Virus record (IMG/VR): IMGVR_UViG_3300036716_001108
Source: an uncultured virus (IMG/VR IMGVR_UViG_3300036716_001108)
Lineage: Duplodnaviria > Heunggongvirae > Uroviricota > Caudoviricetes
Length of the DNA stretch: 64,000 nt
Direction: 5' to 3' (one strand)
The translations under genes were made by a program, and so were the position numbers. This document shows positions 1 through 64,000 of the stretch, one piece after another. Below the pieces are notes generated by a model, which was not told the DNA's origin, ran no database searches, and saw only the letters and a list, made by a program, of their open reading frames with translations. Numbering within the stretch: the first letter of the stretch is position 1; every line of letters starts with the position of its first letter.

Positions 1-514
1 GAATCTTTTCTTTATAACAAACCTTTGCTAATGCATATGCTTCCATATCTACAACTTCACCATAATATTGTGTTCTATCTTCTACAAAAGAATCACCACT
101 ACCACAAGTTGCTCTTCTCTTAATGTTATTATATTCAGTAATACCAAAGTCTAACATCAATGGTGGGTCATCTTCGAATGGTGTTTCACCTCTCATAAAA
201 CCTAAACCCGTAACATCCATATCTCTCTGAACAAATTTCGTACAATCAACTAATGTTTTCTTCTTAATCTTACGAGAACCAGCAGTTCCATAATTGATTA
301 TTAACTTATATGGTATATCTGAACCATACTTTCCAAAGTGTGTTGTAAGTGCATAGGTTGCATTTACTTTACCAACTCCAGTATACAATACATCATAATC
401 TTCCAATTGTCCTTGAGTCTCTAATTCAAGAGCACATACAATCAATATTCCCTTTGTCTTCTCATATCCAGTTTCTCTTTTAATTTGTTCAAGTGGTTTA
501 TCTCTATTTAACAT
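1..514 (-). CDS. mtnN: 5'-methylthioadenosine/S-adenosylhomocysteine nucleosidase (runs off window edge)
   Basis: Not in the ORF track. Manual translation from ATG at 514: MLNRDKP..LIVCALELE..TGVGKVNA..IINYGTAGS..CGSGDSF..VVDMEAYALAKVC, the PNP/MTAN family motifs. Confidence 0.85.
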   Translation of the reverse strand, partial: MLNRDKPLEQIKRETGYEKTKGILIVCALELETQGQLEDYDVLYTGVGKVNATYALTTHFGKYGSDIPYKLIINYGTAGSRKIKKKTLVDCTKFVQRDMDVTGLGFMRGETPFEDDPPLMLDFGITEYNNIKRRATCGSGDSFVEDRTQYYGEVVDMEAYALAKVCYKEKI

Positions 515-1001
515 GAACTAATCCTCGTTCTTTCACTTGTTCAAAACTATAATTTAAACCATGTGTAAAGAATAAATCACCGATAATTGTATTTACAAGA
601 AATGGTAATGCTAATGTATAACAAGTTATTAATCCTTGTATCGTGTGTGGATATCCCAATAAGAATACACCTAAGTTAGTAAGTAAGAAGAACAATAGTG
701 AGCTACCAAGTATTGTTCCATTTGTAATTGTTTTAGAATTAATACCAATGTAAGATATCATCATAAAAGATAAATATACAAACATTGTTATAGAACTAAA
801 TCCCAAAAATAAATCTGATATGAACATACACAATAATGGTAATCCAAATCCAATCCACTTATTATTAAATCTACTTCCACCAAATAATGCTATTCCTGTT
901 ATTGGAGCTATATTAGGTGGGTGTGGTATTAATCTTGTTAATACTGCTAATACTATTAAAGATACCAATACTTTATTTTTACTTATCCCATTCAAATCCA
1001 T
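504..1001 (-). CDS. Integral membrane protein, DUF6580/ECF S-component-like putative vitamin transporter
   Basis: Several hydrophobic helices; RLIPHPPNIAPITGIALFGG and CYTLALPF..NT..GDLFF motifs. Confidence 0.65.
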   Translation of the reverse strand: MDLNGISKNKVLVSLIVLAVLTRLIPHPPNIAPITGIALFGGSRFNNKWIGFGLPLLCMFISDLFLGFSSITMFVYLSFMMISYIGINSKTITNGTILGSSLLFFLLTNLGVFLLGYPHTIQGLITCYTLALPFLVNTIIGDLFFTHGLNYSFEQVKERGLVHVK

Positions 1002-1956
1002 TACCGTATGCTCCCCATTCTGATGTTTTATAATATATAGGTTTTTTTAAATCTAAAAATTTAATTATATCATTTGGATAACATGGATACCTATCTGATA
1101 CATCGTAACTACCTATCGTTCCTGTTTGTGTTCTAACTTTACAAGTTACTTGTAATGGTTCTTTCTCACCAATAGCATAACTCAGATAAACCCAACATTC
1201 TTTTAATGATTTATCTTTTAATTCTTGTACAGCAATATGTCGTGCCATATAGGCCCCACTTCTATCAACCTTACTTGGGTCTTTACCACTATATGCTCCA
1301 CCACCGATTGGTACTCGTGGCCCATAATTATCCACAACTAATTTCCTACCAGTCAATCCTACATCTGCATCAAATCCACCTTGTTCCCAATCTCCTGCTG
1401 GATTACAATGAATTTTAAATGGTAATTTCAAATCAAAGTCTAACCACTCTACTACTAATTGTTCTAATATTTCCTTTTTAACATTTTGGAAACTTACTAC
1501 AATATGTGTTATTTGATTATCATCTAATGTTATTTGTGTCTTACCATCATATGGAAATCTTTCGTAAATATATCTACACAAACTTCTTGCTAATCTATAT
1601 TCTTCAGGTACATACTCAACATTCTCATCACAGGCGTAACCAACCATAATGCCTTGATCACCTGCACCACCATCGTCAACACCACGAGATATCTCTGGTG
1701 ATTGTTGAACTAATTTAACTTGAATACGATTACCTTTTCCTACAACATCTTCTACCAAATCATTAATTGGTAATTCTTTTTTTGTATCAACTGTAACCTC
1801 ACCATTAATAAAAATGTAACCATGTCCGCCCATAGTCTCAACCGCAACTCTTGAATTGGGGTCGAGACTAAGACAGTAATCTAATATCGTATCTGATATT
1901 CTATCACATATTTTATCTGGGTGGTTAGGTGATACGAACTCTGCCGTTCTTATCAT
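979..1956 (-). CDS. metK: S-adenosylmethionine synthetase
   Basis: HPDKICDRISD, GAGDQGIMVGYA, GLTGRKLVVDNYG, GGAYSGKDPSKVDRSGAY. Confidence 0.97.
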   Translation of the reverse strand: MIRTAEFVSPNHPDKICDRISDTILDYCLSLDPNSRVAVETMGGHGYIFINGEVTVDTKKELPINDLVEDVVGKGNRIQVKLVQQSPEISRGVDDGGAGDQGIMVGYACDENVEYVPEEYRLARSLCRYIYERFPYDGKTQITLDDNQITHIVVSFQNVKKEILEQLVVEWLDFDLKLPFKIHCNPAGDWEQGGFDADVGLTGRKLVVDNYGPRVPIGGGAYSGKDPSKVDRSGAYMARHIAVQELKDKSLKECWVYLSYAIGEKEPLQVTCKVRTQTGTIGSYDVSDRYPCYPNDIIKFLDLKKPIYYKTSEWGAYGNGFEWDK

Positions 1957-1974
1957 GTAACTCCCTTTTAGTTT

Positions 1975-2217
1975 CTATTTGTTATACCAGGGACACCACT
2001 TGTGGCAAAATGCCTTAGCGTCCGTATAGAAACTTGTTCTTGTTAAAAGATAAAATATTTCTATTGTTCCTAACAACTGAATTAATCCAATTGCTAAAAA
2101 CCAATATTTATCTTTTCTCGCAGAATACCACAAACCTGTTAAAGTCCATAGTACTTCCCATATAACTATTAAACATATTAGCCATGGGATTTCTGTGATT
2201 TGTATTAATTGATCCAT
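1975..2217 (-). CDS. Small membrane protein (DUF5652-like)
   Basis: Two hydrophobic segments; GLWYSAR..WF..LGTIEIFYL pattern; GAGGAG RBS. Confidence 0.55.
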   Translation of the reverse strand: MDQLIQITEIPWLICLIVIWEVLWTLTGLWYSARKDKYWFLAIGLIQLLGTIEIFYLLTRTSFYTDAKAFCHKWCPWYNK

Positions 2218-2232
2218 ATTACTCCTCGTTGT

Positions 2233-2421
2233 TTATTGATCCGATGCTACCGAAATCTTTCTATATTCAGTAACAAGTTTTTTTACATTACCGATAGCTT
2301 TACGAGCTCTTCGTCCAGCTGCTTTATTTCCTTTAGCTGCATGTTCATTATGGTTTGATTCGAATTCATCCCATAATTTGTGTAATTGTTCATTGATTCC
2401 ATCTAAATGTACATTTGCCAT
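2233..2421 (-). CDS. Small basic Hc1/'histone H1'-like nucleoid protein
   Basis: KGNKAAGRRARKA..KKLVTEYRKIS motif typical of the ~60-aa bacterial 'histone H1' family. Confidence 0.75.
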   Translation of the reverse strand: MANVHLDGINEQLHKLWDEFESNHNEHAAKGNKAAGRRARKAIGNVKKLVTEYRKISVASDQ

Positions 2422-2432
2422 AACTTTTCTCC

Positions 2433-2936
2433 TTATTCATATGTCATAACTGATTTAACTTTATCTTGGTTTAAGAACTTTAAATTGATTAGAAATATTT
2501 CATCTACTATATCATATCCAGCTTCATAAACCAACTCTTTGGCTGCTTTCGCAGTACCACCTGTGGCATAGACATCATCGACTATAACCACTTTACCCTC
2601 ACCCTGTTTAATTTCTAAAGTGTCTTTTCCATATTCTAATTCATACTCTTTAGAAATTACTGGTGGTGGTAACTTACCCTTTTTTCGTAGTGGGATAAAA
2701 CTACAATTCATTCTCTTTGCTAAATGTGCTCCGAAAATAAATCCTCTTGCCTCAATACCAACTATGTGAGACGGTTGAACATTTTTACTATCCAACAAAC
2801 CTCTCATTGATAGAGTTGCAAATTCTAATGCATTTGTATTTGCTAATAATGGTGTTATATCTTTAAATGTAATACCATCTTTGGGCCAATTTGGCACATC
2901 AACTATATAATCTTTTAAGTTCATATTACTCACCAT
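2433..2936 (-). CDS. apt: Adenine phosphoribosyltransferase
   Basis: FKDITPLL, IEARGFIFG, RKKGKLP, YELEYG, PRPP motif VVIVDDVYATGGT. Confidence 0.95.
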   Translation of the reverse strand: MVSNMNLKDYIVDVPNWPKDGITFKDITPLLANTNALEFATLSMRGLLDSKNVQPSHIVGIEARGFIFGAHLAKRMNCSFIPLRKKGKLPPPVISKEYELEYGKDTLEIKQGEGKVVIVDDVYATGGTAKAAKELVYEAGYDIVDEIFLINLKFLNQDKVKSVMTYE

Positions 2937-2966
2937 TACTGTTCTATAGAATAAATATACATATTT

Positions 2967-3320
2967 TTACTTAATATGTACTGATAAATTGATATATAAA
3001 ATAACACCAGCTAATATTAATGATATTATAATCCTTTGACTTGGAACTTCATGTAATACTAATGCTGTCAACATACCAAATGTTAATGTTGCTATACCAA
3101 ATCCAATAGGTCTAACTGACCAATAATCTCCAAAATATGCATAGAACATTCGAGTGGAATAGTAAAATAGATAACTAATAGGAATACCACCAAGTATTAT
3201 CCACCATTGAGATTTTGCCCATTCCCATCTAAACTGTCCATTCATATGAAACCAAGCTATTACATTTCCCAAAAAACTCATACCTAATGCTGTAACTAAT
3301 AACCAAATTTTATCGTTCAC
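2967..3320 (-). CDS. Four-helix membrane protein (SMR/DMT-like size and topology)
   Basis: About four hydrophobic segments in 117 aa. Confidence 0.5.
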   Translation of the reverse strand: MNDKIWLLVTALGMSFLGNVIAWFHMNGQFRWEWAKSQWWIILGGIPISYLFYYSTRMFYAYFGDYWSVRPIGFGIATLTFGMLTALVLHEVPSQRIIISLILAGVILYINLSVHIK

Positions 3321-3547
3321 TAATACTCCTCTCCATAGAGTGAATATTTCTTAATTGGTTCTGGTTTTTCTTTACCATCTTCAGCATGTACTTCACCCTT
3401 ACCTGCATCTATATAAAAATTTGTTAATCCTGTATCCATATAAATTTTATTTAATGCCTCTGTTAATGATGAATATATTTGTTCACCATCATCTGTAAGT
3501 GCCCATCTGTCTCCAGGTGGAACTCTTGTTGCTTTAAGTTCCTTCAT
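3320..3547 (-). CDS. Hypothetical phage protein
   Basis: ORF tightly coupled to neighbours. Confidence 0.55.
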   Translation of the reverse strand: MKELKATRVPPGDRWALTDDGEQIYSSLTEALNKIYMDTGLTNFYIDAGKGEVHAEDGKEKPEPIKKYSLYGEEY

Positions 3548-3746
3548 CGAATAACTCCAATTGATTTTTATTTTTAAATTCCACTTCAGGTGGAAATGGA
3601 TATTGAGTAAACATTCTACCTGTTGGTTGTTTCGTTTCCCAATTTATTTCTTCTTTATTCTTCATATCATAATCACCAAATGAGCGCCTAAATACTGTTT
3701 TGCCACCATCAGGTGATTCATAAATATATTTATCCTTGTTCTTCAT
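3534..3746 (-). CDS. Hypothetical phage protein (YESPDGGKTV motif)
   Basis: Motif resembles small proteins of marine T4-like phages; coupled ORF. Confidence 0.55.
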   Translation of the reverse strand: MKNKDKYIYESPDGGKTVFRRSFGDYDMKNKEEINWETKQPTGRMFTQYPFPPEVEFKNKNQLELFDEGT

Positions 3747-3978
3747 TTAATAATTCCTTTGGTTTCTTAATTGGTTCTAAGTTAAAATACTTATCCAACA
3801 CTCCAATCAAATCATTATACTTTACAATCTCTTCTAACTCTTTTTCTATCGTATCCATGATATCAGGGTGGTCTGCTACACCTTGAGAATTTCTTAACAA
3901 GTTCTCAACATTAATTCTGTGTTTCTCAACATGAGCCCTAAAGTGTAATCTACTTGCTTTTAATAATTCATCTCTCAT
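3730..3978 (-). CDS. Conserved hypothetical protein of marine T4-like phages
   Basis: KHRINVENLL..GVADHPDIMDTIEKELE pattern. Confidence 0.6.
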   Translation of the reverse strand: MRDELLKASRLHFRAHVEKHRINVENLLRNSQGVADHPDIMDTIEKELEEIVKYNDLIGVLDKYFNLEPIKKPKELLNEEQG

Positions 3979-4551
3979 CTATTTTCTCCATATTTTTTTA
4001 TCTCTCAACCAGTAGGTTGAATTCTTTATCGTATTCATATCTTCTTCTAATTGTTTTATTCGCTGTCCAAGTTGGACATTTAGTTGATTAATATAATCAC
4101 TCTGTTCTTTTAATTTATTTTGTTCTTCTTCAGTTATATCAATTGTTTCATTTAAATCTTCTGATAATCCAGCAAGTATTGTTCTATGATTAGTTATTGA
4201 TTCATTGTGTTGTTGACTTAATTCCAATAACCTTTGATTAACATCATCAATAGATTTATCATACTCACTAAAGAAATCTGATAATGATTCAGCTGAAGTT
4301 TGTCCTTCTTCAACCATTTTACCAAGAAATGTAACATCGTCTAATATCTTTCTTAACTCTGTTGTATATAATCTAATTGTTTTTGGATTTGATACATCTA
4401 CAAAAGCATCTACCTTTTCTGATATTACTACATACTCATCCATAACTCTTTCAAGTGATTCTTCACTTCTTTCTATACCATAATATAATCCACCACTAAA
4501 ACATCCTGCTCCAATTAGTGTTAATATAATTGTTTGTATTACCTTATTCAT
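3979..4551 (-). CDS. Membrane-anchored coiled-coil protein
   Basis: N-terminal hydrophobic segment followed by long heptad-rich region. Confidence 0.6.
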   Translation of the reverse strand: MNKVIQTIILTLIGAGCFSGGLYYGIERSEESLERVMDEYVVISEKVDAFVDVSNPKTIRLYTTELRKILDDVTFLGKMVEEGQTSAESLSDFFSEYDKSIDDVNQRLLELSQQHNESITNHRTILAGLSEDLNETIDITEEEQNKLKEQSDYINQLNVQLGQRIKQLEEDMNTIKNSTYWLRDKKIWRK

Positions 4552-4552
4552 T

Positions 4553-5050
4553 TTACTCCTTACCTACAAATTTATTAGATTTGTATTTAACCTTCCTTTT
4601 CGTTCTCAATTTACTTTCAGATTTAGTTTTCTTCTTATGACAGGTTTTACATAATGTTTGTAAATTGTCAATTGAATAATAACTCCAATCTAAATCTTCT
4701 GCTACCACTCCCTTTTGTTCAACCAAAGGATTAATATGGTCTACATCCCACTTAGGAGCAAAACTACCACAATGATTACAAACTCCTTTATCCCTTTTAC
4801 GAACATGGGCTCTTTGTTCACGACTGTGGTAAATCAACATATATTCAGTTGCACAATCTTTATGCCAACTTTTTCTTTCATTGATTGAATCATCTTCTTT
4901 TATAATCATCAACCCACACCATCTACATTGTCCTTTTATCTTCGTCCAATAACTATCTGGCTTTGGTGGTTTTCTAAAGTCTCCATCCCATTTTTCTTTA
5001 TCTCTACCAAAAGTTTTCTTATGCCGTTTGGTATATCTACTTAACGGCAT
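4553..5050 (-). CDS. HNH endonuclease
   Basis: CNHC..WDVDHINP..NLQTLCKTCHKKKT, plus a second CxxC..HxxC zinc motif. Confidence 0.88.
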   Translation of the reverse strand: MPLSRYTKRHKKTFGRDKEKWDGDFRKPPKPDSYWTKIKGQCRWCGLMIIKEDDSINERKSWHKDCATEYMLIYHSREQRAHVRKRDKGVCNHCGSFAPKWDVDHINPLVEQKGVVAEDLDWSYYSIDNLQTLCKTCHKKKTKSESKLRTKRKVKYKSNKFVGKE

Positions 5051-5065
5051 AGAATAACTCCATAG

Positions 5066-5138
5066 TGGAGCTGACAGGGTTCGAACCTGCGACCCCCACA
5101 GTGCAAGTGTGGTGCTCTCCCAACTGAGCTACAGCCCC
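5066..5138 (-). tRNA. tRNA-Ala(UGC)
   Basis: GGGGCTGTAGCTCAGTTGGGAGAGCACCACACTTGCACTGTGGGGGTCGCAGGTTCGAACCCTGTCAGCTCCA; cloverleaf, G3:U70 pair, CCA not encoded. Confidence 0.95.
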
Positions 5139-5148
5139 AGCTCTCGGA

Positions 5149-6186
5149 CTATAACAAATGTGGTCTAGCTTCAACTTGACCTGCTCTCGTTACTTCCACT
5201 AATTCTACTATTGAATGAAACTCATCAATATTGTTAGCCCCAACATAAGAGAAAGAGCTACGAACTCCATCGCCAATGTCGTGAAGTATTCGTTTTGTCT
5301 TTCCTTTATATGGAATAACTTTATGATTTCCCTCAACATTCTTATCACTCCTTTTAGAATCTCTTGATGCAGAACCTCTATACTTTTTAAATAACTTTTC
5401 GTTAGGCCATTCGCCTATCTTTTCAATTTCTCCTGGACTTTCTTTAGTACCTGATAAAAGGGAGCCCAACATAACCGAGTCAGCCCCACAAGCAAGTCCT
5501 TTACACACATCACCAATATTCCTAATACCACCATCAGCGATAACGGGAGTGTTATAAGTATCAGCAACAGCGACACAATCAATGATAGCAGACACCGTAG
5601 GGATTCCGACACCCGTTCTAATTCTCGTTTCACATAAGCTTCCATTACCAATTCCGACTCTAATTCCATCCGCTCCTCTTTCACATAAGTATTCACACGC
5701 TTCTCCTGTTGCAACTGAGCCAGCAATGACTTCGATTGTTGATAATCTGGTTTTGATTTCTTCAATTGCTTCTCCTACTAATTTATGATGCCCATGAGCT
5801 ACATCTATAAGTAGTACATTACATCCATTCTTTACTAATTCTTGAGACCTTTCTAAGTAATCTTCAGTAACTCCTACAGCTGCACATCTTGGTGAAGCTT
5901 TATTTACTATAATATGTTCAGTTCCAGGCATATAACATAATTCATTTATCATTTTTGCCTGTTTTTCAATAGACATAAATCTATGAACAATACCTACACC
6001 ACCCCATTCCATCATTTCCCTAGCCATATCTAATTCGGTAATTGTATCCATTGGTGATGAAACTATTGGAAAGGCTATATCTATGTTCTTAGTGAACCGT
6101 GTTCTTATATTGATTTTATCGCGATGTTTAACTTCCGAGTATTTCGGAACTATATTTACATCATCATATGTATAACATTTTTTCAT
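5149..6186 (-). CDS. guaB: IMP dehydrogenase / GMP reductase family protein without CBS domains
   Basis: [26 protein letters not shown] catalytic Cys loop, IADGGI, YRGSAS; GuaB versus GuaC cannot be settled by eye. Confidence 0.85.
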
Positions 6187-6193
6187 AAAACTT

Positions 6194-6310
6194 TTATTTC
6201 TTTTTAATATACCTTATCATCCATATCCAGTAAGCTACACCTACTATTGTTATCACCACTCCTGGTAAATCTAATTCTATCATACATTTGTCCAAACAAT
6301 GAACAATCAT
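6194..6310 (-). CDS. Small membrane peptide (38 aa)
   Basis: Manual translation MIVHCLDKCMIELDLPGVVITIVGVAYWIWMIRYIKKK; TATTTATA motif just upstream. Confidence 0.4.
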   Translation of the reverse strand: MIVHCLDKCMIELDLPGVVITIVGVAYWIWMIRYIKKK

Positions 6311-6363
6311 AACCACTCATATATAAATATAAGTGAACATATGAAAAACCACTTTTTTTTCTA

Positions 6364-6440
6364 TGGTCGAGATGGCTGGATTTGAACCAACGGCCTCTTA
6401 CTCCCAAAGCAAGCGTTCTACCGGGCTGAACTACATCTCG
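6364..6440 (-). tRNA. tRNA-Pro(UGG)
   Basis: CGAGATGTAGTTCAGCCCGGTAGAACGCTTGCTTTGGGAGTAAGAGGCCGTTGGTTCAAATCCAGCCATCTCGACCA; encoded CCA. Confidence 0.93.
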
Positions 6441-6443
6441 TAG

Positions 6444-6523
6444 TGAGTGCGATAGGATTCGAACCTACTTGATGGTTAAATGGATTTACAGTCCACCCCC
6501 TTACCAAATCGGGCTACACACTC
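6444..6523 (-). tRNA. tRNA-Tyr(GUA), atypical D-stem and variable arm
   Basis: Acceptor GAGTGTG/CGCACTC-A, anticodon loop CTGTAAA, T-arm GTAGG-TTCGAAT-CCTAT, 11-nt variable region. Confidence 0.85.
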
Positions 6524-6539
6524 ATAATTGAATTATATG

Positions 6540-6569
6540 AATATACATATAAAACTATATATGAGTCAA
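6540..6569 (-). promoter_or_regulatory. Sigma70-like phage promoter TTGACT-N18-TATATT driving the tRNAs
   Basis: Copy of a motif repeated seven times in intergenic DNA. Confidence 0.8.
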
Positions 6570-6715
6570 GCACTTTTTTTTATTATTTCCCAAGTGAATG
6601 TTTTTCTGTTTCGTTGGTACTGTTCCATTGTCCATTCAATATCACTCGTCTTTAAAGTTATTACCTCATTTTCTTCAGAGTGTGGGGCATAAGTTATTTT
6701 AATCTCGTAATACAT
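6566..6715 (-). CDS. Small hypothetical protein (49 aa)
   Basis: Manual translation MYYEIKITYAPHSEENEVITLKTSDIEWTMEQYQRNRKTFTWEIIKKSA; start overlaps stop of carbamoyltransferase. Confidence 0.55.
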   Translation of the reverse strand: MYYEIKITYAPHSEENEVITLKTSDIEWTMEQYQRNRKTFTWEIIKKSA

Positions 6716-8199
6716 TAATATACATTAACTCCATATTTCTTCTCAAACCCTACTGCGTCAATATAACTATTGACAATAGGCTGTCCTTTTATATTTAGAC
6801 TGGTATTGAGAACCATTGGACAGCCTGTCGCCTTGTAGAATTCTTTTATTAATTTATAGTATCCTGGGTTATCTGATTTACTTACAGTTTGTACTCTTGA
6901 AGTTCCATCTACATGACATATAGCTGGATACTTCTTAGGATACTTACATTTGGCTACAAACTGCATAAATTGACTCTTTTGAACTGGCATCTCAAATATC
7001 TCATGAGCATGTTCTTCCAATACTGATGGAGCAAATGGACGAAACTTCTGTCTATGTTTAATCGCATTTACTTTATCTTTAATATCTTTACCACGAGGGT
7101 CTGCAATCAATGAACGATTACCTAAGGCCCTGGGCCCGAACTCCGCTCTACCATTTGCAACCCCAACAATATTACCACTTAATAACTCTTTCAATACTTT
7201 CTTTACTGGGTATCTACCCTTTATATCATAACCTAAGAAACAATTATTAAAGTTAATGTGTTCACCTAATACATAAGATGCACATCCCATTGAACTTCCA
7301 CCATCTCCTGGGTTTGGTATAATCCATATGTCTGGATACAACTCTTCTGCTATCATAGAGTTAGCCACACAATTCAAAGCAACACCGCCACCATAACACA
7401 TATTGTTTGTCTCTGGTACTAATCGTTTAGCCAATTCAAACACTTTATAAATCTCTTCTTCACAAATACTCTGTACATTAGCTGCAATATTAAACTTCCA
7501 CTCGTCTGAACCATCATCAGGATAGAACTCTGGATTCCAACCTAAACAACCTCTATGTAAATTCTGTTTTAACTTAATAGGTAATTTATTAGGATAGAAA
7601 AAGTCTTTCTTAATATGATGTTTTAATTCTTCATCGACTTGACCCCATCCTGCCATTCCCATAAGAATGTATTCATCTTCTTGTGGTTTCAATCCTAATC
7701 GTTGAGTCATAGCACTATACCACAACCCTAATGAGTTTGGATAACTTATTGAATATCTCTTCTCGAAGTGTGAACCCCAAGCATACCATATCGTACAAGT
7801 CTCGAACTCACCAATTGCATCTATACAAACAATTGCACTCTCATCATAAGGTGAAGTGTAATATGAAGCAGCTGCGTGAGATTGGTGATGGTCTACATAC
7901 TCGTCTATCTTAATTCCAAATTGTTTTAAATAGGTGGATGGTAGATTATCAAGAGAGAGAACTTCTGAATTTTGTCCAGCAATCATTTGTCTTAACTTCT
8001 TCTTAAAAGGCCTTTCGTAATACACAACCTTATCGTATGAACCAAATCGGTTAACATCAGCTATAATAGCTTCATTAAGATTGGAATCATTCTTGATTCC
8101 ACTATATCGTTCCGAGTGTCCAGCAAATAATATCTCTTTACCATCCAATAGAGTAAGACAAGCATCGTGGTTAAGTGCGTTAATTCCTAATATCTTCAT
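6715..8199 (-). CDS. Carbamoyltransferase (NodU/CmcH/TobZ family)
   Basis: HDAC, ERYSGIK, HHQSHAA, DAIGE, GGVALNCVAN, EFGPRALGNRS, FRPFAP, HVDGTSRVQT, LNTSLN. Confidence 0.95.
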   Translation of the reverse strand: MKILGINALNHDACLTLLDGKEILFAGHSERYSGIKNDSNLNEAIIADVNRFGSYDKVVYYERPFKKKLRQMIAGQNSEVLSLDNLPSTYLKQFGIKIDEYVDHHQSHAAASYYTSPYDESAIVCIDAIGEFETCTIWYAWGSHFEKRYSISYPNSLGLWYSAMTQRLGLKPQEDEYILMGMAGWGQVDEELKHHIKKDFFYPNKLPIKLKQNLHRGCLGWNPEFYPDDGSDEWKFNIAANVQSICEEEIYKVFELAKRLVPETNNMCYGGGVALNCVANSMIAEELYPDIWIIPNPGDGGSSMGCASYVLGEHINFNNCFLGYDIKGRYPVKKVLKELLSGNIVGVANGRAEFGPRALGNRSLIADPRGKDIKDKVNAIKHRQKFRPFAPSVLEEHAHEIFEMPVQKSQFMQFVAKCKYPKKYPAICHVDGTSRVQTVSKSDNPGYYKLIKEFYKATGCPMVLNTSLNIKGQPIVNSYIDAVGFEKKYGVNVY

Positions 8200-8384
8200 G
8201 ATTCACCTTCTTGACCAATGGGTGTTTCTAATAATATCTTTTCATAATAATACTCTTTAGCCTCTATGACTAATTTATCAAATTCATCACTTGTTAAAAT
8301 GGCGGGTTTCCCTTGAAGAGATAGTGTGTTGTAATGTGTGAGTATAAAATCTATAATGGTAGAGTCAATCATTGATGTCTTCAT
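8196..8384 (-). CDS. Hypothetical protein
   Basis: Coupled ORF (ATGA overlaps). Confidence 0.55.
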   Translation of the reverse strand: MKTSMIDSTIIDFILTHYNTLSLQGKPAILTSDEFDKLVIEAKEYYYEKILLETPIGQEGES

Positions 8385-8632
8385 GCTTCACCATACTCCA
8401 TAGGTAATCCCATAATGTTCAGTAAGTCAAATAATAGAGGACGATGTTCAGGGTATTTAGATAAAGTGGTTAATAGATTTACTACATATTGGTGTGGGAT
8501 AGAATCTAAATCTTCATCTATCATTATAATGAATTGATCAATAAAGGTTTGTATGGCTACTTCTAACTCATGAGGTAATCCCTTTATAACTCTCTTGTGT
8601 TTAATTCTATTTATATCTTCTTCGTAGGACAT
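8381..8632 (-). CDS. Hypothetical protein (start probably MSYEED)
   Basis: ORF-track ORF 8381..8683; internal ATG more plausible. Confidence 0.5.
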   Translation of the reverse strand: MSYEEDINRIKHKRVIKGLPHELEVAIQTFIDQFIIMIDEDLDSIPHQYVVNLLTTLSKYPEHRPLLFDLLNIMGLPMEYGEA

Positions 8633-8845
8633 CTGAACCAGTCTATTAGTGAATAACATTAATACTACATATATAACTATCATAAGAAAGCCTCTAAATG
8701 TAATATTTTTTTTATAGTATTTTTGACAATGGAGCGAAATTGATTAATGCTCACAGCCATGGAAACGGGCTTCATAACATGAACAAAACTATCATTAACT
8801 GCTTAGGTGTAAATTATGTCGTGATGGTTGAGTACGCCAGGCCCC

Positions 8846-8858
8846 TGACATTATGTCA
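8846..8858. promoter_or_regulatory. Operator-like palindrome TGACATTATGTCA
   Basis: Perfect 6-1-6 inverted repeat; related copies at 8996, 9906 and 9988. Confidence 0.45.
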
Positions 8859-8980
8859 TAGTGTTTACCCATTGACGACTTAATACCCCCTACCCCTTCA
8901 TTTGTGTGTAGTTGAGCAGTTGTGATGGTGGCGATACTGTGTAGTGATTCCTACATACATACGCGTGGAGTAGTGGTAGT

Positions 8981-9009
8981 ACTATACTGTGAGCCTGTCA
9001 TCTTGTCAA
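8981..9009 (-). promoter_or_regulatory. Near-consensus sigma70 promoter TTGACA-N17-TATAGT
   Basis: Read directly on the minus strand. Confidence 0.65.
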
Positions 9010-9113
9010 GTGCAATATTTTTTAGTGCATCCGCCCGAATTATGCCCGAATCCGAGACTGATTCCAAGCCCTTTATCCCAAACCGCTCCCAAATTTTAGG
9101 CTAAACCCCCTAT

Positions 9114-9143
9114 AATATACGAATAAAAGCCTATATAAGTCAA
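9114..9143 (-). promoter_or_regulatory. Phage promoter TTGACT-N18-TATATT
   Basis: Repeated motif; spacer nearly identical to the copy at 13136-13165. Confidence 0.8.
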
Positions 9144-9162
9144 GCACTTTCTCCCGAATAGG

Positions 9163-9255
9163 CAAAAAAAATTGGATTAATCACTCACAATGGCCGTAAA
9201 AGTAGTCTATTGGGTGAGTAATCCAAGCTATATTGGTGGGATTATTAAGCGTTTT
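9163..9255 (-). ncRNA. Candidate ~90-nt small RNA ending in hairpin plus U-tract
   Basis: Promoter 9261-9290 upstream; stem UUGGAUUA/UAAUCCAA (9172-9226) followed by a U8 run; no minus-strand ORF. Confidence 0.55.
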
Positions 9256-9260
9256 CCTAT

Positions 9261-9290
9261 AATTTACAACAAAAAACCTATACAAGTCAA
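9261..9290 (-). promoter_or_regulatory. Phage promoter TTGACT-N18-TAAATT
   Basis: Repeated motif variant. Confidence 0.75.
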
Positions 9291-9299
9291 GCTATTTCT

Positions 9300-9911
9300 T
9301 CAATTATCTAAAGATTTTTGGAAGTTTTCGAAGGGAATGAACTCTAATTCTTCATCCTTTACCTCTATTTTGGGCGGTAATTCGTCATCCACCACTTGAT
9401 ACAATGGAACATCTCGGTGTCTATACCAACCGCGTTTGATTGACTGTAAGTCATATACACAATTCAGACATAAAACTCGTAGATTATTTTGTTTTCCATT
9501 CATATTATCACCATCCAAGAAGTCCAATACTAATGGCGGTGGTTGTTTATCAGTATTATGAGTGTAATTAGCTGTACAATTACTACAAGCTTTTTCCAAA
9601 TACGCTTCTTTAAAAGCTTTTCTCAACAACATAGTCTCTCTATAACTCATAGGCTGTTCACCTTTTAGAATTGAGGCCAACATTTGGTTCGAGAATGTAT
9701 TCTTATGTACTCTTCTAATACCTTTATTTGAAGCAGCTTGGAACAAATTGTGTTTAACAGCCTCTCGTTTAAAGATATTATAACTAACATTTAAATAATT
9801 AGCGGCCTGTCGCATTGACATAGTTATACCGATGGCGTGTTCTATTTTACCACGAGATAAAATAATTTTCGTTCTACCGCCTCTATTCTTGTGTTCTATT
9901 TGATACGACAT
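9300..9911 (-). CDS. HTH plus degenerate HNH-like zinc-finger protein (probable DNA-binding protein)
   Basis: SMRQAANYLNVSYNIFKR HTH-like segment; CSNC..LVLDFLDGDNMNGKQNNLRVLCLNCV lacks the usual HNH histidines. Confidence 0.7.
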   Translation of the reverse strand: MSYQIEHKNRGGRTKIILSRGKIEHAIGITMSMRQAANYLNVSYNIFKREAVKHNLFQAASNKGIRRVHKNTFSNQMLASILKGEQPMSYRETMLLRKAFKEAYLEKACSNCTANYTHNTDKQPPPLVLDFLDGDNMNGKQNNLRVLCLNCVYDLQSIKRGWYRHRDVPLYQVVDDELPPKIEVKDEELEFIPFENFQKSLDN

Positions 9912-9950
9912 TATGACATACTCCTATATATTATTTTGCTAAGAAAGTGC

Positions 9951-9979
9951 TTGACTTTCAGGCTACATTCGAGTAGTAT
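9951..9979 (+). promoter_or_regulatory. Plus-strand promoter candidate TTGACT-N17-TAGTAT
   Basis: Preceded by AAAGTGC, as in the minus-strand copies at 6569 and 9143. Confidence 0.45.
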
Positions 9980-10069
9980 TTCAATTCCATTATGACATAG
10001 ATATAAACCTACTACTATATCATAAATAGAGTATTATATAGAAAAGTGGTTAGTTGTGGGGGATTGTGG

Positions 10070-10264
10070 TTAGGATAACCTATTATAGTATTTCACGATT
10101 AGTTTTTCCAATTTCTTCGGTAAATCGTGTTTTATACATATAAGTATAGTGAGAGTAAAAATTAATTCTTCTTTATAGGGATTAGGTGGTATAGAGATTT
10201 CGAGTGCAACGAGAACTGCTGCAATCATTTGAATCGTATATAAAATTTGTGATTTGTTCAACAT
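10070..10264 (-). CDS. Small membrane protein
   Basis: Two hydrophobic segments. Confidence 0.45.
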   Translation of the reverse strand: MLNKSQILYTIQMIAAVLVALEISIPPNPYKEELIFTLTILICIKHDLPKKLEKLIVKYYNRLS

Positions 10265-10295
10265 AAGAATAAATATCGAACATTTGAATTAAGTG

Positions 10296-10330
10296 GTGAG
10301 TAGTATTGTACTCATGTGAGTAGTATTGTA
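10296..10330. repeat. Direct repeat GTGAGTAGTATTGTA x2 (20-bp period)
   Basis: 10296-10310 and 10316-10330; core GAGTAGTATT also at 9971-9980. Confidence 0.8.
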
Positions 10331-10365
10331 TTGTGGGCGGGATTTCACCCCATCTATATCAGTAT

Positions 10366-10930
10366 ATCAGATTATCAGAATTAACTGTACATAAATAAAA
10401 ACAGCTTGTATTTCAATCTTGACCATAATCTTCTCAATGATTTTTCTATATTGTACCATATTACTAATACAATTATAAATGGAATCATCATTACCCACAA
10501 ACACCAACCTATTATATTTTCAATTTTCTTTATCATCCATCTCTTTAGTTTTTATCATCATAAATCTTTAAGATTTATCATACATCTTCCAGTTTCTAAA
10601 TAGTGTTTTCTTAATTATCAAGTATATAATCATTAATGAACTCCATACCGAAATAGCTATTATTATATCAATACTCTTTATTGTATCAAGTGGTAACTTA
10701 TACATATTAAACCAAATAAACTCTGTAATCAAATCCATCTCTTAACTCCGTTAATCATCTCTTCCTTTTAATCTTAATCATTATTGATGTTCTATCCATG
10801 TAATAACCATTACACACAACACACTAAAATAAATTATATCTAAAGCATTAATATTCATCATCACCACCATAAAATAACCAATAAAAACCCAATACCATTA
10901 AAATCATCAATACTATTATCACATACCCAT
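10366..10930 (-). other. Run of very small hydrophobic ORFs below the 60-aa track cutoff
   Basis: e.g. ATG 10738 MDLITEFIWFNMYKLP.. with GGAG RBS; ATG 10536 MIKKIENIIGWCLWVMMIPFIIVLVIW.. Confidence 0.45.
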
Positions 10931-11235
10931 TATTCATTGAAGAACTCCGTTCTTGAATCTTCACCTTTTAAAATTGGATGATAGATGTCCTTTGGGAAAC
11001 CATAACGATTACGCTCAAAGTTTATATCATCTTCTTTAATCATTACCATCTCAACCTCAACCCCAACCCCAACACTCTTTTTATGTAATCCCATTGGACT
11101 ACTTACATCTATATCATTTAAAAAACTCATCACTACTCGTAATATCTTCACCAATTCTTCATATATAATGTGCACGCCTATTTTTATAATTTCTTCCAAA
11201 TCACTCATAATATTATTCATTCTATCACTCATCAC
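10930..11235 (-). CDS. Hypothetical protein
   Basis: Coupled ORF. Confidence 0.45.
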   Translation of the reverse strand: MMSDRMNNIMSDLEEIIKIGVHIIYEELVKILRVVMSFLNDIDVSSPMGLHKKSVGVGVEVEMVMIKEDDINFERNRYGFPKDIYHPILKGEDSRTEFFNE

Positions 11236-11573
11236 TCATCCAACACTCGCCTCTCATCTAACATTCCCAACTTATAGTTATAAAAGCTATCAATCGGTAA
11301 TCTCAATAAAAAATATTGTCTTTTATCAATCTCAATCGTTTCGGGCACTTCGTGATATAATTCTATCTTGATTACTTTATCAATTAATTCATCACGAACT
11401 TCCGATTTCATTTGTGATTCGCCCATCAATTCTAATTCGCTCCAACACCCCATTGTTGGATGACTACTTGGATATATTCGATATGGAATAATCTCCACTT
11501 GATGTAAGGATGGGGGCTCTTGACTAAACCCTATTCCTAATAATATTAAAATACTTATAATTAACTGTTTCAA
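11232..11573 (-). CDS. Putative secreted protein
   Basis: Signal-peptide-like MKQLIISILILLGIGFSQ; GGAG RBS; TTG start. Confidence 0.55.
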   Translation of the reverse strand: MKQLIISILILLGIGFSQEPPSLHQVEIIPYRIYPSSHPTMGCWSELELMGESQMKSEVRDELIDKVIKIELYHEVPETIEIDKRQYFLLRLPIDSFYNYKLGMLDERRVLDE

Positions 11574-11607
11574 AACAACTCCATTTATTTATATAACGAT
11601 TTGATTT

Positions 11608-11631
11608 GGTGTTCACCGAAGGTGAATCACC
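11608..11631. other. Intergenic GC-rich hairpin (terminator or RNA-stability element)
   Basis: GGTG-TTCACC-GAA-GGTGAA-T-CACC inverted repeat; no clear U-tract. Confidence 0.45.
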
Positions 11632-11706
11632 CATTATCTATCGGCGTAAACTTTGTGGATTAATTCCCACTCTATATATACATATATAACTTCTCAAAAA
11701 AATTTC

Positions 11707-12060
11707 TTACTTTGTGAAATCTAATCCACTTCGTATCCCACCATACTTCTTAAACATAAAATTTGCGCGGCGTTTGTCTTTGTCTGACATTGAGTTTTTC
11801 CCATTGTCTGGAATGAACTCATCTATCATATGTATAACCCAATCTTCATCATTCATAAATCCCCTACCTTCTATTGAATCCATAGGCGGATTTTGTTTTT
11901 TTGACCACTCTTTCATAGTCCATCGTAATATCTTCAATCTACTACCATGTGTATTTGGTAGTCGTTCACTATTCCATGTTAGTTTTCTATTCAAACTTGT
12001 CTCTGGTGGCCATTCTGTGGGTAAATCATCAAACCAAGCGGTTATCTTAGCATCTGTCAT
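11707..12060 (-). CDS. Hypothetical protein
   Basis: Coupled ORF. Confidence 0.55.
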   Translation of the reverse strand: MTDAKITAWFDDLPTEWPPETSLNRKLTWNSERLPNTHGSRLKILRWTMKEWSKKQNPPMDSIEGRGFMNDEDWVIHMIDEFIPDNGKNSMSDKDKRRANFMFKKYGGIRSGLDFTK

Positions 12061-12542
12061 TTCATCTCTATTTGAACATTAGATATACCTTTTGATTCTA
12101 CTTTCTTTTTGAATCGTTTGTACATCTGATTAAGAGCCTTTCTTTGTTTTATACTTAACTTAGCACTCTTCTTTAAAAACCCCTCTACACTATTTAGAAA
12201 ATATTCACTACGAGCTACATAATTACTTGTATAACCACAAGCGGCTAATAGTGTTCTAATTAAATAAATCTTAGCTACCGCACTATCTACATATTCTTTC
12301 TTCTCATACCTTGTTAATTTCTTATCATCATTTAACCATTTCTTATATCCACTCACTATCTTATCCATTGAAATTTCCATTTTCTTAGTTACTTTTCTTG
12401 TACCTATAGCATTGTGCATACTGAGAACAAATTCTTTATAACCATCATTCATATAGAAATCTGTATCTGATATGATATGTCCTAACTGGCGTTTGGTTTT
12501 CTCTAAGTGAGTCTCTGGACTTTTTCGTTTAGTATCAATCAT
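12057..12542 (-). CDS. Basic hypothetical protein
   Basis: Coupled ORF. Confidence 0.6.
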   Translation of the reverse strand: MIDTKRKSPETHLEKTKRQLGHIISDTDFYMNDGYKEFVLSMHNAIGTRKVTKKMEISMDKIVSGYKKWLNDDKKLTRYEKKEYVDSAVAKIYLIRTLLAACGYTSNYVARSEYFLNSVEGFLKKSAKLSIKQRKALNQMYKRFKKKVESKGISNVQIEMK

Positions 12543-12891
12543 AAATACTTTCTAAATCTCCATACATAAGTAAACTATTTACAATTAACTCATCTCCATC
12601 TGTCCAATTTTCATCGTGGTCTTCAAAATAAACTTCACCTGTTTCGTGATTGTATATTTGTTCTACATTGATATCACCACTATTGTCATTATCATAATTC
12701 CAAACGATGGCAATATCTGTAATTTCATCTATCTCTTTTTGTGGTATTCGTGTACCATCATTATTTGATAAAGCCCCACCTTCATCCAATAGAGCAAGTA
12801 GTGTTATTTCCCTAACATTGGGCCCAACTTCACTAACTCCTATCATATAAGATGAACTATGTATTATTTCTTTTAAAGTTGTGTCAAACAT
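12535..12891 (-). CDS. Acidic hypothetical protein
   Basis: Coupled ORF. Confidence 0.6.
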   Translation of the reverse strand: MFDTTLKEIIHSSSYMIGVSEVGPNVREITLLALLDEGGALSNNDGTRIPQKEIDEITDIAIVWNYDNDNSGDINVEQIYNHETGEVYFEDHDENWTDGDELIVNSLLMYGDLESIYD

Positions 12892-13130
12892 TATACATTT
12901 ATCAAGTTATTGAGTTCATCCATTGTTCCTTCAAACCCTGGTATATCAACTTCGTTTAACTTTTCTAATTTATTTTTTAGTTCGTATACTGTATTCCTAC
13001 CAGCATCAATATATCCCCTACTATCTGTATTGGAATTATATTCTGGTAAAGTATTTACGGCGTCATCTAATTCACCTTCTAAGGTGTTGATGAGTTCTAA
13101 TAACTCTTTCATAATTTCTCCTTTATTCAT
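12891..13130 (-). CDS. Hypothetical protein (start possibly MKELL at 13112)
   Basis: Directly after a promoter; AAAGGAG RBS before the second Met. Confidence 0.6.
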   Translation of the reverse strand: MNKGEIMKELLELINTLEGELDDAVNTLPEYNSNTDSRGYIDAGRNTVYELKNKLEKLNEVDIPGFEGTMDELNNLINV

Positions 13131-13135
13131 ACCTT

Positions 13136-13165
13136 AATATACGAATAAAAGCCTATATGAGTCAA
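13136..13165 (-). promoter_or_regulatory. Phage promoter TTGACT-N18-TATATT
   Basis: Repeated motif. Confidence 0.8.
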
Positions 13166-13194
13166 GCTTTATTTTATGTTTTTTTTTTTGGAAT

Positions 13195-13446
13195 TTAAGA
13201 GTTGAACATATCCCATATATGTTTGGCCATTAAGCCGATAAAACCTGTTCCCATTACACTACGCCATTTCGTAGTGTTATTTCTGAATTGTGTATTTTGT
13301 TTTGATTCTGCCCACAAACCTGTGTGTGGATTAAATAGATTTTCCTTAATGAACTTGATATCTTGATGCATCAATTCTCTATCCTTATCAGATTGTGTCA
13401 TTCTTTCAATAATAACATTTAAATCTTTTTTATCAGTTCCGTTCAC
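13195..13446 (-). CDS. Small coiled-coil protein with C-terminal hydrophobic helix (holin-like?)
   Basis: GGAG RBS, GTG start; preceded by TATTTATA motif; function is a guess. Confidence 0.5.
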   Translation of the reverse strand: MNGTDKKDLNVIIERMTQSDKDRELMHQDIKFIKENLFNPHTGLWAESKQNTQFRNNTTKWRSVMGTGFIGLMAKHIWDMFNS

Positions 13447-13472
13447 AAGTTTTCTCCATTTGTGTTTTTAAT

Positions 13473-13488
13473 TATACACTTATAAATA
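13473..13488 (-). promoter_or_regulatory. Candidate late-type promoter (sense TATTTATAAGTGTATA)
   Basis: Identical 16-mer at 45003-45018. Confidence 0.55.
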
Positions 13489-13518
13489 GAATATATATAC
13501 AAAACTTCGTAAAAAAAC

Positions 13519-13773
13519 CTACTGTTTTTTCTGATTCTTTTTCTTCTGATTATAGTGTCTACGCTTGTATCTTGGTTGTGGTTTTCTTGGTTTATAGTTC
13601 TTTTCCATCCTAAAGATTTCTTCTTTGAGTAATTGTCTTGTTTGTCTCAATCTCTCATTTTCTCGTTGTAAATCTTCAGTTTTACTCGCACTTAGTAATG
13701 CAAGTGAGAATATACCTAAACAACTACCTATTACTAAACCACATGCGAATGCAATCCATACTGTTTCAATCAT
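13519..13773 (-). CDS. Membrane-anchored coiled-coil protein with basic tail
   Basis: N-terminal TM helix then heptads. Confidence 0.6.
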   Translation of the reverse strand: MIETVWIAFACGLVIGSCLGIFSLALLSASKTEDLQRENERLRQTRQLLKEEIFRMEKNYKPRKPQPRYKRRHYNQKKKNQKKQ

Positions 13774-13776
13774 TTC

Positions 13777-13998
13777 TTAACTCCTTATTATAAGAACCCC
13801 TGGATTACTATCCAATGGCTCTCCTATTGTAAAATTATATCGTTCACCAACTCGGTGAACTATGTCCTTCATCTTTTTGCTATTACCTGTAATTATCCTA
13901 ATTGGGAAGTTTCCCATATTGTATTGTAGTATAACCCAGTTTGCTAACTTTTCTTCTACTTCACTATGTTTAAATCCGTGTAAATCAAGTTCTACCAT
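13777..13998 (-). CDS. Stand-alone Smr/MutS2-domain protein
   Basis: ELDLHG..IRIITGNS..NPG motifs. Confidence 0.8.
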   Translation of the reverse strand: MVELDLHGFKHSEVEEKLANWVILQYNMGNFPIRIITGNSKKMKDIVHRVGERYNFTIGEPLDSNPGVLIIRS

Positions 13999-14249
13999 TC
14001 ATCTAAATCTGAACTTTCACCAATATCTTTCCACCAGCGTATTGGTTCGGAAGATGTTATTCTTGTATAGTTGTCATCATATTCTTTTTGAGTCATTACT
14101 TTCCACAACTTATCAAACGATTTTCTATCTGACATTTGTTTAACACCTTGAAAGTAAGTTTTGGCTCCATTGATTCCAACATCTGATGAAAGGTTTACAC
14201 TCCACACGATTTCGTAACTGCTATCTTTTCTGATTAACAGATATTTCAC
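13992..14249 (-). CDS. Hypothetical protein
   Basis: Coupled ORF. Confidence 0.55.
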   Translation of the reverse strand: MKYLLIRKDSSYEIVWSVNLSSDVGINGAKTYFQGVKQMSDRKSFDKLWKVMTQKEYDDNYTRITSSEPIRWWKDIGESSDLDEW

Positions 14250-14812
14250 TCATTTTTCTCCATTATTATTCCAATTGAATATTCCTTATATAAATAATTT
14301 AAATCCCAAAAATATGTCCAAACTGTCATTGTGTCTCCCACCATACTTGAAACTGGACCAGTCATTGTATTGACTTCCCAAGTATCATCATTTACATTAA
14401 CAGGATAACTTGCACCATTTACAGTTGGTACTGATTCCCCTTCGAATCCCCATATATACAATGTGTCATAATTCACATATTCTAAATCATCAGTTAATCC
14501 ACGCTTCACAATATAACCAAGTGTATCACCAAGTACCCAATAATGGGAACTTTCCCAATACACCTTTATTGTTTCGACTAAATCTCGTTCACCATACTCA
14601 CGATTATTCAAATGTGTTGATTCAAGAGTAGCAGTTAATCGTTGTATTGTCTGCCAACTATCACTTAATTCCATATGGTAATAACCATTATCATCTACTG
14701 GTAGATTTATATTATAGACTAAATCTATTTCATCGTATATCTCTTGATTGTCTTCACAACCAATTACAAATATACTAAGGGCGAGTAGGGTGTTTCTTAT
14801 TAACTTGTTCAT
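14246..14812 (-). CDS. Putative lipoprotein
   Basis: Start re-assigned to MNKLIRNTLLALSIFVIG-C (lipobox). Confidence 0.65.
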   Translation of the reverse strand: MNKLIRNTLLALSIFVIGCEDNQEIYDEIDLVYNINLPVDDNGYYHMELSDSWQTIQRLTATLESTHLNNREYGERDLVETIKVYWESSHYWVLGDTLGYIVKRGLTDDLEYVNYDTLYIWGFEGESVPTVNGASYPVNVNDDTWEVNTMTGPVSSMVGDTMTVWTYFWDLNYLYKEYSIGIIMEKNE

Positions 14813-14951
14813 TTTTCTTTGGTTTCTCCTGAAGTTCTTCATAGGACTTCTTCTTTTTAGTAGGTTTGGTTTTGCGTTTATTCTTCCGTGAGTGTTTATC
14901 TTCATTAAACTCATCGTCTAAATCTTGCCAATCCTGCCATTTGTTATTCAT
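14775..14951 (-). CDS. Small lysine-rich protein
   Basis: Start re-assigned to MNNKWQDW with AGGAG RBS; the track's TTG start is the -35 box. Confidence 0.55.
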   Translation of the reverse strand: MNNKWQDWQDLDDEFNEDKHSRKNKRKTKPTKKKKSYEELQEKPKKNEQVNKKHPTRP

Positions 14952-14966
14952 TTCTCTAATCTCCTG

Positions 14967-14996
14967 AATATACGAATAAAATACTATACGAGTCAA
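14967..14996 (-). promoter_or_regulatory. Phage promoter TTGACT-N18-TATATT
   Basis: Repeated motif. Confidence 0.8.
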
Positions 14997-15241
14997 GCAT
15001 TTTTTCTTCTCATTTTCAATTGAGTTACAACATCTGTAAACTCTTCTATTGTGTAAGTTACACCTTTTTCATCTAATAAGATAAACTCTTCTATATTCTG
15101 TTTATCACTATTGATTATATTCAGTAAGGCAGTATAACCATCTTCCCAATAAAAATAGCCAAAACTCTCTTCACCCAATATGTTAGATGAAAACATTAAA
15201 TTTTCTTTACTTTCGTTCTTCCCTAATATATAGTATGTCAT
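14993..15241 (-). CDS. Hypothetical protein
   Basis: Coupled ORF. Confidence 0.55.
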   Translation of the reverse strand: MTYYILGKNESKENLMFSSNILGEESFGYFYWEDGYTALLNIINSDKQNIEEFILLDEKGVTYTIEEFTDVVTQLKMRRKNA

Positions 15242-15693
15242 TTAGTAAATCCATCTCCTAATGATATAAGAAATCCAATTAAAATAATACCTAACATGAA
15301 AAGAAGTATTAATTTTAAAAACTTAATTAATAATCCAACACCAATGTGTAATAACGAATTCCATGCTTTCTTTTTATCAGATATTACCCAGTTATACCAA
15401 TTCTGAGTATTTGTCTTTTCATCATACTGGCTAAACTCAGTAAATGGCCAATCATTAGATATAAACATTTTTGGATGAAATAGATATCCTGGGAATTCTT
15501 TCCATCCAACTAAGGTGTGTTCCTTTTCTTTCATAGTCTGTTTTATTTTCCACTCTTCTTTCCAAGTACCTTTATACCACATCTTTAATGTACTAAACCA
15601 ATGGACTCCTAATTTCTTACCAATTATAAAAATAATTAATAGTACTACAAATATAGTTCCAAGTATCTCTTTTATTATTGTATATTCTGTCAT
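15238..15693 (-). CDS. Membrane protein
   Basis: Hydrophobic N- and C-terminal segments. Confidence 0.55.
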   Translation of the reverse strand: MTEYTIIKEILGTIFVVLLIIFIIGKKLGVHWFSTLKMWYKGTWKEEWKIKQTMKEKEHTLVGWKEFPGYLFHPKMFISNDWPFTEFSQYDEKTNTQNWYNWVISDKKKAWNSLLHIGVGLLIKFLKLILLFMLGIILIGFLISLGDGFTK

Positions 15694-16911
15694 TTAGTAA
15701 AGCCATTTCTGATAATTATCAGTTTTTATTAATTCTTTCTCATAATTGTTCAATGATTTAATCTCTAAATCAAATATCTCTAAATTCATAGTTCCTATCT
15801 CTCCACTATCTTCTAATATCTTTGATAAATTTACTAAGACTTGGAAATTACTTGAATTTATTAAACTGCAATCAAATCTAACCACAACATCATTAATTGG
15901 TTCTATATGTTGTGAATGTATTTTACTTCCTAAATCATATTTTGTATTTGGTTGTTCTTCTTCAATATACTGATTTACGCCGAATCCCTTATGTCCAACC
16001 CAATCTCCATATATATCACTACACCATGGCTCTAATTGTTTTAATATATGTGTATCACAATTCTCAACTACAAAACCTATATTATACTTAGGTGAAACAA
16101 TTGGTTTCATATGTTGATCATGTTGTACCATCGTTCCCCATTTACGAATGAAGTTTCTCATATTCTTTGTAGTAGTGTGTTGCCACTCTGGACTATCTTT
16201 ACCTGGAGCACCACCTGCCATTGGATTGAACCTACTACCACGACTTGTCATATGATATACAAAACCTCTCCATGTCTGAATAAACTCATAACCCTTTAAA
16301 TGCATTCTATTAAAAATATCACTATCTTCTTTACTCTGTGGTGTGAATAATACATCATGTCCACCTATTGATTGGAAATCTTCTTTCATAATAGCCCAGG
16401 GTGCGAATATACCCATCGTTGGATGATGATAAACCTGTTGTCTATGTTCATCAACAAATTTCAAAAGTTCTTGTTCCTTAAACTCCCCAGGTTCTATACC
16501 AAAATCTTTTACTATCTTTTCGGGCCCTTCTGGATGTAATGGTGGTTCTATTCTTGTAAGTGATACAACTTTACCTTTTTCTAAATACTTGTCTATCTCT
16601 TCATCTGCATTTGGACACAAATACATATCCGAATGAAAGAATATAACTCTATCATTAGTTGCATACTCATTAACCAATTTATCATATAATATAGTTAATC
16701 CCAATCGTTCAGGACCCTTATTCACATGAAGTTTGATATTCTTATCTCGTTTCATCCAAACCAATACTTGTTCCAATGTTCCATCTGTACTGGCATCATC
16801 AGCAATACATATCTCGTGTTCTACTGATGAGTTCTTACGAATACTTTCGTAACACCATTTTAAATATTTTATATTATTTCGGGAGGGTATTATGAATGAA
16901 ATCAATTTCAT
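15694..16911 (-). CDS. Glycosyltransferase family 2
   Basis: ISFIIPSRN, IADDASTDGT, HSD, EDSD. Confidence 0.88.
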   Translation of the reverse strand: MKLISFIIPSRNNIKYLKWCYESIRKNSSVEHEICIADDASTDGTLEQVLVWMKRDKNIKLHVNKGPERLGLTILYDKLVNEYATNDRVIFFHSDMYLCPNADEEIDKYLEKGKVVSLTRIEPPLHPEGPEKIVKDFGIEPGEFKEQELLKFVDEHRQQVYHHPTMGIFAPWAIMKEDFQSIGGHDVLFTPQSKEDSDIFNRMHLKGYEFIQTWRGFVYHMTSRGSRFNPMAGGAPGKDSPEWQHTTTKNMRNFIRKWGTMVQHDQHMKPIVSPKYNIGFVVENCDTHILKQLEPWCSDIYGDWVGHKGFGVNQYIEEEQPNTKYDLGSKIHSQHIEPINDVVVRFDCSLINSSNFQVLVNLSKILEDSGEIGTMNLEIFDLEIKSLNNYEKELIKTDNYQKWLY

Positions 16912-17755
16912 TTTTAAAATCCTCGATATAATCTAATATGTTTCGAGTTGGTTTCCAACCCAATAGTTCATGTGCCTTTTTATCAGTACAGAGTGTTTCT
17001 CGTACTTCACCTGGTCGTTCATCTATATATTGTTTAGTTCCATCAAATGAATCTGCAATTACATTTATTGAAAAATTCTCACCATATCCAAGTTCAAATT
17101 CCTCACCTTTAAATGTAAAGTGTTCTGAACATCTCATTAATCCATCTACGATATCGTCAACATGAGTAAAATCTCTTCGTTGTTCTCCATCACTTGTAAT
17201 TGTTAGCGGTTCATTGTCTTGATACTGTTTTTCAAATATTCCTATTACAGTACAGTACTCACCTTCTGTTAAGTGGTGTGGGCCATACACATTATAAAAT
17301 CTACATATTGAAGTTGGTAAATCATATATCTCTGAATACATTTTACACAACTCTTCTCCTTGCCATTTAGTAAATGTATATGGATTTTTATAAACTCCAC
17401 CGTGTGTAGAAGATGAACCAGCATAAACTACTGGAGTATTATTCTTTCTTGCCCACTCTAATATATTCATAGTTCCCAATACATTTGCTTCAAATGTTAT
17501 TGCTGGATAGTCAAATGATGGTTGTATTCTTGGTAATGCAGCTAAATGAAATATTACATCTGGTTTTTCCATAAAGAAATCAAAATCAACTGCATCTCTG
17601 ATATCTACATTGTGATATATACAACCTTCTTGTTCATTTTTTTCTAATCCTGTTGTATAGTTATCTAAACTTACAACCTTGTGTTCGTCTTTAAGTAATC
17701 TTTTTATTAAATTGGTGCCTACGAACCCAGCACCTCCTGTTACTAACGCTTTCAT
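16874..17755 (-). CDS. NAD-dependent sugar epimerase/dehydratase
   Basis: MKALVTGGAGFVG, YTFTK (YxxxK), RFYNVYGP, RDFTHVDD. Confidence 0.92.
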   Translation of the reverse strand: MKALVTGGAGFVGTNLIKRLLKDEHKVVSLDNYTTGLEKNEQEGCIYHNVDIRDAVDFDFFMEKPDVIFHLAALPRIQPSFDYPAITFEANVLGTMNILEWARKNNTPVVYAGSSSTHGGVYKNPYTFTKWQGEELCKMYSEIYDLPTSICRFYNVYGPHHLTEGEYCTVIGIFEKQYQDNEPLTITSDGEQRRDFTHVDDIVDGLMRCSEHFTFKGEEFELGYGENFSINVIADSFDGTKQYIDERPGEVRETLCTDKKAHELLGWKPTRNILDYIEDFKNEIDFIHNTLPK

Positions 17756-18663
17756 TTGTTTGTCTTCTCCCAATTGGCTCTCCAAGCCTTCTCTGTATAA
17801 TTTAAATTAAATCTTTTTCTTGATGTTTCACTACACAAGTTATAAAATTCTTCACTCTCTTTTAATCTCTTACCCAACTCAACTGCCTTGTCTAATTCCC
17901 CAACTTCAACCGTTGTCAATGGATGTAATATTTCTTGTGTATCCAAACCTTTATATCCAATACAAGGTATTGAATGAAATGCACAATTCATAGCAAATGT
18001 TCCAGCAGCATGTGTTCTCATCAAATGAACTCCTATATTATATTGTGATAAATTATCAATCCACTCTCTCCAACTCATATATGGTAAATAGTTTATATCT
18101 TCTATAGAACTCTCTTGGTCTTGTTTTCTACCCATTGATGGTGCAGTTATTGGATCTCCAATTTCTCTTGCCACAATATAAGAATCAAATCCACCATACC
18201 AACTCACGAAGTTTCCACCAATCATAGTGGCATCACCCCATTCATTTCGTGAAACTAATCCATCGGGTATCATCAAACTTCTCATCACTCTTACATCTTT
18301 ACAACCTAAACCTAAATAATAACTTACATCACTTTCATTATGACAATACACCCAATCCGCATCAATCAATGTATTATAATAATTAAATTGTTTTTCTATA
18401 TCGTAATCTTGAAAATACCAATGTGGGCCTTCTTGCATTATTGCAACTTTATCACAACACTTTCTTATAAAATCTAAATTAACCTTTGGATTATTCTTCG
18501 GTATAATAACAATACCCAAATCAAACTTTTCTCTTGGTAATACATCAAGTGCACACATTGGAGCTTCAAGTGTTAAACACCAAGCCACCTCTGTACGAGC
18601 ATTTGGAAAATCTCTGGGATATCTTTGGTTATTACCCATTTCTGAAAAGAATGCTATCTTCAT
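17752..18663 (-). CDS. Putative GT-B glycosyltransferase
   Basis: C-terminal AAGTFAMNCAFHSIPCIG resembles a GT4 donor-binding motif; locus context. Confidence 0.5.
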   Translation of the reverse strand: MKIAFFSEMGNNQRYPRDFPNARTEVAWCLTLEAPMCALDVLPREKFDLGIVIIPKNNPKVNLDFIRKCCDKVAIMQEGPHWYFQDYDIEKQFNYYNTLIDADWVYCHNESDVSYYLGLGCKDVRVMRSLMIPDGLVSRNEWGDATMIGGNFVSWYGGFDSYIVAREIGDPITAPSMGRKQDQESSIEDINYLPYMSWREWIDNLSQYNIGVHLMRTHAAGTFAMNCAFHSIPCIGYKGLDTQEILHPLTTVEVGELDKAVELGKRLKESEEFYNLCSETSRKRFNLNYTEKAWRANWEKTNK

Positions 18664-19331
18664 TTTATCTCTGAAATTGTAACGAATTGTAATTCATATT
18701 GTGATAATAAATAGTCTATAACTTGTTCAAAATGTAGATAATTTTCTTCTGTCCATACATTATCATTATGTACCCCATTGATATGTGATTGAAACATAAA
18801 TGTATTCCCATATAAACTTAAACTATCTGGTTTATTTATACCATCTGCACCTATAAAATATTTTGTATCTGAAGGCCACACTATATCTTTATTTATTTCC
18901 TCGTGTCCTGCAACCCATTGAAAATAACTCGACACTACATTTGCACTCTCTTGAGTTAATCCCCAACCTGGTGCTCTGAATCCATGTGGTTTATATCCAC
19001 ATTCTTCCCACAAACTTAATGATTCTTGTATCCTTTGGGTTGTCTCACCAGTAGTCATCTCAAGAAATTCCATCTCACCAATACCTTCGTTTTTACACGC
19101 GTGATAATGTCCATGATTACTCATTTCAATCCAATCATATTGTTTCCAAAAGTCTACAAACTCTTTTGTAAGTGGATACTTACCATGATAATTACTTGGA
19201 ATAAATAAATTAAATTTACATCCATATTTCTCATTAAGTGATTTAAGATATTCCACTTGAACATCACCTTCAATCCCCCAATCCTTTTCTGGATGGATAT
19301 CATCTATTGCTATTACTACATTATTTTTCAT
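18660..19331 (-). CDS. Polysaccharide deacetylase-like protein (DUF2334/NodB fold)
   Basis: IAIDDIHP, HGHYH, GFRAPGW. Confidence 0.78.
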   Translation of the reverse strand: MKNNVVIAIDDIHPEKDWGIEGDVQVEYLKSLNEKYGCKFNLFIPSNYHGKYPLTKEFVDFWKQYDWIEMSNHGHYHACKNEGIGEMEFLEMTTGETTQRIQESLSLWEECGYKPHGFRAPGWGLTQESANVVSSYFQWVAGHEEINKDIVWPSDTKYFIGADGINKPDSLSLYGNTFMFQSHINGVHNDNVWTEENYLHFEQVIDYLLSQYELQFVTISEIK

Positions 19332-19334
19332 ATT

Positions 19335-20372
19335 CTAATTCCATATTGTATGTGTCATACAATCTTTATCAGTTTTATCTACAAATTCATTCCACACTTT
19401 TATAAAATCACTATAATTCTTGTGTTCTGATTTCCATACAGCACTTTCTTTAAAATTACTCATATGGCCCCAATCTAAAAGTTTATAATAGTGTGTTCTA
19501 ACTCTTGGAATATTATTTAATTTATCTTTGAGTTTTTCAAAATCAAATATCTCTTTATAATTTATATTCTGTACTACAAAACTTAAATTAATTTCTTCAA
19601 TGGTATCCAAAGTATTAATATAATCTAAATTATCCATCAACATATCCCAATCTCCATTTCTTCTTACTATCTCATATGTTTCTCTTGTCGAAGCATCAAT
19701 AGATATTTCTACTGATTTAACTAATGGATGTACATTCTTCATACTTTCCCACATACTTTTTGTCCAAAGAGTTCCATTAGTATGTAAATGTATCATTCCT
19801 ATTTTTGGATATTTCTTTGAATCAAACTCTTGTAAAAAACTTCTAAAGAATGGACTTGCAAACGGATCACCTGTTCCTGTAATATATAATCTGTAAGCAT
19901 CTTTAATTATTTCATCCATAACTATTTTATGAATCTTCTCTATATTATTCCACTCATAGGATTTAGGTGAATTCATAACTAATTCATCTCTACAACTTGG
20001 ACAACTTAAATTACAACTTCTATCATAACATAAATTAACCACAAGTGGTCCTGTATTATCAATTGTTTTTAACTTTCTCCATAATATATTTAAATCTTTT
20101 TTCTCAAATACTGGAGAACCTTCTCTTAAAGTATCACTTAATAAATGAGCACAATTTTCTTTAATACAATTTTTAAAAGTTGAGTCTAACATACTTTGTC
20201 TATATTCTTGTGCCACTTTTCCGTTCCAAACTTCTTCCCATGATTGTTCTAATATATTACCCAGTGGTTTTGTAATCCAACCTGGACAACAATTATATAT
20301 ATTACCATCTCCTTGTACTTCTACAAAAGACCATGGTTGTCTACAAAATCTGTTCGAATAAATACTCTGCAT
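19335..20372 (-). CDS. Radical SAM protein with N-terminal SPASM/twitch-like domain
   Basis: CRQPW..DGNIYNCC..LGNILEQSWEEVWN then CNLSCPSC, GDPF, HTNG, SIDA; start re-assigned to MQSIYS. Confidence 0.82.
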   Translation of the reverse strand: MQSIYSNRFCRQPWSFVEVQGDGNIYNCCPGWITKPLGNILEQSWEEVWNGKVAQEYRQSMLDSTFKNCIKENCAHLLSDTLREGSPVFEKKDLNILWRKLKTIDNTGPLVVNLCYDRSCNLSCPSCRDELVMNSPKSYEWNNIEKIHKIVMDEIIKDAYRLYITGTGDPFASPFFRSFLQEFDSKKYPKIGMIHLHTNGTLWTKSMWESMKNVHPLVKSVEISIDASTRETYEIVRRNGDWDMLMDNLDYINTLDTIEEINLSFVVQNINYKEIFDFEKLKDKLNNIPRVRTHYYKLLDWGHMSNFKESAVWKSEHKNYSDFIKVWNEFVDKTDKDCMTHTIWN

Positions 20373-21027
20373 ATTCCTTATACCATAATTCATTTGGATG
20401 TCCATCTTCAATTCTATATTTTTTTGGTGTTTCATAATAAAAATTAAAGTCTAATATATTTTCAATACCATATTTTTTAAACATCTCTTTTTTATCATGA
20501 CCAATTTTTGGTGATAAATTATAAACTTGTTTAAATTTATTTATAGATTCTATACTTGATAAATTTCTCATTACACAATAATCAATATCTGATATATTCA
20601 CAAAATCTTCTGAATATTCAAACTTATCTTTAGTTATAGTGGGATAATATTGAATCAATACACTATCTTGAAAATAAGCTCTTCTATAAAAACTTGGCCA
20701 TTGAAAAACAAGTGTATCAATATCTAAATCTTTAATCTTATGATAAATTAAATATGCCATATCAATACTACCACCTGAAATACCAAAGTTCATACAATTC
20801 CATTTGTTATTAGATAATTGTTGTACTTTAGATGGATATGTATCTTGATTTTCTACCCCTTCCCCATAAGTTATTGAGCACCCCAAAAAAATTATATTTC
20901 TTTCGTAATTATCTGTATTATAATCTATGTTTCTTAAATGTGGATTCCAATTAGGACTATCTAAAGAATCTTTTTGTTTTAAAAAAGTTTGTAAATCTGA
21001 TTCAACTATTTTCTTAAAGTCTGACAT
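20341..21027 (-). CDS. SGNH/GDSL-like hydrolase or acyltransferase
   Basis: FLGCSITYG, NFGISGGS, DGHPN. Confidence 0.72.
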   Translation of the reverse strand: MSDFKKIVESDLQTFLKQKDSLDSPNWNPHLRNIDYNTDNYERNIIFLGCSITYGEGVENQDTYPSKVQQLSNNKWNCMNFGISGGSIDMAYLIYHKIKDLDIDTLVFQWPSFYRRAYFQDSVLIQYYPTITKDKFEYSEDFVNISDIDYCVMRNLSSIESINKFKQVYNLSPKIGHDKKEMFKKYGIENILDFNFYYETPKKYRIEDGHPNELWYKEYAEYLFEQIL

Positions 21028-22004
21028 TATTTTTTATAATCCCTGAATACATCATCCCAAGTATATGTATATCCTTGTTCAGTTAAATTAAACGCATTCA
21101 CTTGAGACATCTTATTAGCATTCTTATACCAATATTGTTGTTCTCTCATTCTTGTTTGATCATCATCTTCGTAATCTTGTCCTTTGATGAAACTTCTTTT
21201 CTTTGGTAACTTTCTATTATGAACCAATAAGATATTCTTTATAATATATTGTGGTAACTTACCTTTGAATTGTATAAGACAACTATTCATAAATGCTGTA
21301 TCTTCGTGTACAAAGAATACACTCTTCGGTATATTAACTCCACTCTTAATTACATCCGATGATATGACTAACCCACACCCATTAAACTTTAATTTGTCTG
21401 TTACTTGAATATCTAAATCATCTACTTTATCGTTTATCTTATCCATTTCATCTTGAGTCATATTGTATCGCAAACTCCACCAATTTGTTAAATCTTGTTC
21501 TGTAAATGGTTTGTCTGTAAAATCTGGATGTTCTAATATCTTCCAACTATCATCCCACATCTTACAAGTACTAAAGAATCCAACATACTTTGGTGTTGTT
21601 TCTTTTGCTGCTGTATGTAGGTTATCTAATATTTCAAATGTCTGTCTTGGTATTAAAGAATCACTCTCTCCCCACATCAACACATCAACCTTCTCACAAT
21701 ACTTTTCATTAAACTCTCTACGATAATCTGCAATTGTAAATAACCTATCTTTATTAATCCAAAAGTCTACATTATACTTAGCACATATAACATCCATTCT
21801 CTTTACTATTTCTTGTGGTGTTATCACATTTCTATCTATCGCTTCCAACTTCTCATTCATATTGAAACAGATATCTATAATAACATTTTCCTTGTTATCC
21901 ACATTCTCTAAAGCATAACTTACACTTTTAATATAATCTTCTATAATTCTAATCTCATAGAACTGAACCAAACACCCTATTGCTATAGTATTATTTAATT
22001 TCAT
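21027..22004 (-). CDS. Putative GT-A glycosyltransferase
   Basis: GESD and HEDT motifs, FNGCG; locus context. Confidence 0.5.
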   Translation of the reverse strand: MKLNNTIAIGCLVQFYEIRIIEDYIKSVSYALENVDNKENVIIDICFNMNEKLEAIDRNVITPQEIVKRMDVICAKYNVDFWINKDRLFTIADYRREFNEKYCEKVDVLMWGESDSLIPRQTFEILDNLHTAAKETTPKYVGFFSTCKMWDDSWKILEHPDFTDKPFTEQDLTNWWSLRYNMTQDEMDKINDKVDDLDIQVTDKLKFNGCGLVISSDVIKSGVNIPKSVFFVHEDTAFMNSCLIQFKGKLPQYIIKNILLVHNRKLPKKRSFIKGQDYEDDDQTRMREQQYWYKNANKMSQVNAFNLTEQGYTYTWDDVFRDYKK

Positions 22005-22758
22005 AGTTATCCTTTATCTTATCCCATACTGATTTCATTAATTCATTTCTCTGTGTTTTTTCAAAACCATTAAAGTGCCATACCCAACCAACATCCCACA
22101 TATCACATAGCCCACTAAAAAGTCCTCTTAAATGTAATTGTGATAAATTAAATCTCTCATCAAGATATACTAATTTATGTTCACTTGCTCGTATCATATA
22201 GTTTATTGGTGTTTGATCTGAACCTTTCTTTAATGTCTCATGTTGTCTCTTTCTTAACTCGTCTTCATTCTTGTAATAGAAATCCGTAACACCTTTACAC
22301 CACTCTTTATGTTTCTTGTTCAATACAATAAAACCACAATTAAAGTAACTTGTCCAATCAAACTTAACATCAGGCCAGAAATCTTGATAACCTGTAATAC
22401 TATTGTGTGTCCACTCAATATTAAATTTATCTTTAACTGCACAAAACTCACCATCAGTTGACTCAAAGAAATTGGGTGCATCCCAATGAATCATTGTATC
22501 AACATCAACTAATGCCACATTATCATATTCTATTTCATTAGCATCTAATACTTCCATTGCATGCCATCGTTGCCAGGTTGGTTTCATACCTGGAACACTA
22601 TATGTTCCATCACCTTTTGGTCGTAACTCATCTTCTAATATAAACAATTGTACATCATTTTTCTTACACCAATAATCCCAACTATTATAACACCATTCTG
22701 CATAATTCAAGACATCTGGAGCCTTTACCATTGCTGTCATGAATACTATATTCTTCAT
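21991..22758 (-). CDS. Glycosyltransferase, GT8-like
   Basis: DVDT DxD, YFNCGFIV, SDQT, WHFNG. Confidence 0.78.
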   Translation of the reverse strand: MKNIVFMTAMVKAPDVLNYAEWCYNSWDYWCKKNDVQLFILEDELRPKGDGTYSVPGMKPTWQRWHAMEVLDANEIEYDNVALVDVDTMIHWDAPNFFESTDGEFCAVKDKFNIEWTHNSITGYQDFWPDVKFDWTSYFNCGFIVLNKKHKEWCKGVTDFYYKNEDELRKRQHETLKKGSDQTPINYMIRASEHKLVYLDERFNLSQLHLRGLFSGLCDMWDVGWVWHFNGFEKTQRNELMKSVWDKIKDNYEIK

Positions 22759-23738
22759 ACATTATACCCACTATAATAAACAACCCAATGCTCAATCATT
22801 TCATCCATTAATGTTTCAAATGTATATTCTGGTTTCCAACCAAAAGTCTCTCTAAGTTTAGTAGAATCTCCTTTTAAATATTTTAAATCTTCTGCTCTCA
22901 TAAATCTCTCATCTTGTATTACATAATTTTTATAATTTAAATCTAACTTATTAAATACATAATCACACATATCTCCAACTGAATTTGTAACTCCAGTGGC
23001 ACATACAAAATCATCTGGTTCTGTATGATTGATTATCATGTGCATAGCTCTTACATAATCCTTTGAATGCCCCCAATCTCTGAAGGCATCTAAATTACCA
23101 AGTGGTAATTCTTTTTGTAGTCCATTCTTAATTCTTACTGCCGACTTAACAACTTTATTTGTTACAAAATTAGAACCTCGTCTTGGCGATTCGTGGTTAA
23201 ATAAAATACCATTACATGCAAATAACTTATAAGCGTTTCTGTAATGTTTAACCATGTTGTACCCAAACACCTTTGTACACCCATAAGGACTCGTTGGCTC
23301 CATCTTTGTAGTTTCCCTTTGATAACCATCGTCATCAACAGAACGACCAAACATCTCTGAAGATGATGCCTGATAGAATCTTGCCGTTGGACAATTATTC
23401 TTGTAGGCCTCCAATACATTTAATAATCCAAGAGCATTTGTCTGTACTGTAAATTGTGGAATATCCATACTGATTCGTACATGACTTTGTGCAGCTATAT
23501 TATATATCTCATCAGGTTGTATAGTTCTTATCAATCTCTCTAATGAACTTACATCAAGTAAATCACCATATTCAACTTCAATATCATTTCTGATTGAATC
23601 TATTCTACTTTGTTGGTGTTCTGCTACAGAATTTCTTCTTACTATTCCGTATACATCATAATCTTGTTCTAACAAATATTCGGCAAGATAACTTCCATCT
23701 TGTCCGTTAATACCTGTTATAAATGCTTTTCTTTTCAT
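22755..23738 (-). CDS. gmd: GDP-mannose 4,6-dehydratase
   Basis: ITGINGQDGSYL, AAQSHV, QASSSEMFG, ILFNHESPRRG..FVT.K, RDWGH. Confidence 0.96.
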   Translation of the reverse strand: MKRKAFITGINGQDGSYLAEYLLEQDYDVYGIVRRNSVAEHQQSRIDSIRNDIEVEYGDLLDVSSLERLIRTIQPDEIYNIAAQSHVRISMDIPQFTVQTNALGLLNVLEAYKNNCPTARFYQASSSEMFGRSVDDDGYQRETTKMEPTSPYGCTKVFGYNMVKHYRNAYKLFACNGILFNHESPRRGSNFVTNKVVKSAVRIKNGLQKELPLGNLDAFRDWGHSKDYVRAMHMIINHTEPDDFVCATGVTNSVGDMCDYVFNKLDLNYKNYVIQDERFMRAEDLKYLKGDSTKLRETFGWKPEYTFETLMDEMIEHWVVYYSGYNV

Positions 23739-24325
23739 TTGTATAACTCCATGTCTCTTAAATCAGGCCAGTCTTCCAATTCCCAATCTTTTGGTTTTGT
23801 ATTTATTGCTTCTGGTAATTTCTCTAATCCCAAACTAGCTGTTTCGGGTGTCATATAATAATGATAGCCCATTGTACTTATATTTTGAACTCGCCATGGA
23901 ACATCCCATTCCCTACCATCATACGACATTTTTTTAAGTTCATCATGAGATTCCTTATCATCTGTTAATATCATCCCACCTCTTCCAAGACTTAAATGTT
24001 TTTGATATTGAAAACTCAAACACATAAAGGTATTTGGAATGTAACTATTCTTTTTCCATAGTACAGCAGCATCTATGATATTCGTACCACCTAATTGATA
24101 ATAGTCTTTCCATTCTCTTTCTTCCCACTCAAACTCAATCCCTATCTTCTCTGCTAAATTTGGAATCGATGGATAAGTGTTTGGTGGTACTGTAAATTTC
24201 TTTATTTCCTTGTATCTCAAACACAATTCTATTGCATGTGTACAACAATCCACAGCTACAGCATATGGTGAACCATAAAACTCTGCTATTTTATCTTCAA
24301 AATCATCTATTACTTTAAAACTCAT
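23735..24325 (-). CDS. Compact DegT/DnrJ/EryC1/StrS sugar aminotransferase
   Basis: AVAVDCCTHAI, IIDAA, SFQYQKHL..GRGG PLP-lysine motif. Confidence 0.8.
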   Translation of the reverse strand: MSFKVIDDFEDKIAEFYGSPYAVAVDCCTHAIELCLRYKEIKKFTVPPNTYPSIPNLAEKIGIEFEWEEREWKDYYQLGGTNIIDAAVLWKKNSYIPNTFMCLSFQYQKHLSLGRGGMILTDDKESHDELKKMSYDGREWDVPWRVQNISTMGYHYYMTPETASLGLEKLPEAINTKPKDWELEDWPDLRDMELYK

Positions 24326-24842
24326 ACCCTAACACCCTTGCTCTATCTATAATCTTAGAACCATCTATTTTTTTAACTAACTTTGCTGGATTTCCTTTAT
24401 ACACACCCCATTCTTCTGTATCTCCCATTAAAACAGAACCAACTGCTAATAAAACTCCCATTCTCAATCTTGCACCACACAATACAACAGAATTAGTTCC
24501 AATGTTAGAAAATGGCTCCATTATAACAGGACCAAATATCTCGTTACCTCGTAATTCTTCAGGAATTAATGCTCCATGTAACCCCGAACCATCAAACTTA
24601 TTAGAACCACACACAATTCTTGACCCTGCCATTATATTATTAAAACCTTTTGCTACAAACAATCCTTTTGGGTTTCCGATACAAGTTACATATGGACTTA
24701 TGTGTACATAATCTCCTATTTCCACACGAGTGGTACAGTAAAATCCCTTATCTATTGCAACTCTATTTCCTAAAGTAACTAAACCAGAATGTTTTATATA
24801 AACATCGTCCGCGATGATAACATCACTACCCTTATTCATCAT
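24315..24842 (-). CDS. Hexapeptide-repeat (LbH) acyltransferase
   Basis: IGDYVHI, NIGTNSVV, GNPAKLVK. Confidence 0.85.
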   Translation of the reverse strand: MMNKGSDVIIADDVYIKHSGLVTLGNRVAIDKGFYCTTRVEIGDYVHISPYVTCIGNPKGLFVAKGFNNIMAGSRIVCGSNKFDGSGLHGALIPEELRGNEIFGPVIMEPFSNIGTNSVVLCGARLRMGVLLAVGSVLMGDTEEWGVYKGNPAKLVKKIDGSKIIDRARVLGYEF

Positions 24843-25257
24843 ACATCACCTTATCATTTTCTATTCCCTTGTATGGTCCTGTTTTATATTCGTATACTAA
24901 TGTATCGTCTTCTAAAATCAAGTATGTGTGGCCACCACCTAAAGTTACAGAACAATCTCCACCATATAGTATTGGTTTCATTAATACAGTTGAATCAGTA
25001 TCATAAAGATGACATTCAACACTACCTTTTATCACTACCCAAGATTCTTGTGCTATAGTTTTCTCTTCACCATCTCTCCAAATATGCTGATGTGGTTTAA
25101 AGGTATGTCCTTTTTTCATATTCATAGAAGATAATTGTAAAAATTCATCAGGACCTACAATATCTAATCGGTGTCCTTTTATATCGTAAAAGTCTATCTC
25201 CCTATATATAATGTGTAATAATCTATCAGGGTTTAATTTTGAATATATTAGTTCCAT
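24832..25257 (-). CDS. Cupin-fold protein (WbuC/sugar isomerase-like)
   Basis: PHQH..QESW..GGH..YEYKTGPY. Confidence 0.7.
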   Translation of the reverse strand: MELIYSKLNPDRLLHIIYREIDFYDIKGHRLDIVGPDEFLQLSSMNMKKGHTFKPHQHIWRDGEEKTIAQESWVVIKGSVECHLYDTDSTVLMKPILYGGDCSVTLGGGHTYLILEDDTLVYEYKTGPYKGIENDKVMYDE

Positions 25258-25260
25258 TTA

Positions 25261-25863
25261 TTATACCTCATATTTACAAATAACCCCTTCATAGTCTTTT
25301 AAAATTAATCCAGGTCTACAATCACTACCCTTTCCTTCTCCAATATATTGAACCAATTCAAAATTACTATTTGATTTAATTACATCTTGTACTGCTTGTC
25401 TTACACCAGTAGTTGGATGTCCATAATCATCAAAAATTAAATACTGGTGTCTATCCCCATAATTTAAACAATTTCTAATATCAGATATAACTCCATCGTA
25501 TGCATGATCACAATCTATAAAACTTACTTGATATTGTGGTAAGTCTAAGTCTTCCCACGATTCTCTATACACATCCTTTTCATGATAAATAATATTATCT
25601 CTATCTTTATTCAACTCTTTTGCCATTCTTAAATTTGGTTCTTCGTGCCAATCTAAAGTTATAACTTGTTTAAATAAATAACTCAATATCCTTGTTGTAT
25701 GCCCATGATTAGTTCCTACTTCCAATATAGTATAATCTTCACACTCTGTATCTTCAAATGATGAAACCAAATCTTCTTTAAATTTTAGAGAAGTCGTATC
25801 TTTATATTGTCTCTTGTCTGGGATGTCTCTCCACATCTCTCTTTTACCTTCAGTTGAAATCAT
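25261..25863 (-). CDS. Class I SAM-dependent methyltransferase (Methyltransf_24-like)
   Basis: ILEVGTNHG, FIDCDHAY, FDDYG. Confidence 0.82.
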   Translation of the reverse strand: MISTEGKREMWRDIPDKRQYKDTTSLKFKEDLVSSFEDTECEDYTILEVGTNHGHTTRILSYLFKQVITLDWHEEPNLRMAKELNKDRDNIIYHEKDVYRESWEDLDLPQYQVSFIDCDHAYDGVISDIRNCLNYGDRHQYLIFDDYGHPTTGVRQAVQDVIKSNSNFELVQYIGEGKGSDCRPGLILKDYEGVICKYEV

Positions 25864-25865
25864 AA

Positions 25866-26711
25866 CTAATACACCTTTATATTTTCATTACATTTACTAA
25901 AAAACCATGCCACTTCAGAATAAGTACTGATTCTACACAATATCATTTCAATTCCTTGTGATAATAAAATCATATCTAAAAAATCATTAGAGTAATCACT
26001 TTCAAATGGTTTCTCATATACATCTGTATAATGAATAAATTTCTTTGTTGGACAACTACTCTTTAAAGTTTCTATTTCCAATCTATTATCGCTTGAAATA
26101 TAAACAACATCTTCTTTTAATTCTTTAACATACTCAATAAATTGATTTCTCTGTACTTCATCCCAATACTTGTGTCTTGCTTGAGCTCTTGGATTCACAT
26201 CTCCACCTCTATTTGCCCCATTCTTAACAAACCCATCTGCATTATATGACCTTAAATGTACTGATGAGAATTTATTATATTCTTTTTTAAATTCATCTAC
26301 ACAATATTGTATTCCTGGATGTACCTTTAAATAATCTTCAAATACTTTTAAAATTTTATCTCTATATGTTTTTGGTATTCTCAAATATTCACAATCTACA
26401 TTTCTACCATCTTCATTGAATGACCAATGAGAATATGGGTCATGCCAAGTAAATCCTTGTCCAACTATTTCATCACCTGTAGTATGTAAATTAAATCCCT
26501 TTGGTATTTCTTTATCTTCTGGAAAAACTAAAAATCTCCATGTATTACAATCTTGTCCTTTTCTATTACCATTATGATGTAACTCTTGATTTTCAAACAA
26601 ATCATTAAAATAACTTAAATCTGTTTGTGATTCTGGATGTAATCTCTTAGCAGAAACTAATTTCTTTATTTGATTACCAATTCCACCACCACCTGTTGCA
26701 ACATATGACAT
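25866..26711 (-). CDS. Fucosyltransferase-like protein (NodZ/GT23/GT11 motifs)
   Basis: GGIGNQ, VHLR, YISSDN, DMILLS..STYS. Confidence 0.7.
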   Translation of the reverse strand: MSYVATGGGGIGNQIKKLVSAKRLHPESQTDLSYFNDLFENQELHHNGNRKGQDCNTWRFLVFPEDKEIPKGFNLHTTGDEIVGQGFTWHDPYSHWSFNEDGRNVDCEYLRIPKTYRDKILKVFEDYLKVHPGIQYCVDEFKKEYNKFSSVHLRSYNADGFVKNGANRGGDVNPRAQARHKYWDEVQRNQFIEYVKELKEDVVYISSDNRLEIETLKSSCPTKKFIHYTDVYEKPFESDYSNDFLDMILLSQGIEMILCRISTYSEVAWFFSKCNENIKVY

Positions 26712-27340
26712 TATTTATTACTCCAAAATGACCATCTCCACATACTATCAAAATCACAATTGTGAGTCTCTTTTAATTTAGTAGTTATATCGTCATATTT
26801 TTGTTGAGCATCATCTACAAAATTATGAAATTGTATTTGTAAGTTTTTCACCTTACTTATAGTTTCTGTATTACACATCCTTAATAGTATATCGTACTCT
26901 CCACCCTCAATATTAATCTTTAATAAATCTACACTATCAAATTTTTCTAAAACTTCATTAACATCAAGTGTATTAATTTTTTCTAATGGTACTTCACTAA
27001 GTTTTTGAACATTACTTTGATAAATACTATCTAAATCATTTTTCTTTTTAAACTCTGATAAAGATTCTGAAGTACTACCGTCATCACACACATGAAAATA
27101 TTCTATTCCAGTTTCACAAGTAATTGCATACTGATAAGGTATGACATTAGTCCAATTGATTTGTTTAAAATATCTTTCTACTGCTTCATATGAATGTACC
27201 TTACATCCAAATCTAATAGCCAAATCTTTTGCCCATAGTCCTGTGTATCCACCAAAATCTAAAACTATACTATCTCTATTTAAATCATATTGATATCTCT
27301 TATCTTCTAAGCTTCCATTCCAATGTCCAACTGGTTTCAT
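26711..27340 (-). CDS. FkbM-family methyltransferase
   Basis: VLDFGGYTG, LLKINIEGGEY, QIQFH. Confidence 0.88.
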   Translation of the reverse strand: MKPVGHWNGSLEDKRYQYDLNRDSIVLDFGGYTGLWAKDLAIRFGCKVHSYEAVERYFKQINWTNVIPYQYAITCETGIEYFHVCDDGSTSESLSEFKKKNDLDSIYQSNVQKLSEVPLEKINTLDVNEVLEKFDSVDLLKINIEGGEYDILLRMCNTETISKVKNLQIQFHNFVDDAQQKYDDITTKLKETHNCDFDSMWRWSFWSNK

Positions 27341-28638
27341 CTTAAATCCTTTAATGTATTAAATCCTATCTTTTGTCCACTTGCAAAAGGAAAATCATTT
27401 CTTCTTAAATACTCATCTAATGATGATTTATATTTACTATTCTTTAATGTGGAATCTAACCATAAAAATTCTTGTACTAAGTACTTATCCAAAAATGGAT
27501 AACGAGTTTCAATACCAAAATGTCCAGCAACATACTCTTCTTTATTCAAATATTGAATTTGTGTACCATCATAAAAACTAACCCAAGGCCAAAATCCTAC
27601 TAAATTAGATGGAAACAATCCACCAAACTGACTATGATTATATATCTTATTTCCTTGAAACCCATAATCACTTATGATTTCATCTGCTCCTTGACCTGAT
27701 AAGTAAATTCTATATCCTTCTTGAGAAGCCTTAGAACATATGTGAGCCAATCCTACAGAAGCCTTATCTCCTTTAAAATTATAACCACCATAACTAAAAT
27801 CTTCACAAGTCTCATTTAAATATTTTTGTTTTGAATCATATTCTTTACGAGTCATATATATAACTTCATGATTTGGTATTCTCTCAACTCTACTCTCAAT
27901 TATACCTTTATCTTCAGGCCCTGCAATAGTATAAGTTTTAAAATCTACATTCTGATTTAACAACTCACAAGCTATTGCACCACTATCATAACCTGAACTA
28001 AGTCCTAAGTATATTTTATATTTACTCTGTACTCTCTTCTCTATACTTTTTTCAAATGCCCGAATCCAATCATCATATGTATTCTTGTATTGTTTAATAT
28101 TAAAATCAAAATTAGTAATCTTATCTTTTAATTCATAAGACTTTAAATCAAATACTAATGTAGTATTGGCATATAATTTAGTTCCATTACTAAACCCCAA
28201 TTGAGATAACTGACTATTGTATGAAGCTATACAAAATTCTTCATCTTTAAAATCATACCACAATGGTTTACATGCAAATGGATCAGTAGAAATTAGAATT
28301 AACTCATTCTTAAAGTCAATTAAACATATTGCAAATTCTCCATCTAATAGTTTAATAAATTCTATTCCATGTTCCTTGTATAAATCTATCAGTACTTCAC
28401 CATCTGTTTTATAATCACCAAAATCTTTATAATTATAAATCTCACCATTAAAAACTACTGCAACATCATCTTTTATATATGGTTGTATGGTTAATTCACC
28501 CGTAAGATGTAGTAAGTTATGTAAAAATTGTACTCCATTTATATCTACAATATTTGTCCTGTCTGGACCTCTGTATTTGGAAAATTGATTTGAAGTTTTT
28601 AAAGACTTACTTGTATTAGATACACCTATACTACACAT
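27337..28638 (-). CDS. Asparagine synthetase B-like glutamine amidotransferase
   Basis: N-terminal MC, RGPD, FNGEIYN, LSSGYDS, SGQGADE, RYPFLD. Confidence 0.9.
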   Translation of the reverse strand: MCSIGVSNTSKSLKTSNQFSKYRGPDRTNIVDINGVQFLHNLLHLTGELTIQPYIKDDVAVVFNGEIYNYKDFGDYKTDGEVLIDLYKEHGIEFIKLLDGEFAICLIDFKNELILISTDPFACKPLWYDFKDEEFCIASYNSQLSQLGFSNGTKLYANTTLVFDLKSYELKDKITNFDFNIKQYKNTYDDWIRAFEKSIEKRVQSKYKIYLGLSSGYDSGAIACELLNQNVDFKTYTIAGPEDKGIIESRVERIPNHEVIYMTRKEYDSKQKYLNETCEDFSYGGYNFKGDKASVGLAHICSKASQEGYRIYLSGQGADEIISDYGFQGNKIYNHSQFGGLFPSNLVGFWPWVSFYDGTQIQYLNKEEYVAGHFGIETRYPFLDKYLVQEFLWLDSTLKNSKYKSSLDEYLRRNDFPFASGQKIGFNTLKDLR

Positions 28639-29359
28639 AATTTTTTATGTATTTAGTCCACTTGGGATTTGTTATTCTAGCATTATATTGTTCATCAAAT
28701 GTTTCGTATAATTTACTTCCCTTAAAATGTACAATTACAGTTTCTTCCATTGGTGGTGGATGATATCGATTAACTACATCTTGTTCCACCTCTACTATAT
28801 CCAAATCAGTATTTTTTAAATACCAACCAACACACTCTGTTAATGATGGACTTTCATGTGCCCCTTTGCCAGTTTTACTTTGTGTCAAATCCATCCAATC
28901 ATGTACAAAGGTTTTTGTTTTTTCATGATTTATACTAAAAAAATATGAACCAATATATTTAACAGAATTACCTGGCCTAACACAAACTTGTATATCTCCA
29001 CCCTTATCTAATAAAGTATGTAAATCCTGTATGATTAACATATCCGCATCCAACATTAATAGTGGTTCTTTAATCTCTGTAAGTATTTTGTATAAATGAA
29101 CTGTTTTTCCCTTGACATTTTTTTGCCAATCTTCACCCCAAGTTCCACCACTAAAATTAGTTTCAAGACCAGTAATATTTATTTTAATGATATCAGATTT
29201 ATCCAAGAAATAATCTCTCTGTTCCTCTGTTAATCCATTATCAATTATATAGATATTTTTTAAATACTTTGAATCACATTTATCCAACATAGAATTAACT
29301 AATATTTTAAGATGTGGAAAATAACTTTTATCACTTGTAGTTAATACACTATATTCCAA
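28631..29359 (-). CDS. Nucleotide-diphospho-sugar transferase (GT-A)
   Basis: MLDADM DxD, VHFKG. Confidence 0.7.
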   Translation of the reverse strand: MEYSVLTTSDKSYFPHLKILVNSMLDKCDSKYLKNIYIIDNGLTEEQRDYFLDKSDIIKINITGLETNFSGGTWGEDWQKNVKGKTVHLYKILTEIKEPLLMLDADMLIIQDLHTLLDKGGDIQVCVRPGNSVKYIGSYFFSINHEKTKTFVHDWMDLTQSKTGKGAHESPSLTECVGWYLKNTDLDIVEVEQDVVNRYHPPPMEETVIVHFKGSKLYETFDEQYNARITNPKWTKYIKNYV

Positions 29360-29993
29360 TTATATCACCGTATAGTTTATTTTGTTCTTCTTGTTTCGAT
29401 ATAGTTTTGACATGATACAAACTCAATTCTTCATTTGGTGGTAGATGTGCATAGGTTTTACATCCATCTATTTGTTCGTGTACTTTTCTTCTCCACCTAA
29501 TATCTGGTGAATTTCTAAATACTCTTGATTGAAAATCGGGATAATTAATCCATCCTTGTTCTGTAGATTTCCATCCCCAATATTTCATATGTTCTTGTGT
29601 GATTCCTTCAACGATATTCACTCTCGGTATCCAAATCAAATCAACACCATCATTCATTTCTAAAACTTGTTTTATATCTCTTAATAATATTTCATGTGGA
29701 TATTCATCGGCATCTATATGGAATATATAATCACCATCTGAATTATCTATAATTGAATTTTTTTGTGATGCAAAATCACCATCAAGTTTTCTCTGATACA
29801 CTTTGATAGTTTTCATATCTTCGTGTCCATATTGTTGAACCCATGATTGAATTACAAATTGAGTTTCTTCATCTGAATAATCATCACATATAACTATCTC
29901 ATCTTCAGGATCAGTTTTGTGTATTAATATTTCTAATAACTTATTGAGTTCATCGGCCTCATTATGTACAGTTATTCCATAACTTATTTTCAT
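29349..29993 (-). CDS. Glycosyltransferase family 2
   Basis: DDYSD, HIDADE, YPDFQSRVF, VHEQI. Confidence 0.85.
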   Translation of the reverse strand: MKISYGITVHNEADELNKLLEILIHKTDPEDEIVICDDYSDEETQFVIQSWVQQYGHEDMKTIKVYQRKLDGDFASQKNSIIDNSDGDYIFHIDADEYPHEILLRDIKQVLEMNDGVDLIWIPRVNIVEGITQEHMKYWGWKSTEQGWINYPDFQSRVFRNSPDIRWRRKVHEQIDGCKTYAHLPPNEELSLYHVKTISKQEEQNKLYGDIIGI

Positions 29994-30475
29994 AATTCAA
30001 ATAACTTCTCGTATTGTTTCATTATCTCTTCACTAAATTTATCTACAGTATCTTTTGGTATTCTCAAATAATCCATTTCTAAATAAACTCTTCTCTTTCT
30101 ACATTCTCGTCTACTATATGTTCTAAAAAATTTATACCAAGGTCTTAATCTACCAGTCAATTTAATTGTTCCAGCCTTACTCAACCTATCTGGTAAATCT
30201 CCAGCAACTGCACCCTCTTCAAACTCTAATCCACCAACTCTTTTGAATAACATCTCTAACTTAGTCTCAGTAATTGGTCTTGTAATTTGTGTATCTAATT
30301 GAATACCAACTACAAATCTTTTAATTCTTTTTGTAGTTTTCTTTCTATATCTCATATCAGGATTAATTATCAATACAGTTCTCTTGTATAATTTATTTGA
30401 CCCCTCACTTTTATATCCAAAAGTTACAATCTGTCCTGGTTCAACTGCATGCCAAGCTGTATTTCTAAGAGCCAT
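29990..30475 (-). CDS. Basic hypothetical protein
   Basis: Coupled ORF. Confidence 0.55.
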   Translation of the reverse strand: MALRNTAWHAVEPGQIVTFGYKSEGSNKLYKRTVLIINPDMRYRKKTTKRIKRFVVGIQLDTQITRPITETKLEMLFKRVGGLEFEEGAVAGDLPDRLSKAGTIKLTGRLRPWYKFFRTYSRRECRKRRVYLEMDYLRIPKDTVDKFSEEIMKQYEKLFEL

Positions 30476-30920
30476 TACTTATATCCTTTACTATTCCCAT
30501 TTTTTGACAACACTCTAAGAATTCATATTGTCCAAATGTTTTTGAATTATCTACATCTAACATCTTATCATGTCCTTTATACTTTTCATCCTTTTGTTCT
30601 TCTTTCGTTAACTTACGAACTTGAGCTAATTTATAGTTCCAATTAGTTTGAGTTCCCTCTGGATATATCATACCCAACTCTCCCATATTAACTATAGATG
30701 GAAACCACATTATCTCTCTATCTTCATCATAAAAACAAACATCATTCATTAATTGTGTTGCTCCTAATTGTGCCGTTTTCAATTCATTACTTTCATATTT
30801 AAATGTAGTATTAGAATTATATCCACACCTAAAACACATAAAAGAACTAAATTCTTTTTGCATCTCTTCGAAACAATGGTCTGTATCAAAACATACTGGA
30901 CAATCTATTACCTTTTCCAT
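30465..30920 (-). CDS. Zinc-ribbon hypothetical protein
   Basis: CPVC..CFRCG. Confidence 0.6.
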   Translation of the reverse strand: MEKVIDCPVCFDTDHCFEEMQKEFSSFMCFRCGYNSNTTFKYESNELKTAQLGATQLMNDVCFYDEDREIMWFPSIVNMGELGMIYPEGTQTNWNYKLAQVRKLTKEEQKDEKYKGHDKMLDVDNSKTFGQYEFLECCQKMGIVKDISNGS

Positions 30921-30921
30921 A

Positions 30922-32274
30922 TTACTTTGTTACCTTCTTTAAAGCTGGTAATTTCAATTTACCCTTTACTGGTTCCCCTTTTACTGGAGTACCTTCAATC
31001 TTTTGTAATTTGGGTAATTTTAATTCAACTTGTTTTGGAACTGATTCTATCAATGGTGTTATTATTTTATCTAACTTTTCCTTCATCTTCTCATAACTAA
31101 ATAGTGATTTAGTATAAACTTGTAGTTGTTTAGACTTAACTAAATATTTAATATAGTTTTTCACAACATCTTTCATTATCTGTGAAGCATGTTGGTAATT
31201 AACTTGAAACCATTGTGAACCTTCAAAATATATTTCTTTAGGAAATGAGTTTTTAGGTACTTTAGCTAAACTACCACTCAATAGTACTGAATAATTTGGA
31301 TTCAAGAAATCTTGTTGTCCACTCCAACCTGGAGCAATAACAGGTTTTCCACTTTGAGCTGCCTCTAATAATGGTCTACCAAATCCCTCTCCGTGTGTGA
31401 AAGAAATATGAGCCTTAACCTTTGGATGATTATACATTTCATTCATTTCCTCATCTGTTAAATCTCCGTGTATTAAATATACTGGAGGTAATATTCCTTT
31501 AATATCTTTTTTAATAGTTTTTATTTTTGTTAAAATTTCTTCTCTATCTATAATTGAAAATGTAGCACCACTTGTTTTCAAAATAAGTCCTGGTGGTTTC
31601 TTTTGATTCTTGAATGTCTCACAAAAAACTTTAACCATCATACCTAAATCTTTTCTATCTTCTCCAAGATTTCCACTCAACCAATGTCCTGTTGATAAAA
31701 AATTCCAATCATTATCAATGGAATCAAATGTTTCTTTAACCACCTCATTTATTTCATTCGTTGGTCTATAAACATTAGTATCAACTCCTTCAAATAAAGT
31801 TTCCATTGGTTTAGTTACTTTAAGAAGTGAGCCTTTATTTCCTTGTTTATCTTGAGATTCAAATTCTGCTTGATCAAATCCTTGTTTAGAAAATTCTGAA
31901 GTAAGGATATTTAAATCCATTCTATTCATACCTTCAATCCACTTTGGGGGCGGTATAGTTGTTTCAATACCCGCAGTCATACCAATATTCTTTTTACCTA
32001 ATGGTTGAAATTCATTTGGTACTACAATATGAATATGTAATTCTGGTTGTTTTGGTAAACTTGGTTCAGTTAACATACACTCTTTTATTTTATCATGTAT
32101 TGGATTACCATCTTCTAATGCATTCATTGGTGTATTCCCCCAACGAACTGGATTTACCTTAACTTCGTATTTATCTAAATCAAGTAAAGCACTGACAATA
32201 TCTCGTGAATGATTTCCATACCCACTTCTTGTAGTTATTGGTGCTGTTACTAATACTAATGGCTTATCACTCAT
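30922..32274 (-). CDS. Glycosyltransferase family 4 (GT-B)
   Basis: SGYGNHSR, RKDLG, GEGFGRPLLEAAQSGKPVIA. Confidence 0.88.
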   Translation of the reverse strand: MSDKPLVLVTAPITTRSGYGNHSRDIVSALLDLDKYEVKVNPVRWGNTPMNALEDGNPIHDKIKECMLTEPSLPKQPELHIHIVVPNEFQPLGKKNIGMTAGIETTIPPPKWIEGMNRMDLNILTSEFSKQGFDQAEFESQDKQGNKGSLLKVTKPMETLFEGVDTNVYRPTNEINEVVKETFDSIDNDWNFLSTGHWLSGNLGEDRKDLGMMVKVFCETFKNQKKPPGLILKTSGATFSIIDREEILTKIKTIKKDIKGILPPVYLIHGDLTDEEMNEMYNHPKVKAHISFTHGEGFGRPLLEAAQSGKPVIAPGWSGQQDFLNPNYSVLLSGSLAKVPKNSFPKEIYFEGSQWFQVNYQHASQIMKDVVKNYIKYLVKSKQLQVYTKSLFSYEKMKEKLDKIITPLIESVPKQVELKLPKLQKIEGTPVKGEPVKGKLKLPALKKVTK

Positions 32275-32474
32275 TTATTCCTTCTCCGTTTCTGAATCAT
32301 CTCTTTGGTTATCTCATGATATGGAACTTCATAAATACCTTCCATCATTCTTTTATGTTTATCTCTATTGAGCATCGCAAGATATGAGTTTGTAGGTTTC
32401 TTCCTACGATTACTTAATTTACTTCGTAAAAGTTTTTTAAATTTTTTCTTAGTATTACTTTTCGTTATTCGCAC
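32271..32474 (-). CDS. Small basic protein
   Basis: K/R-rich ORF. Confidence 0.45.
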   Translation of the reverse strand: MRITKSNTKKKFKKLLRSKLSNRRKKPTNSYLAMLNRDKHKRMMEGIYEVPYHEITKEMIQKRRRNK

Positions 32475-32477
32475 TTG

Positions 32478-32660
32478 TTACTCCCAAATTCTAGCTAATC
32501 TACGAATGAAACCAAGTGTGGCTCCGAATCCAAATGCTATTGCGGCTACTTGGAAATTTTCCATATATAGTGCCATAGCAGATAACATATATGTAGCAAA
32601 TCTTGCTACACCATATAGTGAAAAATTACCACTTGCTTCTACAAATTGTTGTCTTGTCAT
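32478..32660 (-). CDS. Small membrane protein
   Basis: Two hydrophobic segments; GAGG RBS. Confidence 0.55.
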   Translation of the reverse strand: MTRQQFVEASGNFSLYGVARFATYMLSAMALYMENFQVAAIAFGFGATLGFIRRLARIWE

Positions 32661-32839
32661 TATTTACCTCTTTTTTTAGGGAATGCTGGTGATAAAAGTT
32701 TTTTAAATCCTCTTGAAACTCTTGTCCAAAATTGATCTTCTTTACCTCTAAAATTACCGATAATATTACCATCTTTGGTTCTTTTTACAGTAGTTGTTAG
32801 TGATTTTCTTGTTTTTGTTTTTGTTGTTTTTTTCGGCAT
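32660..32839 (-). CDS. Small basic protein (59 aa)
   Basis: Manual translation MPKKTTKTKTRKSL..FPKKRGK; AGGAG RBS. Confidence 0.55.
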   Translation of the reverse strand: MPKKTTKTKTRKSLTTTVKRTKDGNIIGNFRGKEDQFWTRVSRGFKKLLSPAFPKKRGK

Positions 32840-32849
32840 TTTATTTCTC

Positions 32850-34283
32850 CTATACCTTGTATGTATTTACTCTTTTTCTTGGTGTCCAGTTTTTCCATGC
32901 TGTTTCCATGTGGTCTATGAAATTCTTACTCATCCAACGAACACTCTGCATTGAATCATCACTCTTTACAAAATAATGTCCTTTAGTACCACATCTTTTT
33001 CTTGGGTCTTTACCCATTTCATACCATTCTTTTATAGCATTTCCTGCATCTACCCAATCACATCTATCATCAAAGATATATGGTGTTGGTACTGAACCCA
33101 TTAGTGAACGAGTCTTTGGCCATACTGGCTTCACCCATTCTCCCCAAGTTAATTCTTCATTGTGTTCCCACTTTCTCCAATCGTGTAGTGATTTAATTTC
33201 TTTATAATCTTCAGCAGTTAGAAACTTATCCTTTACTTTAAATCCACATTGGTCTTGCATCCCTCCTGTAACATTTACTACAATTGGTGTTCCACACATT
33301 AATGATTCACAAGTACCTAATCCAAATCCTTCATTGGATGCAAGATTCATTGTTACATCTGATATATTATATAAAAAATTCATTTGTTTATTATCAAGTT
33401 TTTGGTGCGAAAATACCACTTGACATTCTGGAGCTAAAGCCTCAACAAGTGCTGGAATATCTGTTCCATTATCATCAACTGGTTGAGTATGCATTACATA
33501 AGCAACTCTACTTTGTTTCTCTTTTGGTAAAGTATTTACAAATTCTTTAAATGCCAAAATAGAATCACCAACCATCTTTCTTCGTATATTCCTATTCACA
33601 TATAATAAAATAAAATCAATTGGTCTATTACCTACTAATTCCTGTTTAAACTTTTTCATTTCTAACAATTCTTTGTTATCTGTAATGGGATAAAAAATTT
33701 CTTCATTAGCCCCATGTGGTGAATAAGTGGAATCCCAATCTGTTCGTGGTTTTCTTGTACAAACATCATTTACAATAGCAACAGTTTGTTTTGAAATATT
33801 CATAATCAAATCAGAACTCTCATAATAATTTTGATTATATTTTGGAGCTGGCCAATCATCCCAAATGTTATAATAAAAAATAGGAATATTTTGTCTAATT
33901 TCGTGTTCCATTTGATATAACCATTGCCAAAATCTTGGGTCTGTATAGTGTAGGATTGCATCAGGTTTTTCTGTTTTGATTAAATGTCGAATCATATCAG
34001 GATTACCATATCCACTTGTTGGGAATATTTTTAATGATGCATCATAAATTCCTGTTTCTTCTCTAATTGATTCATTCAAATCAAATACTTTACCTTCTTC
34101 AGGATGTTTGATTGCTCCACCAACTTGTACCCAATCGTATTTATCAATTGTTGAGAGGACAAATTCTCTTGACATTGTACCAACACCACTTGACATACGA
34201 AGGTCATCTGATAGTAATAAAATCTTTTTCTTTTTTCTTGATTTTTTTACTGATTTTAATTTAGGTAATTTTAATTTTGACAT
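32850..34283 (-). CDS. Glycosyltransferase family 4 (GT-B)
   Basis: SGVG, NRNIRRK, NEGFGLGTCESLMCGTP. Confidence 0.88.
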   Translation of the reverse strand: MSKLKLPKLKSVKKSRKKKKILLLSDDLRMSSGVGTMSREFVLSTIDKYDWVQVGGAIKHPEEGKVFDLNESIREETGIYDASLKIFPTSGYGNPDMIRHLIKTEKPDAILHYTDPRFWQWLYQMEHEIRQNIPIFYYNIWDDWPAPKYNQNYYESSDLIMNISKQTVAIVNDVCTRKPRTDWDSTYSPHGANEEIFYPITDNKELLEMKKFKQELVGNRPIDFILLYVNRNIRRKMVGDSILAFKEFVNTLPKEKQSRVAYVMHTQPVDDNGTDIPALVEALAPECQVVFSHQKLDNKQMNFLYNISDVTMNLASNEGFGLGTCESLMCGTPIVVNVTGGMQDQCGFKVKDKFLTAEDYKEIKSLHDWRKWEHNEELTWGEWVKPVWPKTRSLMGSVPTPYIFDDRCDWVDAGNAIKEWYEMGKDPRKRCGTKGHYFVKSDDSMQSVRWMSKNFIDHMETAWKNWTPRKRVNTYKV

Positions 34284-34305
34284 TTATAACCTTTATTGTT
34301 TTTAT

Positions 34306-34500
34306 TTAAAATTTACTTCCGCTTTGATGAAGATTATCGTGTTCGAGAATTTTCTTTCTCAACTCCTCATCATAAACAAATAAATCAAGAGTCCTATTCA
34401 CTAATTTTTGTAATGAAAATTCACTCTCAATTGTTTCGTTTTTAAATTTCTTGTATAACTCCGATATAACTTTAACCGAAGTCAGTTTTATTTCACTCAT
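34306..34500 (-). CDS. Ribbon-helix-helix-like DNA-binding protein
   Basis: LTSVKV strand followed by two amphipathic helices. Confidence 0.55.
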   Translation of the reverse strand: MSEIKLTSVKVISELYKKFKNETIESEFSLQKLVNRTLDLFVYDEELRKKILEHDNLHQSGSKF

Positions 34501-34541
34501 AACTTTTCCTCATGATTGTATATATATATATAAATATATAC

Positions 34542-34949
34542 TTAATCAATAATAATGTACTTTTTTAATAACTTTTTTGCGTGTCCAATTGTATCCATTG
34601 TTCCTTTAGAGACAACTCCATTGGGTATAAATGCTACAACTTTATCACTATATTCTGCTATTTCTTTATTTCTTTTAAAGTAATTCCATACTGCATATGG
34701 TTTACCATAATTGAAACTCTCTTTAACACAATGTATATTGTGTGTATAATGTTGTGGTGGAAATTCTACATATTTCATATCAAACTCTAATGCATATTTC
34801 TTAGCCAATCCATCAGCTCCATCCTTTTGGCCACCACTAACTATTTCTAATTCATCTCCAAACTTTTCTTTAAGTTTAAAAATAAAATCTTTTATCTTCT
34901 TTGTATTTGTATAACCGCGACTACCGACTATTGCTATTTTAATAATCAT
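34542..34949 (-). CDS. SLOG-superfamily protein (YspA/DUF2493/DprA-like)
   Basis: IAIVGSR, IVSGG..GADGLA, RNKEIAEYSD, SKGT; start re-assigned to MIIKIA. Confidence 0.78.
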   Translation of the reverse strand: MIIKIAIVGSRGYTNTKKIKDFIFKLKEKFGDELEIVSGGQKDGADGLAKKYALEFDMKYVEFPPQHYTHNIHCVKESFNYGKPYAVWNYFKRNKEIAEYSDKVVAFIPNGVVSKGTMDTIGHAKKLLKKYIIID

Positions 34950-35376
34950 TCCTCTTTTGTTTCCGTTTTGGTGGTTTTTCTGATACTGTGAAATCCCATG
35001 TTGCTTTAAAATTTTCCAATCCTTCGAGTACACCATCCACCCCATTTGTGTATCTAAACGCAAATCTTGTATACTGTGCCGAGTTGGCAATCGCTATTTG
35101 TTTTGGTATAACATCATACCAAATAAAATCTCTAAACATATCAAAATAGTGTGGGCGAACTATAGTTTTAAAATTATTATGTGGTATTCTATCCCACTTC
35201 TTAACAAACCCAGCCACATCAACTTTATCTCTCGTTTGGTCGAACCAAAAATATAATTTCATATTATTAACTTCATTACCATATTCGGTTATTTTTTCTA
35301 TAACCTCATCTTCTTTATCTGTACCTATAAAATCTGTTAAATACACTCTTAATGTTGGATTAATCATACTACTCAT
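34939..35376 (-). CDS. Hypothetical protein
   Basis: Coupled ORF. Confidence 0.55.
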   Translation of the reverse strand: MSSMINPTLRVYLTDFIGTDKEDEVIEKITEYGNEVNNMKLYFWFDQTRDKVDVAGFVKKWDRIPHNNFKTIVRPHYFDMFRDFIWYDVIPKQIAIANSAQYTRFAFRYTNGVDGVLEGLENFKATWDFTVSEKPPKRKQKRNDY

Positions 35377-36239
35377 GTCATTTTCCTATCACATAAATCT
35401 GGTTTAGTTTTAAAGTCGCACCATTTACAATTTTTTGTTGATGGGTTTTTACGATATTCTTTTATTGATTGATTTCCCTTTTCATTAAAACCATCACTAA
35501 TAAACTCATCTAATCTTGTTATAACTTTATTGATACTTGGTTTACCACTTGCTGGTGAAAAAACCTGTATTCTCTTTTGTGGAAAATCCATATTCTCATA
35601 TAATTTTCTCTTCAGTATTAAATATTCAATATCTATTTTATCGATAGGAATTTCATTCTGTTTAGAAAAGAATTGTTTATATAATAATAACTGATTGGTT
35701 TTATTCTTATCCATCTTCTGATACTTATTCCAACCAAAAGTGGCAGTTTTAATATCAATAATCTTTATACGGCCTGTTACCTTATTGTGTATAACCACAT
35801 CCATATACCCATTAAAATTCATATTGTTGGGTAAATCATACTCTACACTCATTTCAACCCCAACTAACTCGGTATTCTTCTTTGGAAAATAACCACTCTT
35901 TCGTTTCTTAAATTCATTTATCATATAAACACCATCTTGATAAAACTCTTTCATATCTTGTAGTGTTATTGATAACTCAACCTCTGACTTCTCTTTAGCA
36001 GTTTTATAATTTTCTTCCATACGATATTTTAAAATATCTTCTAATGGTAGTGCATCTGCTTCTTTGATAGTTCGTCCATAATAACAAATTAAATAAGCTT
36101 GAATCACTTCATGTACCGAAGTACCGAAGATAGTATAGATATTATCAGTAAATGTACCGAGTTTATCTATATAATTGAGTTTCCACATATGAGGGCATTT
36201 ATCCCATTGTGAAAATTGACTATAACTAACTCTACCCAT
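35373..36239 (-). CDS. PD-(D/E)XK Cas4/RecB-like exonuclease
   Basis: SYSQ..CP, GTSVHE, GYMD..IIDIKT, QLLLY, CKWCDF..C. Confidence 0.85.
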   Translation of the reverse strand: MGRVSYSQFSQWDKCPHMWKLNYIDKLGTFTDNIYTIFGTSVHEVIQAYLICYYGRTIKEADALPLEDILKYRMEENYKTAKEKSEVELSITLQDMKEFYQDGVYMINEFKKRKSGYFPKKNTELVGVEMSVEYDLPNNMNFNGYMDVVIHNKVTGRIKIIDIKTATFGWNKYQKMDKNKTNQLLLYKQFFSKQNEIPIDKIDIEYLILKRKLYENMDFPQKRIQVFSPASGKPSINKVITRLDEFISDGFNEKGNQSIKEYRKNPSTKNCKWCDFKTKPDLCDRKMT

Positions 36240-37107
36240 CTACTACGGCTCTACCTTTCATATCTTCCCAATCTCTATTCTTTCTTACTTTATCATTTGT
36301 GTCTATAACTGCCTCTAATACTTCTGGTACAATACCAAATTCGTGTGCTACACATATTAGTGCATTTAAATCTTTTGGTAAACAATGTCCACCAAATCCA
36401 AAATCGTTATCAGGTCCTGGAACTGCCCAATGTGATTTACCAAGTCTTTCATCGTATGTTGCATACTCTACAATCTTGTCAAAATCTATATCTATCTTAT
36501 CACATATTTGTTTCATCTCATTTGCGAATGATATCTTAGTTCCGAGAAATGAATTGATAAAATACTTAACCATTTCTGCAGTCTTACTACCAGTCTTAAC
36601 AATGGTGGCGTGTGGAAATACTTTACTATAAACTTGTCGTAAAACATTAGTTCCTTTTCGTGTTCCACCTAATATAATTCTTGTTTGATTCTTAAAGTCC
36701 TCAAGAAAGTTGGCCTCGGTAAGAAACTCTGGATTGAATATAACATCAAGACCTCTACTCTTACTATGTAATCTATCTGTAGTTCCTGGTGGAACTGTAG
36801 ATTTAATGACTACTATTGGTTTTATATGATATGGGTATGATTCAGTTTCTAAAACTATTTCATTTATCTCTGACACAACTTCTTCCACTATATCTGTATG
36901 ACAACTTCCATCTTTATTCATAGGTGTAGGCACACACACGAACATAACATCACACTCCATAACTAAATCTCTTAGACTTTCACAAGTACTTTTATCTGTA
37001 TCATACTTATCATATGTCTCTAATTCATAATGTTTTTCAAAACCACTTTTAATTGCAGTTCCCACATAACCAAGTCCTACAATACCTATACTATGTTTTC
37101 TATTCAT
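36232..37107 (-). CDS. ugd: UDP-glucose/GDP-mannose dehydrogenase (short, no C-terminal domain)
   Basis: GLGYVG, CVPTP, KSTVPPG, NPEFL, GFGGHCLPKD. Confidence 0.88.
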   Translation of the reverse strand: MNRKHSIGIVGLGYVGTAIKSGFEKHYELETYDKYDTDKSTCESLRDLVMECDVMFVCVPTPMNKDGSCHTDIVEEVVSEINEIVLETESYPYHIKPIVVIKSTVPPGTTDRLHSKSRGLDVIFNPEFLTEANFLEDFKNQTRIILGGTRKGTNVLRQVYSKVFPHATIVKTGSKTAEMVKYFINSFLGTKISFANEMKQICDKIDIDFDKIVEYATYDERLGKSHWAVPGPDNDFGFGGHCLPKDLNALICVAHEFGIVPEVLEAVIDTNDKVRKNRDWEDMKGRAVVDG

Positions 37108-37366
37108 CTTGTAATTTTAATACTCTTTCCAACTCACATTGTAAATGGTTTGTTCCAGCACCAATATAGTCATACTCAACTTCATGTGTATGTTTACCAC
37201 ACCACTCACAAGTCCAATATTCTAAATAAGCTTTTTCGTCTTGTGTTGGTATGAATAATTCACGAATCTCTTTACCCAATTCCATATCATTTGGGTACTT
37301 ATCTACAAGTTTTTTTACTTCTCGTATGTTCAAGAGTTCAATGCGTCTTATATTTACTTCCCCCAT
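37100..37366 (-). CDS. Hypothetical protein with zinc-binding motif
   Basis: KYPNDMELGKEIR; CEWC..HLQC. Confidence 0.5.
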   Translation of the reverse strand: MGEVNIRRIELLNIREVKKLVDKYPNDMELGKEIRELFIPTQDEKAYLEYWTCEWCGKHTHEVEYDYIGAGTNHLQCELERVLKLQDE

Positions 37367-37734
37367 TTGTCTCTTCCCACTATAGTTGCCATAATCCCAT
37401 AATTGGATACATCCAAATATGCATCTTCTACAGTTTCACCTTCTACTGCATTTTTTTTACCACTCATCAATAGATTCTTTAATCTCTGAATCTTATCATT
37501 CATTCTAAACCATAATCCTGTTAATGATAGATGAACTTCATCTGGTGTTTGTAATTGTGTTCCAACACTAATATTACCTGGCCCGTAATCGTGTTGCTTA
37601 TGTAAGAACAATTCATATTGTTCTCTTTGAATACTTTTGAACTCTCGTGTCATCTCTGGCCACTCTCGTTCCATTTGTTCAATAACAGTTTCTTCTTCTA
37701 TTCCAGATTTGCTATCTTTAATAACCTTTACCAT
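37354..37734 (-). CDS. DUF1599 / nucleotide-modification-associated domain 1 protein
   Basis: KQHDYG, RMNDKIQRL, EDAYLDVSNYGI. Confidence 0.8.
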   Translation of the reverse strand: MVKVIKDSKSGIEEETVIEQMEREWPEMTREFKSIQREQYELFLHKQHDYGPGNISVGTQLQTPDEVHLSLTGLWFRMNDKIQRLKNLLMSGKKNAVEGETVEDAYLDVSNYGIMATIVGRDKWGK

Positions 37735-37759
37735 ATTTTACTCCTATTTTACATACTTG

Positions 37760-37789
37760 AATATACAACACAAAACCTATATAAGTCAA
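37760..37789 (-). promoter_or_regulatory. Phage promoter TTGACT-N18-TATATT
   Basis: Repeated motif. Confidence 0.8.
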
Positions 37790-38373
37790 GCTATTTTATC
37801 AATTATTCCATACTCTAAACACATTTGTGCGGTTAGATATGTATCATTTCTTTGAATCTTTTTCCAAAAGGATGCATCTTTATTTGATACTTCTCCTAAA
37901 ATCAAATTTATATTTTTCTGTAAATCTTTTAGATGGTCAACACCTTTCATCACATCTGTAGTTTTACCTGCCTCAAATGCTGAACCCTCGTGTACCATAA
38001 CGGTTGAGTTCTTACTCATTGACCTTACTCCTGTACCACAAGCTAACAATACCGAAGCGGCACTCATACAAGTTCCAATACAATGTGTGTTTACTTTAAC
38101 TGGTAAACTTCTTATGAAATCAACCAACCCCAACATTGCATAAACATCACCACCATATGAAGTAATATTCATATTTATATCTCTACTTGGATTACTTCTT
38201 AATAAATAATCTAACTTGATTTGTACTGAATATACACTATCAATTTCAAACTCGTGGTTCATCCAAGTAGTATTGGTATCTGAATTAACACCCCACTCTA
38301 TTTCTTTCATATAAAATGCTTGTTCTTTTTTATAGTCCATAATATCTATTTGTTTTTCCATTACTTGCTCCAT
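37786..38373 (-). CDS. clpP: ClpP-family serine protease subunit
   Basis: ITSYGGDV, CMSAAS (Ser), MVHE (His), RNDTY (Asp), YGIIDKI. Confidence 0.88.
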   Translation of the reverse strand: MEQVMEKQIDIMDYKKEQAFYMKEIEWGVNSDTNTTWMNHEFEIDSVYSVQIKLDYLLRSNPSRDINMNITSYGGDVYAMLGLVDFIRSLPVKVNTHCIGTCMSAASVLLACGTGVRSMSKNSTVMVHEGSAFEAGKTTDVMKGVDHLKDLQKNINLILGEVSNKDASFWKKIQRNDTYLTAQMCLEYGIIDKIA

Positions 38374-38789
38374 ATTTTTTTCAATTCCTTATCAGTTACA
38401 CCATATTTCATTATGATGGCTGTAACTTGTTCATTGGTTAATATCTCTAAGTACTGTTCTACTTCTCTTGTACTACATTGAAAGTAATCCACTAAGTGTT
38501 CCATTGCCCACTTCTCAACTTTAGATTTCTTCTTTGATTTCGTGTACTTCAAGAAAGTTCTACCTCTTGGTAATACATCTATATAAAACTGATAAAGATT
38601 CTTTGGTTTTATTTCCCAATATTTTTGAATCTCATTTACAACTTGTATCCACTCTGATTTCATACTAAGAAATCTATGAACCATATAGTTGCTCCAAGTT
38701 TTCTTATCACCCTCTTCAAGTGAATCCCAATACAAAGTGTTTTGTACATTTGTTATTTGTTTTATGTGGTCGAATAATGATTTAGACAT
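38361..38789 (-). CDS. Clamp-loader small subunit (gp62-like)
   Basis: LFDHIKQI, YMVHRFLSM, VNEIQ, FLKY. Confidence 0.75.
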   Translation of the reverse strand: MSKSLFDHIKQITNVQNTLYWDSLEEGDKKTWSNYMVHRFLSMKSEWIQVVNEIQKYWEIKPKNLYQFYIDVLPRGRTFLKYTKSKKKSKVEKWAMEHLVDYFQCSTREVEQYLEILTNEQVTAIIMKYGVTDKELKKIWSK

Positions 38790-38840
38790 AATAACCTTTT
38801 GATATATATAAATAGTTTAAAATAAATTGAAACTGTGTGT

Positions 38841-39410
38841 TTATTTCCAAGTATCACCATTCATCCATGTAATTAGTGAATATCGTATTCCATTTGTAAT
38901 TGGTGTTATTCTATGTGATAGAAATGCAGGAAATATAATTATACTACCTCGTGTTCTTGTAGCGGTATAATTACTTTCTCCAATTTCATTAGTAATTCCA
39001 AATTCTAAATCTCCACCCTCATAGTTTTTCTCATCACTCAACTGAATGATTGCGGATAATTTTCGTGTAGAAATTTCTTTTGCTCCACAATCAGTATGCC
39101 ATTTATATCTACCACCTTGTGTATATTTTAATAACTTAACTTCTTCCATTTCTTTAATATCATAATTGTATGTAGAAACATTTGCCAATTCAAAAACCAT
39201 TTTTAATTTATTAGTTAATTTTTCATCATCAAGTACAAGTTCTCTTGTATTACGAACTTCTTTATTAAGTAAATTTTTATCATAAGTTCCAGCAAGTTCT
39301 GAATCTTTTGATTCTTTACTTTCAAAATATTCAATTAACTCTATACATTGACTTTCTGATAGAAAATTATCTCTATGGATAACAAACTGAAATTTATCAT
39401 TAGTAATCAT
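38841..39410 (-). CDS. 2OG-Fe(II) oxygenase (PKHD/P4H-like)
   Basis: WHTD, RKLS, YEGGDL, FPAFLSHRITP..GIRYSL. Confidence 0.92.
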   Translation of the reverse strand: MITNDKFQFVIHRDNFLSESQCIELIEYFESKESKDSELAGTYDKNLLNKEVRNTRELVLDDEKLTNKLKMVFELANVSTYNYDIKEMEEVKLLKYTQGGRYKWHTDCGAKEISTRKLSAIIQLSDEKNYEGGDLEFGITNEIGESNYTATRTRGSIIIFPAFLSHRITPITNGIRYSLITWMNGDTWK

Positions 39411-41515
39411 TAATATCGTCCAGTCGTTGCAGTTCTTGCTATATTTATTTTATATTTATCTATATTAAGTGAATCCAAATATATATCTTTAACAACTTTA
39501 TTATCAGAATAATCCTTATCAAAATTACCACTTATTTCAAATGTTTCATCCAATTCTAATTCATTCACATTTTTAATATTTAAATACTTTCTATCTTCTT
39601 TATCTACATTAATTTTAAAATCTACTTTCAAGTTAAAATCTGAATTTGGTTTGGTTTCAAAATTAATATTAATAATAAACGAAGTGTCCTTTAAATTAAA
39701 TACTTTAAAATTATCAGTCATACCAAATTCTAAATTAACATTCTTTTGTAAACTATATATTAACCATGCAAATCCTTTAACCTCATCAATTAATGAATTT
39801 ATTAAAATTTCTTTAAAAGTAGATTCTCCTGATGATGGTGTTAAAAATGAATTTTTAAAAATAATATCATCAGAAACATTACTTTTATTTCCATCACTTT
39901 GAAAATTATAGAATGATGTATCTAATGCCCATGATTGAGCCATTGAAACATCCCCATCCTTAATCATCCCTCTTTTATTAATTTTAAAAATGTTCAAAAA
40001 TAAATCTGTTAAATGTGATCTCAAATTCCTATTAAAAATATTATTTCTATAATCATTACTTATCCAATTTTTAAGTAAACTTTCATCTTTTGAAATATCA
40101 AAAACTTCCCTTTCAGTATCAAGTGGTGTATCCACTAAGACATCTGTACCTTTCATTAAATTAATTCTACCAGTTTTTTCAACATCATATTTAAAATTAT
40201 GTTTAGTATCAAACAAAAACTTTAAACTACTTATAAAATCAATTGTAGTTTCTCTTGGATAACCAGGTATCCATCCCGCATCAAATACAATTTTATCATC
40301 TTTTGTAACTGCATCTAAATACATTTTAATAACATCTGGAGTTTGGTTCTTTTCCATTAGTGCTAAAGTTTTTGGAACTCCATTCTCTACTCCGATATTC
40401 ATATAAACCAATCCTGATTTTCTTGCTTCATCTAAAAACTTCTCATTCATTTTTTTATGAGTTCTAAAATAACCACCATATCTTATTTTTGGTAATTCTC
40501 CCTTGTCAATTAATTCATTTAATACATCAACAAATTTTTTATAATTACTTATTGAACCATTTATCAATGAATCTGTAAACCAAAAATTTTCAACTCCATA
40601 TTCTTTATTTAATTTTGTTATATCTTCAATTAACTTTTCAGGACTTCTATATCTATACAATCGAGTCTCACTACAAAAAGTACATTTAAAAGTACATCCT
40701 CTTGAACCTTGAATTGGTACTGTCAACTTTGGGCCAAAATCTGATGTTTTATCTTCTTTTCTAATTTCAGTATAACCTTTTAAAACTTCTTCACTCCAAG
40801 TTGGTGTACTTAAAGTATCAAGGTTCATTATCTGTAAATTGCCAGTATAAACTGGTTTTCTACCACTACGACCTTGTTCTAATACAGTCGCGAATGATGG
40901 TCTTAGTTTATCCCACTTCCAAATTCCATTTGTATTATCATAACTCCCAGTTTCTATTAAATCGGTTGCTAAATCTACAATAGTTTTCTCACCTTCATTT
41001 GTACCACATCCAACATCTACAAATTCTCTGTACTTTCCTTTTATCAATGATTCATTAGTTGACTGATTTGAACCAAGTTCGCTAAGTCCACCGTTTTCAC
41101 CATACCAACAAAATGGGCCGCCATACCATATATGTATATTGGGATTAAGTTGTCTTAAATAACGAGCAAGATAATCTGTTGTCATTATATTTGATGAATA
41201 TGTAGTAAAACTAACTGCATCAAATTCAGATAATTCTTTTACTATATCAAACCAAAATTCTTGAAACAATGGAACAATTTGTTCCCAAAAAACTCCCTTT
41301 GTAGACCAAGGATCATCTTGAGTCCATTTTTTAAAATACTCTTTATGATTATTTTTTAAATACAATGAACTCATCATATTAATATCATATTGAGTTGGAT
41401 TAAACCCCGCCTCCTTTAAGGCTGTATTTAAACTACCTAACGCAAATGAAGGAGTTGATATAGACCATTGTGGACAAATACATAAAGCTATTTTTAAATC
41501 TTTTTTGTCCATCAT
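39410..41515 (-). CDS. Cobalamin-binding-domain radical SAM protein (class B-like)
   Basis: CPQWSISTPSFALGSL, GGP, NEGE, SRGCTFKCTFCSE, FTDSLING, GVEN, GYPRET. Confidence 0.85.
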   Translation of the reverse strand: MMDKKDLKIALCICPQWSISTPSFALGSLNTALKEAGFNPTQYDINMMSSLYLKNNHKEYFKKWTQDDPWSTKGVFWEQIVPLFQEFWFDIVKELSEFDAVSFTTYSSNIMTTDYLARYLRQLNPNIHIWYGGPFCWYGENGGLSELGSNQSTNESLIKGKYREFVDVGCGTNEGEKTIVDLATDLIETGSYDNTNGIWKWDKLRPSFATVLEQGRSGRKPVYTGNLQIMNLDTLSTPTWSEEVLKGYTEIRKEDKTSDFGPKLTVPIQGSRGCTFKCTFCSETRLYRYRSPEKLIEDITKLNKEYGVENFWFTDSLINGSISNYKKFVDVLNELIDKGELPKIRYGGYFRTHKKMNEKFLDEARKSGLVYMNIGVENGVPKTLALMEKNQTPDVIKMYLDAVTKDDKIVFDAGWIPGYPRETTIDFISSLKFLFDTKHNFKYDVEKTGRINLMKGTDVLVDTPLDTEREVFDISKDESLLKNWISNDYRNNIFNRNLRSHLTDLFLNIFKINKRGMIKDGDVSMAQSWALDTSFYNFQSDGNKSNVSDDIIFKNSFLTPSSGESTFKEILINSLIDEVKGFAWLIYSLQKNVNLEFGMTDNFKVFNLKDTSFIININFETKPNSDFNLKVDFKINVDKEDRKYLNIKNVNELELDETFEISGNFDKDYSDNKVVKDIYLDSLNIDKYKINIARTATTGRY

Positions 41516-42102
41516 ACAAAAGTGTCTCCAACGGCCCAAGTAACTAAGGAATATCTATGTCCATTTGTAATTGGTTTTACTTCATGTCCATAAAATGATG
41601 GAAATATTAAAGCCCTGCCCTTTCTTGATTCAATGTGTGTACCATCGAAAAACTTAAATTCACCACCTTGATAATCCTCTCCCTCATTACTTAAAAATAT
41701 AATTATAGTTAACTTAACTACAGTAAAAGGATCAATGGGATGGAAATCTGAATGTGGTGTATACCAGTCCTCTCCATCATATCTATGCCCCATAAGTTTA
41801 TTTTTATATATACCTGAAATATTATATTTGAAAGATGTAGTGTTAGCTATTTCAATCAAACTCCAAACTTTATCTAAATATTTTTGTTCTACAATATCAG
41901 CAATATTTAACTTACAAATCTCATCTTCCATCGTTGGTTGTTCTTCAATAATAGAATACGAACCTACCTTTGGTTTTGCATTATTATCAATATAGTTTCG
42001 TACTTCATTACATTCATCTTCAGTAAAGAAATTATCCCTTGTTAACCACCATCTAAATGATGGATTTTTTTTAAGAGTATCTATATCTATTGGTTTATAC
42101 AA
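41512..42102 (-). CDS. 2OG-Fe(II) oxygenase
   Basis: PHSD, YQGGEF, FPSFYGHEVKP..GHRYSL. Confidence 0.9.
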   Translation of the reverse strand: MYKPIDIDTLKKNPSFRWWLTRDNFFTEDECNEVRNYIDNNAKPKVGSYSIIEEQPTMEDEICKLNIADIVEQKYLDKVWSLIEIANTTSFKYNISGIYKNKLMGHRYDGEDWYTPHSDFHPIDPFTVVKLTIIIFLSNEGEDYQGGEFKFFDGTHIESRKGRALIFPSFYGHEVKPITNGHRYSLVTWAVGDTFV

Positions 42103-42697
42103 AAGTATTTCCTATTATAAATTCTTGTAATGAATATCTAACACCACTTGTAACTGGTGTAACTCTGTGAAATAACAATGGACAAAATATTAATAATGTT
42201 CCTTTTTCTTTTGGCATTTCATAAAATTCTAAAGTCTTTGGGTCTTGTATTGCTAATTGTGTAGAACCACCTTCATATTCGCTTGGAGCTGATAATTGAA
42301 GTATTGTAACTAATTTTCTTCTTGAACTCTCACCATTATTAAAATCTGAATGCCATGTATAAAAATTATCTGATTTATATTCAATCAATTTCATATTATT
42401 TTCTGGTTCTTGTATATGAAGATTCCAAGATAAATGATTACACATCTTAGCCGCAATAAATAATTTCTGTTGTAATGAACTATAATCCCCTACAACATAA
42501 TCTCTCATATCTTTGTGTAAATACCATTCTGTAACATTTCTAAAATCTGTATTGTGATCATCACCAAAGTGGTCATCTAAACAACCTTGTTCACTTTTTT
42601 CGGTATTCTTTATTCTTTCAACCAATTCATCACACTCATCGTTTGTGAAAAAATTTGGTTTACTCATATACCACTGCCAATTATTATTCTGTATCAT
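42095..42697 (-). CDS. 2OG-Fe(II) oxygenase
   Basis: WHSD, RKL, YEGG, HRVTPVTSGVRYSL. Confidence 0.9.
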   Translation of the reverse strand: MIQNNNWQWYMSKPNFFTNDECDELVERIKNTEKSEQGCLDDHFGDDHNTDFRNVTEWYLHKDMRDYVVGDYSSLQQKLFIAAKMCNHLSWNLHIQEPENNMKLIEYKSDNFYTWHSDFNNGESSRRKLVTILQLSAPSEYEGGSTQLAIQDPKTLEFYEMPKEKGTLLIFCPLLFHRVTPVTSGVRYSLQEFIIGNTFV

Positions 42698-43199
42698 CTA
42701 TCCAACCTTTTAAATAATCTGCAAAAATTCTATGTCCTTTTTCATTTGGATGTCCATTTTTACAAAATACTTTTTCTAAATTATTTTTATCTTGTGTTAT
42801 AACCTCATAAAAAGCTTTGTCTGTAAAATTATTAATATTTAAATCTCTATGTGATTTTCCAAATGAAAAAAATAATATGTGTTCTACTCCAAGTGATTGT
42901 AAAAATGTTTGGAATAAAATTATATCATACATTTCCCAATCATATTTAGAACGACTCTCTATTGTAAATCCTATAATAAATATTGTTTCATTGTGAAGTT
43001 GTTGGTTATTGTAAATCCATTTCATAGTATTGACTATGATTGTTTCATTACTACAACCTGAGATAGATTCATTAACTTCATTAAGATTTAAGTCATTTGA
43101 TATTAACCGACTAAATCTTTCCTCTTTTTGGGCTTCAAGTTCATCACCCTCAACCCAACTACAACCATTCACATATAGAATTTTTTTATTTAAAACCAT
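42684..43199 (-). CDS. SGNH-like protein (DUF6071-like)
   Basis: NGCSWVEG, GCSN, GHPNEKGH. Confidence 0.72.
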   Translation of the reverse strand: MVLNKKILYVNGCSWVEGDELEAQKEERFSRLISNDLNLNEVNESISGCSNETIIVNTMKWIYNNQQLHNETIFIIGFTIESRSKYDWEMYDIILFQTFLQSLGVEHILFFSFGKSHRDLNINNFTDKAFYEVITQDKNNLEKVFCKNGHPNEKGHRIFADYLKGWIDDTE

Positions 43200-43214
43200 T
43201 ATTTTTTATTAAAA

Positions 43215-44975
43215 TTATTTATTATGCACTAAATAACCCTCAGCATAATAATTGTGTGTTCCATCTACCTCAAAGTTATATACAGTAACCTGTTCATCAC
43301 TCAACTCAATAGTTTCAATTGTATGTTCCAATCCATCTACATGAAGTATTTTATCTCCAATTGATAAATCACCAGCCTCTACCCACTTACCATCAGTATA
43401 AAATGGATGAACAGAAGTAGTTTTAATATTTCCATTTAAAATCATATAATATCTATCAGTATGTACATATGTTTTTGTTACTTTAGAATCAACAACTGAA
43501 CTTGTTCCTACATCAAATGATTTAACAATATCACCTATCTCTACCTCTTCAATAGATTTTACTCCTTCATGCATTTGAATTTGTGTTCCACCAACAAAAC
43601 ATGGTGGTAAATTATGAACAAGAATATCTGAACCAAAGTATGTATCTATTTCTTCAACATCTAAGGAATAAAAAGTAGTTGTTTCACTCACTAATGATAT
43701 ACTATCTATATTAATTTCTTCTTCAGAACTACTTAAAATTTTCATTCCAGTCTCAACATATTCAGGCAGTTTAAAACAATACTCTGAACCAGATTTTACA
43801 AAAAGTGATGCCCCAGTTCCTATTTTATATGAACTATTAATAAGATAATATTGATCTAATTCATCACTTCCCCATCCAGTTACAACTGAACTTGTAAGTT
43901 CAGCATTCTCTATAGATGAAGTTGACCAACTCCACATATTACTTAATTGAAATGGGCCTGCTGTATCTTCTGGTTGTCCAGGAATATTATAAGATGATAC
44001 AATGTCTCCAATTTGAATGTCTTCAACATCTTTACTACTACCATCATGCATTCTAATTGGTGTTCCCTCAATAAAAGTATCAGGGTTATGTAGATAATTT
44101 ATTTTATACTCATTACTACCACTAGCAACTGGTGTTTTTCTACATGAGTATCCTCTTAAATTAGATGAATCTGAAGTTAAGTAAACACTTGAAGAAGATG
44201 TGTGTAAAACCAACCCTCGAATAACATCTGTTTGTAATGAACCTACAATTACATCTGGAACAATATATTCTTCCACTACAGATCCTGAATTAACATAATC
44301 TGAAAGTGAACCAGTAGTAGCATCATTTAAATCAAGAAAAGAATTACCCCTTTTTAAATCTGTATTGGGGGATTTCACCACAACATCTGGAACACCTGCT
44401 CCATTACTAAAATCTGATGGTAAATCTGCATATTTTCTTGGTTGATAACTATATAGTCCAGAAGAGCTTACATAATTATTAAAACTCAATTTATTTGCTG
44501 AATACTCACCAATTGAATTATCAGTATCATAAGATATTTTCATCACAAAAACATTAGCATCAGATGAAGAAATTTCTGGGATAACAACTGGATATGGGTC
44601 TACTAATATTTTCTCATATTCTATATCAGCAGAAGATAAACTTGAACTCAAATGTGTTAAAAATCCATCTTGTGGTTTTGCTCCAACTTCAGTATTATCA
44701 CAAACAACACAAAGTTTATTATAACCACCACTACCTAAAAAAGTATTTAATGCATCAAAATCTACCCAATTAGTATCTATATTTCTCATTCTTAAATTAG
44801 TATTTATTTCTGCTAAATATATATCACCATCGGATGCCACCCAATCATACATACCCAAAATACCCTCATTGTTTTGCTCTCCATCCCAATGAACACTCTG
44901 TGTAAAAAGATTAGCAACTTCTAAACTTTTGTCTCGTAAAGAACCACTATATATCGTTTTATTATAATCTGCCAT
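43215..44975 (-). CDS. Putative circularly permuted ATP-grasp protein with two tandem Hint (BIL/intein-like) domains
   Basis: GMYDW..IYLAEINTN, VVVKSP, VEEYI; Hint1 aa 300-455 TFIEGT..ILVHN; LPP linker; Hint2 aa 459-585 CFVGGT..TTSVHPF..VYNFEV..NYYAEGYLVHN-K. Confidence 0.75.
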   Translation of the reverse strand: MADYNKTIYSGSLRDKSLEVANLFTQSVHWDGEQNNEGILGMYDWVASDGDIYLAEINTNLRMRNIDTNWVDFDALNTFLGSGGYNKLCVVCDNTEVGAKPQDGFLTHLSSSLSSADIEYEKILVDPYPVVIPEISSSDANVFVMKISYDTDNSIGEYSANKLSFNNYVSSSGLYSYQPRKYADLPSDFSNGAGVPDVVVKSPNTDLKRGNSFLDLNDATTGSLSDYVNSGSVVEEYIVPDVIVGSLQTDVIRGLVLHTSSSSVYLTSDSSNLRGYSCRKTPVASGSNEYKINYLHNPDTFIEGTPIRMHDGSSKDVEDIQIGDIVSSYNIPGQPEDTAGPFQLSNMWSWSTSSIENAELTSSVVTGWGSDELDQYYLINSSYKIGTGASLFVKSGSEYCFKLPEYVETGMKILSSSEEEINIDSISLVSETTTFYSLDVEEIDTYFGSDILVHNLPPCFVGGTQIQMHEGVKSIEEVEIGDIVKSFDVGTSSVVDSKVTKTYVHTDRYYMILNGNIKTTSVHPFYTDGKWVEAGDLSIGDKILHVDGLEHTIETIELSDEQVTVYNFEVDGTHNYYAEGYLVHNK

Positions 44976-45002
44976 AATTTATATCCTTAATTTGGAAGTT
45001 TG

Positions 45003-45018
45003 TATACACTTATAAATA
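45003..45018 (-). promoter_or_regulatory. Candidate late-type promoter (sense TATTTATAAGTGTATA)
   Basis: Identical to 13473-13488; upstream of the Hint gene and its AAGGA RBS. Confidence 0.55.
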
Positions 45019-45462
45019 TCATATTTCTTTTATTTCTGTAAAAATATTTTCTTTCATAACTGATAGTGCTGGTGTATTCCAATCTTCTAATTTAATTGAT
45101 GCATAATTATACCCTTGTTTAACGATTTCATTACATCTCAACCATACTAAATCACTACCCAATCCTTTATTTCTATATTCTGGTATTATATAACGATTAC
45201 ATAAATAAGGATATTGTCTATTCCAATCTATAAATGCCCAACCACACTCAGTTAAATAAAATGTCCAATTATCTTTTAATCTACTTCTTAGGTCTTTTAA
45301 ATTCCACTCTTTCCAGTCCTTTCCAAATGAATCTTTAAAGTTATCCAACTCTTCTGATATTACTTGTATTTGTTCTGAATGAATATCATTGTAGTTTGTA
45401 ACCACTTGATACTTTTGAACTTCTTTTGGTTCGTAATTACTTAAATCTATCTTGTAATACAA
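45019..45462 (-). CDS. GNAT-family acetyltransferase
   Basis: RYIIPEYRNKGLGSDL acetyl-CoA motif, WNTPA. Confidence 0.78.
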   Translation of the reverse strand: MYYKIDLSNYEPKEVQKYQVVTNYNDIHSEQIQVISEELDNFKDSFGKDWKEWNLKDLRSRLKDNWTFYLTECGWAFIDWNRQYPYLCNRYIIPEYRNKGLGSDLVWLRCNEIVKQGYNYASIKLEDWNTPALSVMKENIFTEIKEI

Positions 45463-45464
45463 AA

Positions 45465-45737
45465 TTATGTATCACTATCTAAATCTAAACCAGTTCCTTG
45501 TAACATTGTCTTTGGAACTTTTCCACAATTTCCACAACTATAAACATCAATCGGTACTAATGCTTCTTTTCCTGTTGGTGATACAATTGCTGATAATCTT
45601 TTTATTATCGTGGATTGTATAAACAACACATTATTACATTCAGGATCATCACACCTTACGGTATCTGCTTTCGATAAATCTACCTGTGGTTGTGCTTGTG
45701 GTGGTTTTTGAAACTGTCTTTGTGGTTTTGTACTCAT
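45465..45737 (-). CDS. Small zinc-binding protein associated with clamp-loader genes
   Basis: C..C plus CGNCG; GGAG RBS. Confidence 0.6.
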   Translation of the reverse strand: MSTKPQRQFQKPPQAQPQVDLSKADTVRCDDPECNNVLFIQSTIIKRLSAIVSPTGKEALVPIDVYSCGNCGKVPKTMLQGTGLDLDSDT

Positions 45738-45747
45738 TTTATCTCCT

Positions 45748-46905
45748 TTATATATTTGTGTATATTTCTAAATTTTTATATTTATTTCGTAAAGATTTTA
45801 CATTTTCTATTTCACTTATAAAATCTTTATATTCTGAATGGCTTTTATTATTTATATTTTTTGTTTTCCAAACATTTTCTGTAAAAGTTCCCCAATTATT
45901 TATATGTATAAAATTAACTTCCGTTCTCATATTATTTAATTTCTGAAAATAATCTGACATCTTTATAAACCCTACCATTTCTTTATAATTATTATCTTGT
46001 ACTACAAATGTCATTCGTACAAAATCTAAATTTGGTATTTCTGTAAATATAAAATGTAAATTCTTATGTAATGTTTTCCACTTACCACCTACTCTAATTT
46101 TATTATAAGTTTCTTCAGTACACGCATCAATACTAATTTCAGCAGTTATTCGTGGTATATCATGTAAATTACTTAAACTATTCCACATCTTTTTAGTCCA
46201 CCCATTTGCATTTGTATGTAAATGTAAATTTCGTGTATCGGGATATTTTTCCATATTAATAGACTTTAAAAGATTTCTCCAAAACTCTCCACCGAATCCA
46301 TCTCCACTTGCAGTAATATAAAGTTCATTTGCGTCATCCATAGCATCACACAATATTACCTTTTGTATTTTCTCTGAGTTCTCTCTTTCTTTTCCCGTTG
46401 TCTGTATATAATCTAATCTACAACTTGGACATTTCAAATTACAACTTCTATCATGTGAAAATATAACACATTCTGGACCCCACGGCAACTTTACCATCTT
46501 TTCAGATATAATTTTCTTCCACTTCTCTTCACCATTAGGATTTATTTCTTTTGCATTCCATAATTTATGAAAAGTACTCTCATCATAAATTGGAAAATAT
46601 CCATTATCATATATGGTTTCATCTACATCTTCATTATACCATCGATTTAAAAATCCACATTCAGTTGAATCACAATACTTAAAATCACCATCATGCATTG
46701 ATTGTCTTAATTTTTGTGCAACTTCACCATTCCAAATATCATCCCATTCATCTTCTAAAGAATTTCCAGAAGGGCCACAAGTTATCCATGCATTAACCCA
46801 TCTTTTTTCTTCCTCACTCCATCCACCTGAAACACATTGCCATACTTTTCCATCATGAAAGAATTCTGCATTCCTGAATGGAGCTACACAAAATCCTTTT
46901 CTCAT
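45748..46905 (-). CDS. Radical SAM protein with N-terminal SPASM/twitch-like domain
   Basis: CVAPF..DGKVWQC..IWNG; DRSCNLKCPSCR; HTNA; EISIDA; paralog of 19335..20372. Confidence 0.82.
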   Translation of the reverse strand: MRKGFCVAPFRNAEFFHDGKVWQCVSGGWSEEEKRWVNAWITCGPSGNSLEDEWDDIWNGEVAQKLRQSMHDGDFKYCDSTECGFLNRWYNEDVDETIYDNGYFPIYDESTFHKLWNAKEINPNGEEKWKKIISEKMVKLPWGPECVIFSHDRSCNLKCPSCRLDYIQTTGKERENSEKIQKVILCDAMDDANELYITASGDGFGGEFWRNLLKSINMEKYPDTRNLHLHTNANGWTKKMWNSLSNLHDIPRITAEISIDACTEETYNKIRVGGKWKTLHKNLHFIFTEIPNLDFVRMTFVVQDNNYKEMVGFIKMSDYFQKLNNMRTEVNFIHINNWGTFTENVWKTKNINNKSHSEYKDFISEIENVKSLRNKYKNLEIYTNI

Positions 46906-47846
46906 TTTATTTTTCCAATTACCTCAACGAACATAGCCATAATATTAATCTCTTTATCCACTACTATAGCATCACTTTGTTGATATTGACTTAATGTTAA
47001 AATACATTCTGCAACATGACCTCTACCCCAATCATCTACTGTGTCAAATAGTAATCTAAATAAATCACTAAAGTCTGTTATTTTGGAATCTGCCAATACT
47101 TGTCTAATGTTTTTAAACGAATTCTTTTTATCTTGTGTTTTTAAAATATCTAATACTTGGTTCTTGTAGTCATTCTGTATTGCCATTCCCTCATCAATAA
47201 CAAGTTTACCATTTACAACTTGTCGTTGTATAGAATTTATAACTCTTCTTATATCTGGATAACCACCATTAACTATCGTTACAATGTCATCTACTGTTGC
47301 ATCCACCTTTTCATTCTGTAAAATATTTGAAACATGAAGTGCAACTTGTTTCCTATCTGGTGGTATAATTTGAAAAGATTGACATCTCGATTGAATTGGG
47401 TCTATAACTCTCTCTACGAAATTGCAGGTTAGAATGAATCTACAATGTTTACTAAATGTTTCCATCAAGTTACGAAGTGCTGCCTGTGCATTTGGTGTGA
47501 TGTAATCACACTCATCTAAAATGATAATCTTCATCTCTGCAAACCCAAGTGTTGAGGCAAAGTTCTTTACTTTATCTCTAACTATCTCTACACTATTCTC
47601 ATCTGATGCATTAATATATAGATAATCACAATCTATATTATTAACAAGTAGTTTTGCGAGAGTGGTCTTACCTGTACCAGCTCTTCCGTACAGTAAAAGA
47701 TGTGGTAAGTCGCCACTCTCCAGATAAACCTTAACCTTACTCTTTAGATGTTCATTTCCAATGTAAGTGTCAAGGTTTGAAGGCCGATACTTTTCTACCC
47801 ATAAACTATTTTTAATTTCTTCCATTATAACTTTTTCCAAATCCAA
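46902..47846 (-). CDS. Clamp-loader AAA+ subunit (gp44/RFC-like)
   Basis: WVEKYRP, GRAGTGKTT, LDECD, SRC. Confidence 0.95.
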   Translation of the reverse strand: MDLEKVIMEEIKNSLWVEKYRPSNLDTYIGNEHLKSKVKVYLESGDLPHLLLYGRAGTGKTTLAKLLVNNIDCDYLYINASDENSVEIVRDKVKNFASTLGFAEMKIIILDECDYITPNAQAALRNLMETFSKHCRFILTCNFVERVIDPIQSRCQSFQIIPPDRKQVALHVSNILQNEKVDATVDDIVTIVNGGYPDIRRVINSIQRQVVNGKLVIDEGMAIQNDYKNQVLDILKTQDKKNSFKNIRQVLADSKITDFSDLFRLLFDTVDDWGRGHVAECILTLSQYQQSDAIVVDKEINIMAMFVEVIGKIK

Positions 47847-49054
47847 ATTGGTTCACAAAATCTTTTATCTTTGGTTTCTTCTGCCTTCTTAATCGTAGAG
47901 CCATGAAACCTTTCATCTGATGCTCTTGCCATTCCTGCTCCACCACTATTTGGTCGTTTAGCCATTTCCATTCCAATACAACCTTGATACTCTGAATCAC
48001 TAAATGTTGATAAAAAATCATTCATAGGATTACAAATCTCTACCATATTTCTTTGTGTTCCAGTTCTAGCAAATACATCAGCAATATTCACTAATAAATA
48101 TCCACCACTCTTAATAGAAACCCATAAATTTTCAATAGTTTTCTGTAAAAAGTTTTTATTCCAATCATCTATTTCTTTATATCGTACCCAACTTTGAGTA
48201 TCTTCATAACTATATCTTTCTACTGAAAAATATGGTGGTGATGTAAATACGGTATCAAACATATTTTCATACACTTTAAAGTCCACATCCTCTGCGGGGG
48301 ATTCAATAAATTCACAATCCTTATCGACTTCAAAAAACATATTTCTATGTTTTTCATAGAACTCTTTTTGTTCTCTGTAGATAGGATGGTTTTCTTTTCT
48401 TGGATCTATTCCAAGATAATACTTACCACTTTCACTACCATAGAATCCTGCTAATCTATCACCCCAACCTGCACTAAAATCTAATATGTTTTCACTACCT
48501 AACTTATCGTATAGTACTTTTGCCACATTTGGTTTAAACTGTGAACAAATGTACTTTCTCAAACTTATCATAACTCTAAGAGCACCCTTATTTATTTTGG
48601 GAAGTTTTAAAGTATATGCGGCACCCATTAATGTAGTCATAAACTTATAACTACCCCAAGTTCTAATTGGTCCTGGTGCTATTGTTCCATCCACACTCCA
48701 TCGATTTTCTTGTTGAAAGTAATTACTTGAAGCGTTACCTGTATTGATTCGTTTAAAGTATTGTTGTTTACCTTCGAATGTTAAATCATAACGATACTTT
48801 GTACCCTCTCGTGCAAACCACTCACCATCTACCAATAAATCATTATGTCTCATACCTTTAAGTTTCTGTAACTCTTTGTATGCTCCATTTTCTGAAATGT
48901 TCATGTATGGTGGTGGATATGTCATTGCAACTTTTGCAAGACTTTCTCGTACATCTTGTTTTTCAAAGGTGTTCTTTATGTATTCCCATTCTTTCTCTTC
49001 TATTGAAAGATAAGGCTCCATATCATAGAACTTATCAAAGTAAGATAGGTACAT
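47825..49054 (-). CDS. DNA methyltransferase (amino-MTase, SPPY)
   Basis: QFKPNVAK, LDFSAGWGDR (motif I), FTSPPYF (motif IV). Confidence 0.85.
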   Translation of the reverse strand: MYLSYFDKFYDMEPYLSIEEKEWEYIKNTFEKQDVRESLAKVAMTYPPPYMNISENGAYKELQKLKGMRHNDLLVDGEWFAREGTKYRYDLTFEGKQQYFKRINTGNASSNYFQQENRWSVDGTIAPGPIRTWGSYKFMTTLMGAAYTLKLPKINKGALRVMISLRKYICSQFKPNVAKVLYDKLGSENILDFSAGWGDRLAGFYGSESGKYYLGIDPRKENHPIYREQKEFYEKHRNMFFEVDKDCEFIESPAEDVDFKVYENMFDTVFTSPPYFSVERYSYEDTQSWVRYKEIDDWNKNFLQKTIENLWVSIKSGGYLLVNIADVFARTGTQRNMVEICNPMNDFLSTFSDSEYQGCIGMEMAKRPNSGGAGMARASDERFHGSTIKKAEETKDKRFCEPIWIWKKL

Positions 49055-49785
49055 TAGCTAACTTGTTGTGTTGCTACCAAATAATATTCTGATTTGTATT
49101 CATCCACATTAAAGTTTATTTTACTCAAACCTGCTTTACTAATCTTTAGAGAAGCACCTGTACACTCTTTATTTGCACTCAATATATTTGAAAACATATT
49201 AGCATTAAATGAGATTGGTTCAATTTCTGTATATTCTTCAACTTCAACTGGAATTGTAATACGATTACTTGCAACATTACTATAACCTATAACAACACTA
49301 ACCTTTCCATCTTTTGTTATTATTGTAAAAGATTCACTATCTGTAAGAGCACCCTTACCCATAATGAATGTATTTATAAAGTAAGAATTTACTTTAATAT
49401 CTAAATCAAATTCACTTGGTAAGTTTTTCAACGCTGGTGGTGTTGGTATTACACTTAAATCACTTAACATATACTTTGAAGTAGTATTATATTTAGTGTC
49501 TTTCATGTCAATACTAATAAACTTATCACCCGAAGATGTTAATTTAAACTCTACATCATCACTTAAAACTGATAATAATGCTAAAAGTTGTGGTGTATTA
49601 TAGACTCCTAATTCTGATGCATCTACTCCAGAGAATTTATCTACTACTACCGAACCAACAACTGATTTATCACCTGAGATAAACCTTGTTGATAGTTTTT
49701 TTCCATCACTAATCCACTTAACAGATTTAATTTCTCCACCAAGTGCATATTTGTTAATATACCTAATTAGTTGTGTTTTATTCAT
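49054..49785 (-). CDS. Sliding clamp (gp45/PCNA-like)
   Basis: Size, position between polB and clamp loader, GVYNTPQLL, C-terminal YYLVA. Confidence 0.72.
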   Translation of the reverse strand: MNKTQLIRYINKYALGGEIKSVKWISDGKKLSTRFISGDKSVVGSVVVDKFSGVDASELGVYNTPQLLALLSVLSDDVEFKLTSSGDKFISIDMKDTKYNTTSKYMLSDLSVIPTPPALKNLPSEFDLDIKVNSYFINTFIMGKGALTDSESFTIITKDGKVSVVIGYSNVASNRITIPVEVEEYTEIEPISFNANMFSNILSANKECTGASLKISKAGLSKINFNVDEYKSEYYLVATQQVS

Positions 49786-49844
49786 AACCGTTTGTTCCTT
49801 GTATTATTGTTCCTATATATACATATATATAAGATTGTTCAAAA

Positions 49845-52343
49845 TCAAAAAAATCTTTCAATAGATTGTTGTTTGTCAACTACTGCTTCCCAACCCATAC
49901 TTTCATAGAACATACCAAGTTTTTTACTCATAGCCTGCTCGAACATTCTACTACTATCTATCTTATTTTTGATTAAATCTAAAATTTCTTTTGGGTCTTC
50001 ATACCCCTTATAAGCTATGGTATCAAATCCAAACTCATTATCTTTTAAATAAACCCATCGTATCTTTGTTCCGTTGGATATCTTTTCATATTTTCTACCC
50101 TCGTACCAATAATCTAATAATGAATTGTAATTTATAGCCGCCTTAACATGAACAGGAGCACCTTTCTTGTATTTAGCAAATGAACTCTCTTCATCTCTTT
50201 CAATATACTTACCAATACCCTTTACACCGATAGGATTTGCCATTACATCATAAGATAGATTGTGCATATTTCTTTTGAATATTGATATTCTCTCATCAAT
50301 TTTTTCTTTTGGTACTTTTGCCAATATATCTTCTAAAACTTTACTTAATAAGTCTTTCATAGCTACTGCAAAATTACTACGAACTGTATCTAATCCTTTT
50401 ACTTGTATCTTATTCACTTTTCTACCAGCATCATTAATAATATTTAATCCATATCTTTTCTTAACAATAAACAATGCTGTTTTAGCAATAACTTCTTGTT
50501 TGATATCAAACTCGTGTTTATCAACATTAAGAAACTTCTTAGAAAAGAAATCATAACTTTGATTCAAATAGTCTTGTACTTCACCACACACTTCCATAAT
50601 TCGTTGTGTCATCATTGTTTCAGATAGTTTCTCATTTGGAAATCTATGTTCAATCAATGGTACTGCGGATGCGAAAATAGAATCTGTATCAATATAGATA
50701 ACATAATCCTTATCTGTACCTAACTCTTTATTATAAAAGTGGTTAGTAATCTTCTTACTGAACTTAATCAATGATTGACCTGTAAGTGTGGTTGCTTCAG
50801 CATTATCAATATCATAAAATCTAAATACTGGTAAACCCAATACACCATATAATGAGTTTAATAGAATCTTCTGTAGATATTGTCGTCTATCAAAGTATTC
50901 TTGTTTTTTAGTATCACCTTGTTCATGAAACTTCTTTACAAGTTTTCTCATCTCTACTCGTTCATTAAACCACTTTGTTAATAGTGCTGGAATCAATCCT
51001 TGTCTATCTGTACGATACATTATACCATTACTTGATATACTTATTTTTTGACTTTCTAAATAATCTTTTAATTCTATTTCAGATAATTTACCAACCTCTT
51101 TTCCATTCCTATTTTTAACTTGATATGTTTGTTTATGAGATTTTTTTATATAATTATTTGCATCCCACTCTTCAACCTTACCAATCTTGGTTTCTGGTGA
51201 AATGTTTAAACTACGAATAACACTTGGATACATTGATGTAATATCTAAATCAAATACCCACTCGTGTCTACCTCGTTGTGGTGATTGTACATAAGCACCT
51301 GCAAATTTATCTTCAATCTTTTTAGGTCTTGGTGGTTTATTGGGTGCCACCACACCAATCTTTTTCAGATATACTAAGATAGCTCCCTCTAAATATCTTG
51401 AACTCATAAACACATCTTCATATGGTACATGACCAATATGAGCTATACCACGAGCAATATCAATGAAATCCAATTTTTCATCTAATTCCACGAGTATTTG
51501 AACATCTCGAATATTATAATTTACAAACTTCTGTAAATCTTTATCATATAAATCATTAAGAGTTCCTTCATATTCAATTTTTTTCATACCAACTTCTTTT
51601 TCACCAATGTAATCTAAACGATAACTTGATTGTTGGATGGGTGAGAACTTTCTATATAAATGTAAATAATCCATTTGATTAACACCAGCAATAGTATACT
51701 TTTTCTTGTATTCACTATAAAAAATTTGTCCAATTGGTGATAACATAGTTGCTACATCTTTACCCAATACTCTTACTGAACGATTATATAAATAAGGAAT
51801 ATCAAAACTATCACTATTCCACCCACTTAATATTGTTGGTTGTATTTCCGAATATTTTCTATAAAATGAAGTTAACATTTCATACTCTGTAATATAAAAC
51901 TCAACTATCTGATTATCTTTTGTATAATTCTGAATTTGTTTTTTCTCATCCAACACATACGCAAAATATGTCTTAGTTATCTCGTCATATAATGAAATTG
52001 AAGTTATTTTATTTGGAGCTTTCATTGGATCAGGAAATCCCTCTGTAACCTCTACCTCAATATCAAAAAATACTTTTCTATTTCCAATGGATGGTTCATC
52101 TGAATCCATATATTGGTCAACTAAAAATCTTGTAGTTTGTGGTACATCACTTTCGTGTAAACCAGGAGTGTTATCTTCCCATTGGAAAATCTTTTTAACT
52201 TTATCACCATCAAGTGTAAAGTGTTGTCCTGTTGAATTTTTTATATAAGCGTATTTTTTATATGGGATTACTAAATAACCCCTTTTATCATCCCACAGAT
52301 GAATTTTCTGCTTTCTCATTTCAAAATATATTGATTGATACAA
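49845..52343 (-). CDS. Family B DNA polymerase (gp43-like)
   Basis: FDIEV, GWNSDSFDIPY, DITSMYPS, QKILLNSLYG, YIDTDS, KKRY. Confidence 0.97.
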   Translation of the reverse strand: MYQSIYFEMRKQKIHLWDDKRGYLVIPYKKYAYIKNSTGQHFTLDGDKVKKIFQWEDNTPGLHESDVPQTTRFLVDQYMDSDEPSIGNRKVFFDIEVEVTEGFPDPMKAPNKITSISLYDEITKTYFAYVLDEKKQIQNYTKDNQIVEFYITEYEMLTSFYRKYSEIQPTILSGWNSDSFDIPYLYNRSVRVLGKDVATMLSPIGQIFYSEYKKKYTIAGVNQMDYLHLYRKFSPIQQSSYRLDYIGEKEVGMKKIEYEGTLNDLYDKDLQKFVNYNIRDVQILVELDEKLDFIDIARGIAHIGHVPYEDVFMSSRYLEGAILVYLKKIGVVAPNKPPRPKKIEDKFAGAYVQSPQRGRHEWVFDLDITSMYPSVIRSLNISPETKIGKVEEWDANNYIKKSHKQTYQVKNRNGKEVGKLSEIELKDYLESQKISISSNGIMYRTDRQGLIPALLTKWFNERVEMRKLVKKFHEQGDTKKQEYFDRRQYLQKILLNSLYGVLGLPVFRFYDIDNAEATTLTGQSLIKFSKKITNHFYNKELGTDKDYVIYIDTDSIFASAVPLIEHRFPNEKLSETMMTQRIMEVCGEVQDYLNQSYDFFSKKFLNVDKHEFDIKQEVIAKTALFIVKKRYGLNIINDAGRKVNKIQVKGLDTVRSNFAVAMKDLLSKVLEDILAKVPKEKIDERISIFKRNMHNLSYDVMANPIGVKGIGKYIERDEESSFAKYKKGAPVHVKAAINYNSLLDYWYEGRKYEKISNGTKIRWVYLKDNEFGFDTIAYKGYEDPKEILDLIKNKIDSSRMFEQAMSKKLGMFYESMGWEAVVDKQQSIERFF

Positions 52344-52372
52344 CTATGTAATTCTCCAATTTAATGTCTCTT

Positions 52373-52401
52373 AATATAACACTTTTTTTTATAATAGTCA
52401 A
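52373..52401 (-). promoter_or_regulatory. Phage promoter TTGACT-N17-TATATT upstream of polB
   Basis: Repeated motif variant. Confidence 0.7.
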
Positions 52402-52404
52402 GCC

Positions 52405-53397
52405 TTATTTACAAATAGTTTCAACTAATTTTTGTGAAACAATATAAGGATCACAGTTTGATGATGGTCTTCTATCTTCTAAATAACCACATTTATCTTT
52501 ATCTACTTGCCAAGGAATACGAATGGATGCTCCTCTATCTGAAACTCCCCAACTGAATGTATCTATTGCTTGAGTTTCGTGTAGTCCTGTTAATCGTCTT
52601 TCGTTTCCTTTTCCATAAACTTCCATATGTTCTTTATGAACCTTTTCTAAATCCATACAAGCTTTAAATATAAATTCATCTCCACCATGTCCTCTCGTAT
52701 ACTTGGTAGAAAAATTGGTATGACAACCTGCACCATTCCAATCACCTTCTATTGGTTTTGGATCCAATGAAACTGATAAATTATTCTGTTCACAAATTCT
52801 TTCCATTAACCAACGAGCAACCCATAAATCATCACTCATATGAATTGAACCACCTTCACCGATTTGGTATTCCCATTGCCCTAACATCACTTCTGCGTTT
52901 GTTCCACATATATTCACCCCTGCATAAATACAAGAGTCCGTATGTTCTTTCATAATGTTTTCACCAATGTTTCTACCACAATAGTAATCACCTTGTGGTG
53001 GTGGTTCTCCTACTTCTGGCCATCCATATGGTTTATTGTTTTCATATAAGGTATATTCTTGTTCAAAACCTACCCATTCATCAATATCATCTTCTATATC
53101 TATAATGGTTTCTTCTAACATTCTTCTTGTATTTGTTGGGTGTGGTGTATCATCTACATTCCACACTTCACATAAAACTATTGAACCATTGTCGAAAGCT
53201 TCCAATGGATTTTTATAAACTCTTACTGGTTTCAACACACAATCAGAATTATGTCCTTCTGCTTGATTTGTAGAACTACCATCGAATCCCCATATTGGAG
53301 CTTCTTCATTTTTACCGATTTCTTTTACTATTTTTGTCTTACTTCTAATCTGTGTTGGACTACTACCATCCAACCAAAGATATTCTAATTTATGCAT
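52405..53397 (-). CDS. glnII: Glutamine synthetase type II
   Basis: 330 aa; WGFDGSST.QA, GFEQEY, NAEVMLGQWEYQ, GDWNGAGCHTNFST, RLTGLHET, GYLEDRRP. Confidence 0.92.
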   Translation of the reverse strand: MHKLEYLWLDGSSPTQIRSKTKIVKEIGKNEEAPIWGFDGSSTNQAEGHNSDCVLKPVRVYKNPLEAFDNGSIVLCEVWNVDDTPHPTNTRRMLEETIIDIEDDIDEWVGFEQEYTLYENNKPYGWPEVGEPPPQGDYYCGRNIGENIMKEHTDSCIYAGVNICGTNAEVMLGQWEYQIGEGGSIHMSDDLWVARWLMERICEQNNLSVSLDPKPIEGDWNGAGCHTNFSTKYTRGHGGDEFIFKACMDLEKVHKEHMEVYGKGNERRLTGLHETQAIDTFSWGVSDRGASIRIPWQVDKDKCGYLEDRRPSSNCDPYIVSQKLVETICK

Positions 53398-53422
53398 TTT
53401 AAGTTCTCCGAACTTAATAAAG

Positions 53423-53470
53423 TGGGGAGCAAGATAACTTAGTTAAGCTTACTTATCACCAAGCCCCCCA
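53423..53470 (-). terminator. Intrinsic-terminator-like hairpin after the TonB receptor gene
   Basis: UGGGGGGC/GCUCCCCA stem (G-U pair works only on minus strand), inner GAUAA/UUAUC, followed by CUUUAUU. Confidence 0.55.
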
Positions 53471-53481
53471 AACTCTACTTT

Positions 53482-56289
53482 TTAGAAATTAACACTTAAC
53501 CCTAAGTTAAAGTATCTTGGTGTACCAAGAAATACTTCAGCATTATGTGCTGAGTGAGTTTTACTCCCATAGCTATTGTATTGACTATGATCTACTGCAT
53601 CTTGTACATATGTTTCGTCTAATGCGTTAAACACATGAGCAAATAAAGATATGTCATATCCACTAACTGGTAGTTGATATGAAGCATGTAAGTCCACCTT
53701 TGAATAAGATGGTGCTTCCCATACTTGTTCTCTGTCTGCATCTTCATCTGAACCATCGTATTCACGAGAATCAGGACTCCAATCACTATAGTTCTTATCA
53801 TAAGAATTCCATAGTGCTGAAATTACTAATCCCTTTACAGGAAAAATGGTTGCACCAAGTGCATATGAAGTCTGTGGCATATCACCAACATTCAACCCGT
53901 CAAGGGCGTATTGATAATCTGTAGTGGTTAAACCAGTTACATTACCGTTTTCATCATATTCATTTGATTGATACTTTCCATGAGCATCACCATCAAACTT
54001 CCAAGTACCAAGACTTACTGCTGCATCTAAACGAACCAATTTATGTAGTTGTGTAGAAGCTTCAATCTCAAGTCCTTGATGTTTTTGTTGAATACCTGTT
54101 AAGAAAATGACATCAGTATCACCTGAATCACCTTGTCCTGTGGTTACTGCTTTAGTAAGGTTTCTGTCTTTCCAATCTGTATTGTAAACATTTGCCTTAA
54201 CAGCAAATCTTTCAGATTCGAAATTGACACCAGCTTCTGAACTAATGAAACTTTCATTATTTGGATCAGAAGCAACCGTACCATCAAAGTAAATCACATT
54301 ATCCATGATAGGTGGTTTTTCAACATATCCAATGTTAGCAAAAAGACTAACATTATCATCTATGTCGTACATTGCTCCACCTTTGAACTGAGCAGCATAG
54401 ATAGCATCAGCTTCTATTACTTTATCAGCAACTGAAAAGTGGTCTTGGTAAGAATATTTAATACTTGATAATCCACCCATACCATATAGATTTAGATTAT
54501 CTTTACTATAATTACCTTGTACAAATCCACCCAACCAATCAACGGTAGTTTCATTGTGATAAGCGATTATATCACCTAACCCAACTCTTTTACCATCTGG
54601 TGCGTTATCATCAGCAAAATCCAAATAATAATCTCCACCTAATAAATCACGAACTTCTCGTGCGTGTTCTATACCTGCGGTTCTCCAATCAATACCTACT
54701 TGTAACTTAAACTCATCACTAATATCGTAATTAAGTTTAGAAATTACACCATAAGTATTTTGACGATTGATACTATTACGAAGAATACCAACTGATTGAT
54801 TATTATCAACACCATGTGTTCGTGTAAGAGCTTTCTTATCAACATATACTACTGAATCATCTCCAGAATTATATGCTATAAGACTATTCCAATCACGAGT
54901 CCAGGGACCACGACCATAATAAAATTTATAGTCATCATCACCAAGATTACCATCAGCATCAAATGTAGGAATCTTACCATAAGTTCCTGTTCCACCACCA
55001 GAACCACCTGACCAATAAAAGACTGAACTTAAACTTGTCTTATCATCTATTGTCCAAAAATGATTTAGATTTACTAATGGTTTGTGAAAGTAGTTTTCTC
55101 TTTCGTTTAGATAATCACTTGCGTGTCTATCTTGTAGTCCACTATCAAAAAGTCCACCTACACCATACATATACCAGTATTGTTTACCTTTATATGATGG
55201 GTCAACTGGTGACCAGTTTTGATTAAACTTATGTCCTACATCTGCGAACTTACCATCTTCACCAAGTGCTTCAGTATCATATCCATCTACACTTGCAGCA
55301 AAATCAGCGTCATAAGCACCGATATTCTGTTTGTATAGATTTTGTCCATGTCGCTGTGGAGCACCGATTGCATATAATTCCAATCGATGGTCAGCATTTA
55401 CTTGATAACTTGAACCAAAATAATATGCCCAAGCGTCTGTCCATGTCTTGTCAATGACACCATCACCTGTTTTACGAACTACAGTACCACTTAGGGCGAA
55501 TTTATCACCAATAAGTCCTGAATTGTAATTCAATGTGGTTTTCAGAAAACCCCCTGCACCACCTTCCTGTTTAAACTTACCACCTTTTGAAGCGGAAGCA
55601 GGATTTGTGATTATGTTCATCGTACCACCAATTGAGGGGGCAGCCAAGTTAACGGCACTTAATCCACGCTGCATCTGGATAGATTGAGCTGCATCTGCAA
55701 CTCCATCCCAGTTAGACCAATAGACCCAACCGTTTTCCATATCGTTTTGTGGAACTCCGTTTATCATTACTGCTACATTCCTCTGATTAAACCCGCGAAC
55801 ATTGATACGGGCATCACCCGCACCCCCACCTTGTTGCGTAGCATATACACTTGGTGTAGTATTTAAAGACATTGGTAAGTCTTGTGAACCAAGACGAAAT
55901 TCAATTTCTTCTTTACTAACTGTAGTATAAGCAACAGGTGTTTTATCATCAGCCCTTGAAGCTAAAACTTCAAGTGCAGACATCTCAAGTGCAGATATTA
56001 AAAGTGAGAAGTCTACGGTACTAGCCGTTCCCTCTACCACTTCAACCTCTACTGTATGAGATGCATATCCAATTGAAGAAGCTTTAATTGTATAAGTTCC
56101 TGCCCCTAAATCAATAGAGTAAGCTCCATCTGCATCAGCAGATGTACCTAAATCAGTTCCTTGTACTACAATATCAGCCCCAATCAATGGGTTCTTTTCT
56201 GTATCTGTAACTGTTCCGACTACCTGCCCATATAAGAACATTGGCATCATCATTGTTAAAAATACAGATATTAGATTATTTTTTTTCAT
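53482..56289 (-). CDS. TonB-dependent outer-membrane receptor with N-terminal carboxypeptidase-regulatory-like domain
   Basis: Signal peptide; GTVTD..PLIGA; plug RINVRGF..VMINGVP; C-terminal PRYFNLGLSVNF. Confidence 0.92.
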   Translation of the reverse strand: MKKNNLISVFLTMMMPMFLYGQVVGTVTDTEKNPLIGADIVVQGTDLGTSADADGAYSIDLGAGTYTIKASSIGYASHTVEVEVVEGTASTVDFSLLISALEMSALEVLASRADDKTPVAYTTVSKEEIEFRLGSQDLPMSLNTTPSVYATQQGGGAGDARINVRGFNQRNVAVMINGVPQNDMENGWVYWSNWDGVADAAQSIQMQRGLSAVNLAAPSIGGTMNIITNPASASKGGKFKQEGGAGGFLKTTLNYNSGLIGDKFALSGTVVRKTGDGVIDKTWTDAWAYYFGSSYQVNADHRLELYAIGAPQRHGQNLYKQNIGAYDADFAASVDGYDTEALGEDGKFADVGHKFNQNWSPVDPSYKGKQYWYMYGVGGLFDSGLQDRHASDYLNERENYFHKPLVNLNHFWTIDDKTSLSSVFYWSGGSGGGTGTYGKIPTFDADGNLGDDDYKFYYGRGPWTRDWNSLIAYNSGDDSVVYVDKKALTRTHGVDNNQSVGILRNSINRQNTYGVISKLNYDISDEFKLQVGIDWRTAGIEHAREVRDLLGGDYYLDFADDNAPDGKRVGLGDIIAYHNETTVDWLGGFVQGNYSKDNLNLYGMGGLSSIKYSYQDHFSVADKVIEADAIYAAQFKGGAMYDIDDNVSLFANIGYVEKPPIMDNVIYFDGTVASDPNNESFISSEAGVNFESERFAVKANVYNTDWKDRNLTKAVTTGQGDSGDTDVIFLTGIQQKHQGLEIEASTQLHKLVRLDAAVSLGTWKFDGDAHGKYQSNEYDENGNVTGLTTTDYQYALDGLNVGDMPQTSYALGATIFPVKGLVISALWNSYDKNYSDWSPDSREYDGSDEDADREQVWEAPSYSKVDLHASYQLPVSGYDISLFAHVFNALDETYVQDAVDHSQYNSYGSKTHSAHNAEVFLGTPRYFNLGLSVNF

Positions 56290-56317
56290 TTATAATCTCC
56301 TCTGTTTGTTTGTTTGA

Positions 56318-56351
56318 GACGCATTTTTTCATAGGTGCGTCAACTGCCTAT
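56318..56351 (-). promoter_or_regulatory. H-type RNA pseudoknot in the receptor 5' leader
   Basis: AUAGG-CAGUU-GACGCA-CCUAU-GAAAAAA-UGCGUC; both stems fully Watson-Crick. Confidence 0.65.
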
Positions 56352-56367
56352 TCGGGTATGTGAAATC

Positions 56368-58377
56368 TTAGTTTGCATAATCTTGATCATCGTTATCTCC
56401 ACTTAATGGTTGAATCTCGCATGAATCATTATTGCAAAATTTATCTATTTCAGCCTCTTCATTTTTAATTACACCAAATGAAAGAGGTTTTAATTTTTTT
56501 AATTGTTTATTATAAGTTTTCTCATCTATTGCTTCATATGGCATTTGTTTGTAAGCTCCATAATCATGTCTTGGTAATAATGAAATTCCTTTTAATCTAT
56601 ATTGAAAATAATTCAATACATATGGTAGTTCTTCAGCTTCTGTTTCAGGATTGAATGTTGCCGTACAACTAACTTGGTTATCTGCCCAATGTCGTTGTAA
56701 GAATGCGGCTAAACTGAATTGTTCCCAAATCGAAAGTTCAGCCGCAGTTCTTATACCTTCACCAACATCTACTGGAACATCTACAACCATAGTTGTATTC
56801 TCCGAACCAAATGCTGGCTCTAACTTATAACCTGCTTTTTTCAATGGTTCTATTAATTCAGATTGATTTGATAATCTTACTCTCCGAATATAGAAACGAC
56901 TTTCGGGATAATGTAATCCTGGAGTTGCTCCTGCTAATAATGAAACCGTTCCACTTGGTTTTACACTTGTGGTTTTAATTGATTTTGGTATGGCGAACCA
57001 ATCAGAATATAATTTATCCCATTCTTGTATAACATCATATCCATCTTCTAACCAAGTTTTTAATTTATCTAATCCATGATTAGTAATGAATTGTGCAACT
57101 CCACTAACACTACATCCAATTCTTCTATTTCTCAACATAACTCTATTTGTATCACTCCAATGAGTTCTACCAAGTGTTACCGTTTTAGCATACAGATAAG
57201 CATATTTAAGTGTTCTTTGATAGTCCTCTAATGAGTCGTGATTGTTTGGAAATGTTTCTACTAAACAACATAACTCATAACTTTCTAATGATTGTTCTAA
57301 ACAAGGATTTCCACCTGCAACTCTATGGTCTTTATTATCTCCACCATTTTGCATACGAGAAAATTTCCTCATATTTTCTAACCAAGCTAAACCAGGTTCT
57401 CCATTATCTACGATTCGTTTTGAAACTTCTGTATAATCCATACCAAGTTCTGCAAATATACTATTGTTTGAAGTCCACCCATATTGTTCTCTGTCTGGAT
57501 TAACTTTATAATTTTTTAAATCTAAATATTCATCATCATGGGGATCACCGAACACAATCTCTGCTGTTCGTCTTACATTCCCTGCTACGACACATTTACC
57601 AATTAGGTTCATTATATCCACAATTGTAGTTACGGTAATTAGTTCTCCACTATTCTTTTCTAATACTTTTCTTATATCTTCGTGAACTTCTTCTAATGGG
57701 TCTGGACCACTTGAAACACCGCCAAATCCTTTGATTGGTTCTCCTAATGCTCTAATCTTTGTATAATCAAACTCTACTGGGTGTGAACCATGAAAATAAC
57801 TTTCTAATAATAACCTTAACGAATCTACCCAACCTTCTCTTGTGTCTGGAATCTGAAATATTGTTGAATCCCTATCTTTATCTATACCTTTAACAAGTAT
57901 TTCACCAGCACCCTTACAGTCAAATCCAACACCAACACCTAACATACTTGCATCCATTAGAAAACAGAATGGTTTTGAGTAATCTTCTTTAAGTGTTTTA
58001 GTAGATACGAATGCACAATTATTTAGAGCTGCATATAATTTCTTTTCTTCTGTGATTGCTGTTCCCATTGCCCATAAACCACGACCAGGTGGTAAAAATT
58101 TCATATTGAATATTCTATCATACATATCTTGTGCAGATTTCTGTGCTTGCCACGGATTCCAACCTAATTGATGAGAATTAATCCAATTCCATTGCATTGA
58201 ATATGTTCCCTCTACAACTCTTTGGACGGTTTCCCACCATCTCTCATTTTTTCCATTCTCTTTTATACGGGAATAGGTTCTCATATAAACCAACTCACCT
58301 AAGCCATTAAAACCAAAAGGCGGTTTCTTTCTTTTATACTTATTAATAAAATTTTCTGATAACTTAAACTTTTCCAC
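56368..58377 (-). CDS. nrdJ: Class II adenosylcobalamin-dependent ribonucleoside-triphosphate reductase (monomeric type)
   Basis: PPGRGLW, LNNCAF, GNVRRTA, NPCLEQ..ELCCLVE, TTSVKPSGTVS, C-terminal FCNNDSC. Confidence 0.95.
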   Translation of the reverse strand: MEKFKLSENFINKYKRKKPPFGFNGLGELVYMRTYSRIKENGKNERWWETVQRVVEGTYSMQWNWINSHQLGWNPWQAQKSAQDMYDRIFNMKFLPPGRGLWAMGTAITEEKKLYAALNNCAFVSTKTLKEDYSKPFCFLMDASMLGVGVGFDCKGAGEILVKGIDKDRDSTIFQIPDTREGWVDSLRLLLESYFHGSHPVEFDYTKIRALGEPIKGFGGVSSGPDPLEEVHEDIRKVLEKNSGELITVTTIVDIMNLIGKCVVAGNVRRTAEIVFGDPHDDEYLDLKNYKVNPDREQYGWTSNNSIFAELGMDYTEVSKRIVDNGEPGLAWLENMRKFSRMQNGGDNKDHRVAGGNPCLEQSLESYELCCLVETFPNNHDSLEDYQRTLKYAYLYAKTVTLGRTHWSDTNRVMLRNRRIGCSVSGVAQFITNHGLDKLKTWLEDGYDVIQEWDKLYSDWFAIPKSIKTTSVKPSGTVSLLAGATPGLHYPESRFYIRRVRLSNQSELIEPLKKAGYKLEPAFGSENTTMVVDVPVDVGEGIRTAAELSIWEQFSLAAFLQRHWADNQVSCTATFNPETEAEELPYVLNYFQYRLKGISLLPRHDYGAYKQMPYEAIDEKTYNKQLKKLKPLSFGVIKNEEAEIDKFCNNDSCEIQPLSGDNDDQDYAN

Positions 58378-58533
58378 TACAACTCCTATTTCTACCTGTT
58401 AACAACTCGTTTATCTACTTCCTAATATACCTATAATATATATAATATTTTAAACACTATATATACAGTTTTTTAGAAGTTTAAAAAACTTTTTCTTTGA
58501 AGTTTTAAAAAGTGAACACCAAGTGTGTACTTT

Positions 58534-59907
58534 TTATTCAAATCCTTCTCCGTCAAAATCTTTCTTCTTCTGTGCTAATGTTTTTCTAATATATTCATCA
58601 GCATTATTCATCTTTCCTTGTACTTCTTTACCACCCTGTGTATTAGTTTCATAGATTTGTATGTAACCTGTATTAGTATTAATGGTTGCTGGAAATGTAA
58701 TTCCATCTGGACCAAATCTATTTTTAATCACATGGAATCTACCTGTATTTGCTATCTTATCTTCCACTTTTCTACTCATACTCATTACAAAATCTGCAGT
58801 CATAACCTTAGAGTAATCTTCTGATACTTTACTAGCATCAATTACATCTTCTTCTAATGATGAACGATTTGCTTGTGAAGCTGTCCATATCGGTATATCA
58901 AACTCACCTGCCATACCTCTTAACTCTTCATATACATGCCCAATCTGATGTCTTTTTTCTGTGAAGTTAGATGTTGATTTCATAATATCAGCGTAATCCA
59001 CAATAACCAAATCTGGTTTTATTCCTTGTAATTCACATTGTTGTAAATGTGCAAATATTGTGTTTACACTTGCTGTTCTCGTTGGATAATATTTGATAAT
59101 AAGATTTCCCTTTAACTTATCAATTGCTCTCTGTACATCATCCTTGTAGTACTGAAGATTTCCTGTAGGTTGTCCACTTATAATACAATCATATCGTAAC
59201 CCAACATAAGCCGCATTTAACTCCAATGTATAATGAATTACCGTTAATCCTTTTTTCATAGCATGTGTACCGATTGCCTGTAGTGTCCATGATTTACCAA
59301 TCCCTGCTGGAGCAACTATCACTCCAAGTTCTCCACCACCTAAACCACCATCCATTAAATCATTAACACTATCCCATGCAGTTGGTTGAGTATCTCTTGC
59401 TTGTTTTGTCATTCTTTCTTCAAACCCAGTAATGTATTCGTGTCCGATATCTCTTTCCATACCAGCAGTCATTGCTTTATCTATAATTCCCTTTATATCG
59501 TCATATTGTTGAGTTTCCAATAATTCAACTGATTGCATGATTGCATTTTTCATTATTTGGTTCTTACAAAACTCTAATGTTTTCTCTTTAACAAATTCTA
59601 AATCTGGGTCTTCTCTATGTTGCCAAGCACCTCTCAATGAATCTACAATTGCTACCTTTAATACATCATTTTCTACATCATCAACCATTATTTTTATTGA
59701 TTCCATCGTTGGTTGTGTTTTATATTTAACAAAATAATCCTTAATTGATTTAACTAAAAATTTATTTGAATCTGTATCAAAATAACTTACTTCAAGAATA
59801 TCAATAATTTGTTTTACAAACTTTACATCAGTTAATAAACTTGAAATAATTTTACTCTGAAAGGAAGTTCCGTATTTTATTAATGATTCACTCATGGTGT
59901 TGCCCAT
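58534..59907 (-). CDS. Replicative DNA helicase (DnaB/gp41-like)
   Basis: APAGIGKS, TLEL, VDYAD, WTASQANR, KNRFG. Confidence 0.93.
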   Translation of the reverse strand: MGNTMSESLIKYGTSFQSKIISSLLTDVKFVKQIIDILEVSYFDTDSNKFLVKSIKDYFVKYKTQPTMESIKIMVDDVENDVLKVAIVDSLRGAWQHREDPDLEFVKEKTLEFCKNQIMKNAIMQSVELLETQQYDDIKGIIDKAMTAGMERDIGHEYITGFEERMTKQARDTQPTAWDSVNDLMDGGLGGGELGVIVAPAGIGKSWTLQAIGTHAMKKGLTVIHYTLELNAAYVGLRYDCIISGQPTGNLQYYKDDVQRAIDKLKGNLIIKYYPTRTASVNTIFAHLQQCELQGIKPDLVIVDYADIMKSTSNFTEKRHQIGHVYEELRGMAGEFDIPIWTASQANRSSLEEDVIDASKVSEDYSKVMTADFVMSMSRKVEDKIANTGRFHVIKNRFGPDGITFPATINTNTGYIQIYETNTQGGKEVQGKMNNADEYIRKTLAQKKKDFDGEGFE

Positions 59908-61025
59908 CCATCATCTCCGTATGGATTTGGAACATTACTCTCAATATGTTTTTCCTTTTTGAATACAAAGATAGGTTCATACTTTGAACCTGAACCCTCA
60001 CCTTCTCTGGCCATTGTTGATAAATTTAATTTAAGTGTGTTGATATGACTATAACCTATTTTTTTTGCTATTTCTAAAGTACCATTTTCAATATTTTTCC
60101 CACTCGAAGTGTTCGCTATATTCAATAATAAATATCCATTATCTTTCGTAGAATCAAAAGTATTTTGTAAAGTTTGAAATAAAAATCCATCTATCCATTC
60201 TTGTTCTGTTGGAAATTTAATATAACTTTGAGTTGGTTCATCTGCATACTTTTCAGTATTAAAATATGGTGGTGAAGTAAAACATAAATCTACTTTTTCT
60301 TTTGGTTTAAATACTTCACTACCAAGACAATGTAATTCTACTTCTTTACCAAGATAACTAAACTCTTCTTTAATCTTATTCAATCCCTCAAATGTTTTTG
60401 TTGAAGGTTCTGTACCAATATACTTTTTAATTCTTTTAGATGAAAGTGCACCTAATAGTCTTCCACCCCAACCACAACTCATATCCCAAACAACTCCATC
60501 TCCACCGTAAGTTTCATAAATGTATTTTGCAGCAGTAGGACGAAAGTTAGATACGGTTTGTGTTCCACCATATATCTTTATGTTCTGTCTGAATCTATTC
60601 TCTGTCCAATGTGGTTTATCACTATGATTGTAATGCCATTTAATTGTCTTCTTGATAACCTCTTTCAACTTGTCATCATTGTGGAAATTTTCCATTGGTG
60701 TGGTTTTTGCATTACCACAAGGAACTTCCCAAAATTGTGGAAAATAACTCCAAGCCAACCTCAATCCATTCATTGTCTGAGTTATCTCATCACCATCAAG
60801 TATTTGTTCGTGTTTAAAATTCTGTAACTTTCTTATTTGTTCGTGTTTCTCTTCTTCACGAATTGTATAATGTGGGAATCCATTCTTTCTATAATACTTG
60901 AAGATAATCTCAACTGCATCTTCTATTTCTATTTTATCTAAACTACTACATACCTTATGATAATCTAAAGATAACTTATCTTCATCAAGAAATTTACTCA
61001 ATACACTATAGTCTACTGAACTCAT
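59892..61025 (-). CDS. DNA methyltransferase (amino-MTase, SPPY)
   Basis: NFRPTAAK, WDMSCGWGGR, FTSPPYF; paralog of 47825..49054. Confidence 0.85.
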   Translation of the reverse strand: MSSVDYSVLSKFLDEDKLSLDYHKVCSSLDKIEIEDAVEIIFKYYRKNGFPHYTIREEEKHEQIRKLQNFKHEQILDGDEITQTMNGLRLAWSYFPQFWEVPCGNAKTTPMENFHNDDKLKEVIKKTIKWHYNHSDKPHWTENRFRQNIKIYGGTQTVSNFRPTAAKYIYETYGGDGVVWDMSCGWGGRLLGALSSKRIKKYIGTEPSTKTFEGLNKIKEEFSYLGKEVELHCLGSEVFKPKEKVDLCFTSPPYFNTEKYADEPTQSYIKFPTEQEWIDGFLFQTLQNTFDSTKDNGYLLLNIANTSSGKNIENGTLEIAKKIGYSHINTLKLNLSTMAREGEGSGSKYEPIFVFKKEKHIESNVPNPYGDDGWATP

Positions 61026-61207
61026 TCCAAGTTCTCATACATATCATGTACCTTTTTATCATAAAATTCTTTTCTTTTCTTTTCACGATATCTTTCTCGA
61101 GCCTTTGATTTTATCGTATCTGAATTTCTTCTATAATGCTCCATTTGCCATCTCTTTTGAGCTTCTTTTTTTTCCTTTTTTGTTTTATATTTAATTTTTC
61201 TACCCAT
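61022..61207 (-). CDS. Small highly basic protein
   Basis: K/R-rich helix. Confidence 0.55.
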   Translation of the reverse strand: MGRKIKYKTKKEKKEAQKRWQMEHYRRNSDTIKSKARERYREKKRKEFYDKKVHDMYENLE

Positions 61208-61210
61208 TTT

Positions 61211-61384
61211 TTAATACTCCCCTGATTGACAAGTGTAACAGGGGCAATTCCCATACTTATCGGGATCACCTTTGTATTCATTTACATACTCTCTAAAAGT
61301 TTTTATATCTTGTGAACCACCATATTCATATAACCATTTACCATATATGTGTTCTAATTGTTTTTCTGTATAATCTTTATCCAT
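61211..61384 (-). CDS. Small hypothetical protein (57 aa, CPCYTC)
   Basis: Manual translation MDKDYTEKQLEHIYG..GNCPCYTCQSGEY; GGAG RBS. Confidence 0.5.
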   Translation of the reverse strand: MDKDYTEKQLEHIYGKWLYEYGGSQDIKTFREYVNEYKGDPDKYGNCPCYTCQSGEY

Positions 61385-62447
61385 GAGTTTTCTCCGCCAT
61401 GAAATTTAATCTATTAAATGTTGTTGCCAACCAACTATTTAAATTAGGTAGAGCTGTGTATAACTTATCTTCCAAAAACATTTTTTGAAATTTATGTTTA
61501 ATAATTCTTTGGATTGGTTGTTCTAATTGATTCTTAACTCTTAACTTTGAACTGCCAGACATAATACCATCTGTTAAATCCATAAGTTTTTTATTCAAAT
61601 GTAATTGTTCTTCTGAATCACTAATTATTTCACATACTTTATATTTGTCTTTATTTACTTGAGAACTTTTCAATATATCTTCTATTGTAATCTCATGTGG
61701 TGATTCAAGAAATGGAAACACTTTCAATAATGTTTTTAATCCTGCCCCTTTTATTCCTGGTATACCATCTGATTTATCACCATCCAATATTCTATACAAT
61801 AAAAAGTTTTTAGAATTGACTCCATATTCATTTAAGATTCTCTCTTCATCATACATTAATTTTTTTGTAGGTGAATAGACTTTGATATTTTCATCAACTA
61901 ATTGTAGAAAATCTTTATCGGTTGACATTATAGTAGATTTTGAATCTTTGAATAAATGTTTAGCACAATATCCAATCACATCATCTGCTTCTATATTTTC
62001 GATATTGGTAATGGTTAAAGGTAAACACTCAAGATATTCAATCACTCTATTTAATTGAGCAATCATCATCTTGTGTTCATCTTCACGAGTAAGCGAAACA
62101 CCAGTAGTTCTATTCAAACGAACTGACATCTTCCTGCCCATTTTATATTCTGGAAAGATTTTTCTACGGCGGTTAGACCCACCTTTACCATCAAAAACTA
62201 TGATGGTTCGTGTGGGTCTTACCATATTAATAGTATAACCAATTGACCTTAAAAAACCAACTATTCCACCAATGTGGATCCCGTCCTCATTAGTAGTTGG
62301 TATAGCGGAAAAAACTCTAATAAAAGTGTTTAATCCATCAATCAATAAAACCGAGTCATTTGGTTCACCACTATCAACCTTTCCGCCAGATTTTTTTATC
62401 TCTTCGAGTATAGATAAGTGTTTTTGATTAATCACCGATGACCTCAT
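61377..62447 (-). CDS. 5'-3' exonuclease / flap endonuclease (T4 RNase H-like)
   Basis: LIDGLN, VFDG, YKMGR, EADDVI, STDKDFLQ, GDKSDGIPG. Confidence 0.92.
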   Translation of the reverse strand: MRSSVINQKHLSILEEIKKSGGKVDSGEPNDSVLLIDGLNTFIRVFSAIPTTNEDGIHIGGIVGFLRSIGYTINMVRPTRTIIVFDGKGGSNRRRKIFPEYKMGRKMSVRLNRTTGVSLTREDEHKMMIAQLNRVIEYLECLPLTITNIENIEADDVIGYCAKHLFKDSKSTIMSTDKDFLQLVDENIKVYSPTKKLMYDEERILNEYGVNSKNFLLYRILDGDKSDGIPGIKGAGLKTLLKVFPFLESPHEITIEDILKSSQVNKDKYKVCEIISDSEEQLHLNKKLMDLTDGIMSGSSKLRVKNQLEQPIQRIIKHKFQKMFLEDKLYTALPNLNSWLATTFNRLNFMAEKTHG

Positions 62448-63528
62448 CTGTGAACTCTACATCATCAATACCAAGTTTTTCTTGATATTTTAATATAACC
62501 TTATCACAAATGATTTGATACACATATTCTTTTATTTCATCGTTACTCGTAATTAACTCTTCCCAATCTTTAGATAAGAATTTATGTTCTTTACCTTTTC
62601 CATCTGTGAGAGTGTACCATGCACCACCTGATTTAACTAACTTATGTTCTTTAAGTACAGTTAACCATGCACCATAATTATCTATTCCTCTATCGAAGTA
62701 CATATCATAATCGGCATGTCTTAATGGTGGCCCTAATCTATTCTTGACAATCTGAGCTCTACACTTCATTCCCAATACATTTTTATCTGTATCTTTGATT
62801 TGCCCCATATTCTTTAAACGAATACGAGTTGAAGCGTGAAATGGTAATGCTTTTCCACCACTTGTAGTCCAAGGGTCTCCAAACATTACTCCAAGTTTTT
62901 GTCTTAATTGGTTGGTAAATATTAAAGCAATTTTCTCTCTACCAATCATTTGAGTAATCTTTCTCATAGCCTTCGAGATGATAATTGCTTTGGCTGTTGC
63001 CCAACCATCTTTATTAAAGTCCGCTTCTAACTCTACTTTTGTAGTAGCTCCAGCAAGTGAATCAACCATAATTGTTACCAATCTATCTTTATCTGATTCA
63101 CGAACTTTTGTTACGATTTCTTCAATCGCTTCAAAGATATCTTCTACTGTTTCTAAATGTAGATATAACATCTTATCCATTTCAACACCTATTACTTCCA
63201 AAAACTCTTGTGAAACTGAAGTCTCTGTATCTATATAGACAGCGATTCCATCTTTCTTTTGAGTTTCTGCTAATATGTGGGCACCAAGTAGAGATTTACC
63301 ACTTGATTCTAATCCATTGATTTCTGTAATTCTTCCAACTGCAATTCCACCATCTGGTCTATTTGATATAGCCAAATCTAACATGGAACTACCAGTAGAA
63401 ATAAAATCTTTGATATCGGTAGGTGTTGTATCCGTACCATCAAGAAAGTATGCTACTTTAGTATCTTTGAATTTTTTATTTAGTGAGTCGGCTAATGTTT
63501 TAGCCAACACATCATTTACTGATGACAT
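62428..63528 (-). CDS. recA: RecA/UvsX-like recombinase
   Basis: STGSSMLD, GLESSGKS, YIDTE, VDSLA, FTNQLR, GGKALPFHASTR, KNRL. Confidence 0.93.
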   Translation of the reverse strand: MSSVNDVLAKTLADSLNKKFKDTKVAYFLDGTDTTPTDIKDFISTGSSMLDLAISNRPDGGIAVGRITEINGLESSGKSLLGAHILAETQKKDGIAVYIDTETSVSQEFLEVIGVEMDKMLYLHLETVEDIFEAIEEIVTKVRESDKDRLVTIMVDSLAGATTKVELEADFNKDGWATAKAIIISKAMRKITQMIGREKIALIFTNQLRQKLGVMFGDPWTTSGGKALPFHASTRIRLKNMGQIKDTDKNVLGMKCRAQIVKNRLGPPLRHADYDMYFDRGIDNYGAWLTVLKEHKLVKSGGAWYTLTDGKGKEHKFLSKDWEELITSNDEIKEYVYQIICDKVILKYQEKLGIDDVEFTDEVIGD

Positions 63529-63552
63529 TTTTTTCTCCTATCAATAATGTAA

Positions 63553-63614
63553 TTGGGTGGTTAGGCGTACAATAACAGCCAACTCTTGTTCTCAATCTGT
63601 GAACTGCCACCCAA
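63553..63614 (-). other. Structured RNA element between SSB and recA
   Basis: 8-bp stem UUGGGUGG/CCACCCAA enclosing two small hairpins. Confidence 0.5.
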
Positions 63615-63629
63615 GTACGGGGTTCTTAT

Positions 63630-64000
63630 TTATGAATTAAATAGATCATCGAAAGCATCTGATGTATTAGATACTTTAGACTTTTCCAATTCGGATGAAA
63701 CAACAGTATCTACTTTAGTAGTAGATTCCTCTTCTTTTGCATCTTCTTTTGGATTCAACCATTCATTCAAAATCTCTGTCATATCATCATATGACAATTC
63801 TTGATAGATTTCTGTAATGTCCTGTTGTTTCTTTACGACCTCTAAGACTGCTGGATCATCAGAAATAGGTGTTTGATTTGGTTTAACCCTAATATTTGTT
63901 TTAGGGAAACTTGCACCTGTTTCTTCAGCTGATAGAAATTCTACCACGACATCACGACCATTTACTGGGTCTGTGATATCACCATAATCTGGGTCAGCAA
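63630..64000 (-). CDS. Single-stranded DNA-binding protein (gp32-like), C-terminal part
   Basis: ..DPDYGDITDPVNGRD.., acidic tail DAFDDLFNS; upstream of recA; frame open to window edge. Confidence 0.85.
   Translation of the reverse strand, partial: ADPDYGDITDPVNGRDVVVEFLSAEETGASFPKTNIRVKPNQTPISDDPAVLEVVKKQQDITEIYQELSYDDMTEILNEWLNPKEDAKEEESTTKVDTVVSSELEKSKVSNTSDAFDDLFNS

Follow-up and report, generated by a model that had tools for sequence, protein, structure and literature searches.

The window, by which the whole 64,000-nt stretch of DNA analysed here is meant, covers positions 1-64000 of a virus record that has 73,046 bases and is about 40% complete. All its long genes lie on the minus strand. 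The replication block is T4-like and runs in the order DnaB helicase, nrdJ, a gap of 78 nt, a TonB-dependent receptor, glnII and PolB; it also encodes RecA, an exonuclease and a helicase. The features of interest are the following.

504..1001, minus strand: DUF6580 membrane protein that probably carries cobalamin across the inner membrane, apart from the receptor
39410..41515, minus strand: radical SAM enzyme, which matches the B12-binding domain weakly
49845..52343, minus strand: family B DNA polymerase (PolB), downstream boundary of the slot
52405..53397, minus strand: glutamine synthetase II-like gene (glnII), another come-and-go passenger of the nrdJ-polB slot
53482..56289, minus strand: TonB-dependent receptor of 935 aa, DdbC-like family (homology, domains, trees)
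56297..56302, minus strand: Shine-Dalgarno-like GAGGAG of the receptor (from the sequence)
56318..56350, minus strand: conserved H-type pseudoknot in the receptor leader, with stems of 4 bp and 6 bp (no Rfam match)
56368..58377, minus strand: NrdJ/RTPR, monomeric adenosylcobalamin-dependent ribonucleoside-triphosphate reductase of 669 aa (TIGR02505 above cut-off)
58534..59907, minus strand: DnaB-like helicase, upstream boundary of the block

An intact 935-aa receptor directly after a B12-dependent nrdJ was the starting point of a preliminary description of this DNA, and both reading frames are present as described. The receptor consists of a signal peptide (recognized by eye), a CarboxypepD_reg domain, a plug and a barrel that ends in a terminal Phe. 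NrdJ scores 354 bits against a cut-off of 340 for the TIGR02505 RTPR equivalog and is thus a class II monomeric reductase. The radical SAM gene that had been described as B12-binding is also present, but its match to the B12-binding domain is weak (PF02310, E 0.0035, below cut-off); most of its best NCBIfam matches are to radical SAM families of the B12 type, and none of them reaches the cut-off. In RNA runs of four studies, where carry-over of DNA is possible, the receptor gene is covered by contigs that differ in 0-10 letters. They are sparse over nrdJ, and one stops at 56350, the edge of the pseudoknot, although such contigs cannot rank genes or show starts. A promoter scan gave 23 sites against 28.7 expected.

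The leader pseudoknot was compared in 39 distinct copies, in which 99.2% of the cells pair, an invariance that is partly built in because the copies were chosen by pattern. Changes on both sides are found in 25 cells at four of the ten pairs, none of 500 shuffles reaches the cell figure, and slid controls are 19-61% paired. The receptor is the next gene in 77 of the 80 viral pseudoknot matches checked (from at least 120); the other three end too early, and their first codons look like those of the receptor. At one locus the pseudoknot is kept before a relic of the receptor. It was not found in host loci, and a search of 56250-56420 gave no Rfam match up to E 10. The pseudoknot possibly sets the expression of the receptor and might do so by sensing a nucleotide.

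Family of the receptor

The receptor aligns in BLASTP from end to end with P0271 (292 of 974 positions identical, 30%, E 1e-120), a Phocaeicola massiliensis protein that is by eye a close orthologue of DdbC of P. vulgatus Pv1 (Dataset S4, PMC12478041). This identity is similar to the approximately 25% reported between the Bt and Pv types of DdbC themselves (PMC12478041). Profile comparison with seven Pv-type receptors gives E 9e-134 over 844 columns (32%), and that with 15 BtuB-type receptors led by a cobalamin riboswitch gives E 4e-28 (18%). Trees made with FastTree (128 rows) and with IQ-TREE in quick mode (39 rows), both quick methods applied to long branches, join the phage, Marinisomatota, nuclease-linked and DdbC-type receptors with support 99 and place the BtuB-type and thiamine-linked receptors outside this group. 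Among TonB-dependent receptors, the phage protein is therefore placed with the DdbC-type DNA-uptake receptors and apart from the BtuB type that the preliminary description had mentioned.

Other families match less completely. The thiamine-linked receptors match only in the N-terminal third, with about 180-210 bits as compared with 390-1200, and the SusC/RagA model TIGR04056 gives 60 bits, against 368, at the N-terminus only. No SusD partner follows the receptor, the next gene being glnII or PolB instead. Sequence searches of the PDB returned N-terminal matches only, and the ESM Atlas returned unnamed clusters and no model. A ddb subtype is defined by more than 50% identity and 75% coverage to its query (PMC12478041), and the receptor, with 30% to the Pv1 stand-in, falls below this; the four subtype queries (Bt1, Bt2, Pv1 and Pv2) were compared by eye. 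Judged by its sequence, the receptor belongs to a DdbC-like family, outside any defined ddb subtype or locus. TonB receptors can switch to another substrate over distances such as the 30% identity that separates this one from the DdbC type. Transport by DdbC was itself inferred in the source paper from deletion of the whole locus and from homology (PMC12478041).

Occurrence, origin and neighbourhoods

A relative of the receptor is encoded by 352 of 354 pattern-matching IMG/VR stretches. In 55 of 75 listed IMG/VR loci (not dereplicated) nrdJ lies directly upstream; of the others, one has glnII there, five are without upstream DNA, and 14 have other contexts, frequently a gene for Hsp20 together with one for a membrane protein. 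This adjacency is not due to chance. The slot was also searched for from its borders, DnaB and PolB, lineages being defined by PolB less than 95% identical and a contig that spans reductase to polymerase; the query alignments were built from receptor-bearing phages, which favours positives, and a count of 136 loci that included duplicates was set aside. Among the 44 lineages spanning the slot, the receptor is present there in 24 and absent there in 20. All 44 have a class II reductase, 42 like that of the window and two of a 618-aa type, three tested members of which have TIGR02505 as their best match without reaching its cut-off; the slot of these lineages showed no class I reductase. Since every lineage is of class II and 20 are without the receptor in the slot, its adjacency to nrdJ says little.

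In five contigs (30-52% complete) with no receptor in the slot, none was found elsewhere on the contig either. In a complete relative of 216 kb, the positions are 108 kb for nrdJ and 184.5 kb for the receptor, a distance of 76 kb, and neither DUF6580 nor TonB was found there. Besides the receptor, the slot is used by glnII and, by eye, by a dUTPase-like gene. The receptor gene, which is movable and dispensable, usually resides beside nrdJ, and this position is no evidence of cofactor supply.

When compared with five close relatives, the receptor has a dN/dS of 0.17-0.28, as against 0.06-0.16 for PolB, NrdJ and DnaB. Its most conserved part is the plug (0.99 over residues 161-200). Across 54 loci, identity to the window gives a Spearman coefficient of 0.27 between receptor and PolB versus 0.78 between DnaB and PolB, and this poor tracking suggests exchange of the receptor among phages. 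Selection maintains the gene in a large group of marine T4-like phages of about 200 kb.

Most of the cellular orthologues that are 55-72% identical stem from records with Marinimicrobia, Neomarinimicrobiota or Fidelibacterota in the title, and the family is present in 58 of 101 genomes of this phylum (Marinisomatota, SAR406). In the trees the phage receptors form one clade nested within the Marinisomatota copies. The best explanation, as far as the sequences go, is a single capture of the gene from Marinisomatota, and we infer that SAR406 bacteria are the hosts of these phages. Two loci in MAGs labelled Flavobacteriales and Methanobacteriota are phage contigs and were left out of the host assignment. 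One chromosomal locus (L124, a single contig of 4.3 kb) has the divergent DegT neighbour seen in small-genome hosts and a receptor that falls inside the phage clade, with 73% identity to a phage copy and 34% to the alleles at that slot. It is possibly a return of the receptor from phage to host.

Among named phage and plasmid records, five matches cover at least 80% of the receptor, all of them Bacteroidota-type receptors. Four were inspected, and in three of them genes for nucleases, DUF5689 or DUF5017 lie next to the receptor: lipoproteins, a DNA/RNA endonuclease and an EEP nuclease come after the first, DUF5017 after the second, and two DUF5689 proteins and three nucleases after the third. 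The fourth had no nuclease or partner-type neighbour. A further match, with 73% coverage, is flanked by four nuclease genes or their partners. In the sample from the Bacteroidota phylum (the phylum of a Flavobacteriales genome), neighbours that process nucleic acids occur in 12 of 23 close loci, with Pfam-confirmed direct neighbours in nine. In Marinisomatota they occur in 21 of 72 loci and in 15 of the 33 loci longer than 12 kb. The figure for control receptors is one in 57 (0/17 distant-family, 1/20 BtuB and 0/20 other-receptor loci). The seeds for these neighbours were drawn from loci of the family, and the counts are not independent draws because neighbourhoods are inherited. Pfam applied to 94 control neighbours added nucleases in one of 20 control loci that BLAST had missed. 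Other control receptors adjoin amylases, peptidases and an iron permease, so that the neighbourhood does carry a signal in these genomes.

Frequent neighbours of the cellular relatives are nucleases (S1/P1 nuclease), nucleotide pyrophosphatases and deoxynucleoside kinases. A nucleotide pyrophosphatase lies directly downstream in three of the five closest orthologues from outside Marinisomatota. In an evenly drawn Marinisomatota sample it adjoins the receptor in two of 18 loci, with one additional DUF5689 match seen by BLAST only, and most Marinisomatota copies are orphans. A DdbD-like partner or nuclease was found in none of 75 phage loci. The commonest host neighbour is SRAP (29 of 72 loci), which was not counted as a nucleic-acid neighbour because at some loci it moves together with an SOS cassette.

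The cobalamin reading and DUF6580

The preliminary description had combined the receptor, nrdJ and DUF6580 into a cobalamin module. This combination has come apart. The phage receptor gives no match to the BtuB models TIGR01779 and NF007926 at E 0.001, whereas all eight riboswitch-led host receptors tested match TIGR01779, seven of them as the top match. Weak matches to BtuB models are not diagnostic in any case, since a Pv-type DdbC also gives one, in its plug. A cobalamin riboswitch is present in 80 of the 101 host-phylum genomes. Those of 20 host loci were fetched, and most precede a receptor of 670-745 aa; the riboswitch-led receptors resemble the phage receptor in the first 290 residues or so only (best E 1e-14, BLAST). 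In 49 host genomes that have both the riboswitch and an orthologue of the phage receptor, the two lie on one contig in three cases, with 131 kb or more between them. By sequence, the riboswitch-led BtuB-like receptor of the hosts is a protein other than the phage receptor. A search of five phage records with a host BtuB-type query, run without a positive control, gave no match.

A riboswitch profile that recovered all 14 held-out positives gave no match in 144 phage loci (duplicates included), in 72 host loci, many of which are truncated on the upstream side, or in another 20 loci; in 26 Bacteroidota-type loci none leads the receptor, the only one found being on the other strand, 2.3 kb away. 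Rfam detected nothing but tRNAs, both in the window and across 10 host loci. No cellular orthologue of the receptor was found behind a cobalamin riboswitch or with btuFCD or btuG. The automatic names 'outer membrane cobalamin receptor' and 'ferrienterochelin receptor' occur among the homologues and were not accepted as evidence.

DUF6580 has fared better than the module. The membrane protein is confirmed at its place (E 1.4e-43), and the role in B12 transport that the preliminary description had suggested is a probable one: nine of 20 loci from the Bacteroidota phylum lie in cobalamin-riboswitch operons with a BtuB-like receptor, and twice among the 20 it stands directly behind a riboswitch of its own. 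All seven receptors that adjoin DUF6580 best match TIGR01779. Of 121 genomes in the Bacteroidota-type sample, 49 have the protein, as do 14 of 101 Marinisomatota genomes, where in three cases a riboswitch lies on the other strand no more than 5 kb away. Because of these operons it is probably an inner-membrane carrier of cobalamin, accessory to the phage and separate from the receptor, from which it lies 52 kb away. As a single protein it matched no PDB chain at E 10, BtuM included, and no relatives were confirmed in a viral scan.

A cobalamin receptor that feeds NrdJ, with DUF6580 as the inner-membrane step, is highly improbable. The phage does require B12 and carries the B12-linked DUF6580, nrdJ is the usual upstream neighbour (55/75), and five of the 120 homologues listed are named as cobalamin receptors. 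Against this stand the missing BtuB match, the separate riboswitches (leading 0/144 phage, 0/72 host and 0/26 Bacteroidota-type receptors), the 20 of 44 class II lineages without the receptor in the slot, the 76 kb between nrdJ and receptor in the complete relative, and the presence of DUF6580 in one of five long receptor-bearing contigs. Of the more general claim that the phage boosts the uptake of a micronutrient, the intact, transcribed-looking importer is retained and B12 as its substrate is given up.

Proposed function and known systems

The family and the neighbourhoods of its members point to a receptor that imports oligonucleotides or nucleotides and feeds phage DNA synthesis via the TonB and enzymes of the host, a reading to which we give a probability of about 0.55. 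The receptor would be exported during infection, inserted in the host outer membrane and energized by the TonB system of the host; TonB was not found in four phage records, the host control being positive. It would take up short fragments of DNA or RNA, or nucleotides, from seawater. Periplasmic nucleases and nucleotide pyrophosphatases, inner-membrane carriers and a deoxynucleoside kinase, all of the host, could process the imports so that, alongside NrdJ, they supply phage DNA synthesis with nucleotides, phosphate and nitrogen. The wider picture, in which lytic marine phages of a common lineage make SAR406 import dissolved DNA fragments through a DdbC-family receptor under pseudoknot control, with a separate DUF6580 B12 carrier as an option, is more tentative and somewhat less probable than its opposite.

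Nucleotide pyrophosphatases also cleave cofactors such as NAD, FAD and thiamine phosphate. It could therefore be imagined that the family has drifted away from DNA and that the receptor imports a different small nutrient, such as one of these nucleotide-like cofactors or another phosphodiester. The pyrophosphatase is the commonest direct neighbour of the closest orthologues, the next receptor family out adjoins thiamine pyrophosphokinase (three loci), and a surface DNA-binding partner is absent from the phage and from most host loci. Neighbours such as S1/P1 nuclease and deoxynucleoside kinase speak for nucleic acids, however, and the thiamine-linked family branches outside the DdbC group and matches in the N-terminal third only; such a nutrient is unlikely. 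Transport may also be incidental to competition between phages, the receptor replacing or outnumbering the host allele used for adsorption and thereby excluding superinfection or marking the host. The mutual exclusion of ddb subtypes between Bacteroides strains (PMC12478041) would fit such a role. So would the decoupling of the receptor from the replication genes (0.27 versus 0.78, n=54), its dN/dS above theirs and the phage-type allele on one host chromosome. An exclusion decoy would not need an intact plug, though, and this is the most conserved part of the protein; the exclusion proteins known from lytic phages are small lipoproteins. Competition is distinctly unlikely as the main role.

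Quite improbable, finally, is the import of intact DNA for RecA-type recombination and gene capture by the phage. RA0C_RS04915, a homologue of DdbC, is reported as indispensable to natural transformation (PMC8459023, PMC12478041), ComEC is present in 87 of 101 host-phylum genomes, and the phage block has RecA, an exonuclease and a helicase. On the other hand, ComEC was not found in eight receptor-bearing genomes, five of them of about 1 Mb (incomplete MAGs), the phages are without a DUF5689 partner, and steady purifying selection is more easily explained by a gain in each infection.

Under the nucleotide-import reading, infected cells may scavenge DNA from seawater for phage genomes, since the closest studied relatives of the receptor import DNA fragments and not B12. 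Auxiliary nutrient-uptake genes of phages are known mainly for phosphate and nitrogen. If the reading is true, a phage of about 200 kb uses external DNA to make its progeny in a host with a small genome, and viral lysis is tied to the direct re-use of dissolved marine DNA, viruses recycling what lysis has released. With 352 IMG/VR stretches the receptor gene is common, and it also shows up in marine RNA libraries. In the SAR406 lineage, which is dominated by uncultured members, a conserved gene would obtain its first function and a phage group, and the question of the substrate becomes a simple test of binding and complementation. A search of the open-access literature yielded no paper that treats a DdbC-like receptor carried by a phage, or the receptor of the phages described here.

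Several known systems can be set beside this one. Like BtuM, a solitary S-component that transports B12 (PMC6072759), DUF6580 is a small membrane protein, and it occurs in riboswitch-btuB operons; by sequence, DUF6580 matches no PDB chain. BtuB and the riboswitch-led B12 receptors of Marinisomatota share the TonB-dependent barrel with plug, but the latter are shorter (670-745 versus 935 aa), similar over some 290 N-terminal residues, on a separate branch and led by a riboswitch that the phage gene does not have. A precedent for such a protein as a phage auxiliary gene is the 'SusC' TonB-dependent receptor of megaphage Mar_Mega_1 and LR745206, with a carbohydrate as the proposed substrate (PMC9723777). 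LR745206 and related megaphage records, in a set compared without Mar_Mega_1, match only 14-21% of the window's receptor, and the LR745206-type protein is for this reason taken to be of a different family. RA0C_RS04915 of Riemerella anatipestifer is likened to the phage receptor through its reported homology to DdbC: DNA crosses the outer membrane and TonB is involved (PMC8459023, PMC8383284), although it works with a DUF5689/DUF5017 partner and the phage protein is without one. The nearest parallel is DdbC of the ddbABCDEF DNA-utilization loci of gut Bacteroidales, Pv1 type (PMC12478041). The phage receptor differs from it in being phage-encoded and pseudoknot-led, in having 30% identity and in having no DdbD partner or nuclease in cis; it shares with DdbC the full-length homology, the order of the domains and the motifs of plug and barrel, and its cellular relatives likewise stand beside nucleases and DUF5689/DUF5017 proteins.

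Possible transfer and loss of the receptor

After nrdJ in contig L472 (8355-8500), the conserved pseudoknot and the ribosome site are still in place, but of the receptor itself a short N-terminal remnant is all that is left, which points to a recent loss of the gene. Locus L124 (986-3736), on a 4.3-kb contig from a Marinimicrobia MAG, is of the chromosomal type; its receptor allele nests inside the phage clade, and part of another receptor copy comes after it, so a phage-to-host transfer is possible.

Ribonucleotide reductase variants

The nrdJ product is 1011 instead of 669 aa long in L002, L003, L011, L354 and L469, with 86-98% identity, and the extra length is probably an intein. In L039, a 316-aa ORF interrupts nrdJ. 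In some lineages (L337, L340, L343, L393), a second type of class II reductase (618 aa, 27% identity) takes the place of NrdJ at the same position.

Neighbours of the receptors

Some hosts (L090, L113, L146) carry an SOS-like cassette directly before the receptor, made up of an ImuB-family gene, a DnaE2-like gene and SRAP; SRAP lies upstream of the receptor in 29 of the 72 Marinisomatota loci. In the phage contig L121, which was binned with an archaeal MAG, genes downstream of the receptor (8930-11171) resemble, by eye, those for nucleoside deoxyribosyltransferase and HD hydrolase; they may form a block for DNA modification or salvage. Members of one branch of the receptor family (L211-L214) are flanked by a lamin-tail/T9SS protein and a nuclease gene, encoding a T9SS-tagged endonuclease I or PLD nuclease fused to DUF5689. 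The more distant receptors of about 800 aa in L233, L234 and L236, which have genes for thiamine pyrophosphokinase and for a sodium symporter downstream, are probable thiamine importers.

Other features of the window and DUF6580

The window also contains:
5066-5138, minus strand, tRNA gene
6367-6440, minus strand, tRNA gene
6444-6523, minus strand, tRNA gene
15694-34283, long block encoding glycosyltransferases, epimerases, methyltransferases and one aminotransferase
43215-44975, 586-aa protein with Hint domains

Blocks similar to the long one occur in G231, the complete relative, together with several B12-type radical SAM enzymes. The phage DUF6580 gene (504-1001; L487) neighbours genes for MetK, MTA/SAH nucleosidase and adenine phosphoribosyltransferase. 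In bacteria, the DUF6580 family shows a strong association with cobalamin riboswitches.
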